NCBI GenBank assembly: GCA_023131895.1 | Contig: JAGLYZ010000003.1 | Span: 1,394-65,393, forward strand | Direction: 5' to 3' | Length of the DNA stretch: 64,000 nucleotides | Origin: Candidatus Parcubacteria bacterium | Lineage (GTDB): Bacteria; Patescibacteriota; Minisyncoccia; Minisyncoccales; JAGMDC01 | In this document: piece by piece, positions 1 through 64,000 of the stretch | How the letters are laid out: every line of letters begins with the position of its first letter | Position numbering within the stretch: position 1 is the first letter of the stretch | Program-made: the position numbers and the translations under genes | Notes under the pieces: generated by a model | Database searches by the model: none | What the model saw: the letters and a program-made list of their open reading frames with translations, nothing else | What the model was told of the DNA's origin: nothing

Positions 1-1004
1 AGAATTGATTTATAACCAAGATGCATTTTCTGTTTTACTAACTCTAATGTCTTAGCTGCTTCTTTTTCTGTTTTTTTATTTCCAGCATTTAAGACATCTT
101 TAATAATGCCTTTTTGCTTGTTATAATAATTTCTCTTTTTTCGAATCGGCTCTAAAAATTCATTTATTGCCTTGGCGATTCTTTTTTTACAAGCAACGCA
201 GCCGATCTCCCCTTTCTTGCATTGTTCTCTAATCTCATCTATATCTTTATTAGCAAATGCTTTGTAATATTGGAATATATTACAAACTTCTGGATGGCCT
301 TTATCAAAAGAATGTATTCTTTTAGGATCAGTAATGGCTCTGTTAATTTTCTCCTCTACTGCTTTTTGAGAATCAGAAAGATTAATGGCATTGTTAAAAC
401 TTTTTGACATTTTTCTGCCGTCAAGACCTGGAAGACGCGCTACTTCGCTTGTCAACGCTTCTGGTATAGGAAAAACTCTGCCGAACAAGCGATTAAAATC
501 CCTGGCTATTTCTCTTGTCTGTTCAATATGGGAAAGCTGATCTTCTCCTACTGGCACCAAATCTGCCCTGACGCAAAGAATATCAGCTGCTTGAGCAATC
601 GGCCAGCCAATAAACCCATAGCTTGCCTTTGAAATGCCTCTGGTTTTTATTTCTTCTTTTATGGTCGGGTTTCTTTTTACTCGAGGCAAGCTCACAAACA
701 TTGAGAAAAGAAGCATTAACTCGGCAATCTGAGGAATTTTTGATTCAATAAAAATAAAGCTTTTCTTAGGATCTATTCCCAAAGATAAATAATCAAGAAC
801 AAGCCCATTTATGTTTTTCTCAAGCTCTTTTGTTCTGGATAAATGGTCTGTAAGAAACTCATAATCAGAAATAATAAAAAAGCATTCATATTTGTCCTGA
901 AGCTTTACTCTGTTTTCCAATGAACCTACATAATGTCCGAGATGTAAAGGGCCAGTGGGCCTGTCGCCTGTCAAAATTCTTTTTCTATTTATTGTTTTTG
1001 TCAT
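1..1004 (-). CDS. trpS: tryptophan--tRNA ligase, 3' end runs off the window
   Basis: Manual translation of the minus strand from ATG (1004-1002) gives MTKTINRKRILTGDRPTGPLHLGHYVGSLENRVKLQ... and later ...GRKMSKSFNNAI. Class I HLGH and KMSKS signatures are present. The frame has no stop down to base 1, so it is absent from the ORF track. Confidence 0.85.
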   Translation of the reverse strand, partial: MTKTINRKRILTGDRPTGPLHLGHYVGSLENRVKLQDKYECFFIISDYEFLTDHLSRTKELEKNINGLVLDYLSLGIDPKKSFIFIESKIPQIAELMLLFSMFVSLPRVKRNPTIKEEIKTRGISKASYGFIGWPIAQAADILCVRADLVPVGEDQLSHIEQTREIARDFNRLFGRVFPIPEALTSEVARLPGLDGRKMSKSFNNAINLSDSQKAVEEKINRAITDPKRIHSFDKGHPEVCNIFQYYKAFANKDIDEIREQCKKGEIGCVACKKRIAKAINEFLEPIRKKRNYYNKQKGIIKDVLNAGNKKTEKEAAKTLELVKQKMHLGYKSI

Positions 1005-1006
1005 TT

Positions 1007-2782
1007 TTATTCTTTGATTACGCGCAGAACTTCCTCAATACTGGTAAGCCCTTGCGCCGCCTTGACAAACCCATCCTCAATCATTGTTACCATTCCATCT
1101 CTCTGCGCCTGCTCCTGAATTTGGTCAGAAGTGGCTCCTTTTATAATTAGTTCTTTTATACTTTCAGTTATAGCAAGAACCTCGTAAATGCCAATTCTTC
1201 CTTTATACCCATCCTGACAATCCTTTGATGAAATTGGCTTGTAAAACACAATGTCTTCAATACCCTGATTCTTTTTTGCTATTTTTTCTTTTTCCAAAAT
1301 TTGCTGAATTTTTTCTAAATTGCAATATTTCTCTAGGTTTTTAATTTCTGACGCTTTTAATTTGTATGCCTGTTTATTGGAGCAAAACCGCCTAACTAAT
1401 CTTTGAGCAATAACAACATTTAAAGTAGAAGTAATTAAAAACGGTTCTGCTTTCATATCAATAAGACGGGGGATAGCGCCAGCTGCGTTAGTAGTATGTA
1501 AAGTAGATAATACCAAATGGCCGGTCAAAGCGGCATTAATAGCTAATCCAGCAGTTTCTTTGTCTCTGATCTCACCGACCATAATTATATCCGGGTCCTG
1601 CCGAACTAAAGAACGCAAGCCGTTAGCAAAAGTTAATCCGATTTTCGGCCTTACCTGGGTCTGATTAATTCTGGGAATTTGATATTCAATAGGGTCTTCA
1701 ACAGTAGAAATATTCACCTCTGGCGTGTTTAAAATGTCTAAAACAGCATAAAGGGTGGTGGTTTTTCCAGAACCAGTAGGACCAGTTACTAAAATCATTC
1801 CTACCGGCCTCCTGATATTAAACTGAATATTTTCCAAGGTATTTCCCCTTAAACCTAATGACTCTAAATTGAAGCTTTTTGATCCCTCTGGCAAAAGCCG
1901 CATAACAATCTTTTCTCCGTTAAAAACCGGCAGAATAGAAACCCTGATAGAATACTTATAGTCCTCACTCTCAATTTTAAAACGACCGTCTTGCGGAAGA
2001 CGGTGTTCATCCAACTTCAAATTAGATAAAACTTTAATTCGAGCGACAATTCCAGAAGCGGCCTGCTTAGGAAGAGTCATAGCATCGTGAAGAATACCGT
2101 CAACCCTATAACGGATAATAATTTCTTTTTCTATTGGCTCAATATGAATATCAGAAGCTCTCTGTAAAATAGCATGCTTTAACAGAGTATCTACAATTCT
2201 TATCACAGGCAGCTCCTCTGCCGCTTTTTTAAGGTTCTCTTTCTCTATGCCTATTTCCTTTTCTTTGATTGATTTTATAGCTCCAAGTTTTCCCTTGCCA
2301 GTAATGGTCTTTGCCTGGCCTATTATAATATCGCCAAATTCGGCTCTCAAGGTTTTCTGATACTGCTGCAAAACCTTTTTTATACTATTAGCAGTGGTTA
2401 ATCTTGCTAAAATTTTCAAACCTGCCTTTTTTTTGATAAACTCAATTGTCTGTAAATCCTCTGGATCAAGCATAGCTACCTCAAGATTGTTTTCTTTTTT
2501 TCTAAAAGCGACAATATTATGGGTTCTGGCAATTGGTTCAGGAATAATCTTTAAAACATCTATAGGAATACTCTCTTTTTCTAAATTAACAAAAGGTATC
2601 CCTAAAATATATGCTTGAAGCTTGATTAAATCGTTCTCGCTGATAAATTCTTCAGCAACTAAAATATCACCAATTTCTTGACCTGTCTTCTCAGCTTTTT
2701 TCTTAATTTCTTTAAACTGAGCTTCATTAACAATATTGGCATCGAGAAGAAAAGATTTTAATTGTCTTGCTTCCACTCTCAT
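1007..2782 (-). CDS. pilB: type IV pilus assembly ATPase (PilB/GspE family with N-terminal T2SSE_N-like domain)
   Basis: 591 aa with Walker A GPTGSGKTTT, DPDIIMVGEIRD and LTGHLVLSTLHT boxes. A long N-terminal extension is typical of PilB. Other pilus genes lie in the window. Confidence 0.85.
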   Translation of the reverse strand: MRVEARQLKSFLLDANIVNEAQFKEIKKKAEKTGQEIGDILVAEEFISENDLIKLQAYILGIPFVNLEKESIPIDVLKIIPEPIARTHNIVAFRKKENNLEVAMLDPEDLQTIEFIKKKAGLKILARLTTANSIKKVLQQYQKTLRAEFGDIIIGQAKTITGKGKLGAIKSIKEKEIGIEKENLKKAAEELPVIRIVDTLLKHAILQRASDIHIEPIEKEIIIRYRVDGILHDAMTLPKQAASGIVARIKVLSNLKLDEHRLPQDGRFKIESEDYKYSIRVSILPVFNGEKIVMRLLPEGSKSFNLESLGLRGNTLENIQFNIRRPVGMILVTGPTGSGKTTTLYAVLDILNTPEVNISTVEDPIEYQIPRINQTQVRPKIGLTFANGLRSLVRQDPDIIMVGEIRDKETAGLAINAALTGHLVLSTLHTTNAAGAIPRLIDMKAEPFLITSTLNVVIAQRLVRRFCSNKQAYKLKASEIKNLEKYCNLEKIQQILEKEKIAKKNQGIEDIVFYKPISSKDCQDGYKGRIGIYEVLAITESIKELIIKGATSDQIQEQAQRDGMVTMIEDGFVKAAQGLTSIEEVLRVIKE

Positions 2783-2784
2783 AT

Positions 2785-3153
2785 TTACTCGCTGAGTGCT
2801 TGCTTTACTTTTGTTATTACTTCTTTTAAACTGTAGTTTGCTTTTACTAAATAAGTAGTTGCGCCAAGCTCAATAGCTCTGTCAACATTATCCATTGTTT
2901 CTAAATTTGTTAAAACAATAATAGGAATGTCTTTTATCTCTTCATCTTCTTTAATCGCTTTTAAAACATCAAAACCATTTTGCTTTGGCAAGATAAGGTC
3001 AAGTAAAATTAAATCCGGTTTTTTTAATTTAGCTAATTTGAGGCCAACATCCCCGTCTAAAGCTGAAATTACTTTAAACCCTTCTTCTTCTAAAATTTTT
3101 CCAAAGGTTTTTTGAAGAGCAGCTTCGTCTTCAACAAATAGAACAGTTTTCAT
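2785..3153 (-). CDS. receiver-only (CheY-like) response regulator
   Basis: 122 aa: VLFVEDE...DLILLDLILP...VLTN...K pattern of a REC domain with no output domain. Its stop lies 2 nt from the pilB start. Confidence 0.85.
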   Translation of the reverse strand: MKTVLFVEDEAALQKTFGKILEEEGFKVISALDGDVGLKLAKLKKPDLILLDLILPKQNGFDVLKAIKEDEEIKDIPIIVLTNLETMDNVDRAIELGATTYLVKANYSLKEVITKVKQALSE

Positions 3154-3159
3154 AAAACT

Positions 3160-3247
3160 AAATCATTTTAACATCTTAACATTTTAACATATAAACATTC
3201 TGAATTTGAATTTTGTTAATACGTTAATACGTTAGTATGTTAATATG
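3160..3247. repeat. TAACAT/ATGTTA heptad palindromic element, copy A
   Basis: TCATTTTAACATCTTAACATTTTAACATATAAACAT...GTTAATACGTTAATACGTTAGTATGTTAATATGG. Related copies lie at 10118-10242 and 27290-27348. Confidence 0.7.
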
Positions 3248-3248
3248 G

Positions 3249-4214
3249 TTAGGTTATTGGTATTTTAAACCAAAAAGTTGAACTTTTCCCTTCATAGGAC
3301 TTAAAACCTATTTTACCGCCCATTTTATCTATTACTGATTTAGCAATAAACAAACCTAATCCGCTTCCCTGGGTTTGGTATCTTAAAGCATTGCTTGCCC
3401 TGAAGAATTTCTGAAAAATATATTTTTGGTCTTCTTTAGGGATACCAACACCTTGGTCTTTAACTTCAAAATAAATATTGTTCTGGGATTGCTTTAATTT
3501 TACTTCCACCGTGCCTGCCTTTTTAGTATAACGGACAGCATTATCTATAAAATTCTCTATAGGTAATTTAATCTGGCTAGGATCAATATAAATCATTGGC
3601 AAATTCTTCTGGCAATCAAATTTTACTTTAATATTTGAAGCATCAGCAAGGGCTTTAAATTCGAAAACAAATTTCTTGACTATTTTTTCTAAATCAGTCC
3701 TTTCTTTCTTTTCAGGTATTCCATCCTTTTCCATTCTGGAAACAATTAATAAATCATTTATTAACTCCTCCATTCTAGCACTGTTCTCTTTTAACATTTT
3801 TATAAAATTCAATAAATTTTCCTCTTTAACGTCTTCAATGCCTTCAGATATTATTAGTTCAATTCCCCACTTCAGATTAGTTAAAGGAGCTCTTAACTGA
3901 TGAGATACTATGCTGATAAACTCTGATTTCATACGACTGGCTTCTGCTAATTTTTCTAAACTATGGTTGATCACAAAGGAAATAATAAACAAAACTGTTG
4001 ATAATCCAAGAATAATTAAGGCTACTGTTTCTGGATTATCAAAATAACGAGTACCGATTAAATAAGTGCCAATGGCTGTAATAACAATAATACCACCCAT
4101 TACCACAAAAAGAAATTGTGGACATTCCCAAGTAGCCAAACCATATTTTTTACATTGCTTGAAAATATTTAATTGTTCTGAAATCTTTTTTTGTTTTTTA
4201 TACTCTGATATCAT
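3249..4214 (-). CDS. sensor histidine kinase
   Basis: 321 aa with two N-terminal hydrophobic helices, H-box SHQLRAPL and HATPase_c G-boxes (DQGVGI, GSGLGL). Confidence 0.85.
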   Translation of the reverse strand: MISEYKKQKKISEQLNIFKQCKKYGLATWECPQFLFVVMGGIIVITAIGTYLIGTRYFDNPETVALIILGLSTVLFIISFVINHSLEKLAEASRMKSEFISIVSHQLRAPLTNLKWGIELIISEGIEDVKEENLLNFIKMLKENSARMEELINDLLIVSRMEKDGIPEKKERTDLEKIVKKFVFEFKALADASNIKVKFDCQKNLPMIYIDPSQIKLPIENFIDNAVRYTKKAGTVEVKLKQSQNNIYFEVKDQGVGIPKEDQKYIFQKFFRASNALRYQTQGSGLGLFIAKSVIDKMGGKIGFKSYEGKSSTFWFKIPIT

Positions 4215-4305
4215 ATTATTATATTATATCATAATATTTTATTCTATCATATAGTATATCAAAGAATTGACTAAAAGCCAAAATTTTATTAAAATAAAGC
4301 TATTA

Positions 4306-4376
4306 CGGGGTATAGTGCAATGGCAGCACGAGTCCTTTGGGAGGATTTAATCCCAGTTCGAGTCTGGGTACCCCGA
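4306..4376 (+). tRNA. tRNA-Pro (anticodon TGG)
   Basis: Hand-folded cloverleaf: acceptor CGGGGTA/TACCCCG, anticodon arm AGTCC-TTTGGGA-GGATT, T arm CCCAG-TTCGAGT-CTGGG. CCA is not encoded. Confidence 0.85.
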
Positions 4377-4377
4377 C

Positions 4378-4448
4378 GCGGGTGTAGCTCAATGGCAGAG
4401 CTTCAGATTTCCAATCTGGTGATGAGGGTTCGATCCCCTTCACCCGCT
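4378..4448 (+). tRNA. tRNA-Gly (anticodon TCC)
   Basis: Acceptor GCGGGTG/CACCCGC, anticodon arm TCAGA-TTTCCAA-TCTGG, T loop TTCGATC, discriminator T. It starts 1 nt after tRNA-Pro. Confidence 0.85.
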
Positions 4449-4463
4449 CATAATCTTATATCT

Positions 4464-4492
4464 AAAAAACCGCGCCTATAACGCGGTTTTTT
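4464..4492. terminator. bidirectional rho-independent terminator (tRNA pair / hup)
   Basis: AAAAAACCGCG-CCTATAA-CGCGGTTTTTT, a stem with A and T runs on both sides, between convergent units. Confidence 0.75.
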
Positions 4493-4497
4493 GTTGG

Positions 4498-4770
4498 TTA
4501 TTTTACTGCTTCCTTTAAAATTTTTCCTGGTTTAAATTTAGGAACCTTAGCTGCTGGAATTTTAATCTTTTCTTTAGTTTGTGGATTAATACCCATTCTT
4601 TCCTTTCTCTTATTCACTACAAACTTGCCAAAACCAGTTAAGACAACTTCTCCTCCATTAGAAAGCTGCTTGGTAATTTCTTCCAAAACTACTGTTAAAC
4701 TTTCTTCAGCATCTCTTTTTGAAATGCCTACTTTTTTGCTTATTATTTCTGTTAATTCTTTTTTATCCAT
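4498..4770 (-). CDS. hup: HU/IHF-family DNA-binding protein
   Basis: 90 aa: ...GFGKFVVNKRKERMGINPQTKEKIKIPAAKVPKFKPGK..., the classic HU beta-arm. Confidence 0.9.
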   Translation of the reverse strand: MDKKELTEIISKKVGISKRDAEESLTVVLEEITKQLSNGGEVVLTGFGKFVVNKRKERMGINPQTKEKIKIPAAKVPKFKPGKILKEAVK

Positions 4771-4775
4771 AAATT

Positions 4776-6305
4776 TTATTTCGCGTATTCTATTACTCTT
4801 TTTTCTCTAATTAAAGTTACCTTTATTTCGCCTGGGTATCTCAATTCCTCTTGAATTCTTTTCGCAATCTCCCGCGCCAGTTTATCAGCAGCTAAATCAT
4901 CAACCTCTTCCGGCCTGACAAAAACCCTGATTTCCCTGCCTGCCTGCAATGCCCATGCTTTTTCCACTCCGGAAAAAGCATTAGCAATATCCTCAAGTTC
5001 GCCGAGCCGTTTAAGATAATTCTCAACTGTGTCTTTTCTGGCTCCAGGTCTGGCTCCGGAAATAGCATCAGCTGTCTGGACTAAAACCGCTTCTATACTT
5101 TCTACCGCGTATTCTCCGTGATGGGATTTCATAGCATCAATAACTTCTTTTTCTATGCCAAATTTTTCTAAAATCTTTATGCCTATTTCAGTATGCGAAC
5201 CCTCAACTTTCCAGTCAAGCGCCTTCCCAATATCGTGCAAAAGACCTGCTTCCCGAGCTACTTTGGCATTGGCTCCAATTTCCGATGCTAAGGCGCCTGC
5301 TAAATGAGAAACTTCTATAGAATGAAGCAAAACATTTTGGCCGTAGCTTGTTCTAAAACGGAGCCTGCCTAAAAGCTGAATAATTTTTGGATTTAGGCCA
5401 ACAATGCCTGTTTCATATACTGCCTGTTCGCCTGCTTCTTTTATTTGTAAAACAATTTCTTCTTCTGCCTTAGATACTGCTTCTTCAATTTTCACTGGCT
5501 GAATCCTGCCATCTTGAATCAATCTATCTAAAGCTGTTTTGGCAATCTGCCTGCGGACAGGATCAAATCCTGAAATAACTACTACTCCCGGCGTTTCATC
5601 AACAACTATCTCTACTCCAGTTAAAGATTCTAGAGTTCTAATATTTCTTCCTTCTTTGCCGATAATTCTCCCTTTTATTTCATCATTAGGCAAAGAAACA
5701 TTTGTTGTAGTAATCTCCTGCGCTTGAGAAATAGAGCATTTTTGAATCGCTGAAGCTAAAATTTCTTTTGCTCTCTTTTCAAATTTCTCCATTCCCTCCC
5801 TTTCTAGATTCCTCATTCTTTCCAAAATTTCCAACTCGTTTTCTTTTTCAACCTGTTTTAATAATTCCTTTTCTGCTTCCTTTTGAGATAATTTAGAAAT
5901 TTTCTCCAGTTTTTCCACAATCTCTTTCTTATAATTCTCTAAATTCTCTTTTATTTGCTTCAGTTTTTCTACTTTTAGATGAAATTCCTTTTCCTTATCC
6001 TCGAAATCAGAAATTTTCCTGTCTAAAATATTTTCCCTTCTCAATAAAACCTGCTCTGTTTTTAAAATATTTCTTCTTCTTTGGTCTTCCTCTTTTTTTA
6101 CTGATTCTAATATAGCAGAAGATTTTTCTTTCGCATTAGATGTTAATTCTTCTGCTTCTTTCTTGGCTTGGGCAATCTTTTTTTGGATTTTTTCCTCCAA
6201 GCTGCCAATTTGCTTTTTGGCAATTGACTGGCGCGCATAGTAACCCAAAAACGAACCAACAGCCAAGCAAACTATGCCCACTAAAAGTGAGATTAATAAA
6301 GTCAT
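4776..6305 (-). CDS. rny: ribonuclease Y
   Basis: 509 aa with an N-terminal TM helix, a Lys/Glu-rich coiled coil, a KH motif GKEGRNIR and an HD domain LLHDIGKA. Confidence 0.9.
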   Translation of the reverse strand: MTLLISLLVGIVCLAVGSFLGYYARQSIAKKQIGSLEEKIQKKIAQAKKEAEELTSNAKEKSSAILESVKKEEDQRRRNILKTEQVLLRRENILDRKISDFEDKEKEFHLKVEKLKQIKENLENYKKEIVEKLEKISKLSQKEAEKELLKQVEKENELEILERMRNLEREGMEKFEKRAKEILASAIQKCSISQAQEITTTNVSLPNDEIKGRIIGKEGRNIRTLESLTGVEIVVDETPGVVVISGFDPVRRQIAKTALDRLIQDGRIQPVKIEEAVSKAEEEIVLQIKEAGEQAVYETGIVGLNPKIIQLLGRLRFRTSYGQNVLLHSIEVSHLAGALASEIGANAKVAREAGLLHDIGKALDWKVEGSHTEIGIKILEKFGIEKEVIDAMKSHHGEYAVESIEAVLVQTADAISGARPGARKDTVENYLKRLGELEDIANAFSGVEKAWALQAGREIRVFVRPEEVDDLAADKLAREIAKRIQEELRYPGEIKVTLIREKRVIEYAK

Positions 6306-6392
6306 AATTTAAAATGAGAGATTGGTTATCTAACATAGTAATAAATAAAATGCGATACCAAAAACCATATTATTCTTAATATCTATAAAATC

Positions 6393-6420
6393 ATTATAGC
6401 AAAAACTAATTTTTTGTCAA
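6393..6420 (-). promoter_or_regulatory. sigma70-type promoter upstream of rny
   Basis: The minus strand reads TTGACA-17 nt-TATAAT (TTGACAAAAAATTAGTTTTTGCTATAAT). Confidence 0.6.
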
Positions 6421-6447
6421 AAAAAAAACGAAGGTCGGGCCTTCGTT
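6421..6447 (-). terminator. rho-independent terminator after the 608-aa gene
   Basis: The minus strand reads CGAAGG-CCCGA-CCTTCG followed by a T10 run. Confidence 0.7.
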
Positions 6448-6489
6448 AATTTAGAAATTCAATATCTAAATAAATACTTGCATTGATTT

Positions 6490-8316
6490 TTAATGAGGTG
6501 GAATTTCTTTCCAATCAGGATAAGGAAGTTTTGGTTCAATATCTTTAGAAATAACACAAGGACCAAATCCATCTTTATCAATAATAGAAAGTATTATTTC
6601 ACCAGATGAAAAAAGTTTAACCTTAGGATTTTCAAATGTTTCACTTGTGCCGCCTACAAAGATACCATCACAGTCAGAGATATCCCAAAAAAATGTTCCT
6701 CCTGAGCAGGAAACTTCTTCATTATTTATATCATAGCAAACACTCACATCTAAATCACAAAGCCCTAGTTCCTCAACTGCGCACAATTGAATAGATACAT
6801 CTACTACTGGAGGATCTGGTTCCAAAGTGAAATCAGGCCATGGAGAAGCATGAGCATCAGTAAAGAAAGAAGGACCAGCCTTCCATCCTGAATCAGCTCC
6901 TTTACTATCAAAAACTTTTACCCACCAATAATAAATAGTATTATAGGTAATTTTATCTTCTACAATAGGACTCATAACTATTATTGCTTGACTATTATCA
7001 GAGCCATCAGGATTACTAAGCCCGTCAAAACTTTTATCAACCTCTGGACTTAAATCATTAACATTATTGATATTGTTCACCCGAAAATCAAACCTTGATT
7101 CAGTGTCTCCGTCAGTATCTTTATATGTCCATTTAAAACCAATTAAACCAACGCCTGAACCAATTCCGCAATAGACCTGATATTGAATTGTTTGTGACCC
7201 TAACTCAATATATGGACAATCATTATCACAAGCTCCCCAAACGCAAGAAGAACTGCAGGTTTGTTGACCGCAACCTCCATTACAATCCTTGGTCGCTCCA
7301 GGAGAACAAACGCCTTCGCCAGCGCAGGAACCCCAGATACAATCTACTTGACAGATTTGGCTACCGCAGTCCCCACAACCTTGGTTCGCTCCCGGAGAAC
7401 AAACGCCTTCGCCGGTACAAGAATCCCAAGCGCCCCAAATACCGTTAGCTTGGCAAATTCTATCTTGAGTACCACAATTACCGCAGGATTGAGATTGAGT
7501 AGAACCTGGCGGATGACATTCAACTACTATAAACGATTCCTTAGAAGTTGCTGTATAATTAAAATTATTATCAGTTGCTGTCGCCTGGTATTCAATTAAT
7601 GTTCCTGCTGAATAAGGTCCAATAGTAATGAAATGGGTACCGCCGGTTGGCCATTCATCTACCGGCGAATGGAGCGCGCCATTAACCCAATATTTTATTT
7701 TATGATTTTGAATACCGCAATCATCCCAAGCAGTGGAAGAAAAAGTAATAGTATTAACATCATAGACAGTATTCAATGGACTTCTGGAGAGATTTACACC
7801 ATCAATAATAGCGTCGCAACTAGGCTCGCAGGCGCAATCGCTATCAGCGCAATCTGTTTGTCCGTCGCAATCGTCGTCTATGCTGTTGTGACAGATTTCG
7901 AGGGGGACGCCCACATTGACTGTGTTAGTGGCGCTACCATACCAAGATTCTATCGGAGGATCGTAAGCATCTACTCTTATTTTGGCATCACTCGCCCAAT
8001 CGCAACCTAGGGTGACGGAATAGGAACAGGAGAGAGAATAACCGTCTCCTGAACAGGACATTTTTTGGAAATTCACTTTAGTGGTTCCTGCTGGAGATTC
8101 TATTGTAATGTTAACTTCGTTCGGGTCCGCTGTTCCAAACGCCTGTGTCACTGTTGCCATAATAGTATTGCTTTGATTCTTTGTCATATCACCAGAGGTT
8201 ATTGAAACAACTATGGGAGCCCATGTGGCTAAGGACACATCAGCGCCAATCAAAAACATCCCCAAAAATCCTAAAAGAGTTATTGATAAAATTATTCTGG
8301 TTTTTGTTTTAATCAT
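6490..8316 (-). CDS. secreted cysteine-rich repeat protein (hypothetical)
   Basis: 608 aa with a signal-like N-terminus. It has a DDDCDGQTDCADSDC (MopE-type Cys/Asp) motif and three tandem ~35-aa units C..CG.Q...C...C.WG.C.GEGVCSPGA. Confidence 0.6.
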   Translation of the reverse strand: MIKTKTRIILSITLLGFLGMFLIGADVSLATWAPIVVSITSGDMTKNQSNTIMATVTQAFGTADPNEVNITIESPAGTTKVNFQKMSCSGDGYSLSCSYSVTLGCDWASDAKIRVDAYDPPIESWYGSATNTVNVGVPLEICHNSIDDDCDGQTDCADSDCACEPSCDAIIDGVNLSRSPLNTVYDVNTITFSSTAWDDCGIQNHKIKYWVNGALHSPVDEWPTGGTHFITIGPYSAGTLIEYQATATDNNFNYTATSKESFIVVECHPPGSTQSQSCGNCGTQDRICQANGIWGAWDSCTGEGVCSPGANQGCGDCGSQICQVDCIWGSCAGEGVCSPGATKDCNGGCGQQTCSSSCVWGACDNDCPYIELGSQTIQYQVYCGIGSGVGLIGFKWTYKDTDGDTESRFDFRVNNINNVNDLSPEVDKSFDGLSNPDGSDNSQAIIVMSPIVEDKITYNTIYYWWVKVFDSKGADSGWKAGPSFFTDAHASPWPDFTLEPDPPVVDVSIQLCAVEELGLCDLDVSVCYDINNEEVSCSGGTFFWDISDCDGIFVGGTSETFENPKVKLFSSGEIILSIIDKDGFGPCVISKDIEPKLPYPDWKEIPPH

Positions 8317-8317
8317 A

Positions 8318-8893
8318 TTACTTTTCTCTGATGCTCACCCCGCCTTCGCCGACAGCTATAATCTCAAAAACGTCTTTGAGCGAAGCGCTAAAAACTAAAT
8401 TATAATAATCATCTTTTTTTTCAAAAAGAGGAGTTTGATATCCTTTATCGGTTTTCACTATAAAAGATAAAATTTCACAATCACCTTTGGTAACTACACT
8501 TGTTTTAATTTCTAACTTGCCATTCTCGTATTTTTTCTCCAAGACCTCTGTCCATCCCTTGCATCTCTCCCTTGCTTCTTTTATTTTTTCTTTATCCGGT
8601 TTTGCCTGTTCCTTAACAATTGTTTCGTTCTCTCTGTCTTTAATTAAAATCCCGTATTTATCTCCGCAGTCATAAACACTGCAAGAAAAGAACTCTACTC
8701 CCTCGCAGAGAAAATAATAAGAGCAGTTCTTATCTAAACAGGAATCTGTTAGAAGCTGACAATTTTCAAAAGGAATCGGTTTTTCAACTGGACCAGGAAC
8801 TTGCTGACCAATAAAATAAAAAACTATGAGTAATAAAATTGTAAGAGAGAAGCTAATCCATATTATTAAATTTTTTTTCTTTATTGTTGCCAT
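8318..8893 (-). CDS. membrane-anchored cysteine-rich hypothetical protein
   Basis: 191 aa with an N-terminal TM helix and 8+ Cys. Its stop lies 1 nt before the start of the 608-aa gene (coupled). Confidence 0.55.
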   Translation of the reverse strand: MATIKKKNLIIWISFSLTILLLIVFYFIGQQVPGPVEKPIPFENCQLLTDSCLDKNCSYYFLCEGVEFFSCSVYDCGDKYGILIKDRENETIVKEQAKPDKEKIKEARERCKGWTEVLEKKYENGKLEIKTSVVTKGDCEILSFIVKTDKGYQTPLFEKKDDYYNLVFSASLKDVFEIIAVGEGGVSIREK

Positions 8894-9021
8894 ATTATTA
8901 TTATAAATTATTTTATTATCTTTTTTTATTATATCAAACTATAGAAAATAAAAAAGGTAAACTGTGGATAACTCAAAAACTAAAAATTGGAATTATTATC
9001 TTAATAAGCTATAATAAAATA

Positions 9022-9588
9022 ATGAAATCAGGATTCACTTTAATAGAGCTTTTATTAGTTGTTGCTATTATCTCTATTCTAACTGCTATAGTTACAATAG
9101 ATTATAGAACAGCAGGAAAAAAATTTTCCTTAGAAAGGTCTGCTAATAAATTAGCCCAAGAAATGCGAAAAACGCAGCAAATGACTATGTCAGCTGAACA
9201 AATTGGTTTACCTGGAGCAAAATTTTATCCGGAAGGAGGATATGGAATTCGTTTTGAAGAACCAGACGCTGGATCCCCCTTGGGTCAGGCATTTATTTTC
9301 GCTGATTGCGATAATAACGATCAATTTACACCCGGAAATGACATATGCAATGGCTCATTCTCTGAAAAAATTAAAGATATAGAATTAGAAAAAGACATTA
9401 AGATAAAGTCCCTTTTTCCTGTCTCTAATCTTGATATTACTTTTAAATCACCTGGCCCTACTATTATCTTTTTTTCTGAAAAAGCTGAATCGCTAGTACC
9501 TGAAGCTACAATAACCATTTCTTTTTTAGAAAACGGCAATACCAAAACTGTAAAAATCAACAAAGCTGGTTTAATAGAAGCAGAATAA
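9022..9588 (+). CDS. prepilin-type N-terminal cleavage/methylation protein (pilin/pseudopilin)
   Basis: The internal ATG at 9022 gives MKSGFTLIELLLVVAIISIL.... The upstream 46 codons of the tracked ORF (from 8884) are Tyr/Leu-rich AT-region read-through. Confidence 0.8.
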   Translation: MKSGFTLIELLLVVAIISILTAIVTIDYRTAGKKFSLERSANKLAQEMRKTQQMTMSAEQIGLPGAKFYPEGGYGIRFEEPDAGSPLGQAFIFADCDNNDQFTPGNDICNGSFSEKIKDIELEKDIKIKSLFPVSNLDITFKSPGPTIIFFSEKAESLVPEATITISFLENGNTKTVKINKAGLIEAE

Positions 9589-9607
9589 CAAAAATATAAT
9601 TATCTTT

Positions 9608-10117
9608 ATGAAAAACAAAGGTTTTACTATATTAGAGCTTTTAGTAACTATTTTTATTATTAGCATAGGCATATTAGGAGCTTCCGCGGCTATTAACAAA
9701 ACCATGAGTTTAACATCAAATTATTCCTCTAAACTTATTGCTGTTTCTCTTGCCCAAGAAGGTATTGAAATTGTTAGAAATATAAGAGACGGCAATTTTC
9801 TTGAGCAAAGGGCTTCTCCAGCTACACCTTGGAATGATGGATTTGTTACTCCTGGAGATTATGAAGCTGACTATACAATGGCAGATGGATTAGATAATTG
9901 GACTAACAGATATTTAAAAACCAATAGCAACGGTTTTTATTTTTATAGCGATAATCCTATTTATTCAGAAACTAAGTTTAAAAGAAAAATTACTATTTCG
10001 GAAATAGCCGATATTATAGACCCAAATTCCAGAGCAATCTTAGTTGAAGTATCTTGGCTGGAAAAAGGAGATACTAAAACAATTACTGCCAAAGAATATT
10101 TATGTAACTGGGAATAG
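9608..10117 (+). CDS. prepilin-type N-terminal domain protein (minor pilin)
   Basis: MKNKGFTILELLVTIFIISIGILG... Confidence 0.8.
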   Translation: MKNKGFTILELLVTIFIISIGILGASAAINKTMSLTSNYSSKLIAVSLAQEGIEIVRNIRDGNFLEQRASPATPWNDGFVTPGDYEADYTMADGLDNWTNRYLKTNSNGFYFYSDNPIYSETKFKRKITISEIADIIDPNSRAILVEVSWLEKGDTKTITAKEYLCNWE

Positions 10118-10242
10118 CAAGTCATACTAACATACTAACATTTTAACATTCTAACAAAATTCAATATAAAATGTTTATATGCTTACATGTTAGTACGTTA
10201 ATATGTTTAAATGTTAATATGTTAAAATGCTTAAATGTTAAA
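10118..10242. repeat. TAACAT/ATGTTA heptad palindromic element, copy B (inverted relative to copy A)
   Basis: CATACTAACATACTAACATTTTAACATTCTAACAAAATTCAATATAAAATGTTTATATGCTTACATGTTAGTACGTTAATATGTTTAAATGTTAATATGTTAAAATGCTTAAATGTTAAA. It ends at the ATG of the next pilin gene. Confidence 0.7.
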
Positions 10243-10824
10243 ATGACGAAAAGGGGTTTTACTTTAATGGAAATAATGGTTTCAGTAACTGCTTCTTTTT
10301 TGATTATAGGAGCTATCATCGGACTTTTTATTTCTATAAATCAATCTCAAAAAAGAATATTATCTACTTATGAACTTGTAAACCAAACCGGCTATGCTAT
10401 AGAATATATGAGCCGTGCGTTAAGAACAGGAGAAAAAGAATCAGGACAGGGGTGTCTTGCGTCTTCAGGATTGAATTATGAAATTCCAGTTATATATCAA
10501 ATTGGAGGAAATGAAAATTTAGGAACTGGCTTGAAATTTATAAATCATTTAGAGAATAATGACTGTCAGGAATTTTTTCTTGATGGAAGTCAACTAAAAT
10601 ACAGAAAAGGTATTGGAACCGTGAACGAACAAATATTAGCTTTAACTTCTAATGATCTTCAAATTATTGATTTTAAGTTTAAACTTTCAGGAAAAGACCA
10701 TGAAGACAATATTCAGCCAAGAATAACTATGCTTTTTGTTATTCAAGCTGGTGAAGAAGGGGCAAAAATCAATATTCAGACCACAGTGTCGCAAAGAAAC
10801 ATTGATACATATCAAATATATTAA
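10243..10824 (+). CDS. prepilin-type N-terminal domain protein (minor pilin)
   Basis: The ATG at 10243 gives MTKRGFTLMEIMVSVTASFLIIGAI.... The tracked start at 10171 lies inside the heptad repeat. Confidence 0.8.
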   Translation: MTKRGFTLMEIMVSVTASFLIIGAIIGLFISINQSQKRILSTYELVNQTGYAIEYMSRALRTGEKESGQGCLASSGLNYEIPVIYQIGGNENLGTGLKFINHLENNDCQEFFLDGSQLKYRKGIGTVNEQILALTSNDLQIIDFKFKLSGKDHEDNIQPRITMLFVIQAGEEGAKINIQTTVSQRNIDTYQIY

Positions 10825-10825
10825 A

Positions 10826-11206
10826 ATGGCAATCCAAAAATCAGAAAAAGGCGTTATTTTTTATTTAGCTTTAATAATACTGACTATTTCAATGGCTATT
10901 GTTTTAGGATTGAGTCCAATTTTAATAGGACAAATTAAAACAATCCAGCAAATGGAAAATTCAATGAAAGCATTTTTTGCGGCTGATACAGGGATAGAAA
11001 TAGCTCTTTATGACAAAAGCGAACCTGAATCAAGTTATTCAGGTTCTTTAAATGGCGCAACATACGAAGTAACAGTTGTCTGCAATGAGCTTTATTTAGA
11101 CTGCCCTTTTGGAATATGGGATAGTGACTGCAACGGTCATTTCTTTTGCTATGAGTCAATTGGCAGTTACAGAGAAATTAAAAGGGCAATTGAAATTATA
11201 AGATAA
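10826..11206 (+). CDS. PilX-like pilus-associated membrane-anchored protein (hypothetical)
   Basis: The ATG at 10826 gives MAIQKSEKGVIFYLALIILTISMAIVLG.... It is the last gene of the pilin cluster and begins 2 nt after the previous stop. Confidence 0.5.
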   Translation: MAIQKSEKGVIFYLALIILTISMAIVLGLSPILIGQIKTIQQMENSMKAFFAADTGIEIALYDKSEPESSYSGSLNGATYEVTVVCNELYLDCPFGIWDSDCNGHFFCYESIGSYREIKRAIEIIR

Positions 11207-11224
11207 AAAAAACAGACAATTTTT

Positions 11225-11812
11225 TTATGCTTTTTTAAAAATCACCTGGTCAATGATGCCGTATTCCTTTGCGTCCTGGGCTGATAAATAAAAATCTCTG
11301 TCAGTATCCTTTTCAATTCTGCTCAATGGCTGGTTTGTATGTTTAGCTAAAATTTTATTTAGCTTTTCTTTTATTTTAATAATCTGTTTTGCGGTAATTT
11401 CAATTTCTACTGCCGCCCCGCTTATGCCTCCACCGGCAACCTGATGAAGTAAAATTTCAGAATTAGGCAGGGCAAATCTTTTCCCTTTAGCGCCAGCGGC
11501 TAAAAGAATAGCGCCCATTGAAGCAGCTATGCCGATGCAAACCGTGGAAATAGGCGACTTAACATACTGCATTGTATCATAAATTGCCAAGCCGGAAGTT
11601 ACTACTCCGCCAGGAGTGTTGATATAAAGCTGGATATCTTTTTTCGGCTCCTGCGAAGCCAAAAAAAGCATCTGGGCAATAACTGAATTAGCCACTGAAT
11701 CAGTAATCGGTCCTGCTAAAAAAATAATTCTCTCTTTTAATAATCTAGAATAAATATCAAATGCCCGCTCTCCATATTTAGTTTTCTCAATGACAGTTGG
11801 AATCAAATTCAT
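11225..11812 (-). CDS. clpP: ATP-dependent Clp protease proteolytic subunit
   Basis: 195 aa: ...[22 protein letters not shown]...[14 protein letters not shown]...LLHQ... Confidence 0.9.
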
Positions 11813-11827
11813 AGTATTTAAATTTTA

Positions 11828-13042
11828 CTATTTAGATTTATTAGATGTTTTTTTCTCTTTTGTCTTTTTCTCTTTTTTTTCTTCCTTGTCCGCCGTAGTC
11901 CCGCGTGGCGGGACGGGTTTTCCTTCTTCCGGGCTTCTAACATCTATTTTCCAGCCAGTTAATTTGGCTGCTAAACGGACATTTTGGCCATTTTTGCCAA
12001 TAGCTAAAGAAAGCTGATCTTCCGGCACCAAAACCAATGCCTTGTTTTTCGGCATAATCTTAACCTCTAAAACTTTGGCTGGAGACAAAGAATTCGCAAT
12101 ATATTTTTCAGGGGCATCAGAATATTCAATAATATCAATCTTTTCTCCGCCTAATTCATTAATCACTGCTGTAACCCTTGTTCCTCTTTGGCCAACCATA
12201 GCGCCAATAGGATCCATGCCTTCTGCGTCAGAACTAACAGCAATTTTTGAACGGGACCCAGCTTCTCTTGCAATTGACTTTATGAAAACCTGATCAGTTG
12301 AAATCTCTGGCACCTCCAACTCAAAAAGTTTTGAAACCATTTTGGGATAAGCCCTGGACAAAATAATCTGCGGTCCTTTAGGCGTGAGCTCCACATTTAA
12401 AACATAAAGCCGAAACCTCTGGTTAAGACGGTAAAATTCCCCTAAAATCTGCTCCTCTCTTGGCAAAATGCCAACTGTCTTGCCAATATCAAAGAAAACT
12501 GCTCTTTGCTCAATTCTCTGGACTAATCCAGAAATTATTTCTCCTATTTTTGATTCAAACTCCTGAAGAATTGACTCTCTTTCTACTTCTTTAATCTTTT
12601 GTAAAATTACCTGCTTGGCTGTCTGCGCCGCAATTCGGCCATAATCATCCTGTGTTTCTAAAGATAGCTCTAATTCATCCCCAACTTTTATCTTCGGCTC
12701 TATCTTTTTCGCTTCTTCAAATATAATATGCTTTTCTGGATTAAAACGGATTTTTTCCTCCTTGTCCGCCGAAGCTTCAGCAGAGGCGGATTCCTTTAAC
12801 TCCTCCAGTTCATCTTCAGAATAAATCATATCCTCTGAAACAACCATCTTTATCTGCCAAAATTTTACACTCCCTGTTTTTGGAGAAAGCTTAGCTTTAA
12901 TAATCTGCCCTTTTTTACCATAATCCTTTTTATAGGCAGCAGCCAATGCCTGCTCAATAACCTCAATCACTTTTTCTTGAGGGATGCCTTTTTCTTCAGC
13001 AATCTGTGTTACAGCTGATGTAAATGATTTAATTTCAAACAT
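11828..13042 (-). CDS. nusA: transcription termination/antitermination factor NusA
   Basis: 404 aa with N-terminal, S1 and two KH regions (...GMDPIGAMVGQRGTRV...AIGKNGQNVRLAAKLTGWKIDV...) and a Lys/Glu tail. Confidence 0.9.
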   Translation of the reverse strand: MFEIKSFTSAVTQIAEEKGIPQEKVIEVIEQALAAAYKKDYGKKGQIIKAKLSPKTGSVKFWQIKMVVSEDMIYSEDELEELKESASAEASADKEEKIRFNPEKHIIFEEAKKIEPKIKVGDELELSLETQDDYGRIAAQTAKQVILQKIKEVERESILQEFESKIGEIISGLVQRIEQRAVFFDIGKTVGILPREEQILGEFYRLNQRFRLYVLNVELTPKGPQIILSRAYPKMVSKLFELEVPEISTDQVFIKSIAREAGSRSKIAVSSDAEGMDPIGAMVGQRGTRVTAVINELGGEKIDIIEYSDAPEKYIANSLSPAKVLEVKIMPKNKALVLVPEDQLSLAIGKNGQNVRLAAKLTGWKIDVRSPEEGKPVPPRGTTADKEEKKEKKTKEKKTSNKSK

Positions 13043-13120
13043 AAAAAATTTTTAGAAAAGTCCGTTGAAAAGAACGGACTGTTTTTATAATAGCAAATCT
13101 AATAACTTTGTCAACTATTT

Positions 13121-13474
13121 GGTGGTGTTTGTTGGACGAAATCCGAACTTTCTTTGAGCAAAATCCAGAGGATTTTGCGGATTGAATCCCGCCCAGCGTT
13201 TCCGCCCGCCTTTGCTTCGCTACGGCGAGCAAAACAGAAAAATTTTCTAAACATTTTTTAATCGCCTGCCCCAAATTTTTTTCAATTAAGGAAAAGAAAA
13301 TTTTTCTGTTTTGATATTCTACTAACGCAGAATTGCGGAAACGCTTTCCCACCCCATAGTCCCGCTTTGCGGGACTGGCAAGCTGGCAAAAATTCATTTT
13401 CCCTACACCCCTTTTTCTTTTTGCCCGCCTGTTCTTTGACTCTGTCCTGAAAATTTTTTTGGCTGGCGTCGGGG
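13121..13474. repeat. structured ~350-bp repeat, copy X1 (body 13121-13377, 41-bp palindromic core 13385-13425, tail to 13474)
   Basis: The body is about 80% identical to the reverse complement of 21064-21314. 13378-13474 is 100% identical to the reverse complement of 14865-14961. Confidence 0.85.
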
Positions 13475-13501
13475 ATATATTAAGAGAGAGCAAACATAAG
13501 G

Positions 13502-13993
13502 TTACAAACCCAGCCGTTCAATCATATCTTTTTTCAGATTTATTGCAAAATTTCTCGCATCTTCTAAATCTTTTTTATTAGGTCTGCCTTTGTTTAGTCC
13601 ACCAGTAAATTTCAAAAATGGAATGTATCTATCAAAAAGATATGTATCAAACCCTCTACAAGAAAACTTCCCTACAATATCAAACCCCTTTTCTAACAAT
13701 TTTTTAAAAAGTGGCCGATGATAAAACCATACAGGACCTATACCTCTTGTTGAAAAAATAAATGCCTTTTTGTTTTTCATTATAGGTAGATTATCAACAA
13801 GAGCAAGTAATGCTTTATGCTGTTTAAAAAAATAAATTCCTGAGCCAAACCCAATGAGGTCGTATTTGGAAAGAGTATTCACCTCAATCTTATTGGGTCT
13901 CAATAATTCTGCATTAAAGATTTTAGCCATTTCTTTAGCAATTTTTTCTGTATTACCATTATGTATTGATATGTAAATAATTAGAGTTTTCAT
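13502..13993 (-). CDS. flavodoxin-like fold protein
   Basis: 163 aa: MKTLIIYISIHNGNTEKIAKEMA...IGFGSGIYFFK... Confidence 0.6.
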   Translation of the reverse strand: MKTLIIYISIHNGNTEKIAKEMAKIFNAELLRPNKIEVNTLSKYDLIGFGSGIYFFKQHKALLALVDNLPIMKNKKAFIFSTRGIGPVWFYHRPLFKKLLEKGFDIVGKFSCRGFDTYLFDRYIPFLKFTGGLNKGRPNKKDLEDARNFAINLKKDMIERLGL

Positions 13994-14451
13994 ATTAACA
14001 TTTCTAGATTTTTAAACTCCTCTTTTGCGTGTTTTTCAAGCGCCTCTTCAAATGCTTTTGTAAGATAAAATTTTTTCAAAAGCAAATCGATTATTTTACC
14101 GAATAATCCTTTGTATCCAACCTCTATTTTATGAATTACTTTCGCGCCTGTGTTCGTAGATTCGAAAGCTAACGAAAAATAACCAGAAATAAGCGATTTC
14201 CATTTATAAAGCAAAAATCTATTTGGTTCAACCTTTACAAGTTTTCCAGTAAGTTTTAATCTGAAGTGGTTAAATTGTTCATCTAAATAGACAATACTTC
14301 CCATTTCATTGGGTGTTCGTTTAATAGTCTTCCATGCTTTATGGGCGGGGTGCCACTTCTTATATTTCTCATCATCCAAATCGAGAATCCAGTTATATAT
14401 CTGTTCTGGAGTTTTGCCTTTTATCTCAATTTTCGTAATTATAATAATCAT
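13990..14451 (-). CDS. SRPBCC/START-like hypothetical protein
   Basis: 153 aa. Composition and length fit the SRPBCC fold. ATGA overlap with the flavodoxin-like gene. Confidence 0.4.
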   Translation of the reverse strand: MIIIITKIEIKGKTPEQIYNWILDLDDEKYKKWHPAHKAWKTIKRTPNEMGSIVYLDEQFNHFRLKLTGKLVKVEPNRFLLYKWKSLISGYFSLAFESTNTGAKVIHKIEVGYKGLFGKIIDLLLKKFYLTKAFEEALEKHAKEEFKNLEMLI

Positions 14452-14520
14452 ATTATCTCTCCCTCATAAGTTTATAGATTTTTTTATTTATTAGATTTTT
14501 CTAAAGCGAGGTTAGGAATT

Positions 14521-14733
14521 TCATTTTATTAAATCGCCAATATCAACCTTTAATGCTTTAGCGATTTTCGTTAAAGTTTCAATAGTGGGATTTGGATTTT
14601 CACCAGATTCAATTTTTACAATAGTATTATAAGCGACATCAGCAAACTTAGAAAGCTTATCTTGAGAAATCTCAAGTTTCTTTCTATAATGCTTGATATT
14701 TTTCGCTATTGTGGATAATCTTCTTGTTGACAT
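14521..14733 (-). CDS. XRE-family helix-turn-helix transcriptional regulator
   Basis: 70 aa: ...IKHYRKKLEISQDKLSKFADVAYNTIVKIESGENPNPTIETLTKIAKALKV... Confidence 0.85.
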   Translation of the reverse strand: MSTRRLSTIAKNIKHYRKKLEISQDKLSKFADVAYNTIVKIESGENPNPTIETLTKIAKALKVDIGDLIK

Positions 14734-14864
14734 TTGACTAATAATTTAATACTATTATAGTAGATGTTAGATATTAGATATAGTATATTTTTTCTCATTA
14801 ACTAATATAATGATACTAAATTATTTTAGTAATGTAAAGCAGCAAATTTATCTTTTTCGATTTG

Positions 14865-14999
14865 CCCCGACGCCAGCCAAAAAAATTTTCAGGACAGAGT
14901 CAAAGAACAGGCGGGCAAAAAGAAAAAGGGGTGTAGGGAAAATGAATTTTTGCCAGCTTGCTTATTCACTCTCTGATTTAGAATTTTATTGCTCCTGAT
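14865..14999. repeat. partial repeat copy X3 (tail + core 14914-14954 + 38-bp S1 arm 14962-14999)
   Basis: 14865-14961 is the exact reverse complement of 13378-13474. 14962-14999 matches the reverse complement of 20977-21014 at 35/38. Confidence 0.85.
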
Positions 15000-15005
15000 T
15001 TTTCT

Positions 15006-15087
15006 CTATAACGAATCGAGGATAAAAGAAATTCTGCGAGGCAGAATTTGGACGGAGCAAAGCGGAGTCTTTTATCCTCTGTTATCG
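15006..15087 (-). other. attC-like folded palindrome 4
   Basis: The minus strand reads CGATAAC-A-GAGGATAAAAGA-(38 nt)-TCTTTTATCCTC-GATTC-GTTATAG. Confidence 0.55.
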
Positions 15088-15170
15088 GAGTCTTGGCAAG
15101 CTGAGACCGAGCCACGAAGTGGCGAAGAGTTGCGGGGCTTTAATTTTTGTCATTAAAAGTTTTTTTCTCT

Positions 15171-16298
15171 TCACTCAGTTGTAGGATATAAAAGTCTTTC
15201 CCCTGATGCGACTCTCTTTACTAAATCTAAATTAACAAGTCTACAAAGGTCTTCTACTTTAGATTTAGCTGAATAGAAACCTAATGGATGATTTTCCATT
15301 GGAGGTATCCAAGAATCCTTATAGATAGTAACCCTAAGTTGTTCTATTTCTTGAATTTCATCATTATTGAGTTCATGATCAAAATATAAGAAAAGTTTCA
15401 TTTCGTCTGTGATATTTTTTTGCATGGCTTGCATTACAACTAGACTTTCAAATTTTTTGCTGTCTCTAATATCTTCTAGGTCACATTCAATTATAGATGG
15501 TTTTGCCTTGCATCCACATTGTTTACTGTTTTCCTCTGTAATTAAATCTGAATTTGAAATCCATGGACAGGGTTCTGATTCGTTTTTGGCTATTGCTTTA
15601 CAATACTCTTCACAGTTAATTTCTCTTTTTACCGTGCATTTGTTATCAACGCAAATAGGTGTGAATTTCTCTAAATTTAGGCAGTGAGAACATTGTGGTG
15701 GTGAGTAATAAGGGCAAGTTGGCGGGCACTTTGCTTTCATCTCCTGTTCGATTTTTTCTTTACTCTCTTTATTCACAACATTTGGTGATTCTCTTTTACA
15801 TGGGTCTGGAGGTGGACAACATCTAATAAAATCCAAAAATACACAATCTGAATCTTTTTCACAATATTTTTCATTATCTATGACTTTTGTCTTTTGGCTA
15901 CAACAATCAAAATAACATGTCCAGTCATATCCAAAAACAAAATTGCCTGATTTCCTTTCTTTTACAGAAGAAGCTTTAATAAATTTACAATCGCGATCAA
16001 TAAGATTAATATTTTTATATCTTTGCCATTCATCATACCAAACAGAGTCTTTTCCAATCTCCTTAGAGCACATCACTTGGATAAAATCCTTTAATCTATT
16101 TTCACACAATCTTTTTTGTTCTTCTGCGTTGGCTGGAGGACCTGCCTCATCGCCGGCACCCATTTCAAAGTAAATATTACTACAATCTACCTTTACCTGT
16201 TGAGTTGGTTGACTGCTCCAAAGCCACAATCCACCAACTACAACAATTCCAATTACTAAACAAACTATTCCAATTTTAATTTTCTTTTCCATAGTCAT
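15171..16298 (-). CDS. membrane-anchored cysteine-rich hypothetical protein (cassette ORF)
   Basis: 375 aa with about 30 Cys. N-terminal anchor ...VVVGGLWLWSSQPTQQV. Confidence 0.55.
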   Translation of the reverse strand: MTMEKKIKIGIVCLVIGIVVVGGLWLWSSQPTQQVKVDCSNIYFEMGAGDEAGPPANAEEQKRLCENRLKDFIQVMCSKEIGKDSVWYDEWQRYKNINLIDRDCKFIKASSVKERKSGNFVFGYDWTCYFDCCSQKTKVIDNEKYCEKDSDCVFLDFIRCCPPPDPCKRESPNVVNKESKEKIEQEMKAKCPPTCPYYSPPQCSHCLNLEKFTPICVDNKCTVKREINCEEYCKAIAKNESEPCPWISNSDLITEENSKQCGCKAKPSIIECDLEDIRDSKKFESLVVMQAMQKNITDEMKLFLYFDHELNNDEIQEIEQLRVTIYKDSWIPPMENHPLGFYSAKSKVEDLCRLVNLDLVKRVASGERLLYPTTE

Positions 16299-16348
16299 AA
16301 TTTAATTGTATTAAAGTTAATAAATATTTTCAAAAGCCTCGCCATTTC

Positions 16349-16426
16349 CGATAACGTATCCCAGATATACGAAGTCCCGAAGGGATTTGAGCGTAACGAA
16401 GTGAAGCCGTATATCTGGTGTTAGAT
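16349..16426 (-). other. attC-like folded palindrome 3
   Basis: The minus strand reads ATCTAAC-A-CCAGATATACG-(36 nt)-CGTATATCTGG-GATAC-GTTATCG. The TAA inside ATCTAAC is the stop codon of the upstream ORF. Confidence 0.55.
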
Positions 16427-17173
16427 GTTGTAAATTTTTAGGGATTTTGCGAATCTTCTCTCCCTGTACAACAACATACCGGCATAGATAACGCTTACAT
16501 TTAAAACAATTTGGGAAACTATTTCTATAAAAATTATCAATGGATTAAATCCAAAGAATATGACATAGTCAATCGTTCCATCTAATAAACCATATACTGG
16601 TGGTACCAAAAGAAATGTCTCAAGCCACATATAGATAAACGGTATCATAGCAATGCTAAATAATGTTGCTCGTCCTAACCAGTTGTTTTTTATATCAAAA
16701 TGTAATGCTAACAATATGTTCAGCAGCATAAAAATAACGGGTATCCGAATTGAAGTTAATATAAAAACGAATTCTTCTAATCCCATCAGGTCCCCTAAAA
16801 TATATGAGCCAAACCACAGTGTAAAGGCGGGGAATAATCCGGGATGCTCTAATGCCATTTCAGGTGTCAATGAAGATGTACTTAAAGCGTCTATAGCCCC
16901 CCATGATGTTAAAATCACAAAAAACCAGATTGGAACCCCAATCAGACCACGATATAAGTCCCACTTATACAATTTTTTAAGATTACCTTCTGGTGGTTTA
17001 CTCATTAACATACTGATAAACAGAATTGTAAAGCCAGCAACAATAAATACCATTCCTAATGCGCCAATACCCGCTTGATCTTCTGTAATTTGCGGCTTTG
17101 ACATTGTATCCAAAACCATGAATATACCAATAATTCCTAAAATCAAACCAATTGCAAATATGATTTTTTTCAT
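16421..17173 (-). CDS. polytopic membrane protein (hypothetical, cassette ORF)
   Basis: 250 aa with about 7 hydrophobic helices. Confidence 0.55.
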   Translation of the reverse strand: MKKIIFAIGLILGIIGIFMVLDTMSKPQITEDQAGIGALGMVFIVAGFTILFISMLMSKPPEGNLKKLYKWDLYRGLIGVPIWFFVILTSWGAIDALSTSSLTPEMALEHPGLFPAFTLWFGSYILGDLMGLEEFVFILTSIRIPVIFMLLNILLALHFDIKNNWLGRATLFSIAMIPFIYMWLETFLLVPPVYGLLDGTIDYVIFFGFNPLIIFIEIVSQIVLNVSVIYAGMLLYRERRFAKSLKIYNI

Positions 17174-17244
17174 AATTAATCCTATTGAAAATCTTTATTA
17201 ATAAAACTTTTCCCGAGCAAAATCCCGTTAAGAAAATTTATTGC

Positions 17245-17345
17245 ATCTAACATCTGGGATATACGAAGTTTTTCTGGAACGAAGTGGAAGAAAAATTTGG
17301 GTGAGGGGCGAGCCGAGCCCCGAACCGTATATCCTCTTGTTGTAC
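17245..17345 (-). other. attC-like folded palindrome 2
   Basis: The minus strand reads GTACAAC-AAG-AGGATATACG-(60 nt)-CGTATATCCC-AGAT-GTTAGAT. Confidence 0.5.
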
Positions 17346-17522
17346 GCCCCGACGACTGAAGGGAGGAGAGCGCAGCGTGGCTTGAGTTCAAAAAATATTT
17401 TTCGTTCTTATCCATCAAATAGGCTTTCGTTTATTTCTTATAAATTTGATTTTTTCCTATTTTAAAAATGGAAGAGGGGTTAGGGGTGAATTTCATTTTT
17501 TATGGTCAACCATATCATTATA

Positions 17523-18344
17523 TTATTGATGTTTATCAAGATTAACAACTTCAAACTTTGGATAATGAACTACAAATTGCGGAACACTAACATTTGAGTC
17601 CAATAATATTTTTTTTGTCTTATCAATAAATTCATTAAACTGCGTTTCATCCACCAGTATTTGATAATTTCTCAGGTAGTTTTCTCTAAGTATCTTTTTA
17701 AATTCTCCACCAGCGGCTTTTAAATTCATCATTTCAACAATGTAGTAATCTGCAAAATTTTTTGTTTTTGAAATCAATAATTTGATATTGATTAATTCAG
17801 GAATTACTGGGGATATAAAACAAAAAGTTTTAATCCTATTATTTTTTAGAGTTTTCAACGCCTTTATTCTTTCTTCATTACTGGGAGAATGCGGTTCAAA
17901 TAAATCTTTTGTATTTCCTTCAAAAGTATTAATTGTCAAACCGACTTCTATTTTTTTGAATTGTTTTAATAAATCAATGTCCCTTGTTATTAAATCTGAT
18001 TTTGTTAATATTGAAAGTTCTGTGCGTTTGTCCATGCTTTGCAAAATACGGCGTGTCAACTGCAATTCTTTTTCTGCTGGCTGATAAGGGTCGGAGACAG
18101 AAGACATAATGACTTTTCCATTAACAATTTTTTTTGCGAGTTCAGGAGCATTGATTTTCGCTTCTACCCAATCACCCCATTTCCCGTGATTTTTCCACCG
18201 GCACATAAATTTTGCGTAGCAATAAGTACAAGCATATTCACAGCCAATATATTGGTTTATTACATACTTTGCACTAGGAGTTTTCGTTTTTGTAAATATA
18301 CTCTTTGCATTAATTTTAATTATTTTGGCAGTCATAGTAATCAC
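17523..18344 (-). CDS. radical SAM protein, SplB/DNA-photolyase-like (COG1533-type)
   Basis: 273 aa with a CxxxCxxC cluster motif GCEYACTYCYAKF near the N-terminus. Confidence 0.7.
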   Translation of the reverse strand: MITMTAKIIKINAKSIFTKTKTPSAKYVINQYIGCEYACTYCYAKFMCRWKNHGKWGDWVEAKINAPELAKKIVNGKVIMSSVSDPYQPAEKELQLTRRILQSMDKRTELSILTKSDLITRDIDLLKQFKKIEVGLTINTFEGNTKDLFEPHSPSNEERIKALKTLKNNRIKTFCFISPVIPELINIKLLISKTKNFADYYIVEMMNLKAAGGEFKKILRENYLRNYQILVDETQFNEFIDKTKKILLDSNVSVPQFVVHYPKFEVVNLDKHQ

Positions 18345-18850
18345 TTAGAAGCACTTGCCTTACAGAGAGATCTCATTTTGCATTGAGAGCATCCTTTCTT
18401 TCTTCCGAATTGGTTTATTATCATAATCACAATAAAACCCAATAGAGAGATTCCACCAGAAATTAAAAATTCTCTATTCAAAAATATAGCAATTGGAATA
18501 ACAATAATTGGAATGAGTGTTAATAATCCCCAAGTCATGCCTGCTAATTTCATTCCGAGTTTGTAATCTCCTGATTTTTGTTTAAACTGGCATGAACTTA
18601 ATTTGCTCCAGCCACTTCCGCATAATTTACCATAATAATAGCAATGTGTGCAAAGATGTTTTCTTAGGACAATTCCCAACATTACTAATGCAAATGACAA
18701 ATAGAGTATGGAAATAATAGGGAATCCTGCAAATTTAAATGCCGACATTCCGTACGCCGCTAATCCAAACCATAATAACAACAGCGTGTTGGTTAAAATT
18801 ACTGATGATTTTGGATAATTCTCCAATCCTTTTTCGTATAGTTTTTCCAT
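18341..18850 (-). CDS. membrane protein with CxxC motifs (hypothetical)
   Basis: 169 aa with 4 TM segments, plus CTHCYYYGKLCGSGW and GCSQCKMRSLC. It overlaps the radical SAM start by 4 nt. Confidence 0.5.
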   Translation of the reverse strand: MEKLYEKGLENYPKSSVILTNTLLLLWFGLAAYGMSAFKFAGFPIISILYLSFALVMLGIVLRKHLCTHCYYYGKLCGSGWSKLSSCQFKQKSGDYKLGMKLAGMTWGLLTLIPIIVIPIAIFLNREFLISGGISLLGFIVIMIINQFGRKKGCSQCKMRSLCKASASK

Positions 18851-18852
18851 AA

Positions 18853-19182
18853 TTACTTTTCTCCAAAGCGACCAATAAAATAACCCATCAAACTTCCGAT
18901 AATAAGATTTGTAACCAGCATTGGAACTAGTTCTTGGGGACTGCCAGCAACTACTACAATCATCATTGGAAAGGCTATTAAAAAGAAAATTAGCGTTCCT
19001 TTTAAAGTATTATTCAATTTTAGGTTTGATGTTGATATGAGAAAACCGCCGATAACACACATCAAAAATGCTGATACTAATGTGTCCCAAGTCATTTTCA
19101 TAAGCATCATAGGGATTATATCAACTATACCAAAAATAATACCAATGATAAGTCCTACTTTTGTTTTGCTCATTTTTTCCAT
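18853..19182 (-). CDS. small membrane protein (hypothetical)
   Basis: 109 aa with 3-4 TM segments. Its stop lies 2 nt before the next start. Confidence 0.5.
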   Translation of the reverse strand: MEKMSKTKVGLIIGIIFGIVDIIPMMLMKMTWDTLVSAFLMCVIGGFLISTSNLKLNNTLKGTLIFFLIAFPMMIVVVAGSPQELVPMLVTNLIIGSLMGYFIGRFGEK

Positions 19183-19381
19183 AATCTTTACCTCTTTATT
19201 AAATATAAATATCGTTATTATATAAGTTTTGTTTTTCTTTTCAATTTATAAGTTGTTTTCGTAACGGAGTGGAGAAAACACAAATTATCCCCCTCTTTTG
19301 TTTCAGAAAAAATCAAATTTATTTCCCTTTTTAGAAAGCCCGTCATTCTTTTGTCTTTTAGAAAAATATTTTTTGAATTGC

Positions 19382-19472
19382 GTATAACATATAGTGCTAA
19401 AAGAAGTTGTTGCGTAGCAACAATTTGGATGGAACGACCGCAGGGAGTGAAATCTTTTAGCACTTGTTAAGT
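19382..19472 (-). other. attC-like folded palindrome 1
   Basis: The minus strand reads ACTTAAC-A-AGTGCTAAAAG-(50 nt)-CTTTTAGCACT-ATAT-GTTATAC. The plus strand ends in GTTAAGT (fits GTTRRRY). Confidence 0.55.
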
Positions 19473-19501
19473 GAAGTATGACGCAGCCGCCGAGTTAAAA
19501 T

Positions 19502-19945
19502 CTATTTCATCTTCTCGAGTTCCATTATGTTGTTAGGAGGTGTGGTAGCTTCATGAACTGTTATTTTACCTGTGAAGTCCACAAATACGTATCTGCATGG
19601 GTGTGCCCAGTTGGCCCATGGAGCGTCATCAACGAAGAAGAACCAACCCTCCTTCTGTGGGAGTTCAATTGAACTGTGCCAACTTTCTATGGTTGTGCCA
19701 GCTTTCACTGGTTTGGGACCTACATATACCCATTTCCCTTCGGTACTTCCATTCAAAAGCTCTGATATGACCAGATTGTAAGCATCCGTCTTGGATATGT
19801 TTTTATCTGCTTCAAATTCTTTCCATTCCTCAACTTGATCTAGTTGTTGACTATTCCAAATCCACAATCCTCCAACTAAAACAATTACCATAATCAAAAT
19901 TCCAATAAAGATTTTTGTTTTTGAATTCATAATAGTTTTCCTCAT
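19502..19945 (-). CDS. membrane-anchored/exported hypothetical protein (first cassette ORF)
   Basis: 147 aa. The N-terminal anchor ...VLVGGLWIWNSQQLDQV is shared with the 375-aa ORF. Confidence 0.55.
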   Translation of the reverse strand: MRKTIMNSKTKIFIGILIMVIVLVGGLWIWNSQQLDQVEEWKEFEADKNISKTDAYNLVISELLNGSTEGKWVYVGPKPVKAGTTIESWHSSIELPQKEGWFFFVDDAPWANWAHPCRYVFVDFTGKITVHEATTPPNNIMELEKMK

Positions 19946-20010
19946 AATTTTATTGTTAGACTTATTTATTAATCTTATGAGTTTATATGCTCGGCGGCGA
20001 GTAATATTTC

Positions 20011-20086
20011 ATTTAACTCGTTTCTATACGAATTGAATGTATAATATCGACCTTTTGTTGCATATTATACGAACTTAATGTATAAT
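20011..20086. promoter_or_regulatory. attI-like region: GTTAAAT core plus two 21-bp direct repeats
   Basis: Minus-strand GTTAAAT at 20017-20011. TATACGAATTGAATGTATAAT (20025-20045) and TATACGAACTTAATGTATAAT (20066-20086) match 18/21, and each has inverted TATAC/GTATA ends. Confidence 0.45.
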
Positions 20087-20146
20087 TATTAATGAAATTA
20101 CTAATAATTACTTAACTAACTTTAGTTTACTAATTTTTATAAAATT

Positions 20147-20962
20147 ATGCAACAAAAATATTTGGAACAAACAAGGCGGGAATTAAAATTAAGAAATTAT
20201 AGTTTCAAAACCATAAAGGCCTATCTCGGTTGTTTAAAAGAATATTTTGATTTTAAAAAATTTAATTTAGAAAAAATAGACGAGGAAAATATAAAGCAGT
20301 TTTTATTAAATAAACAAGACAAAAATTATTCTTCACAAACGATAAATCTTTACTTAAATGCAATAAAATTTTTTTACCGCGAAGTATTGAAAATTCCCGA
20401 AAAGATAAATTTGAAATTCGCCAAGCGAAGTAAAAAACTACCGATTGTTCTATCAAGAGAAGAAATTGAAAACATCATTGAGTCAATCAAAAATCCAAAG
20501 CATAAATTAATAATCTCTTTAGCTTATGGCGCCGGCTTGAGAATCAGTGAAGTTATTAGTCTAAAAGTAAAAGATGTCGATTTAGAAGAATTAACTATCC
20601 ATCTTAAAAACGCCAAAGGCAAAAAGGACAGAATCACTATTTTCCCGGAAAAAATTAGAAGAGATATTCAAGGTTTAATAGCCAGAAAAAATTCGGACGA
20701 TTATCTTTTTGAAAGCGAACGGGGCGGAAAATTAACCGAGCGGACAGCCCAAAAAGTTTTTGAAAACGCACTCCGAGGAACGGGTATAAAAAAAGACGCT
20801 ACATTCCATTCGTTAAGACACAGCTTTGCAACACATTTATTAGAAAATGGTGTTGATGTCAGGTATGTGCAGGAACTTTTAGGGCATCAGAATATCAGAA
20901 CAACTCAAATTTATACTCAGGTAACAAATCCAAAACTCAAAAACATTAAAAGTCCGTTATGA
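20147..20962 (+). CDS. tyrosine site-specific recombinase (IntI/Xer-like, lacks the IntI-specific insertion)
   Basis: 271 aa: ...YSFKTIKAYLGCLKEYF..., KKLPIVLSREEI, LAYGAGLRISEVISLKVKDVDL, KGKKDR, HSLRHSFATHLLENGVDVRYVQELLGHQNIRTTQIYTQV...IKSPL. The R..K..HxxR..H..Y catalytic pattern is present. Confidence 0.9.
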   Translation: MQQKYLEQTRRELKLRNYSFKTIKAYLGCLKEYFDFKKFNLEKIDEENIKQFLLNKQDKNYSSQTINLYLNAIKFFYREVLKIPEKINLKFAKRSKKLPIVLSREEIENIIESIKNPKHKLIISLAYGAGLRISEVISLKVKDVDLEELTIHLKNAKGKKDRITIFPEKIRRDIQGLIARKNSDDYLFESERGGKLTERTAQKVFENALRGTGIKKDATFHSLRHSFATHLLENGVDVRYVQELLGHQNIRTTQIYTQVTNPKLKNIKSPL

Positions 20963-20976
20963 TTAAAACGGGAAAA

Positions 20977-21314
20977 ATCAGAAGCAATAAAACTCTAAAT
21001 CAGAAAGTGAATAAGCTTAGTAAGCAAAAAGAAAAAGGGATGTGGGGGAAATGAATTTTTGCCCGCCTGCTGTCCCTCAAAACGGGACTGGGGTTGGGAG
21101 CGTTTCCGCAATTCTGCGTTAGCAGAATATCAAAACAGAAAAATTTTCTTTTCCTTAATTGAAAAAAATTTTGCGAGGGGCTATTAAAAAAATGTAGAGA
21201 AAATTTTTCTGTTTTGCTCGCCGTCAGGCGAGTGAAAACGCTGGGTCGGGGTTCAAAAATCCGCTTGCGGATTTTTCTCAAAATGAGTTCGGATTTCGTC
21301 CAGCAAACACCACC
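20977..21314. repeat. structured repeat copy X2 (S1 arm 20977-21014, core 21023-21063, inverted body 21064-21314)
   Basis: Reverse-complement match to the X1 body. The S1 arm and core are shared with X3. Confidence 0.85.
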
Positions 21315-21398
21315 ACTTCGCTTTTTGTAATTATAGATTAATGTTTATTATGCTCGTGTTTGCACCACGTAGCTCCGAGGCGTAACCGAGGAGCGAAG

Positions 21399-21472
21399 TG
21401 GTGGACCCAGCGAGAGTCGAACTCGCGACATCGCAATGCCATTGCGATATTTTACCACTAAACTATGGGCCC
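21399..21472 (-). tRNA. tRNA-Ala (anticodon GGC), CCA encoded
   Basis: Acceptor GGGCCCA/TGGGTCC with the G3:U70 identity pair, anticodon arm TCGCA-ATGGCAT-TGCGA, T loop TTCGACT, then ACCA. Confidence 0.85.
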
Positions 21473-21982
21473 TTATTTTTTTCTATCTAAAATTTTTTTG
21501 CTTTTCTTTTCAACATCCTTGCGAAATGCTGATAAAATTTTCCTTCCTAGAATAATATGCTGTTCAATAACTTTTCTCCAGATATGATTCAGGTAAATAA
21601 TATTAAAAAGAACCACTGAAATAACCACTACCGCATCAAGACTGTGCCTAAGCCAATAATTATCATCTAAATGAAGCCACATTCCGAACTCGTCAAAAGC
21701 TAAAGCTAATCCAATGCCGTAAATTTTAGCTATTTTCAAGCGATGTTCTTCTTTTTCGCTTACCAGAAGCAAATAGCCGACAACAGCTAAAGTAAAAATG
21801 CCAATATTAAAATGATGGACTTCTATGCCTTTTATCATTAAAGACAGCTCTGGGATATACCCATAAGTCCAGGCATAAACTAATATTCTTACAATAACAA
21901 AAGTGGCAAAAAAATAAACCAAAACAACAAAAGGCACCTTCCTATTATGTTTTCCAAAAAGATTATAATAAAGTTTGTTCAT
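21473..21982 (-). CDS. membrane protein (hypothetical), sandwiched between two tRNA genes
   Basis: 169 aa with 4 TM segments. The ATG lies 7 nt after tRNA-Arg, and the stop codon abuts tRNA-Ala base 1. Confidence 0.55.
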   Translation of the reverse strand: MNKLYYNLFGKHNRKVPFVVLVYFFATFVIVRILVYAWTYGYIPELSLMIKGIEVHHFNIGIFTLAVVGYLLLVSEKEEHRLKIAKIYGIGLALAFDEFGMWLHLDDNYWLRHSLDAVVVISVVLFNIIYLNHIWRKVIEQHIILGRKILSAFRKDVEKKSKKILDRKK

Positions 21983-21989
21983 ATTACTG

Positions 21990-22061
21990 TGCCCTTGACA
22001 GGAGTCGAACCTGTATCAGAGGTTTAGGAAACCCCAATTCTATCCATTAAACTACAAGGGC
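21990..22061 (-). tRNA. tRNA-Arg (anticodon CCT)
   Basis: Acceptor GCCCTTG/CAAGGGC, anticodon arm GGGGT-TTCCTAA-ACCTC, T arm ACAGG-TTCGACT-CCTGT. Confidence 0.8.
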
Positions 22062-22070
22062 GTCATTTAA

Positions 22071-22118
22071 AGAATAGCATATCTTTTTCTTGCTGACAAT
22101 TGTGTTTTATGGTAAAAT
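22071..22118. promoter_or_regulatory. overlapping divergent promoters (tRNA-Arg operon on the minus strand; htrA on the plus strand)
   Basis: Minus: TTGTCA (22099-22094)-17-TATTCT (22076-22071). Plus: TTGCTG (22090-22095)-17-TAAAAT (22113-22118) with a TG extension. The plus TSS is predicted at or next to the htrA ATG. Confidence 0.45.
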
Positions 22119-22124
22119 AAATGA

Positions 22125-23150
22125 ATGGAAAAATCACCAATTATTAAAATAGTAAAAAAAGCCTGCCCAGCTGTTATTACTATTGTTATCTCAAAAGACC
22201 TTCCTAAAATAGATGGTTTTTACATGCTCCCTTTTGGCGGACAGAATTTTGTTGTTCCTAAAATAGAAAAGAATAAAAAAGAAAAAACAAAAATCGGAGG
22301 CGGTTCCGGCTTTATTATTTCTCCTGACGGCATAATTCTTACTTCCCAGCATGTGGTTGGCGATCCTCAAGCCGAATATACTATTGTTTTAGAGCCGGAA
22401 AAAAAATACCCTGCTAAAATTTTAGCTCGCGACTCTTTAAACGACATTGCTATTTTGAAAATTGAAGCTAAAAACCTGCCTTTTTTAAAATTAGGCAATT
22501 CAAACCAGATTGAGCTCGGTGAAACCGTTATTGCTATTGGCAATGCTTTGGGGGAATTCCATGACACTGTAAGCACTGGGGTTGTTTCCGGCTTAAGCAG
22601 GACTATTACTGCTTTTAATAATATTGCCCAGCAAGCAGAGAGCTTGCGCGGGCTTATCCAAACCGATGCCGCTATCAATCCAGGCAATTCTGGCGGACCA
22701 TTAGTAAATATTAATGGCAATGTTATCGGCGTTAATACTGCGATGGTCGCTATGGCCCAGAATATCGGCTTTGCTATCCCCATAAACTACGCTAAAAAGG
22801 ATTTGGAAGAAGTAAAAAAATACGGAAAAATCAAAAGGCCTTTTTTAGGAGTAAGATATATTCTCTTGAATAAAGATTTATCAGAAAAAAACAAGCTGCC
22901 AGTTGGTTATGGAGCTTTGATTGTTAGAGAAGCATTAGGCGAATCAGCAGTAATTCAAAACTCTGCAGCTGGAAAAGCAGGTTTAAAAGAATTTGATATT
23001 ATTTTGGAATGCAATAATAAAAAAATCACTACTGATAATCCATTATCGGCTATTTTACAGAAACATAAAATAGGAGAAGAGGTTGAATTAAAAATCCTGC
23101 GGGACAAAAAAGAAATATTAGCAAAAGTAAAATTGGAAGAAAAAAAGTAA
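22125..23150 (+). CDS. htrA: HtrA/DegP-family serine protease with C-terminal PDZ
   Basis: 341 aa: GSGFIISPDGIILTSQHVV (His box), DIAILK (Asp), GNSGGPLVN (Ser). Confidence 0.9.
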   Translation: MEKSPIIKIVKKACPAVITIVISKDLPKIDGFYMLPFGGQNFVVPKIEKNKKEKTKIGGGSGFIISPDGIILTSQHVVGDPQAEYTIVLEPEKKYPAKILARDSLNDIAILKIEAKNLPFLKLGNSNQIELGETVIAIGNALGEFHDTVSTGVVSGLSRTITAFNNIAQQAESLRGLIQTDAAINPGNSGGPLVNINGNVIGVNTAMVAMAQNIGFAIPINYAKKDLEEVKKYGKIKRPFLGVRYILLNKDLSEKNKLPVGYGALIVREALGESAVIQNSAAGKAGLKEFDIILECNNKKITTDNPLSAILQKHKIGEEVELKILRDKKEILAKVKLEEKK

Positions 23151-23168
23151 ACTCACGATCGTGAGTTT
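23149..23168 (+). terminator. perfect 20-bp palindrome after htrA
   Basis: AAACTCACGATCGTGAGTTT, overlapping the stop codon. Confidence 0.5.
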
Positions 23169-23502
23169 ACTGAAACATTTAAATATTTATTACCGAACTA
23201 TTGCTTAGCTTAGCTAAACAATAGTCAAAGCCCCTCACAAATGCGAGAGGTTTTTAGTTTACAACTTTAGTAAAGATTAAAAATCAAAAGTTGTAAACCT
23301 GGCTGGAAACATTTAATCAAAAACTCTATAAGAACGATTCTCGTAGAATTTACTTAGGAAATATCATCGGCAGGTTTTCTAAATTCATTTTTTTTCTCAT
23401 GTAATTTATAATTTCAATTATTTATTAATTTATTTCTTCAAAAAAAGAAGGGGTATAAAAATGCCCCTATGTTTTTAGTTTTTGACGTACCTTCTCCATG
23501 CT

Positions 23503-23712
23503 CTACAACAAGTGCTCAAAAGGTTGTTTTTCCTTTTTTATTGTATTCGGCTTCTCTTCAAAGTTTTTGCATACAAAGTAATTTCCGATTACTTTTAGTT
23601 CTATTTCATTTTTTGTGCATGTGCCTTTGCATAAACCAAATGGTATATGTAGAGTCCAGTGTATACAATCCTTTCTTTTACATTCACTTTCTATCTTAAT
23701 TTTGGTATCCAT
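23503..23712 (-). CDS. small cysteine-rich protein (hypothetical)
   Basis: 69 aa with 6 Cys (C..KDC...CKGTC...C). Strong SD AGGAGGTG about 10 nt upstream, and a hairpin terminator (about 23445-23475) downstream. Confidence 0.55.
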   Translation of the reverse strand: MDTKIKIESECKRKDCIHWTLHIPFGLCKGTCTKNEIELKVIGNYFVCKNFEEKPNTIKKEKQPFEHLL

Positions 23713-23770
23713 TTTCTTCTTTTCACCTCCTATTTTTTATTCTCAACGAACCATGAATTTTCGTTTGTCT

Positions 23771-23803
23771 AAAAACGAAAACCCCTTCCTTCTCAGGAAG
23801 GGG
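23771..23803 (-). terminator. rho-independent terminator of hisS
   Basis: The minus strand reads CCCCTTCC-TGAGAA-GGAAGGGG followed by TTTTCGTTTTT. Confidence 0.75.
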
Positions 23804-23912
23804 CTATTTTGATAATTTTTAAAATATCAACACAACCCTTTCCTGAGAAAGAAAAAGTTATGATGATGAGAATCTACTACTTTATTTAATTGTTTTAAAT
23901 TTATAAAATTCA

Positions 23913-25169
23913 TTATTTTATTATCTCTTTTAATTTTTCTAATAACTCTTTTTCTTTTACTTTAATTTGTTCTCCGGTTTTCATATTTCTAAGAGTTATT
24001 TGATTTTTTATTGCTTCTTCCGGACCAATAATTATGACAAAAGGAATTTCTTTTTTATTCGCATATCTTAGTTGTTTTTCCAAACTGGTTTCAAAATCAA
24101 GATAAATTTCATTATTAATATTTTCGGAACGCAATGCTTGAGAAATTTTTATACACTGGTCTAAAAAAGATTTATCAATTATGGTAATTAAAATTTTAGT
24201 GTTTGTTGAAGAAATTTCAGGCCAAAGATTTAATTCTTGTATAGCATCAACTATTCTGTCAATTCCTATTGTTGTGCCGCACGCAGGAATGTCTTTTTCC
24301 GCGAACATTCCGATTAGTTTATCATATCTTCCGCCGCCGGCAATTGAACCAATTTTTGGCTTTTCAACAACTGCTTCATAAATAGGTCCTGTATAATAAT
24401 CCAGTCCTCTTGCTAAAAATGGATCAAATTTGAGAAAATTTTCTGGCACGCTTAATTTTTTTACAAGTAATAATACCTGTTGAAGAAACAAATCCGGTTT
24501 TGCTTTTTTAATAAGCTGAAAAATTTTTTCAGCTGTTTGCGTTTCAATATTTTTTTCTATCAATTCTTGTTTAACTTGCTCAAAAGAAATTTTGTCTAAT
24601 TTATCAATAGATTGTATGGCTGAAAGAATTTTGTCTTGAGATACACCAGCGTTTTTCATAATAGAAAATAGAATTTGGCGGCTATTAATGCGGATTATAA
24701 ATTTTTCAAAACCAATTTTTCGCAGAACCGTATAAATAATTGCGATAATTTCAGCATCAGCCAAAGATGATTTACTGCCAATAGTGTCAATATCACATTG
24801 AGTAAATTCTCTATAACGGCCCTTTTTTGGTTTGTCTGCTCTCCAAACCGGCTGGATTTGGTAGCGTTTAAATGGTTTTGGAATATTGAGATACTGGGCA
24901 ACAAATCGCGACAAAGGAACAGTAAGGTCATACCGTAAAGCTACATCGCGACTGCCTTGATCTTTGAAACGATAAACTAATTTATTTGCTTCACTTCCTA
25001 ATTTACTTAGTAATATCTCAGAGTATTCCAAGCTTGGTGTTTCAATCGGGACAAAGCCATAAGATTCAAAAACATTTTTTACAATATCAAAAACCTTTTG
25101 GCGAATAATCATTTGTTCAGGTGAAAAATCACGAAATCCTTTTAAAATTTTTGGTTCAATTTTTTCCAT
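23913..25169 (-). CDS. hisS: histidine--tRNA ligase
   Basis: 418 aa: ...KGFRDFSPEQM...YRFKDQGSRDVALRYDLTVPLSRF...YQIQPVWRADKPKKGRYREFTQCD...GGGRYD... Confidence 0.9.
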   Translation of the reverse strand: MEKIEPKILKGFRDFSPEQMIIRQKVFDIVKNVFESYGFVPIETPSLEYSEILLSKLGSEANKLVYRFKDQGSRDVALRYDLTVPLSRFVAQYLNIPKPFKRYQIQPVWRADKPKKGRYREFTQCDIDTIGSKSSLADAEIIAIIYTVLRKIGFEKFIIRINSRQILFSIMKNAGVSQDKILSAIQSIDKLDKISFEQVKQELIEKNIETQTAEKIFQLIKKAKPDLFLQQVLLLVKKLSVPENFLKFDPFLARGLDYYTGPIYEAVVEKPKIGSIAGGGRYDKLIGMFAEKDIPACGTTIGIDRIVDAIQELNLWPEISSTNTKILITIIDKSFLDQCIKISQALRSENINNEIYLDFETSLEKQLRYANKKEIPFVIIIGPEEAIKNQITLRNMKTGEQIKVKEKELLEKLKEIIK

Positions 25170-25176
25170 ATTTTTG

Positions 25177-25251
25177 GGTGGACGACGGGGAACGATCCCG
25201 CATCCCTAGCTCCACAAGCTAGTACTCTAAACCAATTGAGCTACATCCACC
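25177..25251 (-). tRNA. tRNA-His (anticodon GTG) with G-1; atypical T loop
   Basis: G-1 + GTGGATG/CGTCCAC + C73, anticodon arm CTAGC-TTGTGGA-GCTAG, T arm GCGGG-ATCGTTC-CCCGT (A54/T58 instead of T54/A58). Confidence 0.7.
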
Positions 25252-25261
25252 ATAAAACAAA

Positions 25262-25575
25262 AAACTCCCGTTCCTCTTACAAGATAAGAAAAATCATTAT
25301 AGATTTTTCCCAGAGGAACGAGAGTTTTAATATAAAATTCCCGCGGTCCCATCCTCGTTTCCTAACACCTTAAAAGGTAGCAGGACACTTGATTAAGTTA
25401 ACGATGAGTGACACCGTCTCAGCTTGTATCTTCTTAGGATTTTCTTGCCGAGCTGCTCCAGAGGCGTGTTTAGAAATTTTTTAGCGCTTGGCTTTCACTA
25501 CCCCAAGCTCGCTTTAGCTTATATTATATTTCTTACTATTCCTCTGTACAAACGCATTTCGTATTTAATTTTAAT
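25262..25575 (-). ncRNA. T-box riboswitch leader, His specifier (CAC)
   Basis: Stem I: CAGAGG/CCUCUG base, specifier loop AAUAGUA / AAA-CAC-G, distal GCUUGG-GGUAGUGAAAG-CCAAGC. Antiterminator: GAGGA-UGGGACC-GCGGGA..UCUCGU-UCCUC. Terminator: AAAACUCUCGUUCCUCU..AGAGGAACGGGAGUUUUUU. Confidence 0.85.
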
Positions 25576-25586
25576 CTCTATTATAA

Positions 25587-25614
25587 AGTATATGGATTCT
25601 AAAAAATTTGTCAA
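25587..25614 (-). promoter_or_regulatory. candidate promoter of the T-box leader
   Basis: The minus strand reads TTGACA-16 nt-TATACT. Confidence 0.5.
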
Positions 25615-25625
25615 GTTTTTTTGTG

Positions 25626-25698
25626 GGCGAACGAGGAGATTCGAACTCCCCCTTAGATCTCCACAGGATCTAGTGCTAACCACTACACTACGTTCGCC
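25626..25698 (-). tRNA. tRNA-His (anticodon GTG), canonical
   Basis: G-1 + GCGAACG/CGTTCGC + C73, anticodon arm AGATC-CTGTGGA-GATCT, T arm GGGAG-TTCGAAT-CTCCT. Confidence 0.8.
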
Positions 25699-25708
25699 AT
25701 TTATCATA

Positions 25709-25782
25709 TGCCCTCGGGAGGACTCGAACATCCACTCTTGACCTTAGAAGGGTCCTGCTTTATCCAATTAAGCTACGAGGGC
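25709..25782 (-). tRNA. tRNA-Arg (anticodon TCT)
   Basis: Acceptor GCCCTCG/CGAGGGC and anticodon loop CTTCTAA. There is one mismatch each in the anticodon and T stems. Confidence 0.7.
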
Positions 25783-25809
25783 AGATTATTATATTATAAA
25801 ACAAAATTA

Positions 25810-26145
25810 TCATTCGGTCAAATTCTCTTCCTCCTCTTCTAAAAGAGAAACTTCCTCTCTTAATAAATCAGGATACTTTTTTGCATCAGCTGCATTAAAT
25901 TTTACTTCTCGTTCATCCCATTTTTCTAAAATATTTTTGAAAATATTTTCTTTGAATTCAATCGGCTTTTTTAAAACCTCTGGCTGTTTTTTTTCAGCCA
26001 AAACACTATATTTATAGAATAAAACACAACCAAAAATCAAAGCAAGACAAACTAAAATCATAAAAGAACGAAAAGCGTTTTTTGCTAAGTTTCTCGGCAA
26101 TTTTTTCAAAAATTTTTCCAGTTTATCTGTTTTTATTCTCTTCAT
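25810..26145 (-). CDS. single-pass membrane protein (hypothetical), last gene of the pilMNO unit
   Basis: 111 aa with one TM helix and an acidic C-terminus. Confidence 0.45.
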   Translation of the reverse strand: MKRIKTDKLEKFLKKLPRNLAKNAFRSFMILVCLALIFGCVLFYKYSVLAEKKQPEVLKKPIEFKENIFKNILEKWDEREVKFNAADAKKYPDLLREEVSLLEEEEENLTE

Positions 26146-26204
26146 GTATCATTTGAGCTTGTGCTCAACCAGGTTAAGCACAAGCCATAATCAGCTTAGT
26201 TAGC

Positions 26205-26747
26205 TTATTTCGTATAGGCCTTTATTGTTAAATTAGCTTGAGCGTTTTTATTTAAATCAGCAGAATCTTTCTTTATATTTAAGTTAGAGATTTCAATTAA
26301 ATAAGGAGCGTTTTCCAGCTTTTCCAAAAATTTTAAAATATTAGAAAATGAACCCTCAAGAGATAGCTGGGAATTATTAAAATTCCATGCATCTAATTCT
26401 GCTTTCTTAACTGGAAGATTTAATATTTCAATTGGAAGACCGCAATCTTTAGCATTATTTTCTAAAAATTCCATAAAAGCGGTAAATTCAACAGGATCGC
26501 TTGAATTAATAAATAAAGCATCAATTCTTTTCAAATCCTGTTTATAGGTTTGATAAAAAAATTTTAATTTCTTGAAATTTGCTTCTCTTTCTTGAAGTTC
26601 GGCAAAGCTGTTTTTTTGAAGCACAAAGTTAGAAGAATTTTCTCTAATTTGAGTTAAAAGCGGATAAATAACAAGGAAAGCAAAAACTAAAGCTGCTGTG
26701 GTAAATAAACCCAAAGATATATAAATTTTTTTATTAAAATCCGTCAT
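26205..26747 (-). CDS. pilO: PilO-like pilus assembly protein
   Basis: 180 aa with an N-terminal TM helix plus a coiled-coil segment. It overlaps the pilN stop by 4 nt. Assigned by position and architecture only. Confidence 0.5.
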   Translation of the reverse strand: MTDFNKKIYISLGLFTTAALVFAFLVIYPLLTQIRENSSNFVLQKNSFAELQEREANFKKLKFFYQTYKQDLKRIDALFINSSDPVEFTAFMEFLENNAKDCGLPIEILNLPVKKAELDAWNFNNSQLSLEGSFSNILKFLEKLENAPYLIEISNLNIKKDSADLNKNAQANLTIKAYTK

Positions 26748-27289
26748 ATTTTAAAATTAAGAGAAAAATCTATATCAACCGGCTTTGTCCAAGTAGATTG
26801 AGGGAAACTTGAATCTTTAAAAAATTCTTGTTTTTTCTTAATATTGCTTTCTAATTCAAGCAGAAGCTCGCGGCTTGGAGAAAAACCAGAAAGAGAAACT
26901 AAAAATCTATAATCTTTTTCTTTACTGGTATTTATAGAAATATTATTCAAATATATTCCATCTGGAAGGATATTTGAAATCTCTTCTGAAATTTTAATAA
27001 TAGAGGTTTGATTTTCGTAAAAAAGAGCTAATTTAGAAACATTTTCATTAACAAATTTTATTTTCTGTTCTAAATCTTCAATCTCTGAAAACTTCATTTC
27101 CTTTTGAGATTGTTCAATAAATTGTTTTTTTATTTCAAGCTGGCCAGAAACGTAAATTTCTATAGAAAGCAAAATCAAACTGAAACAAAATAGAAAAAGT
27201 AAAACAAAAATTCCTAAATTAAGAACGATTTTGAACTGTTCCTCTTTTGATAATTCCTTTTTATATTCCGGCGGAAGTAAGTTAATCAC
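26744..27289 (-). CDS. pilN: PilN-like fimbrial assembly protein (GTG start)
   Basis: 181 aa with an INLLPPEY N-terminal motif followed by a TM helix. Confidence 0.7.
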   Translation of the reverse strand: MINLLPPEYKKELSKEEQFKIVLNLGIFVLLFLFCFSLILLSIEIYVSGQLEIKKQFIEQSQKEMKFSEIEDLEQKIKFVNENVSKLALFYENQTSIIKISEEISNILPDGIYLNNISINTSKEKDYRFLVSLSGFSPSRELLLELESNIKKKQEFFKDSSFPQSTWTKPVDIDFSLNFKI

Positions 27290-27348
27290 AAATCATTTTA
27301 ACATTTAAGCATTCTAACATTTAAGCATTTGTTTATATGTTAGTATGT
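27290..27348. repeat. TAACAT/ATGTTA heptad palindromic element, copy C
   Basis: AAATCATTTTAACATTTAAGCATTCTAACATTTAAGCATTTGTTTATATGTTAGTATGTTTATATG fills the whole pilM-pilN gap. Confidence 0.7.
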
Positions 27349-28488
27349 TTATATGTTTTCGGTTATGCCGCGGAGAGCTAATCCTATGGCTGTAGTATAT
27401 TCAAGTGATTTTTCTAACGGCATTTCTATTTCTTTTGAAATATTAATCCAAGGGTTTCCCGGCTGGACTAAAATTTTTAATTCAAGAGAAAGAAACTTAG
27501 AAATGCCCTTTAAATTTGCCCCTCCGCCGCAAAGAATAATTTTTTCCGGCTCTTTATTCTTGCTATGCGATTTATAATAATCAATATAAGATTTAGTTTG
27601 CTCAACCAAATCAGTGAGAATCGGGATTAATGCCTCAAAAATTCTTTCTTGGCATATAATTTCTTTCTTAAACCCTGCTTTATTTTTTTTACCTTTCAAA
27701 TGAATTGTTTCCGGATTTTTTAACCCGTATTTGGTCTTTAACTTTTCTGCTCTTTTAATATCAACTTCTAGCGCCCGGGAAATTACTTCAGTAAACTTCT
27801 GGCTAGAAATAGGAATAGAAGCAGTAAATCTTAAAGAGTTATCGCTGAACATTATAAAAGAAGTTTTAGCCGCTCCTAAATCTATCAAAAGAACGGTGTT
27901 TAAACTTTTTTTATTTTTAAGCAATGCTCTAACAATAGAAATTGAATCAACTTCCAACGCCTTAATTTTTAGCCCGGCTTTTTTAAAGCAGGAAACATAA
28001 GGATCTACTATATCTTTAGGCATAGCAGCAAGCAAGACCTTAAAATAATTCTGTTTCTTGTTTCCGGAAGGAATAATTTGAAAATCAAGATAGACTTTAT
28101 GAATAGGCATAGGGATATAATTTTCTACTTCAAAACGGATAGCGCTTTCCATTTCTTCTCTTTCCATTTTTGGCATTTTAATTACTTGCAAAAAAGCATT
28201 TTTTTCCGGAAAAGAAGCCGTAACGTACCTTGTTTTCAATTTTTCGCCTTTTATATTACTAACTGCTTTTTGAATAGCCTTTACTAATGCAAGTTCATTC
28301 CTAATTCTTCCTTCTTTTATAATGCCTGATTTTATAGATGTTTGTCCAAAAGAAGCTAAAGACAGGCCTTGTCCCGCCGTGGGCTCGCCTCGGCCCTTTT
28401 TCTTAAGTTTTACAATCCTTATAGACAAATCAGATATGTCTATGCCAAATGCCTCTGGATTTAAATTTAAATAATCTAATATTTTCAT
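27349..28488 (-). CDS. pilM: type IV pilus assembly protein PilM (actin-like ATPase fold)
   Basis: 379 aa: ...FGIDISDLSIRIV...LIDLGAAKTSF...ILCGGGANLKG... Confidence 0.8.
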   Translation of the reverse strand: MKILDYLNLNPEAFGIDISDLSIRIVKLKKKGRGEPTAGQGLSLASFGQTSIKSGIIKEGRIRNELALVKAIQKAVSNIKGEKLKTRYVTASFPEKNAFLQVIKMPKMEREEMESAIRFEVENYIPMPIHKVYLDFQIIPSGNKKQNYFKVLLAAMPKDIVDPYVSCFKKAGLKIKALEVDSISIVRALLKNKKSLNTVLLIDLGAAKTSFIMFSDNSLRFTASIPISSQKFTEVISRALEVDIKRAEKLKTKYGLKNPETIHLKGKKNKAGFKKEIICQERIFEALIPILTDLVEQTKSYIDYYKSHSKNKEPEKIILCGGGANLKGISKFLSLELKILVQPGNPWINISKEIEMPLEKSLEYTTAIGLALRGITENI

Positions 28489-28492
28489 ATGT

Positions 28493-29824
28493 TTATTCTA
28501 TTTCCTTCCATTCAGCTATTTTCCAGGAGCCTGACGGCCCGCTGGAAAAGCTAGCATCTTGAAGGCCTACTTCATATTCAATTTCAGCATTATTACCAAG
28601 ATAAAGCTTGTATCCAGTAGCTTCTCTAATTTTCATATTATTGCGTAAACAGATTAAGCCGTCAGATGTATAAAAAACTGCTCCTGCGGAATTGTTGTCT
28701 ACATTAATAGCTGGATTAGCAGGATCTAAAGAAGAATTGGTGGAAAGAAGCATAGCATAGCTTCCCCCTGCTCCTGAACCTTGGATACTGCCGCCGTTTT
28801 TAACATCAATAAGCCCGTCAGCAATAATCACTCCACTGGTTGAGCCATATCCAGCATCCAGTTTCATAACAGCATTGTTATTAATTATAATATCTTGAAT
28901 TACATAAATCGTTCCAGTCATTATTAATGTAGCATTATTTTTTATCTCTAAATTGCCAGTAATTTTTATAGGACCAAGAGATTCAGTTTCTCCTCCGCTA
29001 ATTGTATAATTTCCATCAAAAACATTAACTTCCGCTTCAGTCTTCCATACACTAATTTGCGCATCAGAAATTGGCAAAGGAAGAGGATCTATCTGACTCG
29101 GCCGAGTTTTAGTTGCTAAGGCGGCAACACAACCCGTGCTTGTTCCGTCATCTCCTGGAACCCCTGTTCCTGTTCCAGAAACGAAAGTCAAAGTTCCTCC
29201 AATCTTACAATCTTTACAAGTATGAACTGTAGCATCTTTTTCAACCCACAACCATTTAATTTTTTTACCTTTATTAGCCACTATAATATCATCAGTTATA
29301 TTAGAATTTGCTCCAAATGCTCCGCTTAAATTGACAACATCTCCGTTTGAGAAAACATTACCCTTAATTCTGCTATTGCTTTGCATTTCCATACCTCCAT
29401 CGCCGACTTGAGCGCCATAATGGAAAGCAACGCTGACACTAGAAATAGTTATAACAACCCTTACTTTTCTGATTCTATCGTCAACATCCGCTTGGGAAAT
29501 AATTTCTCTTGTTCCAGCAATAATATCCCCAATATCGCGTATAGCTGTTCCCTCTCCAAAACTTAAAGTGCTAGGATTAACAGCCGGCAGTTCTATGCCT
29601 TTGTTATTTCTTAAAAGTATATCTTCTATTCCTGCCTCAGCTAAATAATAACTTTTTAAAGATTTAGTAAAGTTCTTAGTTGTCTTTATTTCATTTAAAG
29701 CTAAAGTTCCAAAAGCCAAAGCAATGAGCAAAGAAACAGACAATACAATAATGGCTGTTATTAAAGCAGCAAATCCTTTATTTTGAGATTTATCTTTAGA
29801 TTGAGCTTGAAATACGTATTTCAT
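28493..29824 (-). CDS. large PilX-N-like pilus-associated protein with repetitive Gly/Asn-rich beta region
   Basis: 443 aa. N-terminus KGFAALITAIIVLSVSLLIALAFG...YYLAEAGIED (PilX-type anchor), followed by repeated GN/GD turns. Confidence 0.5.
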   Translation of the reverse strand: MKYVFQAQSKDKSQNKGFAALITAIIVLSVSLLIALAFGTLALNEIKTTKNFTKSLKSYYLAEAGIEDILLRNNKGIELPAVNPSTLSFGEGTAIRDIGDIIAGTREIISQADVDDRIRKVRVVITISSVSVAFHYGAQVGDGGMEMQSNSRIKGNVFSNGDVVNLSGAFGANSNITDDIIVANKGKKIKWLWVEKDATVHTCKDCKIGGTLTFVSGTGTGVPGDDGTSTGCVAALATKTRPSQIDPLPLPISDAQISVWKTEAEVNVFDGNYTISGGETESLGPIKITGNLEIKNNATLIMTGTIYVIQDIIINNNAVMKLDAGYGSTSGVIIADGLIDVKNGGSIQGSGAGGSYAMLLSTNSSLDPANPAINVDNNSAGAVFYTSDGLICLRNNMKIREATGYKLYLGNNAEIEYEVGLQDASFSSGPSGSWKIAEWKEIE

Positions 29825-30307
29825 TTATCTTAAACTTGAGCTTGAACTCAAGGTTATTTCTCTCTGATATTTTACCTTGGGAGAACGATAACGGACAGTG
29901 ATGTCAGTTTTTACTGAGTCAATTAAATAATTAAAAGTTAAGGCAGTAATCTCTACTTTTTCAGAAGTTAATGGCTGCGCATCTGCTCCTTCCCTTTTCA
30001 CGCATAATATTCCATTGTCTAAATAAAAATCAACATAAGTATTTATTTCTCCAGAAGGAGGATTTAGATTAGTTTCTAAGCTAAGCTGATTCACATTGCT
30101 TGTAGGAGTATAAATACTGGAAGCATGCTTTACTTCTAAAAGAATTGTATTTAAACCAGAATGAGCATTATTTAAAACTGCTCTATTAAAACGACTGATA
30201 TTATAAAATTCAATCAAGCCGAGCATAGCTGCAACAATAGCTCCAGTAACCACGGCTAAAATAGCTGAATAAACTAAAACTTCAATAAATGTAAAGCCAT
30301 TTTTCAT
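29825..30307 (-). CDS. prepilin-type N-terminal domain protein
   Basis: MKNGFTFIEVLVYSAILAVV... Confidence 0.8.
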   Translation of the reverse strand: MKNGFTFIEVLVYSAILAVVTGAIVAAMLGLIEFYNISRFNRAVLNNAHSGLNTILLEVKHASSIYTPTSNVNQLSLETNLNPPSGEINTYVDFYLDNGILCVKREGADAQPLTSEKVEITALTFNYLIDSVKTDITVRYRSPKVKYQREITLSSSSSLR

Positions 30308-30308
30308 A

Positions 30309-30809
30309 TTAAAAATTAGTAATAAGAGTTACTAATGTTAAATCTTTTGTCTCGCCTTTTTCCAGCCAGCTGATTTTTGCGTTTATCTTAAGAGAATGAG
30401 CATCTTTATTAAGAGCATTGTAGACGTCCTCAATATCGCCTGTAACAGGATCTCGAGAAATAGGTTCAAAAGTAATTTTTCGGCTAAAGCGGTTATCAAC
30501 AAGACCAGGGTTAATAGTCGTCATTTCCCAGCTTGCTCCAGAAATAGTCAAATAATAAGTATTGGCAGTATTTATTTCCCCAAGACCAGTTTTTCCATCA
30601 GCTGGATCGTCCCAATCAACTTGGTTTCTAACGCTTCTAACTGCTTCTATGTATTCTTCTGCCAAATAACCTGCTTTCATTTCATTTTTTGTTTGTTCTA
30701 AAATTGTAAAAGAGAAAACAGCAGCTTGATAAAAACCAATAATAGCCACTACCAAAATAAAAATGGCAATCATTAATTCTATTACGCTAAAAGATTTTTG
30801 ATAAAACAT
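30309..30809 (-). CDS. prepilin-type N-terminal domain protein
   Basis: ...QKSFSVIELMIAIFILVVAIIG... Confidence 0.7.
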   Translation of the reverse strand: MFYQKSFSVIELMIAIFILVVAIIGFYQAAVFSFTILEQTKNEMKAGYLAEEYIEAVRSVRNQVDWDDPADGKTGLGEINTANTYYLTISGASWEMTTINPGLVDNRFSRKITFEPISRDPVTGDIEDVYNALNKDAHSLKINAKISWLEKGETKDLTLVTLITNF

Positions 30810-31681
30810 TATTGTAGTTGAGGATCGCTTGCAAAAACAGAGCTGCCTTTTGCCACTGTTCCATCTGCAGTATAGCTAATCAAAGTACCTGCTTCTCCGC
30901 TAATACTGATGGTCAAGCTTTTATTATTATATCTCCTATCGCGATGAATACAAAATTGGGTATACAGAATAGGATCATTCAGCCAATGAGTATGAATACG
31001 AATTTTTTGATCATCAGTCCCCACTGTGACTGTTCCCTCCCAATCAAATTGCCCTCCTATCATAAAATCACTAATTTTTATATTTTCAATAACAGCCCCC
31101 TCGCTAAAACTTAAAATTATTATTCCATCCGTTGTATCTATTATATTTCCATCATAAACAAAATGAATATGACGGGAATCAGTTACTCGGGGCGAGGGAA
31201 TTGAAAGAGGAACAGCGGTTCCTTGAATACTTGCTTGTCCTGACGCAGCTATTTCTATAATTCTAAACTGATTAGGATCTTTTTTCAGCTCAAGTTTAAC
31301 AGTGCCGAATTCAGAAGTAAAACCGCTAATCCTATCAAAAATTATTTCCGTTCCGCCTCCATTAAGAGATATGTTTGAAATTTCTACGCGCGAAGAAAAA
31401 TCATGCATTTCATTATTGGGATCCAATGCGTCATAAACATCTCCTTTAAACAAAACTATTTTATCTTGTTCAAGGTGAACTCCATATTCAGAAGCTCCTT
31501 CTGAACTCAATGTTTTTGACTGTGATAATCTTAAAACGCTAAGAATTTCCTCTGAACTTGTGTTTAATTCGCTATGGGAACGAAAAGAAGAATAAACACT
31601 CGCTGTTATGCCAATTAAAATAATAATAACAGCTATAATAACCAAAACCTCTATTAAAGTGAATGATTTTGAAAATTTCAT
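30809..31681 (-). CDS. prepilin-type N-terminal domain protein (large)
   Basis: MKFSKSFTLIEVLVIIAVIIILIGI... Confidence 0.75.
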   Translation of the reverse strand: MKFSKSFTLIEVLVIIAVIIILIGITASVYSSFRSHSELNTSSEEILSVLRLSQSKTLSSEGASEYGVHLEQDKIVLFKGDVYDALDPNNEMHDFSSRVEISNISLNGGGTEIIFDRISGFTSEFGTVKLELKKDPNQFRIIEIAASGQASIQGTAVPLSIPSPRVTDSRHIHFVYDGNIIDTTDGIIILSFSEGAVIENIKISDFMIGGQFDWEGTVTVGTDDQKIRIHTHWLNDPILYTQFCIHRDRRYNNKSLTISISGEAGTLISYTADGTVAKGSSVFASDPQLQ

Positions 31682-32895
31682 TACATTGATCCCACCATTG
31701 AATACATTGGCTGAATCATAGATACAGCGAAAAAGCCGACTGCGCCTCCAATAATGAGCATTAAAACTGGCTCTATAATAGAAGATAGGTTTTTAGTCGC
31801 GTTAGAAACTTCTTCTTCATAGAAATCAGCCATTTTTGCTAAAATATCTGATGTCTCGCCAGTCTCTTCTCCTACTTTAACCATCTCAATAATAGTTAAA
31901 GGATAAATATCTGTGTAAGACATTAAAATATCAGACAGTTTTTCTCCTTTTGCTACTTTTTTAGCCGCTTCGTTTAAAGCTTGTTTGTAATAAAAATTAC
32001 TTAATGAATTAGCAGTAATTTCCAAACCGCGAACAATAGGAATACCAGCAGAAATTAAAGAGCTCAAGGTTCTGGACGTAAAAGCAGTATTTGTCTTTTG
32101 GATTAAAGAAGAAATAACTGGAATTTTCAACAGTAAACCATCAAGTTTTTTCTTTCCTTTCTTGCTTTTCAAAGCCATGCGAAAAAGAAAAGCAAAAGCA
32201 ATAAGAGCTGAAATAAACAAATACCACTTTTCAACCATAAATGTGCCAAGAAAAATAACGCATCTTGTAGTAATTGGAAGCTCAATTTCTAAATCTTCAA
32301 AAACAGCTGCTAAGCTCGGCACAACAATAACAAGCATTAACATTCCAATTCCAATCATAGCGCAAAGAATTACTGCTGGATAAATCAATGCTCCTATTAT
32401 TTTTGACTTCAATTCAACACTCCTTTCTATCTGGCGAGTAAGGGATTTTAAAACATCCTCTAATGTGCCTGATTCTTCTCCCGCTTTTACCATATTGCAA
32501 AAAAGTTCGGAAAATATATCAGGAAATACTTCCAAAGATTCTGAAAAGGTCTTGCCTTTTATTATCTCGCCTTTTATTTTTAATAAAGCATCTTTAAATT
32601 TCTTATTTTCAGAAACAGCAGCTAAAATATCCAATGCGCGCGGTAAAGACATGCCTGTAGCAATCATAATGCGCAGGTTTCTGGTAAAAAATAATTTCTC
32701 TTTCGCGCTCACTCCTAAAAAGGGAATGGAAATATCCATTTTTCCTTTTTTTACTTTGCCTTTTTCCTCTGCTTTAACCAAAATATAACCTTGGCTGCGC
32801 AAATCACGAGCCAATACACGCTCGTCTTTGGCTTCAGCTGTTCCAGAATGAACCTCTCCTTCTAATGATTTAGCTGTATAGAAATAATTAGGCAC
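31681..32895 (-). CDS. pilC: type IV pilus inner-membrane platform protein (PilC/GspF family)
   Basis: 404 aa with two repeated T2SSF halves and 3 TM segments: ...MVKAGEESGTLEDVL... / ...MVKVGEETGETSDIL... Confidence 0.85.
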   Translation of the reverse strand: MPNYFYTAKSLEGEVHSGTAEAKDERVLARDLRSQGYILVKAEEKGKVKKGKMDISIPFLGVSAKEKLFFTRNLRIMIATGMSLPRALDILAAVSENKKFKDALLKIKGEIIKGKTFSESLEVFPDIFSELFCNMVKAGEESGTLEDVLKSLTRQIERSVELKSKIIGALIYPAVILCAMIGIGMLMLVIVVPSLAAVFEDLEIELPITTRCVIFLGTFMVEKWYLFISALIAFAFLFRMALKSKKGKKKLDGLLLKIPVISSLIQKTNTAFTSRTLSSLISAGIPIVRGLEITANSLSNFYYKQALNEAAKKVAKGEKLSDILMSYTDIYPLTIIEMVKVGEETGETSDILAKMADFYEEEVSNATKNLSSIIEPVLMLIIGGAVGFFAVSMIQPMYSMVGSM

Positions 32896-32916
32896 AATAC
32901 TAAAATAATTTTTAAT

Positions 32917-33492
32917 TTATTTCCCTATTATTTTCAGGATTTCTTTCACTTTTTCCTCAGTATTTTCTATCTCTTTAGGAATTTTAGATAATGCGTCTTT
33001 TACTGCTGCCTTAGAAAATCCCAAATTAACTAATGCTCCAAAAGCCGGATCTTCTGTCGCTCTTTCTTGTTTCTTGTTTAAAAATTCATCCTCTTTTATC
33101 TTGCCGGAAAGCTCCAAAAGAATTTTTTTGGCTTTTTTTCTGCCAATGCCTAAAATTCCTTCAAATATTGCTCCATTACCTTCTTGAATTGCTCGCTTTA
33201 ATTTATCCAAAGGACCTAATGAAGAAATCTCTAAAGCCGCTTTTGGACCCACTCCGGAAATACCAATTAAAAACTCAAATAATTCGCGCTCTTCCCAGCT
33301 TAAAAAACCATATAAGTCCAAAATATTTTCCCTTACATAGAGAAAAGAGAAAAGCTTGATTAAGTCAACTTCTTTTGATATGCTGTTAAGAGTTTTTTTA
33401 GAAAGAAAAATCCTATAACCAATATTATTGACGTTCAAAATTATAAACTTTTCTTTTTTCAAAATAATTCTCCCTTGGAGGCAGCTAATCAT
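32917..33492 (-). CDS. ruvA: Holliday junction DNA helicase subunit RuvA
   Basis: Start moved to the internal ATG giving MISCLQGRIILKKEKFIILNVNNIGYRIF.... HhH motifs GISGVGPKAALEI / GIGRKKAKKILLEL. Confidence 0.8.
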   Translation of the reverse strand: MISCLQGRIILKKEKFIILNVNNIGYRIFLSKKTLNSISKEVDLIKLFSFLYVRENILDLYGFLSWEERELFEFLIGISGVGPKAALEISSLGPLDKLKRAIQEGNGAIFEGILGIGRKKAKKILLELSGKIKEDEFLNKKQERATEDPAFGALVNLGFSKAAVKDALSKIPKEIENTEEKVKEILKIIGK

Positions 33493-33579
33493 TGTTTTAT
33501 TATAACAGCTATTGATAAAAAATAAAAACATGCTACCATAAAGTAAATTAAAAAGTTTTTAATTTGAGCGATAGCGAAT

Positions 33580-33843
33580 ATGGCTATAACTAAATCAGTA
33601 AAAAAGGCAATACGCCAAAACATTAAACGTAGGAAAAAAAATCTGATTTACAAAAATAAAATAAAAGACCTTATTAAAAAGGCCAGAGCTTTAGTTAAAG
33701 AAAAAAAAGCAAAAGAGGCAAAAGAACTTCTGCCTCAAATATACAAAATCTTAGATAAAGCTGCTAAGAAAGGAGTAATCAAAAAAAATACTGCTTCAAG
33801 AAGAAAATCAAGAATCACTAAAATGATAACTTCTAATTTCTAA
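33580..33843 (+). CDS. rpsT: 30S ribosomal protein S20
   Basis: 87 aa: MAITKSVKKAIRQNIKRRKKNLIYKNKIK... Confidence 0.9.
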   Translation: MAITKSVKKAIRQNIKRRKKNLIYKNKIKDLIKKARALVKEKKAKEAKELLPQIYKILDKAAKKGVIKKNTASRRKSRITKMITSNF

Positions 33844-33859
33844 ATTATGTTTAAGCGAA

Positions 33860-33945
33860 GAAAACCAATTTTTTAAATTGTAGGTGTGGGCGTGCGCCCG
33901 AGCGAAGCGAGGGTAGGGATAAGCAATTTAAAAAATTTGGTTTTC
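33860..33945. terminator. long palindrome between convergent rpsT and holA
   Basis: GAAAACCAATTTTTTAAATTG-(43-nt GC-rich loop)-CAATTTAAAAAATTTGGTTTTC, 21-bp arms with a 1-nt bulge. Confidence 0.55.
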
Positions 33946-33951
33946 GTAGCC

Positions 33952-34881
33952 TTAAATCCCAGCAATCAGCAAATCAATAGCAGTAATGGGTTCTATTTTT
34001 CCAGTTTTAATGTCAAAATCTGCCTTAAAAAGTTTCCGGTAGATTTTTTTTAATTCTTCTAATTTAAATTTCTTCGCTTGAAAAAAACTTTTTCTCGCAA
34101 CATATGGATGAATGCCTGGAATTTTAGGCAAACCATAAAAAGACTGCTTTTCTGGAATAAAGCTCTTTACCGCAAGTATGTTTCTAAATTGGAAAACAAT
34201 CATTGAAAAAAGATATAATGGCGAATCGCCTTTATCTAAATGCTTATGAAGTAAAAAAAGAGCTGTTTTCTTATCTTTTGAAGCAATAGCATCAATTGTT
34301 TTGAAAATGTCGGTCTGAATTTTCGGCTTTACTAAGAGATTAATATCCTCAATTACAACGGCTTCCTTGTTTTTATAATTTATAAGCTTATTTATTTCAT
34401 TTGACATCCGCCATAAATCCTGGCCAACATAATCAACAAGCAATTCTAATGCTTTTGATTCTATTTTTACACTGTTAAATTCTTTTTTTGCCCAGTCTTT
34501 TAATTCTAAACCATCTAATAATTTAAATTCCTGAAAGCGAGCCTCTTTTTTAAGTAGATTAAATAAACTATTATTCTTGTGGATTTCTTTCTCCTCGTAA
34601 AATAAAATAATATCTTTTAATTCTTTAATTTTCTTTATATTTTTAGAAAATTTTTCTTTGAAGTTTTGCTTCGTAAAAGCGTTTTTTAAAACAATCAACT
34701 TTTTTTCTTTCAACATTGGCCTTATTTGAAAATCATTTTCAAAATCCTCAAAATCTTGTTCTTTCATATCCAAAAACTTTAAACTTAATCCGCTCTTGTG
34801 GATTTTTTTGTAATGTTCAATTATCTCTGTCAGCTTTTGGCGCGACCTGTATGTATCTGAACCATAAAGAAAAATAATCAT
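33952..34881 (-). CDS. holA: DNA polymerase III delta subunit
   Basis: 309 aa. N-terminus MIIFLYGSDTYRSRQKL... and length are typical of HolA. Assigned by pattern recognition only. Confidence 0.6.
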   Translation of the reverse strand: MIIFLYGSDTYRSRQKLTEIIEHYKKIHKSGLSLKFLDMKEQDFEDFENDFQIRPMLKEKKLIVLKNAFTKQNFKEKFSKNIKKIKELKDIILFYEEKEIHKNNSLFNLLKKEARFQEFKLLDGLELKDWAKKEFNSVKIESKALELLVDYVGQDLWRMSNEINKLINYKNKEAVVIEDINLLVKPKIQTDIFKTIDAIASKDKKTALFLLHKHLDKGDSPLYLFSMIVFQFRNILAVKSFIPEKQSFYGLPKIPGIHPYVARKSFFQAKKFKLEELKKIYRKLFKADFDIKTGKIEPITAIDLLIAGI

Positions 34882-34938
34882 AAGAGAAATAAAAGTCCTT
34901 TTCAGGACTTTTTTTCTTAACTCTTGAATAGCTCATTT

Positions 34939-35307
34939 CTACTCCAGCACCTTCTTCACCTTCTCAATAATTTCATTAGGGGTGAAATGGGCCTTGATTA
35001 AAAAATCAATTGCTCCTAATTGCAAGCCTTTTTCTATATCTTCCTTTTGCCCTAAATTGGATAAAATAATCACTGGTATTTGGGATAATTCCGAATCCTT
35101 TTTTATCCTTGATAAAACTTCAAAGCCGTCAATACCTGGCAGAATCAAATCAAGCAAAACTAAATCAGGTTTTTCTTCTTTGATTTTTTTCACACCTTCC
35201 TCACCGTCAATCGCCGCCGGCGCTTCATAACCATCGTCAATTAATTTTTTAACGATCAATTCTCTTAAAAATTTATCATCTTCTACAATTAAAATTTTTT
35301 TAGCCAT
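34939..35307 (-). CDS. receiver-only response regulator
   Basis: 122 aa: KILIVEDD...DLVLLDLILPGIDGFEV...ILSN...K. Confidence 0.85.
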   Translation of the reverse strand: MAKKILIVEDDKFLRELIVKKLIDDGYEAPAAIDGEEGVKKIKEEKPDLVLLDLILPGIDGFEVLSRIKKDSELSQIPVIILSNLGQKEDIEKGLQLGAIDFLIKAHFTPNEIIEKVKKVLE

Positions 35308-35333
35308 ATAATTATTATGTGTTATGTGAATTA

Positions 35334-35699
35334 TCAGCCGATTTGTTTTTTTACTTTTTCAACTACTTCCATGGGGTCAAACTCAGTCTTTATAAGCCAA
35401 TCTCTTGCGCCTAATTCTTTTGCCCTGTCTAATTCTACCTCTTGCCCTGAATTAGAAATTATAACTATTGGAATATTCTTTAAATCCTCATCACTGTGCA
35501 TTTCTTCCATAACTTCAAAGCCGTCTTTTTTTGGCATAACAATATCAAGTAAAACAATGTCAGGCATTACCTTTCTCATTATCTCAAGACCTTGCTCACC
35601 ATTAACAGCAATGGAAACATCATACCCTTCTTCAATTAATTTCTTTTGAAGCAAGCTAAGAAGAACTTCTTCATCTTCTATAATTAATATTTTTTTCAT
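35334..35699 (-). CDS. receiver-only response regulator
   Basis: 121 aa: KILIIEDE...DIVLLDIVMPKKDGFEV...IISN...K. Confidence 0.85.
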   Translation of the reverse strand: MKKILIIEDEEVLLSLLQKKLIEEGYDVSIAVNGEQGLEIMRKVMPDIVLLDIVMPKKDGFEVMEEMHSDEDLKNIPIVIISNSGQEVELDRAKELGARDWLIKTEFDPMEVVEKVKKQIG

Positions 35700-35755
35700 A
35701 TTGGTTCTCCCTGTTAAATAATTTTGCCTTCGGTAAAATTGCTGCGAAGCAGCAT

Positions 35756-37207
35756 TTAATAGGGTAAACTAAAACAAAAAGTGGATCCTTGTCCTTCTTT
35801 GGATTGAAACCAAATTCGACCTTTGTGAGCTTCAACAATATTTCTAGCGATATAAAGGCCAAGCCCAGTGCCTTCTGTATTTATTTTCAACACATTAGCT
35901 CCTCTAAAAAACTTGGAGAATACTCTATCTAACTGGTCTTTAGGGATTCCTATGCCCGTATCTTTTACACAAAGCTCTGCTTTCATATTAGCACTTTTTA
36001 AAGAAATTGTCACTTCTCCATTGCAAGGAGTATACTTAAGGGCATTTTCAACAAGATTCTGAATAGCTAATGTTATCTTCTCCTTATCTAATTTAACCTT
36101 AGGAAGTTTCTCGTCTGGTTGCTGAAAAACAAGCTTAATATTCCTCTGTTTCGCCATTTCTCGAAAAGAATCAGCCACTGTTTGGCATATTTCTTGAATA
36201 TCAAAAAGAAAAACCTTAAAAATATATCTTCCCTCTTCAATTCTAGTCACGTTTAAAAGATCATTAATCAAAGTGATCATCCTTTCGTTGCTCTTATATG
36301 TTTTTTCTAAAAATTCTTTTTGCTTTTCAGTAACTGCGCCTAAATCACCGTCCAGCAGCATTCTTAATGTCCACTTAATTGCTGATAAAGGCGTTCTCAA
36401 TTGATGCGCAGAAATGCTTACAAATTCTGTCTTCATGTTCTCAATCATTTTTTCCCGAGTAATATTATGCAAGCTAACCAATCTGCCTGTCCTTTCTCTT
36501 CCACGCATGATAAAAATAGCAGAAACCTCTAAAACCAGATTTTTACGAATAATCAGTTCCTCTCTAAACATCTCTTTCTTTTCTTCTCCTAAAAGATCTA
36601 TTAATTTCCCAAAATCCCCAAACTTATGAATCTCTGAAATATGTTTATTAACAACTTCTTCGCTTTCAACATTTAAAAATTCTTTAGCCTGGGGATTTAT
36701 TAAAGCAAGGCATCTTTCTTTATTAAAAACCAGCAAGCCATCGCTGAAATTATTAATAATATCCAATGTTTTGTTCTTTTCTTCTTCTGTTTTTAATCTT
36801 GCTTCGTTTAAATAAACATTGAAACGTCTCAAACTTTTTATGGTCGCATTAAAGGTCTCTGATAATTCACCAATTTCTGTGCCAGCAAAAACAGGAATCT
36901 TAACATTCAAATTGCCTTTTCTTATTTCTTGGCATGCGAAAATAATTTCTTTTAACGGCTTTAAAAATCTATTTAATATAAAAAGCAATGATATAACAAA
37001 AAATATCAATATGCCAAAAAGCGTTATAATATCGCGAATCCATATCTCTTGAATTGCCTCATCTATTTCTTTCTCTGTAGCTTCTTGAAAAACAATATTA
37101 ATTAATTCAGTTCTGCTTTGGTTTAAAGAAAAAAATATTAATCCAGAACTTATAATCGCAAAAACTAAAATGAATATTAAAACTTTAACGTATATTGAAT
37201 ATTTCAT
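35756..37207 (-). CDS. sensor histidine kinase (TM-HAMP-PAS-HisKA-HATPase)
   Basis: 483 aa with two TM helices, H-box SAHQLRTPL, and DTGIGI / GTGLGL boxes. Confidence 0.85.
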   Translation of the reverse strand: MKYSIYVKVLIFILVFAIISSGLIFFSLNQSRTELINIVFQEATEKEIDEAIQEIWIRDIITLFGILIFFVISLLFILNRFLKPLKEIIFACQEIRKGNLNVKIPVFAGTEIGELSETFNATIKSLRRFNVYLNEARLKTEEEKNKTLDIINNFSDGLLVFNKERCLALINPQAKEFLNVESEEVVNKHISEIHKFGDFGKLIDLLGEEKKEMFREELIIRKNLVLEVSAIFIMRGRERTGRLVSLHNITREKMIENMKTEFVSISAHQLRTPLSAIKWTLRMLLDGDLGAVTEKQKEFLEKTYKSNERMITLINDLLNVTRIEEGRYIFKVFLFDIQEICQTVADSFREMAKQRNIKLVFQQPDEKLPKVKLDKEKITLAIQNLVENALKYTPCNGEVTISLKSANMKAELCVKDTGIGIPKDQLDRVFSKFFRGANVLKINTEGTGLGLYIARNIVEAHKGRIWFQSKEGQGSTFCFSLPY

Positions 37208-37217
37208 TATAAAAAAA

Positions 37218-38105
37218 TTAAGGCAATCTGTTAATTAAAGTATAAAAGCTATATTTTTTCAGAACTTCAACTGCTTTTTCCCTATTATAACCTTTCCATT
37301 CACATTTTGCCAAACTAAATGCCAAAGGCACGTCTGTCCGCGCCTTTGCCAAGTCATAAGAAAGAAATACCTGATCCTTATAATCCAATAATAACTCCTT
37401 GGTATGTATTTTTATATCCCATGCTTCGCCTGCTTCTATTGTCTTATAAAGATTTTCAATGCTGCCATATTCTTGAAGCAGTTCAATTGCTGTTTTCTTG
37501 CCAATGCCAACAGCGCCTGGAATATTATCTGACGGATCGCCGGCTAAGGCTTTAAAGTCAACCACTTGCCTTGGCAAAATGCCAAACCGTTCCTTGATTT
37601 TCTCCTCGTCATAAATAACAGTATCCTTAATCCCTTTTCCCAGAGTATAAACTTTGACATATTGGTTAACGAGCTGAAGAGCATCCAAGTCGCCTGTTAA
37701 AATCATAATTTCAATTTTAGGCTCCGCCAGCTGGAGGAACTGCTTTTCGGCAAGTTTTGCAATAGTGGCAATTAAATCATCTGCTTCAAAATCTTGTTTC
37801 TCAAAAATATGGATTTGAAAACAATTTAAAACTTGCTTTATCTTTGGAATCTGCTCATATAATTCATCCGGTGCTTTAATTCTTTTCGCCTTGTATCCAG
37901 CAAATTTTTTATGCCTAAAACTTGGCGCTGGAAAATCAAAACAGGCAGCAATATAATCTGGTTCTAATTCTTTTAAGACTTTTAAAAGAATAGAAAAATA
38001 TCCGTAAACAGCATTAACCAGTTCGCCTTTCTTTGTTGTCAAAGGAGGCAAGGCATGATATGCCCTGTGTACAAGAGCATTACTGTCAATGATTAATAAT
38101 TTCAT
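37218..38105 (-). CDS. 5'-3' exonuclease (stand-alone Pol I N-terminal/FEN-like domain)
   Basis: 295 aa: MKLLIIDSNALVHRAYHALP...TGDLDALQLV...GDPSDNIPGAVGIGKKTA... Confidence 0.85.
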   Translation of the reverse strand: MKLLIIDSNALVHRAYHALPPLTTKKGELVNAVYGYFSILLKVLKELEPDYIAACFDFPAPSFRHKKFAGYKAKRIKAPDELYEQIPKIKQVLNCFQIHIFEKQDFEADDLIATIAKLAEKQFLQLAEPKIEIMILTGDLDALQLVNQYVKVYTLGKGIKDTVIYDEEKIKERFGILPRQVVDFKALAGDPSDNIPGAVGIGKKTAIELLQEYGSIENLYKTIEAGEAWDIKIHTKELLLDYKDQVFLSYDLAKARTDVPLAFSLAKCEWKGYNREKAVEVLKKYSFYTLINRLP

Positions 38106-38117
38106 AAGTATAGCAGC

Positions 38118-40619
38118 TTATTTCTCTGATTCTTCGTTTTCAAGTTTCTCTGGGGTTTTAAACTTGCCTGATTCTAATTCCTCTATCTTGTCTTGGACAT
38201 CCTGATTGCCTGGATTTAACTGAAGAACCTGTCTGAAACTTTGAAGCGCCTTGTCTGTATCTCTTTTAGAAGCATAAGCCACGCCCAGTGAATAATAAGC
38301 ATTGGAATAATTTGGCATCAAAACAACTGATCCTTCAAAAAAAGTAATGGCTCTGTCTGCTTCATTATTATTGTAATAAAGCCGGCCCATTTGAAACAAG
38401 ATCTCCGCATTTTCCGGAAAACTGGCATAGACCGATTCCATTTTTTTAATCGCTTCTTCTAATTCACCGTCTCTTTCATAAAATAATGCCTCCTGAATTA
38501 GCGCGGTTACATAATCGCCTTTCAATTCTAATGCTTTTGTAAATGCCTCTTTCGCTTTATCTGTCTCTCCTTTGTTTAAATAAAGCTTGCCCAGTTCAAT
38601 ATGAAAAGCTGGATTGGTCGGTTCTAATTCAGATGCTTTTTCAAAAGATGTAATTGCCCAGTTCAAAGCGCCTGCGGCCACGCCTTGAATATTCCTGTAA
38701 ATCATAGCTAAAATCTCCCAGTTTGCTACACGATTCTCTGATATTTCCACTGCGCCTTTTATATACTTGCTTTTTAGCTCCCCGGTTTCTGCGATATAAT
38801 CTATATTTCCGCCCTTGCTAAAGGCAAGGGCATATGAAATATACTTTGTAACTTCAGCTTGCGCTTGCTCCCCGTCTGCCGCGACTCTTAATGCTTGGGC
38901 AATATATGTCCTGGAAAGAACAATCCTGTAATTGGCCTCATAAGGATTCAAATCAACTGCTTTTTCCAATTCTGCGACTCTCTGATCGCTTGTAAGCTGG
39001 GATGACTTTATTGCCTGCGCATAAGCAATATCAGCAGAATAAAACCTGTAAGTAAAAAAGTAAATGCTAAACACTGCAACGACAAACACAATAAAAATAA
39101 TATTAAACACCAAACCCATTTCAGGAAATTTCTGAAGAGAAATAACTTTCTCCCTGACTATGCCCTGCTGTTTTAATTTGCTCTCCGAGAAAGAAGATAA
39201 AACAATTATTAAAAGAGCCAATACCAGCCAAAAAGTAAATCCCAAAACAATGTTTTGATAATAGATAAACTGCGCTAACAAAAGCGCTATAAAAGCAAAA
39301 GCCAAAGGAAAGATATAAGACAAGTCATCAGTAAGTATTGGTTTTTTCTCTTTTTTGGCAATCTGCTGTTCCGCAATCTTCAGTTTTGTCTGCACCAGCA
39401 GCCATAAAACGAGCAAAAGCAGAACTATAATACTGAAATAGGCAAGAATGCCTAATATTCCCATAGTGGCTATTATTTCCAGAATATAGTTGCCAGGCCT
39501 GTCAAACCTTATCTGCCAAAACCTGTTTTGATTAAATTCCAATGGTTTGAACTTGGCAAAATCATAATGAAATGTTCCAATTCCTGTGCCAATAAACGCG
39601 GATTTAACACTGCTGGTAACTGCTCCTTTTGTTATTTCAAACCCTGTTCCAGCATCTAATTTATACTCTTGAATGAAATTCGCCGCGCTCAAAGGCACTT
39701 GCGCGTCTTGATTGTTTACTGGTTTGAAAGGCGAACTTATCAAAAACACCATTGCGATAATAATTATTAAAATAGGCAGAATCAAGCGATTCACATCCTG
39801 TTTAAAAATTCTTTTCCATAAAGCAAAACTGATAAAGGAAACCAGTGTAATTAAAATAATAATCCAGACAGGAGTATAATCAATAATAACTAATAATCCC
39901 AAGACGCTGAATAACAGAACAAATAAAGGAATGCCTTTCAGCTTCTTTGGTATATTCACTATTAGCAAACCTGCTGTCATTACTAAAATCACTGTTAAAA
40001 ACATTGCCGCTCCTTCAATAGAATTGCCTATCGGATTAAATGTTTTCTGAATCATAACTACGGGCAGCTTTACGCCTGCCTGAATTATTTTCTGCCATAT
40101 GCCTAATAAGGAAAAATAGCTCGTCAAAACTACCAAAAAAGAAGAACATAAAAGCGTTCTTATTAAACCGCGTACCGACACTATGTTTGCTTTATTGAAT
40201 TGGTTAACAAGCAGGAAATATAAAAGCCCAAAACAGATGAGAACCATTAAGCCATCGCTGAATTTGCCGTAAAACCCGAATATGCTGGACATTGCGTCAA
40301 CTGAAAAGACGACTGACAAGATAGCGAAAACAATAAAACCTAAAATAGGAATATCCAAAATCGTTCTTTTTATGCGGATTTCCTTGTCAATAAATATCAT
40401 TTTCCCCAGCCATCCGATATAGCCGAGCAAAACCAAAACTAATAATAAATACTGCTTGTTAAACTCAAATGCCTCAAAACTAAAAGGCATAAAGAAAACA
40501 GGCAAAAGAAACACGAGCAGATAAATGCTCCACCTCGTAAGACGAGAAAATATATTTGGCATATACTTTTTATCTTGAAAAACCTTATCAGATAATCTTA
40601 TTGGATAATCCTGTATCAA
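38118..40619 (-). CDS. polytopic O-antigen-ligase-like (Wzy_C-type) membrane protein fused to C-terminal TPR repeats
   Basis: 833 aa with 12 or more TM helices, a ...GTGIGTFHYDF... motif, and about 6 C-terminal TPR units. The TTG start is uncertain. Confidence 0.55.
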   Translation of the reverse strand: MIQDYPIRLSDKVFQDKKYMPNIFSRLTRWSIYLLVFLLPVFFMPFSFEAFEFNKQYLLLVLVLLGYIGWLGKMIFIDKEIRIKRTILDIPILGFIVFAILSVVFSVDAMSSIFGFYGKFSDGLMVLICFGLLYFLLVNQFNKANIVSVRGLIRTLLCSSFLVVLTSYFSLLGIWQKIIQAGVKLPVVMIQKTFNPIGNSIEGAAMFLTVILVMTAGLLIVNIPKKLKGIPLFVLLFSVLGLLVIIDYTPVWIIILITLVSFISFALWKRIFKQDVNRLILPILIIIIAMVFLISSPFKPVNNQDAQVPLSAANFIQEYKLDAGTGFEITKGAVTSSVKSAFIGTGIGTFHYDFAKFKPLEFNQNRFWQIRFDRPGNYILEIIATMGILGILAYFSIIVLLLLVLWLLVQTKLKIAEQQIAKKEKKPILTDDLSYIFPLAFAFIALLLAQFIYYQNIVLGFTFWLVLALLIIVLSSFSESKLKQQGIVREKVISLQKFPEMGLVFNIIFIVFVVAVFSIYFFTYRFYSADIAYAQAIKSSQLTSDQRVAELEKAVDLNPYEANYRIVLSRTYIAQALRVAADGEQAQAEVTKYISYALAFSKGGNIDYIAETGELKSKYIKGAVEISENRVANWEILAMIYRNIQGVAAGALNWAITSFEKASELEPTNPAFHIELGKLYLNKGETDKAKEAFTKALELKGDYVTALIQEALFYERDGELEEAIKKMESVYASFPENAEILFQMGRLYYNNNEADRAITFFEGSVVLMPNYSNAYYSLGVAYASKRDTDKALQSFRQVLQLNPGNQDVQDKIEELESGKFKTPEKLENEESEK

Positions 40620-40960
40620 TTAGTCAAGAATTAATTAATTATATTGAAAAGCGAAGAAAACAGATTTTTCAAATTAGGTTGGCAAGGATTTTGAATTTTC
40701 CGAGACGCGTAGGGCTCCAGCTTCAGCGGGATAAAGCGCGAGGAAAATTATTCATATAATCCATATATTTTCTGAACTTCCAGAGAAGCTGGGAATAACT
40801 CTCGGTCTGTTGGTATTCGGTCTGTTGGTATTTGATACCAACACACTGTACTGTGCTACTTTTTACTCAAAATTGGATTTTATTTTATCTTTTTGGTTGT
40901 AGTTTTGGCTTTTTTAATTTGTGCTTTGGGTTTGCATAGATTAGAAATTAAAAATTTAAG

Positions 40961-43900
40961 TCATACTCCGTCTTCGGAAGGCGTGGTTGTGTCAACTGGA
41001 GGAATATCTGGAACATCTGGAACATCTGGCTCGCTCCCTTCGACTTCAACACACTCGCCGAGTTGCTTTTGCCATTCGCCATTTTCAATCCAGGTACACC
41101 AAACATGGCCAGTAGCTTTATCCCGCATCTCCATTTGCTCAGCCGCCATTGTTTTTGTCTTTAATTTTTGGACCTCCAAAGTACCGTATTCACTGACGAT
41201 TAAGCCGAGATTAGATAGATTATTGATAATTGATAATTGATCATCATTGAGAATATTATCGTTCTCGTCAGTAATAACTGCCAAATCCTGGCCCTGCCAG
41301 CCAACATTAACCAAAGTCATCACCTTGCCGATTTCGCTTTGTACTACTTCACAACTTTCAGGTTCTATATCTTCTCCTTCTTCGTTTTTAATAAAGCTGA
41401 TTTCACAATTAGTCACTGTACCGTCAAACGGCTCAAAGGCCTGACCAATAATCCTGCCAGGGCCAGTGGCTTTCATAGCCACCCCTGGCTCAGAAGAAGA
41501 AGTTAAAAAATCACCGATTTTAATAGGCCCGTTTTCCAGATTAACTTTAACCGGCACTCTACCAACTAAAGCAACCGGAACCTGGAAAGGATAATCTTCG
41601 GTATTACAACCGCTACCTAAAATTAAACCTGGTTTAGTTGAAATTACACCAATTATTGTTTGTTCGTAAGAACTTACTGTTTTTTCAACTAAGTTTGATT
41701 CTTTAATTCTGACTACATCTCCTGGTTCAAGTTCTTTGTTTGAGAAAAATAATTCAGCGACATCAGATTCGCCGCTATGAGCAGTGCCATAATAAATATC
41801 TCCGGCTATATTGCCAGCGCAATCATTACCGTCTGCTCTTACGCATAACGCTCCTACAACCTTTAATTTAGCAGTGGGCGTTGTGTCGCCAATACCAACA
41901 CTGCCTTCAATGATTACTCCATCAGTGGGTGAAGTAGTGGTCATATAGCTAGAGCCGAAAGCAGCATTACCGGCTACGGATAACATTGCTAAGGGCACGG
42001 TTGTGCCAATGCCCAGGTTGCCGCCAAAATAGGCATCTCCTTTGCCAGAGATATTGCCTGCGCTGAACAAACCACCAGAACCGATATTGACGCCGCCGCT
42101 AATCTGGAGCTGGCCCTGAGCGATAATATCATTTCTTACCTGAAGACTGCCAGCTTCCAAAGAATGAGCCATAATTGATGTTGCCTCAATTCCTTTAATA
42201 TCCACCACTACTACTCTGGCTGGGGATGTACATGTTAAAATATAGGCGTATCTTCCTGAGACAGCAATGGAATAACCATAGTTTTCACCCGTATCCAGGA
42301 TGACTGCGCCAATTCGGATTGGGCTAACAGGATTAGAAATATCCACCACTACTACTCTCGCTGGAGATGTCCATGTTAAAACATAGGCATATCTGCCCGA
42401 GACAGCAATGGAATAACTAATGTTTTCACCCGCAGCCAGGGTGACTGCGCCAATTCGGGTTGGAGAGGCAGGATTAGAAATATCCACCACTACTACCATG
42501 GCTGGGGATGTGTATGTTGAAACATAGGCGTATCTTCCAGAGACAGCAATGGAATAACCCCAGTCTTCACCCGCAGCCAGGGTAACTGCGCCAACTCGGG
42601 TTGGAGAGGCAGGATTAGAAATATCCACCACTACTACTCTGGCTGGGGATGTCTCTGTTGAAACATAGGCATATCTTCTCGAGACAGCAATGGAAAGACC
42701 TTCGTCTTCACCCGCAGCCAGGGTGACTGCGCCAACTCGGGTTGGGCTAACAGGATTAGAAATATCCACCACTACTACTCTGGCTGGGGATGTGCCTGTT
42801 GAAACATAGGCATATCTTCCCGAGACAGCAATGGAATAACCATAGTTTTCACCCGCAGCCAGGGTGACTGCGCCAACTCGGGTTGGGCTAACAGGATTAG
42901 AAATATCCACCACTACTACTCTGGCTGGGTTTGTAAATATTGAAACATAGGCGTATCTTCCCGAGACAGCAATGGAATAACCAGTGTTTTCACCCGCAGC
43001 CAGGGTGACTGCGCCAATTCTGGTTGGGCTAACAGGATTAGAAATATCCACCACTACTACCCTGGCTGGGGATGTGTATGTTGAAACATAGGCGTATCTT
43101 CCAGAGACAGCAATGGAATAACCAGTGTTTTCACCCGCAGCCAGGGTGACTGCGCCAACTCGGGTTGGAGAGGCATCAGCATTGGCGATATTTTGAATAT
43201 TCCCCACAACATCCAATTTTGTTCCTGGCGTTGCTGTTCCTATTCCGACATTGCCATTTACAAAAGCAGCTGCATACTCTGCACCTGCTCCTGTGCCAGC
43301 ATCTACATACAGGCCATAGCCAGTTGTTCCTGATGCTGCTGTAATTGTTGAGTATAATCCATAGATTGTATCTGCTCCTGATGCAGTGAAGTAGCCAGCA
43401 ATATTAATGGAAGTTGTGCCAGTATTGGCAACTGAAGAATATATACCATAAGCTGTATGGGACGCATTAGCATTGGTGCCAGAGCGAGAGAGGTTGAGAA
43501 GCTTTGAGGTCCCGCTTGCTCCGCCAGCAGTGGAAGTAGAAGTAATATCTAAACCAGTTCCAGTTATTAAGCCATTAACTGAAAGAGCCATTCCAGTGCC
43601 GGAGGTAATTGAGTCGCCAGTGAGATTTACAATATCACCAGTGCCGGCTTGGGTCACGGTGAGAGCGGTGAGAGTGGCATCTGAATCTGTCTCAATTACA
43701 AATAATCCTTCCCCTGCGGCGCCGGTGCGGTTGCCGGCAATAGAAGTAGCGGCGCCAACAACAGAAAGCCCGTCGGTTGTTTTATTGCCGCGAAGGTCAT
43801 TATCAGAAATAGTGTTGTAATTTGAAGAGCCTGTCTCTTCTATTCCATATTCCTGTGTCTTTGTCCCCTGAGTATCAGTACAACGATTATCGCTAATGAT

Positions 43901-46900
43901 ATTATATGTGGAATCGTGAATTTTTATTCCATCGTCATCATTTAGATAAATACCTGTTGGGTCTTGCCCATTATTTATACAAACATTACCGGAAACAGTA
44001 TTATTATCTGAACTATGAGTAAGCCAAATTCCTTCAAAATTATTTTTATAGCAATTATTATTATTCACTACATTTCCATCAGAATATTCCAAAGCAATTC
44101 CGGCTTTCTGATTTTCATAACAACTGTTGCCAGTAATAGTATTATAATGAGCGCCATCGCTTCCAATACTTTTCTCAAGCAAAATCCCAGCGTCAGCATT
44201 ATTATAGCAAACATTTCCTTCTACTATATTATAATTAGCGCTGCTGTAAAGAGTTATACCATCTGTGCCGTTATTATTGCAGGTATTACCTATAATTTTA
44301 TTATTATCTGCTCCATCAATAAAAATACCTCTACTGCTACAACTATCAATTTCATTATACGAAATAGTGTTAAAACCAGAAGAAACATAAACACCGTACA
44401 CGCCGGTTGTGATCCTATTTTTTATCACAATATTATAATTACCTCCGATTTCAATCCCATTACCAGCGCCAGAATCACAATAGTTATTCTCAATCTTGTT
44501 ATAATTTGATGAACTTAAGGCGATATTTGTCGGTGATCCTGTAATGACATTGTTGCTGAAAACATTATTATCTGATGAATTTAACTCCACTCCGTTGGCT
44601 GAAGGAGTTCTACCTATAATAGTATTGCCAGAGATTATATTTTTAGAGCAGGATGTTACTTTAAGATAATATATGTATTTGTTGCCGCGTATTATGTTAG
44701 AATTTGATGACGTCAAAATCATATACCCTAGATTACCGAAATAATTATTAATGATGGAATTATTCGATGAAGACAATATTCTCATTAAAGCATTAAGTTC
44801 GTTATTCTCAACTAAGCAATTAGATGAAGAATCTAATCCAAGAGTTGCACCGCGATTGAAACTGCAACTTGAAATATTAGATTGCGAAGAAGATTTTAAT
44901 AAAACTCCAAAGTCCTGTAAACTATCTAAGTAATTAGGTGAGGTAAATTTAATTTTTTCAACCGAAACCATACTTCTATTTTCAACATTTATAATGCCAT
45001 CATATAATTGCTTAACATAATTATCATCTGGATATGGTGGATCCCCCGCGGAATAGTTATTTTGAAGATTATCCACCATTGTAAGAATATCATTTGATAT
45101 AGAAGCAATTGTATTGATTTCACTTGTTTCTCCTTCTTCCATAGAATAGATATAAACTTTTTCACCTACATAATATTGAGATGCATCAAGAACTTCTATA
45201 TCCGGCTGACCACTGGAAGCACTAGCCGCAATGCCTGATTTATATACTGCGGCATTTAGAATGGTCGCTCCTTTTGCCGCACCTGTTATCACAACATTAT
45301 TTTTATTAACCACAACTGGTTGTTTCAAATTGTAAGTTCCTTCTAACAAATAAACCAAACCGCCGGCAGAAGGCAAGGCAGTTATCGCCGCATTTATCTG
45401 AACATCATCTGCTGTTCCATCGCAGACATAATCCGCTTTTTCTTTGTTTTGGGAGTCGCTGGCTGCCACGATTTTGGTTGCTGTTGTTCTGTCTGTGTGC
45501 CAGCGAGAATCACCCGCGTCATAAACATAGAGTTGATTTTTGTCAGTGGCAAAATATATTTGGCCTTCAACTGGAGCAGGCGAACTCGGCAGATTAGCGT
45601 AAGTGCCGGAATGAATTACCGGTTCAATAATCTGGTGCTGGTTCATATCCAAATTAGCGCCAGCGAAAATTACTCCTGCGCCAGAAGGAGTTATTGTTAT
45701 GTCTTGATTTGTTCCTCTGGCAGTAAGGTCAATGGCGCCATTGGCATCAACAGCAAGAATTGCTTCGGTGCCTCGTTTTAATTGATAGACACCAGTAGCG
45801 GCAAAAACATTATAAAGGGAAGCCAGAGAAGTAAAAGTAATATTTCCAGAAGAGCCGCAAGCCACTGTTAAATAATTAGAAGCGTCATATCCAACCGTGA
45901 GTTGAGGAGTTGAAGTAGAAGTAATTGTTGTTTGGCCGCCATTGGCAATAATAAAATTGTCTGCGCCGTCTGTCTGAAAGCGAACAACATTGCCTGCACC
46001 TTGCTGATTAACTAATAAACCGTCTGCTGACGAAGTCACAGTAAAAACAGCGGCGCCGGAATAGGTCTGGGCGCCGGTCACAGTAAAATCGCCGCCGACA
46101 ACAATATTGCCGTCTGTATTAACATTGCCGCTTGTGTCTACTGTAAAACTTGCATCGCTGCCTGTTTCGCCTATGGTTAAAGTATTGTTAATAGTTACAG
46201 GCGCTCCAAAATTAGATGTGGCATTAACTGTAAGGGTATCAGTTTTGTTAGTTCCCAAAACAGTATTGTCGGCAACATCCAGATATTGGAAACCGCCGGC
46301 AGAAACACCTAATGAAGTAACAGTGCCTGTTCCGCCAACGCTAACTGTGCCAGAACCAATATAAGAACTTGGAAATGAAGCAATGTTTGATTGGAGATTT
46401 TTAATATTATTTTCTGCTTGAGCTAATTGCGATTTTATTTCTGTTAATGACGCGCTGTCAAGAATTTTTATTTCTTTGGTAATTTCTTTGAGCGGCTCTA
46501 TCTGGGTTATTTTTTGAACCTCTTTTATAATTTCTTTTTGCGGCAGTCCTTCTCTTTCCATTTTTTCAATCTTTGCCTGAAGCTCTACTAAAGCTTGTTC
46601 TAATTCCTTATCTATTTTTTCTTTTTCAACAACAATTTCTTCTTTTTCTTCCGGCCATTCTGGTTCTTCTCCCCAAAGAGACCTGTATGCTTGACTTAAT
46701 TTTTCTTCAACAAAATCATTGGCATTTTGATATTCCTGTTTAAAAGCAATACTAGTATTCATTATTTTCTGACCGATATTTGACGGTGCTTCTTTTATTA
46801 TTTTACTTACAACAAGAGCCTGCTCTCCATACCATCGGATAAATTTCTGAAAGATATTGAGGCTGTATTTAAAGTCATCGTCTGTCTCGCCAACCACTTC

Positions 46901-47290
46901 TGCTAAAAAGGTTTTGGAATTCACAATGGAACCACCGATTATTGTTGTTAATTTATCTAAAGAAATAACTGACCAAATAGCATCTTTACTAAAGACGATA
47001 CCGGTAAAAAGTAAAGAAAAAACCAAAATTCCAGCTAATGCGTATCGGAAAGCATATCGGAATTTTGGTTGTTTAAATGAATTTGAAAACGATATTACTG
47101 GTTTTTTAATCTCTTTGCATTTCTTTGAATTGCTCTTTAAATATTCCTCCAACCATTCTTTTTTAGTTACCCATTTCTTGCCGAATTTAACTGACTTTAA
47201 CTTTCCTTGTCTAGCTCTCAATGACAAATATTCCTGTGAATAATCACAGTATCGGGTTGCTTCTGTAAGAGAAATATAATCCTCATTCAT
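40961..47290 (-). CDS. giant membrane-anchored surface protein: HTH_17-like N-terminus, TM helix, coiled coil, parallel beta-helix repeats, 7 LVIVD-type repeats, tail-fibre-like C-terminus
   Basis: 2109 aa. aa 5-52 ISLTEATRYCDYSQEYLSLRARQGKLKSVKFGKKWVTKKEWLEEYL; TM about aa 83-101; NN..GN..I.. beta-helix rungs about aa 800-1150; repeats ...GRYAYVST.TSPARVVVVDISNP...; GIGTT.P...L.V motifs near the C-terminus. Confidence 0.8.
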   Translation of the reverse strand: MNEDYISLTEATRYCDYSQEYLSLRARQGKLKSVKFGKKWVTKKEWLEEYLKSNSKKCKEIKKPVISFSNSFKQPKFRYAFRYALAGILVFSLLFTGIVFSKDAIWSVISLDKLTTIIGGSIVNSKTFLAEVVGETDDDFKYSLNIFQKFIRWYGEQALVVSKIIKEAPSNIGQKIMNTSIAFKQEYQNANDFVEEKLSQAYRSLWGEEPEWPEEKEEIVVEKEKIDKELEQALVELQAKIEKMEREGLPQKEIIKEVQKITQIEPLKEITKEIKILDSASLTEIKSQLAQAENNIKNLQSNIASFPSSYIGSGTVSVGGTGTVTSLGVSAGGFQYLDVADNTVLGTNKTDTLTVNATSNFGAPVTINNTLTIGETGSDASFTVDTSGNVNTDGNIVVGGDFTVTGAQTYSGAAVFTVTSSADGLLVNQQGAGNVVRFQTDGADNFIIANGGQTTITSTSTPQLTVGYDASNYLTVACGSSGNITFTSLASLYNVFAATGVYQLKRGTEAILAVDANGAIDLTARGTNQDITITPSGAGVIFAGANLDMNQHQIIEPVIHSGTYANLPSSPAPVEGQIYFATDKNQLYVYDAGDSRWHTDRTTATKIVAASDSQNKEKADYVCDGTADDVQINAAITALPSAGGLVYLLEGTYNLKQPVVVNKNNVVITGAAKGATILNAAVYKSGIAASASSGQPDIEVLDASQYYVGEKVYIYSMEEGETSEINTIASISNDILTMVDNLQNNYSAGDPPYPDDNYVKQLYDGIINVENRSMVSVEKIKFTSPNYLDSLQDFGVLLKSSSQSNISSCSFNRGATLGLDSSSNCLVENNELNALMRILSSSNNSIINNYFGNLGYMILTSSNSNIIRGNKYIYYLKVTSCSKNIISGNTIIGRTPSANGVELNSSDNNVFSNNVITGSPTNIALSSSNYNKIENNYCDSGAGNGIEIGGNYNIVIKNRITTGVYGVYVSSGFNTISYNEIDSCSSRGIFIDGADNNKIIGNTCNNNGTDGITLYSSANYNIVEGNVCYNNADAGILLEKSIGSDGAHYNTITGNSCYENQKAGIALEYSDGNVVNNNNCYKNNFEGIWLTHSSDNNTVSGNVCINNGQDPTGIYLNDDDGIKIHDSTYNIISDNRCTDTQGTKTQEYGIEETGSSNYNTISDNDLRGNKTTDGLSVVGAATSIAGNRTGAAGEGLFVIETDSDATLTALTVTQAGTGDIVNLTGDSITSGTGMALSVNGLITGTGLDITSTSTAGGASGTSKLLNLSRSGTNANASHTAYGIYSSVANTGTTSINIAGYFTASGADTIYGLYSTITAASGTTGYGLYVDAGTGAGAEYAAAFVNGNVGIGTATPGTKLDVVGNIQNIANADASPTRVGAVTLAAGENTGYSIAVSGRYAYVSTYTSPARVVVVDISNPVSPTRIGAVTLAAGENTGYSIAVSGRYAYVSIFTNPARVVVVDISNPVSPTRVGAVTLAAGENYGYSIAVSGRYAYVSTGTSPARVVVVDISNPVSPTRVGAVTLAAGEDEGLSIAVSRRYAYVSTETSPARVVVVDISNPASPTRVGAVTLAAGEDWGYSIAVSGRYAYVSTYTSPAMVVVVDISNPASPTRIGAVTLAAGENISYSIAVSGRYAYVLTWTSPARVVVVDISNPVSPIRIGAVILDTGENYGYSIAVSGRYAYILTCTSPARVVVVDIKGIEATSIMAHSLEAGSLQVRNDIIAQGQLQISGGVNIGSGGLFSAGNISGKGDAYFGGNLGIGTTVPLAMLSVAGNAAFGSSYMTTTSPTDGVIIEGSVGIGDTTPTAKLKVVGALCVRADGNDCAGNIAGDIYYGTAHSGESDVAELFFSNKELEPGDVVRIKESNLVEKTVSSYEQTIIGVISTKPGLILGSGCNTEDYPFQVPVALVGRVPVKVNLENGPIKIGDFLTSSSEPGVAMKATGPGRIIGQAFEPFDGTVTNCEISFIKNEEGEDIEPESCEVVQSEIGKVMTLVNVGWQGQDLAVITDENDNILNDDQLSIINNLSNLGLIVSEYGTLEVQKLKTKTMAAEQMEMRDKATGHVWCTWIENGEWQKQLGECVEVEGSEPDVPDVPDIPPVDTTTPSEDGV
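42200..43186 (-). repeat. seven tandem 141-bp (47-codon) near-identical coding repeats
   Basis: The ATCCACCACTACTAC landmark recurs at 42200, 42341, 42482, 42623, 42764, 42905 and 43046. Confidence 0.9.
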
Positions 47291-47398
47291 ATTATTTTAT
47301 TTTCTCATAAGTAAACCTGCTGTCAAATATAAAACTGTGGATAACTATCGGATATTAAATACCCATCAACTCTATTTTTTAATTGTAATTGTACTACA

Positions 47399-48328
47399 TT
47401 ACTCTTTAGTTTCAAACTTTACTCCTTGTTCTCTCAATATTTTGAGTTTTTCTAAAAAATCTCCTAATTTTCTTTCTAATCCTGGATTAAATTCAATCGC
47501 TTTTTCCAAATATTCAATAGTAGCATCAATATCAAGCAATTTATTAAAGGAAAAAATCGCAATTGCCAAATAATAACGGTCATTGTAAGCTATATCTTTA
47601 TCTGCTTCTTCTTTTAATCCTTGAATTATAGCTTCATAATCTTGTTTTTGAGCATATCTTAAGCTATTAAACTTGCTGTGCGGATAACCTGACCCCACTG
47701 CTTTAACGATCCAATTAACTCCTTTTTCTTGATTAGACACAGCAAAATAAAATTGGCCTAATTCCCAGCGAGTACGGTTAAAGTCTTCATTTAAATTTAA
47801 TGCTTTTTGATAAAAAGCAAAAGATTGATCATACTCTTCCTGCATTAATTTAATATCTGCTATTTCTAAATACGGTTCCGCTCTGTTCGGGGTTAATTCT
47901 ATAATTCCCTGAAAAACCTGTTCTGCTTCATTATAATACGTCGAGTCGCTCATACTTAAAAGCCTATATTGAAGCCCTTGTGTAATTCTCCATTTCATTT
48001 CTTGAGGATGTTTTTCTATATTTTTTTCTAATCCATTAATATTAAATTTAACCAATTTTTCAGTCCTTTCTTGCTCTATTTTAGAATATCCTTGGATAAT
48101 AAGATTGGCTGAAATATATCTGATTTCATCTGAAATAAAAGTATTATAATCAAATGTCTTGTTAAACCCTGAAAAAACTTGTTCCAATTCTTTGCCTAAA
48201 ACCATATAATCTATAGCAGTTTTCCCTTGGCGAGCAGCTAAAAATGGCCGTAAAGTGCCGAAATAAACCATGCAACTGATTCCTGCTGCGGTTATTATTA
48301 TTAATAAAATTTTAGAAAATTTATTCAT
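47399..48328 (-). CDS. TPR-repeat protein with N-terminal anchor
   Basis: 309 aa with several A..YY..A/L..P TPR-like units. Confidence 0.6.
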   Translation of the reverse strand: MNKFSKILLIIITAAGISCMVYFGTLRPFLAARQGKTAIDYMVLGKELEQVFSGFNKTFDYNTFISDEIRYISANLIIQGYSKIEQERTEKLVKFNINGLEKNIEKHPQEMKWRITQGLQYRLLSMSDSTYYNEAEQVFQGIIELTPNRAEPYLEIADIKLMQEEYDQSFAFYQKALNLNEDFNRTRWELGQFYFAVSNQEKGVNWIVKAVGSGYPHSKFNSLRYAQKQDYEAIIQGLKEEADKDIAYNDRYYLAIAIFSFNKLLDIDATIEYLEKAIEFNPGLERKLGDFLEKLKILREQGVKFETKE

Positions 48329-49694
48329 ATGTTGATGTAATGTGATAAACTACGCCTAATGTTGCGAAAAACATAATATACGAACTCAAAGTATCAAGCA
48401 TTAATTGATTCTGAAAAAAGTAAGCAAAGAGCAAACCAATAAGACAGGAACAAGATAAAACAATAACTTTATTATCCTTATTATCTTTTATTTTTTTAAA
48501 AAGCTTGAATAATACTGCTCCAAAAATTGAAAGATAAGCCAATAAACCTAAAATTCCTGTATTAACCATTGTTTCTAATGTCTTATTATGCGGTCTGTCA
48601 AACCATTCATTAGAATAAGAAAGAATTTTAGGATTGTAAAACTTAGAAAAAACAATTGAATAATTTTCTGTCCCCCAGCCCAAAATCGGTTTTTCTTTAA
48701 ATCCTTGGAAACCAATCTGCCAGGACTGAAGCCGGCTTTGAAAAGAACTGCCCTGTGTCATATTGCTAAACCGGGCTAACAAAGGCTTTTCTTTTAACCA
48801 GGGCTGGTCTTTATTTAAATATAAAAACCCTAAAAAAGAAAAGAAAATCAATAAAAAGATTAAAATAGCAATCTTACTCCACTTACGAAATTTTTCATTA
48901 CCAGAGAAAAAACTATAAATTCCAATAAAAATTAAAACGCCAAAAATCACTCCTAAAAACGCGCTTCTGCCGCCAGTCAGAATCAAAGTATAGCCGATTA
49001 AAAGAAAACAAAAAAAATAAGACAAACACCAGTAATGATTTTTGAGGATGGACGTATCTAGGTCAGACCTCGACAGTTTTTCTTGTGAACTTGTCCAAAA
49101 AAAGAGGAAAATGCTTAAAAACAAAGGAAAAATTAAATAACCGGCTAAAAGGGCAGAATTGCCAATTGGTCCTGGAACCCGAATCGGCGTCAACCCATAA
49201 TCAATGTATTCTTGAATATGCTTTAATCCTAAAAAACCGAATTTCTGGCCAATACTATAAATGCTTACAAAGGCTGCTGAAATTAAAGCAAATCTCAAAA
49301 ACCACAGCCACTCTATTTTGGTCTTAAAAACAGAAATAATGATAATAAAAAATACTAAAAGATGGAAAAAGCTGAAAAATCCTTCCATCCTCTCCATATT
49401 GCCCCAAAAACTGTGATAAGAATCAACGCTAAAAACAGTAGCAATGCCTAAAACCGCAAAAAATAAAAAAACAGTTAATGTGATTGAATTTAAAGAAGGC
49501 AGAAATCTTTTTTCTGGATAATCCAAAATCAAAAGAATAAGCCATAAAATTAACAATACGCCAATCAAGGATTGGAAAAACACTGCCTTGCCTACTATAA
49601 AAGGAAAAGGAGTAATGCGCAAAATAACCAATGGCGTAAATAAGGCCAAAACTAATCCGCCTTGAATAATTCTTAAAATATAGCTTTGAATCAT
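48321..49694 (-). CDS. O-antigen-ligase-like (Wzy_C-type) polytopic membrane protein
   Basis: 457 aa with about 11 TM helices and a ...GWGTENYSIVF... motif. It overlaps the TPR gene start by 8 nt. Confidence 0.55.
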   Translation of the reverse strand: MIQSYILRIIQGGLVLALFTPLVILRITPFPFIVGKAVFFQSLIGVLLILWLILLILDYPEKRFLPSLNSITLTVFLFFAVLGIATVFSVDSYHSFWGNMERMEGFFSFFHLLVFFIIIISVFKTKIEWLWFLRFALISAAFVSIYSIGQKFGFLGLKHIQEYIDYGLTPIRVPGPIGNSALLAGYLIFPLFLSIFLFFWTSSQEKLSRSDLDTSILKNHYWCLSYFFCFLLIGYTLILTGGRSAFLGVIFGVLIFIGIYSFFSGNEKFRKWSKIAILIFLLIFFSFLGFLYLNKDQPWLKEKPLLARFSNMTQGSSFQSRLQSWQIGFQGFKEKPILGWGTENYSIVFSKFYNPKILSYSNEWFDRPHNKTLETMVNTGILGLLAYLSIFGAVLFKLFKKIKDNKDNKVIVLSCSCLIGLLFAYFFQNQLMLDTLSSYIMFFATLGVVYHITSTYE

Positions 49695-49702
49695 AATTTT
49701 AA

Positions 49703-50059
49703 TTATGTAATGCTTTCATAATGCTGAATACGGCTTAATTTATGATTCTGGTCTAAGACCACGCAAACAGCATCTATGCGATATTGTCCTTTCCATCTTT
49801 TTATCGCGCTGTAAGCATCAGCGCTTCTTATCAATCTTCTGATTTTCTCTTTATTGATAGTTTCTTCAGGCGAACCAAACCTTTCACTGGTTTTTGTTCT
49901 CACCTCTATAAAAACAAGAACATCATCTTTTTTAGCAATTAAATCAATCTCTGAGTATCTGGTTTTACAGTTTTGTTCTATTATATCATAACCCTTATCT
50001 TCTAAATAATCTCTGGCTATCTCCTCTCCTATTCTGCCAATTTTAATATTATTTTTCAT
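49703..50059 (-). CDS. yraN: YraN-family (UPF0102) endonuclease-like protein
   Basis: 118 aa: GRIGEEIARDYLEDKGYDIIEQN...EIDLIAKKDDVLVFIEVRTK. Confidence 0.8.
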   Translation of the reverse strand: MKNNIKIGRIGEEIARDYLEDKGYDIIEQNCKTRYSEIDLIAKKDDVLVFIEVRTKTSERFGSPEETINKEKIRRLIRSADAYSAIKRWKGQYRIDAVCVVLDQNHKLSRIQHYESIT

Positions 50060-51584
50060 ACATTTTTACTGGCTGCGCGTATTGCAATGCCTCTGCCATA
50101 TGGGAAACTTGTATCTCTAGCGAGCCTTCCAAGTCAGCAATCGTTCTGGCCGCTTTAATCATTTTGTAATAAGAACGGGCGGAAATCTGAAGCATTACTC
50201 CTGCCTGATGAAGTATCTTTTTCACTTCTTTTGATAAGGGACAGAATTTTTTTATCTGATTGTTTTTCATTTCAGAATTAGTATAAATGCCTTGGCCTTG
50301 GAATCTTTGCACCTGAATTTTTCTTGCCTTTGCCACTCTTTTCCTTATATCTATTGATTTTTCCAAGGACTGCTTTTCCTGTGAAAGTTCTTGTATATCA
50401 ACTGGCGGAACTTCTGTAAAAAGGTCAATTCTGTCTAAAATTGGGCCGGATGTCCGCTTCCTATATTTAAAAACTTCTCTGGGACTGCAAATGCAGGCCT
50501 TCTTCGGATGGTTTAAATAACCGCAGGGACAGGGATTGCTGGAAGCAACCAGCATAAATTCAGCAGGATATTTGACTCTTGCTTTGGAGCGGGCGATAGA
50601 AACAATTCCATCTTCCAAAGGCTGCCTCAACGCCTCTAACACAGAACGCGGAAATTCATTAAATTCGTCTAAAAACAGGATTCCGCGATGAGCCAGACTT
50701 ATTTCTCCGGGACTGGGATTGGTTCCGCCGCCGATCAGTCCCACCTGCGAAATAGTGTGATGAGGAGATCTAAACGGACGTATTCTTATCAAAGAGCCTT
50801 GGGCAGGAATATTACCTGTAACAGAATATATTTTTGTCACTTCCAAAGACTCTGGATCCTGAAGAGGCGGTAAAATTCCCGGCAGAGCCCGGGCAAGCAT
50901 TGTCTTGCCAGCCCCAGGACTGCCAACCATAAAGATATTATGGCCTCCTGCAGCAGCAATTTCCACTGCCCTCTTTGCCTGCTCCTGTCCTAAAATTTCT
51001 GACATATCAAAATCAACTCTATTCTCGTCTAATTCAAAGCAAGCAGAGTTATTATATTTTGCCGGCTTTAAAAGTTTTTTGTTAAGTAAATGATCTAAAA
51101 GTTGGGACAAGCTTTCCACAGGATAAACTTTAATTTCTGGGACAATGGCTGCTTCATTGGCTGACGCTTTAGGAATAAAAATCTGCTTAAACCCTGCCTC
51201 TTTGGCAAAAAGAGCTAAAAGCAATGCTCCTTTTGTATGCCTTAAATCCCCGTCTAAAGAAAGCTCGCCAAAGAAAAGGGATTTCTTTGGAACAGAAAAG
51301 CCAATTTCTGCGCAAAGAATACCTACTGCAATAGGCAAATCATAAAATGATCCCTCCTTGGGAACATCAGCAGGAGCCAAATTAACTGTTATTTTTCTTG
51401 CTGGAAAATCAATATTTGAATTTATAATGGCTGTCCTCACTCTTTCCTTACTTTCATCAACTGCCTTGCTCGGCAAGCCGACAATATCAAAACCAGGCAG
51501 TCCTCTGCTTGCTACGTTTATTTCGCAATCAACTGCCATAGTATCCAATCCTATGTTCAAAGCTGACCCTATTTTAATCAACAT
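50049..51584 (-). CDS. comM: YifB/ComM-family Mg-chelatase-like AAA+ ATPase
   Basis: 511 aa: ...GGHNIFMVGSPGAGKTMLARALPGILPPL...GILFLDEFNEF... Confidence 0.85.
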   Translation of the reverse strand: MLIKIGSALNIGLDTMAVDCEINVASRGLPGFDIVGLPSKAVDESKERVRTAIINSNIDFPARKITVNLAPADVPKEGSFYDLPIAVGILCAEIGFSVPKKSLFFGELSLDGDLRHTKGALLLALFAKEAGFKQIFIPKASANEAAIVPEIKVYPVESLSQLLDHLLNKKLLKPAKYNNSACFELDENRVDFDMSEILGQEQAKRAVEIAAAGGHNIFMVGSPGAGKTMLARALPGILPPLQDPESLEVTKIYSVTGNIPAQGSLIRIRPFRSPHHTISQVGLIGGGTNPSPGEISLAHRGILFLDEFNEFPRSVLEALRQPLEDGIVSIARSKARVKYPAEFMLVASSNPCPCGYLNHPKKACICSPREVFKYRKRTSGPILDRIDLFTEVPPVDIQELSQEKQSLEKSIDIRKRVAKARKIQVQRFQGQGIYTNSEMKNNQIKKFCPLSKEVKKILHQAGVMLQISARSYYKMIKAARTIADLEGSLEIQVSHMAEALQYAQPVKMYEK

Positions 51585-52491
51585 AATATTTATTGCCTTG
51601 TTTGGAAATTATGCCATGTATTTGCATTAAAGAAAGAACAGTTCCGAGCTTGGCGATTGGGACTTTTAAATTTCGTGAAAGAATATCTATCCCCAATGGC
51701 TCTCTTTGAAGATTTTCAATGATTTTTCTCTCTAAATTTCTTTCTAGGAGAGCAGGATTATGGCTGTGAATGGAGGGGTTAGGGTGCGGCGAGGCCGAAG
51801 GCCGAGTAGGGAGAACGGAATGAACAGCCATATCATGCTCTCTAATATAATAACGTAAAACATCTTTCGCTGAAATAGCCATTTGAGCGCCTTCCTTAAT
51901 CAACTGCAAAGTTCCTTTTGAATTCTCGCTTGTTACTGGTCCAGGAACAGCAAAAAGCTTTCTTTTATATTTATTAGCAAGCCTAGCAGTAATTAAAGAA
52001 CCGCTTTTTTCTCCTGCCTCAACCACCAAACAAGCTTGCGACAAACCAGCCACAATTCTGTTTCTTTTTGGATATGTCCAAAGAGCTGGAGCTAAATCTT
52101 TTTCAAATTCAGAAACAATTAAGCCGTTATTATTTAAAATCTCAAAGTACAAATCTTTCTGGTATTCCGGGCTGATTATATCTATTCCGCATGGCATTAC
52201 TGCAATTGTCCGTCCGCCTGCCCTTAAAGCAGCCCTATGCGCTCCAGCATCTATTCCATACATAAACCCTGAAACAATCGTAATGCCAGCCATAGCAATT
52301 TCTGTAATAAATCTTTCCACAACCTGCCTTCCATAAACTGTCATTCTCCGAGAGCCCACAACTGCCAAACAATTTTCAAAAATCTCTGAATTCCATTTTC
52401 CCTTATAATACAACTGCTTCGGCGCATCGCTGATTTCCTTTAATGGCCTTGGATATGCTTTGTCATCTTTTAAGATAATCCCTTCTTCCAT
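51574..52491 (-). CDS. dprA: DNA processing protein DprA
   Basis: 305 aa: ...AVVGSRRMTVYGRQV...IVSGFMYGIDAGAHRAAL...GSLITA... Confidence 0.85.
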   Translation of the reverse strand: MEEGIILKDDKAYPRPLKEISDAPKQLYYKGKWNSEIFENCLAVVGSRRMTVYGRQVVERFITEIAMAGITIVSGFMYGIDAGAHRAALRAGGRTIAVMPCGIDIISPEYQKDLYFEILNNNGLIVSEFEKDLAPALWTYPKRNRIVAGLSQACLVVEAGEKSGSLITARLANKYKRKLFAVPGPVTSENSKGTLQLIKEGAQMAISAKDVLRYYIREHDMAVHSVLPTRPSASPHPNPSIHSHNPALLERNLERKIIENLQREPLGIDILSRNLKVPIAKLGTVLSLMQIHGIISKQGNKYYVD

Positions 52492-52609
52492 AATTTGTAT
52501 CTAATATTTAATTGAAAATTAGAAATTGAAAATTAACATCAAATTGATGAAAATTATAAAAATGGGTTAAAATATAATTTTTAGCAAAAGAAGCTGAAGT
52601 TTTTACTGT

Positions 52610-53593
52610 TTACCAAGCCAGAAAAATCCTATTTTCAATAAAGTCGTTTGCGTTTTGATAATCCTGCCTAAAAATAATACCAGTATTAACTATTTTCTGA
52701 CCTACAACAATGGCTTGCTCTTTATACCACTGCGTAAATCTCTGAAAAACACTAAATACATATGTAAGGCTATCTTCTGCATCAGCACCTGCTTCAGCTA
52801 AAAAAGAATGAGTATTTTTACTTGTTAGTAAAATACTTGCTCCTAAATTATAAAAGTAGCTTTTTGTTTCTGCTTCTAATTCATCTGACCTCGCTATTAC
52901 TCCTTTTCTCCATTCATATACTGAGTTATTTATCTGTATTAAAGCTTGATTGAGAAATGGTTTTGAATTTACTATAGAACCGCCTATTATTATTGTTAAT
53001 GTGTTTAAGAAATCATCTGTTTTTTGAGAGATAAACGATATTCCTTTAGAACTGTTTTTAGCAACAAAATTTATAGTGTCTTTGAAATCCTGTATCGGAT
53101 GCAGTCCTGAAAAAAACAAGGATATCTGTTGTTTTTTTGCTGTTATATTTATAGGAATAGAAAATTTAGGAATTGATATGGATGCTTTCACAACACCGAA
53201 CATAGTATCGGAAGCTGTAATAGATAGTTCTGTGCCAGTTTTTATTAAAGTGTCTTTTATTGACCAAAAAATGTCTTTATTAAAATCAAAAACAACCCCT
53301 GTTGTAAGCAAACAAAAAACCAAAACTCCTGCTATTATATATTCTAAAGCATATCGGAGTCTTGGCAGAGATATCTTTTTATCCAATGCTTTTTGGAAAA
53401 TTACTCTTTTTTCTTTATTATTTTTTCTGGAATTAGTTTTTAAATATTCATCCAGCCATTCTTTCTTTGTTACCCAATTCCTGTCAAATTTAACTGCTTT
53501 TAGCTTTCCCTGCCTGGCTCTCAATGACAAATACTCCTGTGAATAATCGCAGTATCGGATCGCTTCTGTAAGAGAGATATAATCCTCATTCAT
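52610..53593 (-). CDS. short paralogue of the giant protein's N-terminal module (HTH_17-like + TM)
   Basis: 327 aa. The first ~55 aa are nearly identical to the giant protein (MNEDYISLTEAIRYCDYSQEYLSLRARQGKLKAVKF...). The C-terminal ...FQRFTQWYKEQAIVV...YQNANDFIE matches giant aa ~150-200. Confidence 0.7.
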   Translation of the reverse strand: MNEDYISLTEAIRYCDYSQEYLSLRARQGKLKAVKFDRNWVTKKEWLDEYLKTNSRKNNKEKRVIFQKALDKKISLPRLRYALEYIIAGVLVFCLLTTGVVFDFNKDIFWSIKDTLIKTGTELSITASDTMFGVVKASISIPKFSIPINITAKKQQISLFFSGLHPIQDFKDTINFVAKNSSKGISFISQKTDDFLNTLTIIIGGSIVNSKPFLNQALIQINNSVYEWRKGVIARSDELEAETKSYFYNLGASILLTSKNTHSFLAEAGADAEDSLTYVFSVFQRFTQWYKEQAIVVGQKIVNTGIIFRQDYQNANDFIENRIFLAW

Positions 53594-53664
53594 ATTGCTT
53601 TATTTTCTCATAATTAAAGTTACTGTCAAATTTAAAACTGTGGATAAATATCGGATATCAAAAT

Positions 53665-53696
53665 CCCGCACCACTTTTAATAAAAGGTGGTGCGGG
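53665..53696 (-). terminator. hairpin terminator after tsaE
   Basis: CCCGCACCAC-(12 nt)-GTGGTGCGGG, followed on the minus strand by ATTTTGAT. Confidence 0.55.
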
Positions 53697-53715
53697 ATAA
53701 TTAACTAGGATTATC

Positions 53716-54123
53716 TTAGCTAATGATTATTTTTCTCGTGTTTTTGTCAATAAATTTGAATTTTATTTTTATGATATTTTTTGGCAGGATTTTTTTGATT
53801 TTTTCCGGCCATTCTATAGCAACAATATTGTTCGGATTAGAAATAATTTCTTTAAATCCGATACTTAAAATTTCTTCTGGCGTCTGAATGCGGTAACAAT
53901 CAATATGATAGAAATTTTTAAAATTTTTTAAAATTACAAATGTCGGGCTTGTGATTTTTTCCTTAATACCAAGGCCTTTGGCAAAGCCCTGGATAAAAGT
54001 TGTTTTGCCTGAACCCAAATTTCCCTCCAGAGCAATAATTCCTCTTGAGGTTTTTCGGGCCAGCATTCCTCCCAGTTTTCTAGTTTCTCCAGCACTGTTG
54101 GTTTGGTATATTTTTTTCCACAT
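53716..54123 (-). CDS. tsaE: tRNA t6A37 biosynthesis ATPase TsaE
   Basis: 135 aa: ...IIALEGNLGSGKTTFIQGFAKGLGI...SPTFVI... Confidence 0.85.
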   Translation of the reverse strand: MWKKIYQTNSAGETRKLGGMLARKTSRGIIALEGNLGSGKTTFIQGFAKGLGIKEKITSPTFVILKNFKNFYHIDCYRIQTPEEILSIGFKEIISNPNNIVAIEWPEKIKKILPKNIIKIKFKFIDKNTRKIIIS

Positions 54124-54178
54124 TGACTAGATTGTTTATTTAAGTTAAGTTGTAATAATATTTACTTATCTCTATAAT

Positions 54179-55474
54179 ATGAATAAAAAAATAACTGGTC
54201 AAATTATTATATCACCTCAGACCATTTCTAATATAGAAAAGAAAGTAAAAAATCTTTCTGGTTTCAAAAAAAACATTGAATCAGTTTTAGAAGAAAACAT
54301 AACTGAAGTTTTAGAAAATATTTTAATAGGCGCAATTAATTTAAATGCTTCAGATATTCATATTGAACCAAGGAAAAAAGAAATAAAAATCAGAATAAGA
54401 ATTGACGGAATGCTCCAAGAGATTATCTCTTTAGATAAAAAAATATTTGAATCTCTTCTCTCTAGAATCAAACTTTTAAGCGCTCTGAAGCTTAACGTTT
54501 CTGACCGTCCGCAAGACGGCAGGTTTTCTATTATTTCAAAACAGGAAACTATAGAAATTAGGGTCTCTTCCCTGCCGTCTGAATACGGAGAGTCAATTGT
54601 TTTAAGAATTCTAAATCCTAAATCATTAATTGAGGTTGAAGGATTAGGATTAAGAAAAGACCTGCTTGAACTCTTTTTAAAAGAAATAAAAAAGCCGAAT
54701 GGAATGATTATTGTAACCGGTCCGACCGGCTCTGGAAAAACAACCACACTTTACGCTTTTCTTAAAAGAATTAAAAGCCCGGAAGCTAAAGTTATAACGA
54801 TTGAAGATCCTATTGAATACCACCTCAAAGGCATCTCACAAACCCAAGTAGAGCCGGAAAAAGGATATGATTTTTCCAATGGACTTCGTTCTATTATGAG
54901 ACAAGACCCAGACGCAATTCTTGTTGGAGAGATCAGGGATACAGAAACAGCTAAAATTGCCATTCAGTCCGCTCTCACCGGCCATTTAGTTTTGACTACC
55001 TTGCACACAAATGATGCTGCCGGAACTATTGCCCGTTTAATAAATTTAGGCGCCAAGCCGGTAAATATCGGACCAGCAGTGAATATGATTATTGCGCAAA
55101 GATTAGTAAGAAAAATATGCAAGAAATGCGCTAAATTAGAGAAAGCGTCAATACTGGAAGTTGAAAAATTAAAAAACGGGTTAAAGAGCCTTTCTAAAGA
55201 AATTAGTTATAAAATTGATAGTGATTTAAAAATTCTAAAGCCAAATGGATGCAAGGATTGCAATAATACAGGATACAAAGGAAGAACTGGAATTTTTGAA
55301 GCAATTTTAATTGATGATGTAATGGAAAACTTTATTTTAGAAAACCCTTCAATCTCTGCTTTAAGGAAGGCAGCATTTAAAAAAGGAATGGCAACAATGA
55401 AGCAGGATGGTTTTCTAAAAGTTTTAAATAAAGAAACCACTATAGAAGAAATAGAAAGAGTGGCTGGCGAATAG
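54179..55474 (+). CDS. second GspE/PilB-family secretion ATPase (short, no T2SSE_N domain)
   Basis: 431 aa with Walker A GPTGSGKTTT and a tetracysteine CKKC...CKDCNNTGYKGRTGIFE. Confidence 0.8.
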   Translation: MNKKITGQIIISPQTISNIEKKVKNLSGFKKNIESVLEENITEVLENILIGAINLNASDIHIEPRKKEIKIRIRIDGMLQEIISLDKKIFESLLSRIKLLSALKLNVSDRPQDGRFSIISKQETIEIRVSSLPSEYGESIVLRILNPKSLIEVEGLGLRKDLLELFLKEIKKPNGMIIVTGPTGSGKTTTLYAFLKRIKSPEAKVITIEDPIEYHLKGISQTQVEPEKGYDFSNGLRSIMRQDPDAILVGEIRDTETAKIAIQSALTGHLVLTTLHTNDAAGTIARLINLGAKPVNIGPAVNMIIAQRLVRKICKKCAKLEKASILEVEKLKNGLKSLSKEISYKIDSDLKILKPNGCKDCNNTGYKGRTGIFEAILIDDVMENFILENPSISALRKAAFKKGMATMKQDGFLKVLNKETTIEEIERVAGE

Positions 55475-55648
55475 CCCGGAGCCGGGGACAGGACTTTAGC
55501 TTGAGAACTTAAAGTTCAGAATCTCTTTGAGGAATAAGCCAGCATTACCTGAATTATCCATTAACTGAAAGAAATTCCTATATCCCCGGCTCTGGGCTAT
55601 CTTTAGCTTTAATTATAATAAATAATATGAATTTGTCAACCCCTACAT

Positions 55649-56680
55649 ATGATTATATCTAAAAAAAACAATTGTATTCTAAAAAAAGATAAATCCTGCA
55701 AAGATGACGAAATTTTAGATAATGCTTTACGGCCAAAAAACTGGGAAGAATATATCGGCCAGGAAAAATTAAAGAAAAATCTAAGAATAATTATTCAAGC
55801 AGCCAAGCAAAGAAAGGAAGCTCCTGACCACTTGCTTTTCTACGGAAGCCCTGGACTTGGAAAAAGCACAATTTCCCATCTCATTGCTAAAGAAATGGAA
55901 GCTGATATTAAAACTACCTCTGGCCCAGCCATTGAAAAAGCTGGCGATTTAGCTTCTATTCTAACCAATCTTGAAGATGGTGATGTTCTTTTCATTGATG
56001 AAATCCACCGTTTAAACAAGGTCTGCGAAGAAATATTTTACCCGGCAATGGAGGATTTTAAACTGAATCTTATCTTGGGAAAAGGCCCAATGGCAAGAAC
56101 AATGGAAATGAAGCTGCCCAGCTTTACTTTAATAGGGGCAACAACCCGTTTAGCTCTTTTATCATCGCCTCTAAGAAACCGTTTTGGCGCTATTTTCCAA
56201 ATTGATTTTTATGACTCCAAAGATATTGAGAAAATTGTTGAGCACTCCAGTAAAATTCTAAACATAGCGATAGAGCCAAAAGCAGTTACAATAATCGCTA
56301 AATGCTCGCGTTATACTCCTAGGGTAGCCAACCGCTTGCTGAAAAGAATTAGAGATTTCGCCCAGGTAGAAGGCGATGGAATTATTGATGAAAAAATCAC
56401 TAAATCAGCTATGAAGTTTTTAGAAATTGATGAGCTTGGATTAGAGCCAGGCGATAGAAAAATTATTCAAACAATTATTAAAAAATTTGAAGGAGGTCCA
56501 GTAGGATTAAAAACCCTGTCAGCTGCTACTTCTGAAGAAGAAGACACTATTTTAGACATCTACGAGCCATACTTAATGCAATTAGGATTTATAGAAAGAA
56601 CTCCTAAGGGAAGAATGGCTACTTTGAATGCTTATAAACATCTTGGGATAAAATATAAGAGAGAACAGAATCTGCTTTAA
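55649..56680 (+). CDS. ruvB: Holliday junction DNA helicase RuvB
   Basis: 343 aa: ...LRPKNWEEYIGQEKLK...FYGSPGLGKSTISHLIA...LFIDEIHRL... Confidence 0.9.
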   Translation: MIISKKNNCILKKDKSCKDDEILDNALRPKNWEEYIGQEKLKKNLRIIIQAAKQRKEAPDHLLFYGSPGLGKSTISHLIAKEMEADIKTTSGPAIEKAGDLASILTNLEDGDVLFIDEIHRLNKVCEEIFYPAMEDFKLNLILGKGPMARTMEMKLPSFTLIGATTRLALLSSPLRNRFGAIFQIDFYDSKDIEKIVEHSSKILNIAIEPKAVTIIAKCSRYTPRVANRLLKRIRDFAQVEGDGIIDEKITKSAMKFLEIDELGLEPGDRKIIQTIIKKFEGGPVGLKTLSAATSEEEDTILDIYEPYLMQLGFIERTPKGRMATLNAYKHLGIKYKREQNLL

Positions 56681-56744
56681 ACAGAATTTAAACAATCTTT
56701 GCACTGCTTTTAAACAGTTTTTAAACAGTTTTTTTTACAGCAAA

Positions 56745-57944
56745 ATGGAAAAAACTTTAAAATTTTTTTTGTTAATAATTATAGCACTAATCGGTTTTCA
56801 AACCGATTTTATTTTGGCTGTTGAAAATTCAGTAGTTATTAACGAAATTGCATGGATGGGTACTAAAAACTCTCATAACGATGAATGGATTGAATTGTAT
56901 AATAATAGCTACACTAATGTAAATCTTGATGAATGGATATTAAAAGCTAATGACAAAAGCCCAGAAATTAAATTATCTGGTTTTATTTTATCTAAAGGCT
57001 TTTATCTTTTAGAAAGAACTGACGATGACAGTGTAAATGAAGTTTCTGCTGATATAATTTATAAAGGGGCTTTAAATAATAAAGGAGAAATTTTAGAGCT
57101 CTTTGACAGTAATGACAATCTAATTGATAAATTAGATTGTCATGAAGCATGGTTTGCTGGAGACAATCAATCCAAACAAACTATGGAAAGGAAAAATAGC
57201 AATTGGCAGACAAGCCAAGAGCCAGGTGGAACGCCAAGAAGAGAAAATAGCGATGGTAAGTCCGATGACGAAGAAGCTAATTACGAGGATGATAACGAGG
57301 CCAAACATCTTATGGATGTTCCGCCTCGAAATAATTATCCTTCTGGGATAGTTATTAATGAAGTACTCCCCTCGCCCGAAGGTCCGGATGCGGAAAATGA
57401 ATGGATAGAGATTTTTAATAAAAATAATTTTGATGTAGATATTTCAAAATGGAAAATTTCTGACACTATTGGTAAAGTTAAAGAATATATTTTCCCAATA
57501 GGAACAAAAATTTCAGGAAAAGGGTTTTTGGTTTTAGAGCGTCCTGAAACAAAAATTACCCTAAACAATAATAGTGATGGATTAAAAATTTTTAATCCTA
57601 ATAAAGAAATTGTTGACGAAGTAAGTTTTGAAAAAGCGATTTTGGGACAGTCATATAACAAATTTGAATTTAACTGGCAATGGTCAGAAAATTTAACACC
57701 AGGATCTATTAATGTCCTGTCATCTCTAAAAGAAAAATATACAGAGACCCGATCTCTGTTAAGTGAAAGAGCCACAGAGAGCGGATCTCTGTCAGACGAC
57801 TCTATCGAAGCAAGCATCAGCCAAGGATTTAAAGGATTCTACGAGAACAGTTCTCGTAGAATGGCTATTGTAATCGCTTTAATAATTTCTTTTTATTCAG
57901 CTGTTATTATTTTAATTTTAAAAAAGAATTTGAAAAGTAATTAA
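56745..57944 (+). CDS. secreted protein with two lamin-tail (LTD) domains and a C-terminal TM anchor
   Basis: 399 aa: VVINEIAWMGT...DEWIELYN and IVINEVLPSPEG...NEWIEIFN. Confidence 0.7.
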   Translation: MEKTLKFFLLIIIALIGFQTDFILAVENSVVINEIAWMGTKNSHNDEWIELYNNSYTNVNLDEWILKANDKSPEIKLSGFILSKGFYLLERTDDDSVNEVSADIIYKGALNNKGEILELFDSNDNLIDKLDCHEAWFAGDNQSKQTMERKNSNWQTSQEPGGTPRRENSDGKSDDEEANYEDDNEAKHLMDVPPRNNYPSGIVINEVLPSPEGPDAENEWIEIFNKNNFDVDISKWKISDTIGKVKEYIFPIGTKISGKGFLVLERPETKITLNNNSDGLKIFNPNKEIVDEVSFEKAILGQSYNKFEFNWQWSENLTPGSINVLSSLKEKYTETRSLLSERATESGSLSDDSIEASISQGFKGFYENSSRRMAIVIALIISFYSAVIILILKKNLKSN

Positions 57945-57964
57945 AAATTTAGTAAGATGAAAAC

Positions 57965-58690
57965 ATGAGCGGACATTCGCATTTTAGTTCAATAAAGCAT
58001 AAAAAAGCCATTACTGACGCCAAACGCGGTAAAATTTTCTCTAAAATAGCCAGGCAGATTCTGATTGCTGTTAGAGAAAAAGGAAACGACCCGGAAACCA
58101 ACTCTGGCTTGCGCTTAGTTGTTGAAAAAGCTAAGTCAGTGAATATGCCAAAAGATAATATAGAAAGAGCGATAAAAAGAGGAACTGGAGAATTAGAAGA
58201 AGAAAAACTGGAAGAAGTAATTTATGAAGCATACGGACCCTCTGGAATAGCTATTATTATTGAAGCAATTACTGATAATAAAAACAGGTCGTTGGGAGAG
58301 ATTAGACAAATTTTAAATCAGGCAAACGGCAAGCTGGCTGGAGAAGGCTCAGTTAAATGGATGTTTGAGAGGAAAGGAGCTATCACAGTAAACAATGAGC
58401 AGAAAACAATGAACAAAGAAGATTTAGAGCTAAAAGTAATAGAGGCAGGAGCAGATGATATTTACTGGCATAATTCTCTTTTAGATATTTATACAAAGCC
58501 AGAGGATTTAGAAAAAGTTAAAAAAAATATTGAAGCGCAAAACATTGAAATTGAATCTGCGTCATTGGACTGGGTAGCAAAAGAGGAAATTAAATTAGAA
58601 GAAAAAGATAAACAAAAAACAGAAAAATTATTTGAACTGTTAGACGAAAACGAAGCGGTTCAAGAAATTTATTCTAATCTTAAAACATAA
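57965..58690 (+). CDS. yebC: YebC/PmpR-family transcriptional regulator
   Basis: 241 aa: MSGHSHFSSIKHKKAITDAKRGKIFSKIARQI... Confidence 0.9.
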   Translation: MSGHSHFSSIKHKKAITDAKRGKIFSKIARQILIAVREKGNDPETNSGLRLVVEKAKSVNMPKDNIERAIKRGTGELEEEKLEEVIYEAYGPSGIAIIIEAITDNKNRSLGEIRQILNQANGKLAGEGSVKWMFERKGAITVNNEQKTMNKEDLELKVIEAGADDIYWHNSLLDIYTKPEDLEKVKKNIEAQNIEIESASLDWVAKEEIKLEEKDKQKTEKLFELLDENEAVQEIYSNLKT

Positions 58691-58692
58691 CT

Positions 58693-59163
58693 ATGATTAT
58701 TATAGGTATAGATCCTGGTATTGCTACTACTGGGTACGGCATAATAAAAAAAACTCAAAAATCAAAAATCTTAAGGTGTCTTGGATATGGATGCATCAGC
58801 ACTAAACCAGGATTTAGCGACGGAGAAAGGCTTAAAAAAATAAATACAGAACTTAATAAAATAATTAAACAATACAATCCAAAAGTAATGGCAGTAGAAA
58901 ATATATATTTTTTTAAGAATTTAAAAACCGCTTTTCCCGTGAGCCAGGCAAAAGGAGTAATATTGTTTACAGCTGCTAAGAAAAAAATCCCTATTTACGA
59001 ATTTACTCCTCTTCAAATAAAAATGGCAATAACAGGTTATGGAAAAGCAGACAAACAGCAAATTCAAAAAATGATAAAGGTTATTCTTAATCTAAAAGAA
59101 CTGCCAAAGCCAGATGATGCTGCTGATGCCTTGGCAACAGCAGTTTGTTATACTAATTTATGA
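58693..59163 (+). CDS. ruvC: crossover junction endodeoxyribonuclease RuvC
   Basis: 156 aa: MIIIGIDPGIATTGYGII...AVENIYFFKN...DDAADALATAVC. Confidence 0.9.
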   Translation: MIIIGIDPGIATTGYGIIKKTQKSKILRCLGYGCISTKPGFSDGERLKKINTELNKIIKQYNPKVMAVENIYFFKNLKTAFPVSQAKGVILFTAAKKKIPIYEFTPLQIKMAITGYGKADKQQIQKMIKVILNLKELPKPDDAADALATAVCYTNL

Positions 59164-59172
59164 TAAAAAGCC

Positions 59173-59200
59173 TTGACAAGTTTTTAAAAACACATATAAT
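59173..59200 (+). promoter_or_regulatory. consensus sigma70-type promoter
   Basis: TTGACA (59173-59178)-16 nt-TATAAT (59195-59200). Confidence 0.6.
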
Positions 59201-59297
59201 GGAGATATAGCTTGGAAAGGTCGATGATAATAGAGTAGAAATTAAAAATCACTCTTTTTTTATTTACTGTGAAGAGAGTGATATTCTTTAAAAAATT

Positions 59298-59567
59298 ATG
59301 ATTTACGAATTTACTAGTGAAGGAGAAGAAGAAACAACTGACGCTCCTGAAACTCCTGCCACTGACGCTCCTGTAGAAGGAGAAACAACTAATCAGTTGG
59401 AAGGAGAAGAAGCTACTGGAGAAGAAACTCCTAAAGAAGAAGCTGAAGGAACTCCTGAAACCGAAGGAACTCCTGAAACCGAAGGAGCACCTAAGGAAGT
59501 CCCAGAAACTGAAAAAACTACTGAAGAAGGTTCTGAAGAAAAACCAGAAGAAACTCCAGTTGTGTAA
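59298..59567 (+). CDS. highly acidic low-complexity small protein (hypothetical)
   Basis: 89 aa rich in Glu/Thr/Pro, with tandem EGTPET units. It has its own promoter and a downstream terminator but no clear SD. Confidence 0.4.
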   Translation: MIYEFTSEGEEETTDAPETPATDAPVEGETTNQLEGEEATGEETPKEEAEGTPETEGTPETEGAPKEVPETEKTTEEGSEEKPEETPVV

Positions 59568-59570
59568 TTT

Positions 59571-59596
59571 AAAAATCCCGCCTCTGCGGGATTTTT
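59571..59596. terminator. bidirectional terminator (acidic ORF / tyrS)
   Basis: AAAAATCCCGC-CTCT-GCGGGATTTTT. Confidence 0.75.
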
Positions 59597-60794
59597 AAAT
59601 TATCTTAATAAATCTTCTTTTCCCGACTTGAATTATTATGCCTTTTTTTATTTTAATCTTTGCCTGCCAGTCATTTTGAATTTTATTATCTATTTTAACT
59701 CCCTTTTGCAAGACCAATCTTTTAGCTTCTGACTTTGAGGAAGCTATTTTTATTTCCTTCAACAAGTCCAAAATATCCCAATCGCCAGCCTTCAACTTGA
59801 TTGCAGGGATTTTAGACGGCAGTTTTTTTTCTTTAAAAACCCTGTTAAATTCCTTTTCAGCCTTTCCTGCCGCTTTTTTACTATAATAGAGAGCAACAAT
59901 TTCCCGAGCCAATCTTTGTTTTAAATCCTTGGGGTTTATTTTTTTTAATTTTAAATCTTTTTTTACCTGAGTAATCTTTTCTAATGGAATATCTGTGGCT
60001 AATTCAAAATAATGAAGAATTAAATTATCAGGGACAGACATTGTCTTTCCATACTGCTCTGTCGGAGGTTCAGTAATCCCAATATAATTATCTAAACTTT
60101 TACTCATTTTGTCTTTGCCGTCTAATCCAACCAGAAGCGAAGTAGTCATCACATCCTGTTGAGGTTGATTAAATCTTTTCTGAAGCTTTCTGCCCATCAA
60201 CATATTAAAGGTTTGGTCGGTCCCCCCTATTTCAAGGTCTGACTTTATAACTATGGAATCATATCCTTGTAAAATCGGGTAAATTATTTCATGGGGATAA
60301 ATATCAATTTTTCCTTTCATTCTCTTTTCAAAATCATCTCTTTCTAAAATTCGAGCTAAAGTAATTTTACTGAATAGTTTTATAAAATCGTCTGGGGCCA
60401 TCTTATCGTACCACTCACTGTTTCTTTTAATTTCTATTTTTTTTGTATCAATCACCTTTCTCACCTGTTCAAGGTAGGTTTTAGCATTCTCATTGACTTG
60501 TTTATTTGAAAGTTGAGGCCGAGTTTTTGATTTGCCTGAAGGGTCGCCGATTCTACCAGTAAAATCACCAATAATAAAAACGATTTGATGCCCCAGTTTT
60601 TGAAATTCTTGGAGTTTTTTTAAGGGAACAGTATGACCTAAATGAATATCAGGTCTTGAAGGGTCAACTCCAAATTTTATTCTTAATCTTTTTCCGGAAA
60701 GCAGTTTCTTTTCTAAATCTTTCTTTATAATCATTTCTTCTACTCCTCGAGTCAACACCTCTTCAATTTTTTCAGGATTGGTATCTATTTTCAT
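59595..60794 (-). CDS. tyrS: tyrosine--tRNA ligase
   Basis: 399 aa with HLGH, KMSKS (KMSKSLDNYI) and a C-terminal S4-like domain. Confidence 0.9.
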   Translation of the reverse strand: MKIDTNPEKIEEVLTRGVEEMIIKKDLEKKLLSGKRLRIKFGVDPSRPDIHLGHTVPLKKLQEFQKLGHQIVFIIGDFTGRIGDPSGKSKTRPQLSNKQVNENAKTYLEQVRKVIDTKKIEIKRNSEWYDKMAPDDFIKLFSKITLARILERDDFEKRMKGKIDIYPHEIIYPILQGYDSIVIKSDLEIGGTDQTFNMLMGRKLQKRFNQPQQDVMTTSLLVGLDGKDKMSKSLDNYIGITEPPTEQYGKTMSVPDNLILHYFELATDIPLEKITQVKKDLKLKKINPKDLKQRLAREIVALYYSKKAAGKAEKEFNRVFKEKKLPSKIPAIKLKAGDWDILDLLKEIKIASSKSEAKRLVLQKGVKIDNKIQNDWQAKIKIKKGIIIQVGKRRFIKII

Positions 60795-60822
60795 ACTTTT
60801 ATGATAGCAAAAGTATTTAAAT

Positions 60823-62817
60823 TTGCCAAATAGGATAAAATCTACTAAAGTTAATGGTAGAAAGTCTATGGCAAAAAGAGTATATCATCGAAAAATATTT
60901 GGAGAAAATAAAAAGATAAGACAGATTAAAAAATTGGCAAAATTTTTAGTCTTTTGTTTTGGCTTTTTGTTCTTTGTTCTTTGTTCTTTGTTCTTTTATT
61001 ATGCCAAAGATCTACCCAGGCCGGAAAACTTTATGGAAAAGGTCTTCATTGAATCAACAAAAATATACGATCGGACTGGCGAAGTTCTTTTATATAATAT
61101 CTATGGAGAAGAAAAAAGAACCATAGTCTCCATAGAAACAGTGCCAGAGCAATTGATACAAGCAATCATCACAGCAGAAGATAGATCTTTTTATAAACAC
61201 CATGGAATTGATTATAAAGGCGTTACAAGGGCTGTCCTGACAAATCTTAAATTAAAAAAGCCTGCGCAGGGCGGTTCTACTATTACACAGCAATTAATTA
61301 GATCTAGTTTTTTAACCCTAAGTAAAACAGCTGAAAGAAAAATAAGAGAGATTATTCTAACAATAGAGCTGGAAAGAAAATATACCAAAAATGAAATAAT
61401 GGAATGGTATTTAAACCAAGTGCCCTTCGGCTCCAACGCTTATGGAGTAGAAGCGGCAAGCCAGACATATTTCAAAAAACCAGTTCAAGACCTTTTTCTG
61501 GAAGAATCTGCTATACTGGCTTCGCTTATCTGCGGGCCAAGCAGGCTTTCTCCTTATGGGAAAAACAAAGACCGTCTACTGGGAAGAAAAGACTATGTCT
61601 TAGACGCAATGGCAGAGCAAGGATATATATCTAAAAAACAAGCAGAAGAAGCAAAGAGAAAAGAAATAATTTTTGCGTCTAAGGCTGTGGAAATAAAAGC
61701 GCCTCATTTCACTATCTATATTAAAAGCAAATTAGAAAAACAATACGGAAGCGAATTTTTAAAAGAAAACGGATTAAAGGTCTATACCTCTCTGGATTGG
61801 GATCTTCAGCAATTAGCAGAAAAATCAGTGGAGGAGAGAGTAAAAATTAATGAAAATTACCAAGCGCATAACGCGGCATTGGTTGCCTTAAATCCGAAAA
61901 ACGGCGAGGTTTTGGCAATGGTCGGTTCAAAAGATTATTTCGCTGGATCCTATCCAGAAGGATGTACTTCAGGAAAAGATTGTTTATTTGAACCAAAGGT
62001 AAACATTCCTATTTACGGCATTGGAAGGCAGCCAGGCTCTGCTTTTAAGCCGTTTGTTTATGTTACTGCTTTTCAAAACGGCTATGACGATGAAACTACG
62101 GTGATAGACGAAAAAACAAACTTTGGCCTTTGGGGAGATAAAGAATATGTTCCTCAAAACTATGATAATAAATTCAGGGGAGAAGTAACCTTAAGAGAAG
62201 CATTAGCTCAATCAATTAATGTGCCAGCAGTAAAAGTTTTAGTCAATTTTTGCGGCCCTACAGTACAGGAAAGCATTAAGAACAGCGTTGAGACAGCTCA
62301 AAAATTAGGGCTTACTACTTTAAGACCTCCTTATGGACCAGCCATTGTTTTGGGCGGCTGGGAAGTAAGATTACTGGAAATGACCTCTGCCTATGGCGTT
62401 TTTGCAACCGAGGGTTTAAAGGTGCCGCCAGTAACTATTTTAAAAATTGAAGACGCGCAAGGCAATATAATAAAAGAAAACAAAAAAAACCCTCAAAGGG
62501 TTTTAGGAATTCAAGAAACTCGCCTGCTCAACGATATTCTTTCAGATAATGAAGCAAGAGCGCCTCTTTTTGGATATAATTCATCTCTATATATTAAAGA
62601 TTTTGATACAGCTGCTAAGACAGGAACTACTCAGGAATATAAAGATGCTTGGACAATCGGCTACAGCCCCTCAATTGTATGCGGCGTTTGGGCAGGAAAC
62701 AATAATAATTCTCCAACAAGTAAAAAACCAGGTATTACCCTGTCTGCGCCTATTTGGAAAGCATTTATGTCAGAAGCTCTTAAAAAATTCCCCAAAGAAG
62801 AATTTATGTCGCCTTAA
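60823..62817 (+). CDS. class A penicillin-binding protein (glycosyltransferase + transpeptidase)
   Basis: 664 aa: GT51 motifs EDRSFYKHHGID, GGSTITQQL, RKIRE; TPase SAFKP, KTGT. The tracked start is TTG; the ATG at 60868 is an alternative. Confidence 0.85.
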   Translation: MPNRIKSTKVNGRKSMAKRVYHRKIFGENKKIRQIKKLAKFLVFCFGFLFFVLCSLFFYYAKDLPRPENFMEKVFIESTKIYDRTGEVLLYNIYGEEKRTIVSIETVPEQLIQAIITAEDRSFYKHHGIDYKGVTRAVLTNLKLKKPAQGGSTITQQLIRSSFLTLSKTAERKIREIILTIELERKYTKNEIMEWYLNQVPFGSNAYGVEAASQTYFKKPVQDLFLEESAILASLICGPSRLSPYGKNKDRLLGRKDYVLDAMAEQGYISKKQAEEAKRKEIIFASKAVEIKAPHFTIYIKSKLEKQYGSEFLKENGLKVYTSLDWDLQQLAEKSVEERVKINENYQAHNAALVALNPKNGEVLAMVGSKDYFAGSYPEGCTSGKDCLFEPKVNIPIYGIGRQPGSAFKPFVYVTAFQNGYDDETTVIDEKTNFGLWGDKEYVPQNYDNKFRGEVTLREALAQSINVPAVKVLVNFCGPTVQESIKNSVETAQKLGLTTLRPPYGPAIVLGGWEVRLLEMTSAYGVFATEGLKVPPVTILKIEDAQGNIIKENKKNPQRVLGIQETRLLNDILSDNEARAPLFGYNSSLYIKDFDTAAKTGTTQEYKDAWTIGYSPSIVCGVWAGNNNNSPTSKKPGITLSAPIWKAFMSEALKKFPKEEFMSP

Positions 62818-63973
62818 TCGGCATTATTACATAAAGATAACTTTCATCGCCTACTGGTTTTAAAACAGAAGGACCGTCTTCTTTATTTATATCAAAAACA
62901 ACTTCTGAGCTTTTTATATTAGCTAATCCTTCAATTAAGAATTTCCAATTAAAAGAAACTTTTATTTCCTTGCCTGTTATATTACATGGAAGAATCGATT
63001 TATTTTCACCAAGCTCTGTGCTTTGAGAAGAAATTTCTATCTGCTTCTTTTCAGGCACTGCCTTTAACTTAACCTCATTAACCTTGCCGCTAAAAAGAGA
63101 AGCTGTTTTTATTTTATTTAAAAATTCATTTTTATCTAAAATAGCCCGTGTTTCATATTTTTTAGGAATAATCTCCTGATAATCTGGATAGTCGCCTTCA
63201 ATCAAGCGGGAAATAAGTTGAATTTGCGGTTTAGTAATTTCTGGAAACAATATCTCAAACAGGACTTGATTAGAGGAGAAATAAATTCTAATCTTTTTAG
63301 AATCCATTTTTTTAACAGCATCACTGTCTTTTTCGGAAAAAACATTAAGAAGCTCTCTACTTGTTTTTAACGGAAGAATAAAAGAATATCCTTGCTCAGG
63401 AATTAAATCGCTGTCTATTTTATTTTTAAAATAAAGTGTTTTTTCAGCCAGTCTAAAACTATCAGTGCTTGTTATTTTTAATTGGTTTTTTTTAAAATTA
63501 AAATATATTCCAGATAATTCCGCTCTGGTTTGGCTAGGGCTTGTGAAGGCAATTACTTGAGAAATTCCTTCATAAAAAGGATTAATATTAATTTCTAAAA
63601 ATTTTTCATTATCAATTTTAGGAATAATTGGAAACTCTTCTGTTTTCTGTCCTTTAATTTGCGCTTTTTGATTTTTACACTCAATATGTAAAATATTATT
63701 TTTTACATCTAATATTATTTTCTCATTAGGAAGAAAATTAATAAAATTAGACAAAAACCTGGCTGGAATAGTTATTTTCCCTTGTTTCTCTACTTTAGCT
63801 AAAACCCAGTATTTTATTCCTACTTCAAGGTCAGTTGTAATAAGATTTAGAAGATTGCCTTCAGTTGAAATTAAAACATTATTTAAAATGGGAAGAGTAA
63901 GATTTTTACCAGTTATTTTTTCTACAATATCTAATCCTTTTTTTAAATTTTCTTTTAAAATTACTATTTTCAT
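62804..63973 (-). CDS. dnaN: DNA polymerase III beta sliding clamp
   Basis: 389 aa. N-terminus MKIVILKENLKKGLDIVEKITGKNLTLPILNNVLI and a three-domain length. Confidence 0.85.
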   Translation of the reverse strand: MKIVILKENLKKGLDIVEKITGKNLTLPILNNVLISTEGNLLNLITTDLEVGIKYWVLAKVEKQGKITIPARFLSNFINFLPNEKIILDVKNNILHIECKNQKAQIKGQKTEEFPIIPKIDNEKFLEININPFYEGISQVIAFTSPSQTRAELSGIYFNFKKNQLKITSTDSFRLAEKTLYFKNKIDSDLIPEQGYSFILPLKTSRELLNVFSEKDSDAVKKMDSKKIRIYFSSNQVLFEILFPEITKPQIQLISRLIEGDYPDYQEIIPKKYETRAILDKNEFLNKIKTASLFSGKVNEVKLKAVPEKKQIEISSQSTELGENKSILPCNITGKEIKVSFNWKFLIEGLANIKSSEVVFDINKEDGPSVLKPVGDESYLYVIMPIKAT

Positions 63974-64000
63974 ATTATTAATATTAGTTAATTAAATAAA

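Follow-up and report, generated by a model that had tools for sequence, protein, structure and literature searches.

In the window, the 64-kb stretch of Candidatus Parcubacteria DNA analysed here (64,000 nucleotides), a histidine-specific class-I T-box riboswitch probably gates a tRNA-His gene and hisS through uncharged tRNA-His. All features described below lie on the minus strand, in the order T-box, tRNA-His gene, hisS; a second tRNA-His gene, upstream of the leader, is referred to as tRNA-His#1, and the nested gene between the leader and hisS as tRNA-His#2. Sequence comparison confirms the leader as a complete, His-specific transcriptional riboswitch of class I, with a predicted mechanism that is ordinary and a cargo that is unusual.

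In the proposed mechanism, transcription would start at TTGACA-16-TATACT, with possible read-in from the promoter of the upstream tRNA-Arg/tRNA-His#1 genes, and tRNA-His would be captured by Stem I via CAC:GUG pairing and a distal platform. If this tRNA is uncharged, its C73-CCA end would pair with a UGGG bulge and stabilise the antiterminator, which would allow the polymerase to pass the terminator and to yield a read-through transcript with tRNA-His#2 first and hisS second. The excision of tRNA-His#2 would proceed by an RNase P cut 5' of its encoded G-1, 3' trimming and CCA addition, leaving a hisS mRNA that is nearly leaderless. As uncharged tRNA-His accumulates, induction would reach HisRS together with tRNA-His#2, one of two tRNA-His genes at the locus; tRNA-His#1 would be made regardless. 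Antitermination by uncharged tRNA-His and the steps of tRNA processing are what we infer for this locus, and the co-transcription and T-box dependence of tRNA-His#2 are drawn from layout and spacing only. If the layout works as read, uncharged tRNA induces the supply of tRNA and of synthetase jointly, and the feedback dynamics would be distinctive: fresh tRNA emerges uncharged and is expected to promote further read-through for as long as HisRS lags behind.

The T-box leader and its parts

The T-box leader occupies positions 25561-25311 and matches the Rfam family RF00230 across the whole model (positions 1-219), scoring 93.2 bits (E = 4.4e-19), only 0.2 bits more than the gathering score of 93. 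The orthologous leader in L161, a relative whose HisRS is 87% identical to that of the window, scores 97.8 bits against the same model, and no further T-box was found by Rfam elsewhere in the 64-kb window. The leader is preceded by a promoter-like site, P2, at 25614-25587 (TTGACA-16-TATACT, 11/12 consensus matches), and the corresponding place in L161 reads TTGACA-16-TAAGAT. Another promoter-like site, P1, lies at 25793-25821, 5' of the tRNA-Arg and tRNA-His#1 genes (TTGACC-17-TATAAT, 11/12, a consensus match only); a terminator scan found no terminator between P1 and the T-box, so that transcription begun at P1 would run on into the leader as well.

Stem I (25455-25555) was delimited by the Rfam alignment and by comparison with L161. 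Its specifier loop consists of AAUAGUAAG on the 5' side (25540-25532) and AAACACG on the 3' side, in which the histidine codon CAC at 25468-25466 is followed by the purine G25465; L161 and the L020 T-box (WWE3) both retain CAC, within GAACACG, and the codon agrees with the tRNA-His and hisS genes downstream. Further along Stem I, an AG bulge (AGCGA) and a distal loop, GGGGUAGUGAAAGCC, at 25513-25490 align to AGAGA and GgUUGGUGaaA of the RF00230 model, so that the platform for the tRNA elbow is a match at the level of sequence, the distal loop having been compared with the Rfam consensus only. At the base of Stem I, in the region of the K-turn (GA motif), the 3' strand GGAGC is present and the 5' strand reads UUUGUAC against aUGAa in the model; L161 has UAAUAC / GAAGC at this position, and tandem G·A pairs are not clear in either sequence. 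Stem II (25452-25418), the Stem IIA region with CGUUA (25416-25397) and Stem III (25360-25385) are likewise assigned from the Rfam alignment and the L161 comparison.

The antiterminator, AGGA-UGGGACC-GCGGG...CUCGU-UCCU, lies at 25355-25314 and combines helix A1 (AGGA/UCCU) and helix A2 (GCGGG/CUCGU) around the 7-nt bulge UGGGACC; by itself it folds at -13.1 kcal/mol. The UGGG of this bulge (25351-25348) is complementary to the C73-C-C-A end of tRNA-His, with G25348 facing C73 of both tRNA-His genes, and the T-boxes of the window, L161 and L020 (WWE3) all retain it. The C73 of tRNA-His is also able to pair with G-1 (PMC7778990). An intrinsic terminator follows at 25328-25259, with arms at 25328-25312 and 25277-25261, an inner stem and a U6 tract at 25264-25259; it folds with 17 bp plus the inner stem at -33.9 kcal/mol, and a 121-nt stretch around it has a fold z of -4.6 against shuffles. 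A simple terminator scan misses this hairpin, whose loop exceeds 8 nt, and folding recovers it. The two structures are mutually exclusive, since the 5' arm of the terminator (25328-25312) includes the 3' strand of the antiterminator (25322-25314), and the terminator is kept in L161 with a compensatory change from C:G to U:A.

The structure of the leader is conserved between the window and L161. Among 47 model pairs, 38 are identical, 5 are compensatory and 2 are changed on one side, with no Watson-Crick pair lost. The compensatory changes comprise three pairs in Stem I (17:102, 20:99 and 29:90), one in Stem II, which also holds a one-sided change, and one in Stem III (U:A to C:G). This covariation is a single pairwise comparison, because only two distinct sequences carry the architecture; the T-box of L020, whose 5' half was misaligned by MAFFT, was left out of the count.

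The first-pass annotation, made from the letters alone, had described a complete His-specific T-box behind the TTGACA-16-TATACT promoter, with CAC and a following G as specifier and an antiterminator bulge, UGGG, facing the C73 end, and all of these are found as described; the Infernal check that it had proposed gives an RF00230 match above gathering. Its view of the genome as CPR-like is supported too, the genome being Parcubacteria. Its terminator is also the mutually exclusive hairpin that it had proposed, with coordinates (25327-25262) that were off by 1-3 nt. The tRNA-His(GUG) gene that it had placed at 25251-25177, between the terminator and hisS, is called there by ARAGORN and Rfam, 7 nt from the ATG, and a promoter between terminator and tRNA by which the leader would be bypassed was sought by scanning the window, and none was found.

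The nested tRNA-His gene and the hisS loci of relatives

The nested gene, tRNA-His(GTG) #2, scores 56.3 bits with Rfam; ARAGORN and Rfam place it at 25250-25176/25177, and the encoded G-1 at 25251, which stands opposite C73 at 25177, is separated from the U-tract by 7 nt. The G-1:C73 pair, an identity element for HisRS, is invariant in 5/5 aligned tRNAs, the CCA is only partly encoded, and all 22 pairs of the cloverleaf form and are 100% paired across four orthologs, with compensatory changes at 2:71, 5:68 and 27:43. The T-loop, AUCGUUC (A54 U55 C56 G57 U58), lacks the canonical U54/A58 that is near-universal in tRNA T-loops, and therefore the full decoding function of tRNA-His#2 is not assured; we nevertheless class it as a tRNA-His gene, given the calls by ARAGORN and Rfam and the presence of all other elements. 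The same A54/U58 T-loop occurs in L161 and L168, and the T-loops of L163 and of tRNA-His#1 in the window are canonical. An alternative register of the T-arm in tRNA-His#2, suggested by the minimum-free-energy fold (GGGA/UCCC with a UCGU tetraloop), was rejected, as U59 is G in L161 and L168.

The gene downstream, hisS (25169-23913), was identified as an ORF and by homology, and encodes a histidine--tRNA ligase of 418 aa that is 100% identical to one from a 'Candidatus Parcubacteria bacterium'; precomputed Pfam domains are PF13393 (tRNA-synt_His) and PF03129 (HGTP_anticodon), and 8000 homologs were found. Its ATG at 25169 lies 7 nt past C73 of tRNA-His#2, and in the window the stretch from the T-box terminator to hisS contains neither a promoter nor a terminator consensus according to the scan. 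Upstream of the leader, tRNA-Arg(TCT) (25708-25783) and tRNA-His(GTG) #1 (25698-25626; 56.8 bits with Rfam) are both called by ARAGORN and Rfam. The latter, between tRNA-Arg(TCT) and the T-box promoter, has a canonical T-loop (TTCGAAT), G-1 at 25698 and C73 at 25626, and is presumably constitutive, being outside the T-box; L161, L165 and L166 have just a 5' tRNA fragment in its place.

It is possible, though quite doubtful, that the locus is a self-referential loop, namely a T-box-controlled tRNA gene through which uncharged tRNA-His drives more tRNA-His and HisRS, with A54/U58 as the mark of a specialised tRNA-His. Such a tRNA-His#2 might serve as a dedicated T-box effector, or as an operator bound by HisRS at the start of hisS, instead of decoding like an ordinary tRNA. 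In the L161 lineage the loop may govern the main supply of tRNA-His, because the upstream copy there is a fragment.

The loci of relatives were surveyed by a scripted antiterminator scan over all 171 HisRS loci and by Rfam in E-value mode (E<0.01) on selected loci. Rfam at its gathering threshold found no T-box at 20 HisRS loci, and divergent CPR T-boxes fall below the RF00230 gathering score. The order T-box, tRNA, hisS is retained in L161, L165 and L166, which have about 100 nt with two hairpins between the tRNA and the ATG. A tRNA-His directly before hisS occurs more widely: L163 and L164 have the order tRNA-Arg(TCT), tRNA-His, hisS, in which the tRNA-Arg is orthologous to that of the window, L168 and L169 have tRNA-His, 8 nt and hisS, and tRNA-His(GUG) is also directly 5' of hisS on the same strand in L006, L039, L120 and L131. 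L163 and L164 are without a T-box; Rfam (E<0.01) found none at L163, L006, L039, L120 and L131, and the antiterminator scan found none at L168 and L169, where the space between the tRNA and the gene before it is only about 58 nt. Matches of the antiterminator scan in L075 and L113, which are without the CCGCG core, were treated as chance. The tRNA-to-ATG junctions of the window (CCAAAAAUAUG) and of L168 (CCCUAAAAAUAUG) are alike and very short, so that L168 shares with the window both the A54/U58 T-loop and the short AAAAAUAUG junction.

A rough neighbour-joining tree built from HisRS, which carries no support values, places L163 as sister to the window plus L161. On these comparisons the tRNA-His-hisS pair appears to be ancestral in the clade and older than the T-box, which would have been inserted together with tRNA-His#1 before the pair only in the window/L161 lineage. 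The locus would thus not simply be a T-box that acquired a tRNA, because the pair predates the T-box and a second, unregulated tRNA-His lies upstream. In the survey of hisS loci, which the first-pass annotation had proposed, the layout is kept in L161, L165 and L166 and the pair occurs without a T-box in others. As to its suggestion of novelty, a literature search found no report of a T-box gating the gene for its own ligand tRNA, and no paper linking T-boxes with CPR, Patescibacteria or Parcubacteria, but a CPR T-box is not unique to the window genome, because two other CPR lineages (L020 and L005) have His T-boxes before hisS, without a tRNA. A 187-aa ORF between the T-box and hisS of L005 was considered as DapF-like or a racemase, and Pfam gave no support.

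Alternative readings of the locus

The T-box match could be taken for a decaying relic or a product of chance, with the hairpin serving only as the terminator of the upstream tRNA operon. This reading is highly improbable and effectively refuted: the score barely above gathering, the K-turn that is not recognisable and the status of sole T-box in the 64-kb window would suit it, but the match has E = 4e-19 over the full model and a higher-scoring ortholog, the 5 compensatory changes come with no lost pairs, the specifier and the bulge both fit tRNA-His and the cognate gene, and the dedicated promoter is conserved. Very unlikely as well is that tRNA-His#2 and hisS have their own promoter at the 3' arm or loop of the terminator, which would render the T-box inconsequential or additive to a constitutive level. 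L161 does have a weak match, TTTAGA-18-TATATT with a TG, that overlaps the terminator 3' arm and ends 4 nt before the tRNA; however, chance alone should give about 2.7 matches of this quality (9/12) in every 700 nt, and transcription from it would start inside the tRNA. The TATAAT in the terminator loop of the window could be cited in the same sense, but it has no -35 element and is not kept in L161, and a scan of 25330-25170 in the window gave no promoter-like site. In L168, tRNA and hisS directly follow the terminator-like hairpin of another gene with no obvious promoter, which counts in favour of an own promoter, as expression in the clade must therefore tolerate such layouts; against it, the maintenance of an intact T-box by compensatory changes implies use.

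A further reading, held to be rather unlikely, accepts that the T-box works as described and takes the nested tRNA-shaped element mainly as a cis-acting part of the hisS mRNA and not as a decoding tRNA. The element could be a processing 'punctuation' site, at which RNase P and RNase Z would free the hisS mRNA from its structured T-box leader and set its stability, or a tRNA-mimic operator, on which bound HisRS would obstruct the start codon at a distance of 7 nt and so autoregulate translation, as happens at thrS of E. coli through an operator that mimics a tRNA. In B. subtilis, processing of the leader matters for thrS, which is a T-box gene. It would fit such a role that A54/U58 is kept in three lineages as positions 57 and 59 vary (AUCGUUC, AUCGUGC and AUCAUGC), that hisS is without a Shine-Dalgarno sequence, and that the canonical tRNA-His#1, 375 nt upstream, could serve translation. 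The very short and similar spacing from tRNA end to ATG in the window and L168 points the same way, but the gap of about 100 nt in L161, L165 and L166 means that tight spacing is not required. Against a purely cis-acting element, moreover, the tRNA-His identity elements are all intact (G-1:C73, GUG, G18G19, U55C56 and G53:C61), every stem keeps its pairing via compensatory changes, the ortholog in L163 combines a canonical T-loop with a CCA that is encoded in full, and the reduction of tRNA-His#1 to a 5' fragment in L161, L165 and L166 suggests that the nested copy has to serve as a tRNA at these loci.

Known systems and the attenuator after hisS

Known targets of T-boxes are genes for synthetases, biosynthesis and transporters. 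T-boxes of hisS have been described in Firmicutes (PMC2965389), and the window element resembles them (Bacillus, Lactobacillales) in its CAC specifier with a following purine, AG bulge, distal loop, Stems II, IIA and III, UGGN bulge and mutually exclusive terminator with a U-tract, as well as in the cognate synthetase as the controlled protein gene. Unlike them, it occurs in a CPR/Parcubacteria host, its first controlled gene would be tRNA-His rather than a protein gene, its K-turn is not recognisable and its score lies at the edge of the family threshold. The locus thereby extends T-box regulation to the CPR bacteria.

To our knowledge, gene regulation of CPR bacteria is almost unstudied. In the thrU-tyrU-glyT-thrT-tufB operon of E. 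coli, tRNA genes are located 5' of a protein gene of the translation apparatus in one transcript, which is processed by RNase P and 3' processing. The window likewise has a tRNA gene upstream of such a protein gene; in the E. coli operon, however, none of the tRNAs is cognate to the protein, and there is no riboswitch gate, whereas the window tRNA would be both the substrate of the adjoining synthetase and the riboswitch ligand. The thrS operator of E. coli, a mimic of the tRNA-Thr anticodon arm that is bound by ThrRS, is similar as a tRNA-shaped element by the start codon of the cognate synthetase, a likeness that bears on the cis-acting alternative only; unlike that operator, the element in the window amounts to an entire tRNA gene in which no identity element is missing.

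A second His-related element follows hisS. A leader ORF of 28 aa, MNFINLKQLNKVVDSHHHNFFFLRKGLC and a stop codon (23827-23913), starts with an ATG that overlaps the hisS stop codon (TAATG) and contains three His codons, CAT CAT CAT, at 23868-23860; 3' of it, a region with alternative pairings (23770-23859), including a terminator at 23805-23780 with a U-tract, folds at -45.5 kcal/mol with a z of -6.5. This element corresponds to a putative His leader-peptide transcription attenuator. The Rfam family His_leader did not match it, and the attenuator hairpin accounts for a spurious mir-513 match at 23779-23860 that stays below threshold. The post-hisS HHH leader is conserved in five lineages (window, L161, L162, L163 and L167), with attenuator stems that differ in sequence in L161 and L167. 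The first-pass annotation had mentioned neither this element nor tRNA-His#1 nor the age of the tRNA-His-hisS pair.

Leader-peptide attenuators of the hisL type (E. coli, Salmonella) convey the same histidine/tRNA-His signal to the same kind of gene, but they sense it via ribosome stalling and the T-box via tRNA binding; the window has both in series in one putative operon. His leader-peptide attenuators are described for the hisS-paralog and hisZ leaders of Bacillus (PMC2965389) and for his operons of Firmicutes (PMC9413887), and hisS genes of Firmicutes are documented to have switched between T-box and leader peptide (PMC2965389). Among the close relatives, an HH(H) leader peptide with an attenuator replaces the T-box before hisS in L162, L081, L167 and L170. 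What precedes hisS varies across this one small clade, from a T-box to a His leader-peptide attenuator, a TrpR/HisR-family gene or a tRNA alone, which offers a compact natural example of the swapping of regulatory sensors. The T-box before and the putative stalling attenuator after hisS would also allow a testable comparison of uncharged- and charged-tRNA sensing.

Lastly, 3' of the HHH attenuator lies a Cys-rich ORF of 69 aa (23503-23712) with a strong Shine-Dalgarno sequence, AGGAGGTG; no Pfam family was found for it, and relatives have other small ORFs at its position.

The T-box leader and the two tRNA-His genes

The locus lies on the minus strand and opens with a promoter-like TTGACC-17-TATAAT (25821-25793), which precedes tRNA-Arg(TCT) (25783-25708; Rfam and ARAGORN) and a first tRNA-His(GTG) gene, tRNA-His 1 (25698-25626), with a canonical T-loop and G-1/C73. 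Past this copy, a second promoter-like site, TTGACA-16-TATACT (25614-25587; both sites from a promoter scan), is followed by a T-box leader of 251 nt (25561-25311; Rfam RF00230), a long terminator hairpin identified by folding (25328-25261) with a U6 tract (25264-25259), a nested tRNA-His(GTG) gene, tRNA-His 2 (G-1 at 25251, C73 at 25177), that begins just 7 nt past the U-tract, and the hisS ORF (25169-23913), whose start codon lies 7 nt past the tRNA. The T-box is flanked by two tRNA-His genes, tRNA-His 1 outside its predicted control and tRNA-His 2 inside, and their sequences bear only a distant likeness to each other. The first-pass annotation had described a His T-box controlling a tRNA-His gene and hisS; its motifs were all recovered within 1-3 nt and the described elements stand, while tRNA-His 1 had gone unmentioned. 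Its guess of a CPR-like genome is borne out by the homolog search, in which the HisRS (G+C of the DNA ~34%) is 100% identical to the NCBI histidine--tRNA ligase of 'Candidatus Parcubacteria bacterium' and the next-nearest relatives are from Patescibacteria/CPR metagenomes.

RF00230 covers the leader at full model length (93.2 bits, E = 4.4e-19), a significant match that is only just higher than the curated gathering score of 93, and with the cutoff relaxed to E<0.01 Rfam still gives no further T-box across all 64 kb of the window. Folding of a 121-nt stretch around the terminator gives -37.8 kcal/mol (z = -4.6 against shuffles); folded alone, the terminator hairpin reaches -33.9 kcal/mol and the antiterminator -13.1 kcal/mol, and the two are mutually exclusive because the 5' arm of the terminator includes the 3' strand of the antiterminator. 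The bulge G is complementary to C73 of tRNA-His; according to the TBDB paper, bulge matching is handled differently for His T-boxes, as the tRNA-His discriminator base can pair with G-1 (PMC7778990). With T-box family membership, a specifier and bulge that fit tRNA-His, a mutually exclusive terminator, and an intact tRNA and synthetase directly 3', the element adds a His-specific, transcriptional-class representative to the T-box family.

tRNA-His 2 is called by both ARAGORN and Rfam (56.3 bits), in agreement with the gene first proposed between terminator and hisS. An encoded G-1 opposite C73 is the hallmark of bacterial tRNA-His, and tRNA-His 2 has it together with a GUG anticodon, G18G19, U55C56, and G53:C61. 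The gene was aligned with tRNA-His 1 and with its orthologs from L161 (a relative sharing the T-box-tRNA-hisS order), L163 (the nearest T-box-free locus), and L168 (a more distant one); 22/22 cloverleaf pairs are formed in each tRNA, and the four hisS-linked orthologs differ by compensatory changes at 2:71, 5:68, and 27:43. The T-loop of tRNA-His 2 (25190-25196, minus strand) is unusual, AUCGUUC, with A54/U58 in place of U54/A58. The same A54/U58 is present in L161 (AUCGUGC, ~1102-1108) and L168 (AUCAUGC, ~2973-2979), which differ at positions 57 and 59, and the L163 ortholog has a canonical UUCGAGU loop and an encoded CCA. Since A54/U58 is kept in three lineages while 57/59 vary, the odd T-loop is conserved and is not a sign of decay.

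Probable control of the nested tRNA and a predicted mechanism

A promoter between the terminator and tRNA-His 2, which would make the tRNA-hisS unit independent of the leader, was not seen in the window: the scan of 25330-25170 (minus strand) gave no promoter-like site, nor did it show a terminator between tRNA-His 2 and hisS. The window does have a TATAAT inside the terminator loop, which is without a -35 element and is missing from L161. In L161, a 9/12 promoter match lies over the 3' arm of the terminator, from which the start site would fall within the tRNA, and about 2.7 matches at 9/12 are expected by chance in the scanned stretch. tRNA-His 2 is probably co-transcribed behind the T-box.

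By analogy with established T-box biology, from which the steps of tRNA binding, antitermination, and processing are taken, uncharged tRNA-His (copy 1 and/or copy 2, both of which carry GUG and C73) would bind Stem I and the bulge and stabilize the antiterminator. RNase P would then cut the read-through RNA 5' of G-1, followed by trimming after C73 and addition of CCA; the tRNA-His 2 gene continues past C73 with just C-A. Such processing would leave a nearly leaderless hisS mRNA with a leader of ~7 nt; a Shine-Dalgarno sequence is absent from hisS of the window (25167-25176, minus strand) and of L161, L162, L163, L168, and L081, and neighboring small ORFs do have AGGAGG (in the window's downstream small ORF, AGGAGGTG). 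The predicted outcome is the joint induction of HisRS and one tRNA-His copy, and, because the fresh tRNA is uncharged, a transient self-amplifying phase is expected that lasts until the HisRS supply has caught up.

Relatives and history of the arrangement

Among 171 fetched loci encoding HisRS in relatives (given L-numbers), three short metagenome contigs, L161, L165, and L166, share the gene order, with HisRS 86-87% identical to that of the window; their sequence upstream of hisS is identical and counts as one distinct sequence. It consists of a TTGACA-16-TAAGAT promoter, a T-box (97.8 bits, Rfam), a terminator, tRNA-His(GTG), ~100 nt with two hairpins, and hisS. With the Rfam structure transferred to the alignment of the window and L161, 38 of the 47 T-box pairs are identical, 5/47 are changed on both sides with pairing kept (three in Stem I, one each in Stem II and Stem III), and 2/47 are changed on one side, with no loss of Watson-Crick pairs. 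The window's 6-bp helix under the specifier loop, CAGAGG/CCUCUG, corresponds to CGGAAA/UUUCCG in L161, and the terminator shows a C:G to U:A exchange, whereas CAC in the specifier and UGGG in the bulge are unchanged. This pattern, drawn from a single independent comparison, has the look of a riboswitch in use. At the place of tRNA-His 1, the three contigs have a mere 17-nt fragment of a tRNA 5' end, GGTGGGCGTAGTATAGT (L161 630-650), next to which, on the upstream side, lies a 166-aa gene that matches HNH and zinc-finger families weakly. This lineage seems to have lost its upstream tRNA-His copy, and, as far as these short contigs show, its working tRNA-His may be the nested gene. The two hairpins between tRNA and hisS (L161 1121-1218), GCGGCGAAGCCGC and an 11-bp stem GGAACAAATGC/GCATTTGTTCC, are without a U-tract and missing from the window; the stretch may be a small inserted repeat.

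The nearest T-box-free locus (L163/L164; HisRS 79% identical) has the order tRNA-Arg(TCT), 16 nt, tRNA-His, 26 nt, hisS, and continues downstream as in the window: the His leader recurs, a small ORF occupies the corresponding position, and an HtrA-like protease is encoded convergently. Its tRNA-His is orthologous to tRNA-His 2 and not to tRNA-His 1 in the tRNA alignment; therefore, the block of tRNA-His 1, promoter, and T-box came between tRNA-Arg and an old tRNA-His-hisS pair, a gain placed in the window/L161 lineage. A rough neighbor-joining HisRS tree groups the window and L161 with L163, with L168 and the loci that have leader peptides outside. In L168/L169 (HisRS 67% identical), a tRNA-His with the A54/U58 loop stands 8 nt ahead of hisS without a T-box. 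Similarly, a tRNA-His lies no more than ~100 nt upstream of hisS in distant Patescibacteria and one Anaerolineales genome (L006, L039, L120, and L131), where no T-box is found by Rfam at E<0.01.

The 171 loci were further scanned for an antiterminator pattern (4 bp, UGGNACC, 5 bp, loop, 9 complementary bases), which matched the window, the three contigs of the L161 type, L020 (candidate division WWE3), and L005 (Patescibacteria group); two further matches were set aside because they look like chance. In L020 (1815-2500), Rfam scores a T-box at 66 bits (E 4e-12); its specifier is GAACACG, and a 66-aa ORF and then hisS follow. L005 (1620-2482) has an identical AGGAUGGGACCGCGG core and a terminator, then a 187-aa ORF and hisS, and its leader has an atypical short 5' domain for which there is no Rfam score. 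Neither ORF belongs to a Pfam family, and no tRNA follows the T-box terminator in either locus; the distribution of His T-boxes in CPR is thus patchy, and among the sampled loci only the window/L161 lineage has one with a tRNA as cargo. The locus differs from described T-boxes in two respects, its CPR host and its first regulated gene, the cognate tRNA. The literature search returned no publication joining a T-box with Patescibacteria, the candidate phyla radiation, or Parcubacteria, and no description of a T-box-controlled cognate tRNA gene, although absence from the searched literature is not proof. We know of no T-box whose first regulated gene is its cognate tRNA. Judged by its sequence, the riboswitch would be mechanistically ordinary, with an unusual cargo and evolutionary context.

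Further putative histidine-responsive elements

In L162, L081, L167, and L170 (HisRS 62-77% identical), hisS is preceded by neither a T-box nor a tRNA; upstream there is instead a promoter, a short HH/HHH ORF (e.g., MNNKIKNLITIHHHTILLLPKRLG-stop), and a terminator (L162 2778-3001; L081 2300-2500; L167 2830-3000; L170 2610-2745), a form in which these elements would be CPR His leader-peptide attenuators. In Firmicutes, hisS-family genes are known to exchange T-box and His leader peptide (PMC2965389), and the same plasticity is found at hisS in this CPR clade. A TrpR-family gene (PF01371) lies immediately upstream of tRNA-His-hisS in L168 (2542-2859) and L169 (1777-2094); the Firmicutes histidine repressors HisR belong to this family (PMC9413887), and the gene may provide another route to His-dependent control within the clade. 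At these two loci, the tRNA directly adjoins a terminator-like hairpin, and a promoter is not visible.

Directly 3' of hisS in the window is a His leader-peptide element, the putative HHH attenuator (23770-23915, minus strand), in which the hisS stop overlaps the ATG (TAATG, 23915-23911) of a 28-codon ORF, MNFINLKQLNKVVDSHHHNFFFLRKGLC-stop, followed by four mutually complementary segments and a terminator that ends in a U-tract (23859-23770; folding energy -45.5 kcal/mol, z -6.5). It is kept 3' of hisS in L161, L162, L163, and L167, with stems in L161 and L167 that differ in sequence and retain their complementarity. In form, the element corresponds to the classical attenuators that work by ribosome stalling, so that the operon would have two His sensors, the T-box before hisS and the HHH attenuator behind it. 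The small ORFs past the attenuator are non-homologous from locus to locus; in the window, a 69-aa Cys-rich ORF (23503-23712, minus strand) with a strong Shine-Dalgarno sequence has no Pfam family and is presumably induced by histidine starvation.

Elsewhere in the window, G+C rises to 0.47 within 42001-44000 against a background of ~0.33, a stretch without an RNA family match in Rfam at the gathering threshold or at E<0.01, and tRNA-Pro(TGG) and tRNA-Gly(TCC) (4306-4449, plus strand) are called directly abutting, with zero spacer.

What the first reader, a model, noticed from the sequence alone, without database searches (positions are those of the whole stretch)
40961..47290. 2109-aa protein joining a cytoplasmic excisionase-type HTH to a huge extracellular beta-helix / LVIVD / tail-fibre-like ectodomain
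The first ~55 aa (ISLTEATRYCDYSQEYLSLRARQGKLKSVKFGKKWVTKKEWLEEYL) look like an HTH_17/MerR-excisionase DNA-binding domain. A single TM helix follows at about aa 83-101. Everything after it is of extracellular type: a coiled coil, about 350 aa of NN..GN parallel beta-helix rungs, 7 LVIVD-type repeats, and repeated GIGT..P...L.V motifs with a globular C-terminus as in phage tail fibres. This topology would make it a membrane-tethered DNA-binding protein physically coupled to a host- or particle-contacting adhesin. That would allow surface events to be transmitted directly to DNA, or allow DNA or nucleoid tethering (inference).
Basis: partly seen in the sequence, partly recalled or inferred. Interest (0 to 1): 0.65.

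Follow-up and report, generated by a model that had tools for sequence, protein, structure and literature searches.

The report
Membrane-anchored surface fibre with cytoplasmic HTH
A Parcubacteria gene encodes a 2,109-residue phage-tailspike-like surface fibre held in the membrane by a short, highly conserved cytoplasmic DNA-binding-type domain, a module shared by thousands of uncharacterised Patescibacteria proteins whose promoters carry conserved operator-like motifs.

Summary
ORF 40961-47290 (-) is real and is NCBI MCK4520789.1. A 96%-identical copy exists in an independent assembly.

Residues 1-58 are a divergent excisionase/MerR-type winged helix. The Pfam HTH_17 match is below cut-off. 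The AF2 model has pLDDT above 90, and its best fold matches are Xis, BldC, RdfS, TraN and RacA. One TM helix (83-101) follows, with charge bias indicating N-in topology.

The ectodomain has a helical stalk, a pectate-lyase-type beta-helix, a 7-repeat LVIVD cassette and a phi29-gp12-type C-terminal auto-chaperone.

The main new result is that the HTH-TM module is generic:
- It heads about 2,000 protein clusters in Patescibacteria, from 83 to 6,890 aa.
- It occurs with unrelated ectodomains, with none, or in 2-3 tandem copies.
- A 327-aa paralogue lies in the window.
- Related genes usually follow ftsW/rodA.
- Their promoters carry TTATCCACA 9 nt before the -35, and TATC[CG]GATA palindromes.

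This argues against ectodomain-specific signalling. It favours a generic membrane-tethered DNA-binding (autoregulatory or tethering) module, or a RodZ-like adaptor. No literature description was found.

The parts
40961..47290 (-). CDS of the 2109-aa protein (NCBI MCK4520789.1, annotated only as 'right-handed parallel beta-helix repeat-containing protein')
47299..47354 (-). Promoter region. It holds the TATCCGATA palindrome (47346-47354), TTATCCACAGTTT (47332-47344), -35 TTGACA (47321-47326) and a TG-extended -10 GAAAAT (47299-47304). The ATG is 9 nt after the -10, so the mRNA is nearly leaderless.
47117..47290 (-). aa 1-58: cytoplasmic winged helix-turn-helix, a divergent HTH_17/excisionase-MerR type
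47045..47116 (-). aa 59-82: basic linker (7 K/R, 1 D/E)
46988..47044 (-). aa 83-101: single transmembrane anchor, 19 uncharged residues, N-in by the positive-inside rule
46670..46978 (-). aa 105-207: helical juxtamembrane ectodomain shared with the 327-aa paralogue and the short family
46391..46669 (-). aa 208-300: charged helical (coiled-coil-like) stalk, conserved in 36 family proteins
45491..46390 (-). aa 301-600: G/T/S/N-rich beta fibre shaft, including an Mtd_N-like segment at aa 562-589 (weak)
43751..45490 (-). aa 601-1180: pectate-lyase-type right-handed parallel beta-helix (Beta_helix, NosD, para_beta_helix repeats)
43259..43750 (-). aa 1181-1344: G/T/S/A-rich beta-strand repeat region
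42191..43258 (-). aa 1345-1700: one GIGT linker motif plus 7 LVIVD repeats (141-bp tandem repeat, GC about 47%). This cassette is absent from the 96%-identical protein P0122.
41804..42190 (-). aa 1701-1829: linker region with two GIGT..P...L.V motifs
40964..41803 (-). aa 1830-2109: phi29 gp12-type (Peptidase G2-like) C-terminal intramolecular chaperone. The predicted autocleavage site is before D1843 (codon 41762-41764), with E1846 invariant.
52610..53593 (-). 327-aa paralogue (MCK4520795.1) consisting only of the HTH-TM-juxtamembrane module. It is 63% identical over aa 1-112.
53602..53657 (-). Duplicated promoter of the paralogue, with the same TATCCGATA and TTATCCACAGTTT elements at the same spacing from the ATG

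Best explanation
The gene encodes a single-pass, N-in/C-out membrane protein.

Outside the cell, about 2,000 residues form a phage-tailspike-like fibre. It is probably trimeric. It consists of a helical stalk, a beta shaft, a depolymerase-type beta-helix, an exchangeable LVIVD propeller cassette, and a phi29-gp12-type C-terminal auto-chaperone. The auto-chaperone would fold the fibre and then cut itself off before D1843.

Inside the cell, the first 58 residues are an excisionase/MerR-type winged helix. It is tied to the membrane by a 24-residue basic linker.

This HTH-TM unit is not specific to this protein. It is a lineage-wide anchor module of Parcubacteria-type Patescibacteria, reused on many ectodomains.

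Most likely (inferred, not shown), the tethered winged helix binds double-stranded DNA. Probable sites are the TATC[CG]GATA and TTATCCACA elements conserved at the promoters of the family's own genes. Binding would give feedback control of these costly surface proteins and hold that chromosomal region at the membrane. This would be independent of what the ectodomain senses.

Sub-claim confidence: architecture and topology about 0.85; tailspike/auto-chaperone nature about 0.75; DNA binding at its own promoters about 0.4.
For: Shown:
- The ORF is present, and the same fusion occurs in an independent assembly.
- The wHTH fold is supported.
- There is one TM helix with N-side charge bias, here and across the family. 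K+R on the N side exceeds the C side in 133 proteins against 29, and 196 of 203 are single-pass.
- The ectodomain carries beta-helix and LVIVD domains.
- The C-terminal profile hits phi29 gp12 exactly at its cleavage site with invariant D/E (E 2.7e-4). The fold search top hits are 3gqh/3suc (E 3e-4). There are phage virion protein homologues.

Generic module:
- 43 of 63 giant relatives share the HTH, and 6 of them have tandem copies.
- 306 short relatives were found.
- 2,054 clusters match at E<=1e-10.
- 80 of 81 genomic ORFs have a TM after the HTH.
- Minimal HTH-TM proteins exist.

DNA-binding inference:
- Invariant and near-invariant residues (S18, Q19, Y21, R25, R27, Q28, K30, K35, G37, R38, N39, W40) fall in helix 2 and the wing.
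- Tandem wHTHs occur, as in TraN.
- Exact TTATCCACA lies within 200 nt upstream in 29 of 76 loci (background 0.018 per 200 nt).
- TATC[CG]GATA lies within 200 nt upstream in 37 of 76 loci (background 0.037 per 200 nt).
- 41 of 42 gene-proximal boxes precede an HTH-family gene.
- Geometry is fixed: TTGAC follows 7-10 nt after the box in 37 of 51 sites.
- In the 64-kb window TATC[CG]GATA occurs only twice, both at the two HTH-TM promoters.
Against: - No binding data exist.
- The HTH is below the curated Pfam and NCBIfam cut-offs, and the family profile finds no solved relative by sequence.
- TTATCCACA is identical to the canonical DnaA box, so DnaA rather than this domain may bind it.
- The two window copies of the motifs come from one duplication, so they count as one event.
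- HTH domains can be protein-binding modules (RodZ). The conserved position after ftsW/rodA fits that as well.
- Trimer formation and autocleavage are inferred from homology only.
- Pfam Peptidase_G2 scores only 14 bits.
- Topology rests on the positive-inside rule, not on a dedicated predictor or experiment.
Confidence: 0.5

Rival explanations
1. RodZ-like adaptor. The cytoplasmic winged helix does not bind DNA. It binds a conserved cytoplasmic envelope or cytoskeletal protein, such as MreB, FtsA, PilM, FtsZ, or the SEDS synthase encoded next door. This would position short and giant family members at a defined site (division plane, pole or host-contact zone).
For: - The overall plan matches RodZ: N-terminal HTH, basic linker, one TM, external domain. 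Short members are 250-360 aa.
- In 53 of 77 related loci the gene directly follows ftsW/rodA on the same strand.
- Extreme conservation of one surface across paralogues (63% mean column identity) suits a single invariant protein partner.
Against: - The fold is excisionase/MerR-type, not the XRE-type HTH of RodZ. There is no DUF4115 or RodZ Pfam hit.
- Basic residues are concentrated on helix 2 and the wing.
- Tandem duplication of the HTH and the conserved operator-like motifs at its own promoters are not explained.
- In this window neither copy is next to rodA, and no mreB was seen among the ORFs scanned.
Confidence: 0.25
2. ToxR/CadC-type transmembrane signalling. Contact of the ectodomain with a host or particle changes the oligomeric state of the protein, or triggers proteolytic release of the HTH. 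The HTH then changes transcription.
For: - It is a bitopic N-in protein with a cytoplasmic wHTH.
- The motifs centred at about -48 and -58 from the inferred start site sit where class I activators bind.
Against: - The same HTH is attached to dozens of unrelated ectodomains, and to no ectodomain at all.
- Paralogues in one genome share an identical recognition helix, so there is no signal specificity.
- The ectodomain ends in a fibre-assembly auto-chaperone typical of structural tailspikes.
- There is no OmpR-type Trans_reg_C domain.
Confidence: 0.1
3. Export or sorting leader. The HTH-like domain plus the hydrophobic segment act as an extended N-terminal targeting signal for very large secreted proteins. 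It may be cleaved off, as with the conserved N-terminal extensions on giant Gram-positive adhesins. The HTH fold would have no DNA role.
For: - The module is always N-terminal, with the motif 18-58 aa from the start.
- It is conserved while the cargo varies.
- The residues after the TM (V-F-S/K) could fit a -3/-1 signal-peptidase site.
- The wing K-x-V-K-x-G-[KR]-x-W resembles the KxYKxGKxW motif. This resemblance comes from my memory, not from a test.
Against: - The hydrophobic stretch is 19 residues (family median 19), which is anchor-like rather than the 7-15 of cleaved signal peptides.
- NCBIfam gave no match to the KxYKxGKxW signal model.
- Stand-alone HTH-TM genes and 200-aa members carry no cargo to export.
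- A well-folded basic wHTH is an unusual signal element.
Confidence: 0.1
4. The conserved TTATCCACA element is simply a DnaA box. On this view the family's genes are cell-cycle (DnaA) regulated, and the motif says nothing about what the tethered HTH binds.
For: - The 9-mer is identical to the canonical DnaA box (established knowledge).
- The genes usually sit beside ftsW/rodA and ligA, which are replication and division functions.
- A third copy in the window precedes an unrelated membrane-protein gene.
Against: - Within 700 kb of related loci, 41 of 42 gene-proximal boxes precede HTH-family genes and about 490 other genes have none.
- The box is usually accompanied by TATC[CG]GATA or CCGATA elements, which are not DnaA boxes.
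- No dnaA or box cluster is present in the window.
Confidence: 0.3
5. Artefact. The HTH-TM and the ectodomain are separate genes joined by misassembly or a sequencing frameshift.
For: All of the best 120 database matches to the N-module are short proteins.
Against: - There is one uninterrupted 6.3-kb frame.
- The same fusion occurs at 96% identity in an independent ENA assembly.
- At least 43 giant relatives from many MAGs share the architecture, as do many genomic ORFs over 1,000 aa.
Confidence: 0.01

Closest known systems
RodZ (bacterial morphogenesis protein)
   Same: It is a bitopic N-in protein with an N-terminal cytoplasmic HTH, a basic juxtamembrane linker, one TM helix and an external domain. 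Short family members are of similar size (250-360 aa). Relatives are encoded next to a SEDS (FtsW/RodA) gene.
   Different: RodZ has an XRE-type five-helix HTH and a DUF4115 C-domain, and it binds MreB. Here the domain is an excisionase/MerR-type winged helix, there are no RodZ Pfam hits, the ectodomains are variable and often giant, and operator-like motifs sit at its own promoters.
ToxR / TcpP / CadC membrane-bound transcription activators
   Same: A cytoplasmic winged-helix DNA-binding domain is tethered by a single TM helix to an extracytoplasmic domain. They bind DNA at the membrane.
   Different: Those use OmpR/PhoB-type wHTH (Trans_reg_C) and small dedicated periplasmic sensor domains. 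Here one invariant HTH is combined with dozens of structural ectodomains or with none.
phi29 gp12 pre-neck appendage (tailspike) and related phage fibres with C-terminal intramolecular chaperones
   Same: It has a right-handed beta-helix followed by a C-terminal auto-chaperone, with a conserved Asp/Glu at the self-cleavage site. Sequence-profile and fold matches both hit the gp12 C-terminal fragment. There are homologues in jumbo-phage virion proteins.
   Different: gp12 is attached to a virion by its N-terminus. This protein is anchored in a cell membrane by an HTH-TM module, is 2.5 times longer, and carries extra modules (stalk, LVIVD propeller, GIGT linkers). It lies among housekeeping genes, not in a prophage.
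Small MerR-like/excisionase wHTH proteins (Xis, RdfS, BldC, TraN, RacA)
   Same: The fold is the same (best structural matches). TraN shows two tandem wHTHs binding dsDNA. RacA tethers chromosomal DNA to the cell envelope, via DivIVA.
   Different: All of these are soluble. None is fused to a TM helix or an ectodomain. Sequence identity is only 14-24%.
Giant Gram-positive surface adhesins with conserved N-terminal export motifs (KxYKxGKxW, YSIRK)
   Same: The concept is the same: a short conserved N-terminal module on very large, rapidly varying surface proteins.
   Different: There is no detectable homology (NCBIfam scan negative). Those motifs are parts of cleaved signal peptides, not folded cytoplasmic domains.

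Membership tests
HTH_17 / excisionase-MerR winged helix (Pfam PF12728, TIGR01764) | Significant full-length match to the family profile | tested here: inconclusive
   The match covers profile positions 1-50 of 51. It scores 16.6 bits in the whole protein and 24.4 bits (E 3.5e-5) for the domain alone, against a cut-off of 27. 30 of 31 relatives match, with a best E of 1.4e-5. TIGR01764 scores 13.2 bits against 28.8.
HTH_17 / excisionase-MerR winged helix (Pfam PF12728, TIGR01764) | beta-alpha-alpha-beta-beta(-alpha) winged-helix fold superposable on Xis/BldC | tested here: met
   AF2 pLDDT is 91-95 for aa 1-58. The top 10 Foldseek PDB hits are Xis 4j2n, BldC 6ama/6amk, RdfS 8dgl and TraN 4p0z (prob 0.85-0.99, rmsd 1.5-3.2 A). 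RacA 5i44 also matches.
HTH_17 / excisionase-MerR winged helix (Pfam PF12728, TIGR01764) | Binds double-stranded DNA | not testable with these tools
   The evidence is only indirect: conserved basic helix 2 and wing, and operator-like motifs at its own promoters.
RodZ | XRE-type N-terminal HTH and C-terminal DUF4115 domain | tested here: not met
   There are no such Pfam hits in this protein, in the paralogue, or in the precomputed domains of 120 relatives.
RodZ | Single TM, N-in topology | tested here: met
RodZ | HTH binds MreB | not testable with these tools
   No mreB was found among the window ORFs scanned. The rest of the genome was not available.
ToxR/CadC-type membrane-bound activators | OmpR/PhoB-type wHTH (Trans_reg_C) | tested here: not met
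   There is no PF00486 hit. The fold matches are excisionase/MerR type.
ToxR/CadC-type membrane-bound activators | Dedicated extracytoplasmic sensor domain controlling the HTH | tested here: not met
   The ectodomain is interchangeable or absent across the family.
phi29 gp12-type tailspike with Peptidase G2 auto-chaperone | Right-handed parallel beta-helix body | tested here: met
   Beta_helix scores 99.5 bits, NosD 97.2 bits, and para_beta_helix repeats give 7 stretches.
phi29 gp12-type tailspike with Peptidase G2 auto-chaperone | C-terminal domain homologous to gp12 residues 692-854 | tested here: met
   The profile of 14 relatives against PDB hits 6qz9_A (E 2.7e-4) and 3gqh_A (E 2.3e-3). 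The Foldseek top hits are 3gqh_A and 3suc (E 3e-4, prob 1.0). Pfam PF11962 scores only 14.4 bits against a cut-off of 25.
phi29 gp12-type tailspike with Peptidase G2 auto-chaperone | Conserved Asp and Glu at the autocleavage site | tested here: met
   D1843 and E1846 (DVAE) are invariant in the 14-sequence alignment. They align with the first residues (DFAE) of the cleaved gp12 fragment 3gqh.
phi29 gp12-type tailspike with Peptidase G2 auto-chaperone | Trimerisation and self-cleavage | not testable with these tools
   This needs expression of the ectodomain.
LVIVD repeat beta-propeller (PF08309) | Tandem LVIVD repeats above the family threshold | tested here: met
   It scores 140.7 bits against a cut-off of 20.2. 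There are 7 repeats of 47 aa.

The most novel reading that the evidence does not exclude
Parcubacteria-type Patescibacteria possess a phylum-specific, membrane-tethered winged-helix module. It binds a dedicated operator (TATC[CG]GATA, with or without TTATCCACA) at the promoters of its own gene family. This would physically couple the chromosome to the envelope. Because the domain is the first part of the nascent chain, it could give cis-acting feedback control on the synthesis of giant tailspike-like surface fibres. That would be a previously undescribed way of linking surface-protein production, DNA and the division/elongation locus (ftsW/rodA) in ultra-small cells.
Probability: 0.35. Interest if true: 0.8.

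Novelty: new variant of a known kind. Interest (0 to 1): 0.68.

Why it matters
Patescibacteria are largely uncultivated episymbionts. Their giant surface proteins are prime candidates for host attachment and attack, yet how these proteins are anchored and controlled is unknown.

This work shows that thousands of these proteins share one cytoplasmic DNA-binding-type anchor, a conserved promoter architecture, and a conserved genomic position beside ftsW/rodA. That turns a single odd gene into a defined, testable family.

- A 60-residue domain and a 25-bp duplex are enough for a decisive binding test.
- The gp12-type auto-chaperone predicts a trimeric, self-processing fibre with a depolymerase-like beta-helix, which can be expressed and assayed.
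- The exchangeable LVIVD cassette between near-identical strains points to modular, rapid diversification of the host-facing end.

Tried and rejected
- A profile of the HTH against PDB sequences gave only spurious ankyrin hits at E 0.25. The fold search was needed instead.
- The look-up of encoding contigs for the protein itself returned 'not on record'.
- DprA/ComM adjacency as a conserved context was not seen in related loci, so it was dropped as a functional link.
- I considered that the motif marks oriC. The cumulative GC-skew minimum is near 52-54 kb. However, no dnaA or box cluster is there, and the intergenic spaces are 55-122 nt. The first-locus-tag position of P0154 reflects only where the record was cut, because its locus runs off the start of the record.
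- An unbiased reverse test scanned metagenomes for CGATAGTTATCCACA. The hits came from organisms of every GC content, and only 2 of 120 had an HTH gene downstream. The test was uninformative.
- For the KxYKxGKxW signal-peptide resemblance, there was no NCBIfam hit.
- The N-module has no match in 50,697 phage records, so it is not phage-derived.
- Rfam gave nothing for the structured element upstream of relatives, at gathering threshold or at E<=1.
- Six literature searches and two papers checked gave no description of this module.
- The exact TTATCCACA at 14710 lies inside a small XRE-type ORF and is coincidental.

Full report

The window holds one uninterrupted ORF at 40961..47290 on the minus strand, 2109 aa with an ATG start. 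It is identical to NCBI MCK4520789.1 from a Candidatus Parcubacteria MAG on a 69,946-bp contig. NCBI names it only 'right-handed parallel beta-helix repeat-containing protein'.

A 96%-identical protein (P0122, 1669 aa) comes from an independent ENA assembly. It has the same N-terminus and the same C-terminus. The fusion is therefore not an assembly artefact.

An in-frame stop lies two codons upstream of the ATG. The next Met is residue 177, beyond the membrane segment. Any exported product must therefore start with the HTH.

**2. The N-terminal module**

*Sequence evidence.* Pfam HTH_17 aligns over its whole length (profile 1-50 of 51, aa 5-54). The score is 16.6 bits in the full protein and 24.4 bits (E 3.5e-5) for the isolated domain, below the curated 27 bits. 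30 of 31 relatives give the same hit. TIGR01764 'excise' is also sub-threshold. A family profile finds no solved structure by sequence.

*Fold evidence.* An AF2 model of aa 1-207, built from 63 sequences, has pLDDT 91-95 for aa 1-58. The topology is b(5-7)-a(8-14)-a(19-27)-b(33-36)-b(39-43)-a(44-58). Its best PDB fold matches are:
- mycobacteriophage Xis,
- BldC,
- the RdfS excisionase,
- the dsDNA-binding TraN,
- and, lower in the list, the chromosome anchor RacA.

These matches have probability 0.95-0.99, target TM 0.68-0.79 and rmsd 1.5-2.6 A. The fold claim stands. Membership of HTH_17 by curated score is formally inconclusive.

*Topology.* Only one strongly hydrophobic segment exists, at aa 83-101 with Kyte-Doolittle 2.1. 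It has 9 K/R on the N side and 3 on the C side. Its 19 uncharged residues look like an anchor rather than a cleaved signal peptide. Topology is therefore N-in/C-out by the positive-inside rule, which is an inference.

**3. The ectodomain**

From the membrane outward:
- aa 105-207 are helical and are shared with short relatives.
- aa 208-300 form a charged helical stalk, conserved in 36 family proteins.
- aa 301-600 form a G/T/S/N-rich beta shaft with a weak Mtd_N-like segment.
- aa 601-1180 form a right-handed beta-helix: Beta_helix 1.9e-28, NosD 1.2e-27, seven para_beta_helix repeats.
- aa 1345-1700 contain seven 47-aa LVIVD repeats (8.4e-42). They are encoded by a 141-bp x 6.9 tandem repeat at 42197-43168 with 90% identity. 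The GC content there is 47%, against about 33% elsewhere.
- Three G.GIG[TD]..P...L.V motifs sit at aa 1346, 1757 and 1796.

P0122 lacks exactly the LVIVD block, and the breakpoints fall at such motifs. The propeller is therefore an exchangeable cassette.

The last 280 residues are conserved in 41 giant relatives. A 14-sequence profile of this region hits phi29 pre-neck appendage protein gp12 (6qz9 at E 2.7e-4; 3gqh at E 2.3e-3). The hit falls exactly where the self-cleaved C-terminal fragment begins. D1843 and E1846 (DVAE) are invariant.

The AF2 model of this region (pLDDT 71) has 3gqh_A and 3suc as its top fold matches (E 3e-4, probability 1.0). Pfam Peptidase_G2 is weak (E 0.024). tblastn finds 40%-identical segments in virion and tail proteins of PA5oct-like jumbo phages.

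By homology (inference), the ectodomain is a trimeric, self-processing tailspike-like fibre. The 'globular tail-fibre C-terminus' is an intramolecular chaperone, not a receptor-binding head.

**4. The HTH-TM module is generic**

A 327-aa paralogue lies at 52610..53593 on the minus strand (MCK4520795.1). It consists only of HTH, TM and juxtamembrane region. It is 63% identical over aa 1-112, with an identical recognition-helix stretch (YSQEYLSLRARQGKLK).

Searching aa 1-207 gives 306 hits. The best 120 are all 126-361 aa proteins from Parcubacteria, Nealsonbacteria, Gribaldobacteria and similar lineages.

Searching the full protein gives 63 giants of 1.3-3.7 kaa. 43 of them start with the same domain (consensus YISLQEATKYCDYSQEYLSLRARQGKLKAVKFGRNWVTKKEWLEEY), although their ectodomains differ. 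Six carry two tandem copies.

An HMM of the domain finds 2,054 clusters (at 50% identity) at E<=1e-10. Lengths run from 83 to 6,890 aa, with one to three copies.

A single peptide pattern finds 451 loci in species-representative genomes, nearly all labelled Patescibacteria. In the 80 loci fetched, the motif is always 18-58 aa from the start, and 80 of 81 ORFs have a hydrophobic segment after it.

Family-wide figures:
- 196 of 203 proteins are single-pass.
- K+R on the N side exceeds the C side in 133 proteins against 29.
- Four loci have a 125-134-aa HTH-TM-only gene directly upstream of a larger family gene.
- The module has no match in phage genomes.

**5. Context and cis-elements**

All neighbours in the window are on the minus strand. 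In order they are TsaE, the short paralogue, DprA, ComM/YifB, YraN, a Wzy_C protein, a TPR protein, the giant gene, a TPR+Wzy_C protein, a 5'-3' exonuclease and a histidine kinase. These are housekeeping genes, not a prophage.

In a related genome (L003) the order is TsaE, short gene, PDDEXK, 5'-3' exonuclease, kinase. The block from DprA to the Wzy_C-TPR gene therefore sits between conserved flanks in this window.

Across 77 related loci the family gene directly follows ftsW/rodA in 53. The family gene ranges from about 120 to over 2,000 aa, with many ORFs cut short by the end of the fetched locus. Upstream lie ligA at -2 in 41 loci, and then four minor-pilin-like genes.

The two window paralogues share about 70 nt of upstream DNA. 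This stretch contains:
- TATCCGATA,
- TTATCCACAGTTT,
- a -35 TTGACA,
- and a TG-extended -10 GAAAAT that ends 9 nt before the ATG.

The mRNA is therefore nearly leaderless.

These elements recur in divergent genomes:
- Exact TTATCCACA lies within 200 nt upstream in 29 of 76 loci, against a background of 0.018 per 200 nt.
- TATC[CG]GATA lies within 200 nt upstream in 37 of 76 loci, against a background of 0.037 per 200 nt.
- The top enriched 7-mers are pieces of these two motifs.
- Of 42 boxes lying within 250 nt upstream of a gene start, 41 precede HTH-family genes.
- 46 of 47 boxes in the gene's orientation lie 12-594 nt upstream of a family gene.
- TTGAC follows 7-10 nt after the box in 37 of 51 cases, and a -10-like hexamer follows in 36 of 39.

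In the 64-kb window TATC[CG]GATA occurs only twice, at the two family promoters. The chance expectation is 0.28. These two copies stem from one duplication and so count as one event.

**6. Mechanism**

*Shown.* The results establish four things: a bitopic protein whose folded N-terminal wHTH lies on the side with more positive charge, a tailspike-like ectodomain, a generic anchor module, and conserved promoter elements.

*Inferred.* The wHTH is cytoplasmic and binds DNA, most plausibly the palindromic TATC-S-GATA elements and perhaps the adjacent TTATCCACA. This would give autoregulation and hold the locus at the membrane.

The points that fit DNA binding are:
- invariant residues concentrate on helix 2 and the wing;
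- tandem wHTHs occur, as in TraN;
- trimeric fibres would cluster three HTHs.

The points against are:
- TTATCCACA is the textbook DnaA box;
- RodZ shows that a tethered HTH can be a protein adaptor, and the ftsW/rodA synteny fits that;
- nothing has been measured.

The ectodomain is interchangeable or absent, and paralogues share one recognition helix.

**7. Comparison and novelty**

The protein works like a hybrid of a RodZ/ToxR-style tethered HTH and a phi29-gp12-style tailspike. It is a member of neither the RodZ nor the ToxR family, because their defining domains were tested and are absent.

Its beta-helix, LVIVD and gp12-type chaperone domains are ordinary members of known families. The HTH-TM module as a family-wide anchor appears undescribed, as do its promoter architecture and its synteny. 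This rests on six literature searches and two papers checked. The library does not cover all journals.

I rate it a new variant of a known kind, with interest 0.68.

Noticed in passing
window 52610-53593 (-) and 53602-57: A 327-aa paralogue consists only of the HTH-TM-juxtamembrane module. About 70 nt of promoter was duplicated together with the 5' coding part, and the TATCCGATA/TTATCCACAGTTT spacing from the ATG is the same.
   Followed up: yes
window 42191-43258 (-): The LVIVD array is a cassette: a 141-bp x 6.9 tandem repeat with GC 47% against about 33% elsewhere. It is missing from the 96%-identical protein P0122 of a sister strain. The breakpoints fall at GN[VL]GIGT..P..L.V linker motifs, which suggests recombination at these linkers.
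   Followed up: partly
loci L005-L084 (related Patescibacteria genomes): There is a conserved gene order: four minor-pilin-like genes (N_methyl, PilX_N, ComGE-like), then LigA, then FtsW/RodA, then the HTH-TM gene. FtsW/RodA is directly upstream in 53 of 77 loci. The size of the HTH-TM gene at that position varies from about 120 to over 2,000 aa.
   Followed up: partly
L011, L012, L024, L027, L050, L052, L053, L062, L069, L071, L079, L081 (about 100-200 nt upstream of the HTH gene): An 80-110-nt element lies between rodA and the HTH-TM gene. It has the form A-tract, GAAGGCNCC ... GGNGCCTTC, T-tract, then TTTTACT...TTGTCAAG. Five of six closing-stem pairs show compensatory changes. Rfam gives no match, even at E<=1. 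It could be an unusual terminator, a 5'UTR element or a small RNA.
   Followed up: partly
window 8959-8971 (-): A third exact TTATCCACAGTTT lies 66 nt upstream of ORF 8318-8893. That ORF encodes a 191-aa protein with an N-terminal TM, a Cys-rich region and no Pfam hit. It is followed by a 608-aa ORF, also without a Pfam hit. The motif's regulon may therefore include other envelope proteins.
   Followed up: partly
window 38118-40619 (-), 47399-48328 (-), 48321-49694 (-): The giant gene is flanked on both sides by O-antigen-ligase-like (Wzy_C) and TPR proteins. One is an 833-aa Wzy_C+TPR fusion. Wzy_C enzymes include protein O-oligosaccharyltransferases, so the fibre may be glycosylated. This is inference only.
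   Followed up: no
window 49703-52491 (-): DprA, ComM/YifB (Mg-chelatase-like) and YraN (UPF0102) form a DNA-uptake/recombination cluster between the two HTH-TM paralogues. This adjacency was not conserved in the related loci examined.
   Followed up: partly
window about 52000-54200: The cumulative GC skew reaches its minimum here. Gene orientation switches from minus to plus at about 54.1 kb, between TsaE and a T2SSE ATPase. No dnaA or DnaA-box cluster is present, so an origin assignment is not supported.
   Followed up: partly
L057, L061, L070, L076: Stand-alone 125-134-aa genes encode only the HTH plus a TM helix (MDYISLKEATKYC.YSQDYLKLRARQGK...). They sit immediately upstream of a larger HTH-TM gene, so the module functions without any ectodomain.
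   Followed up: partly
window 25176-25250 and 25625-25697 (-): Two tRNA-His(GTG) genes lie next to the histidyl-tRNA synthetase gene (23913-25169). The tRNA scan places the anticodon at a different position in each (36 against 34).
   Followed up: no
aa 30-41 of the protein (window about 47168-47203): The wing sequence K-x-V-K-x-G-[KR]-x-W resembles the KxYKxGKxW motif of Firmicutes giant-adhesin signal peptides, which I recall from memory. The NCBIfam scan gave no match to that model, so the resemblance is unsupported.
   Followed up: partly
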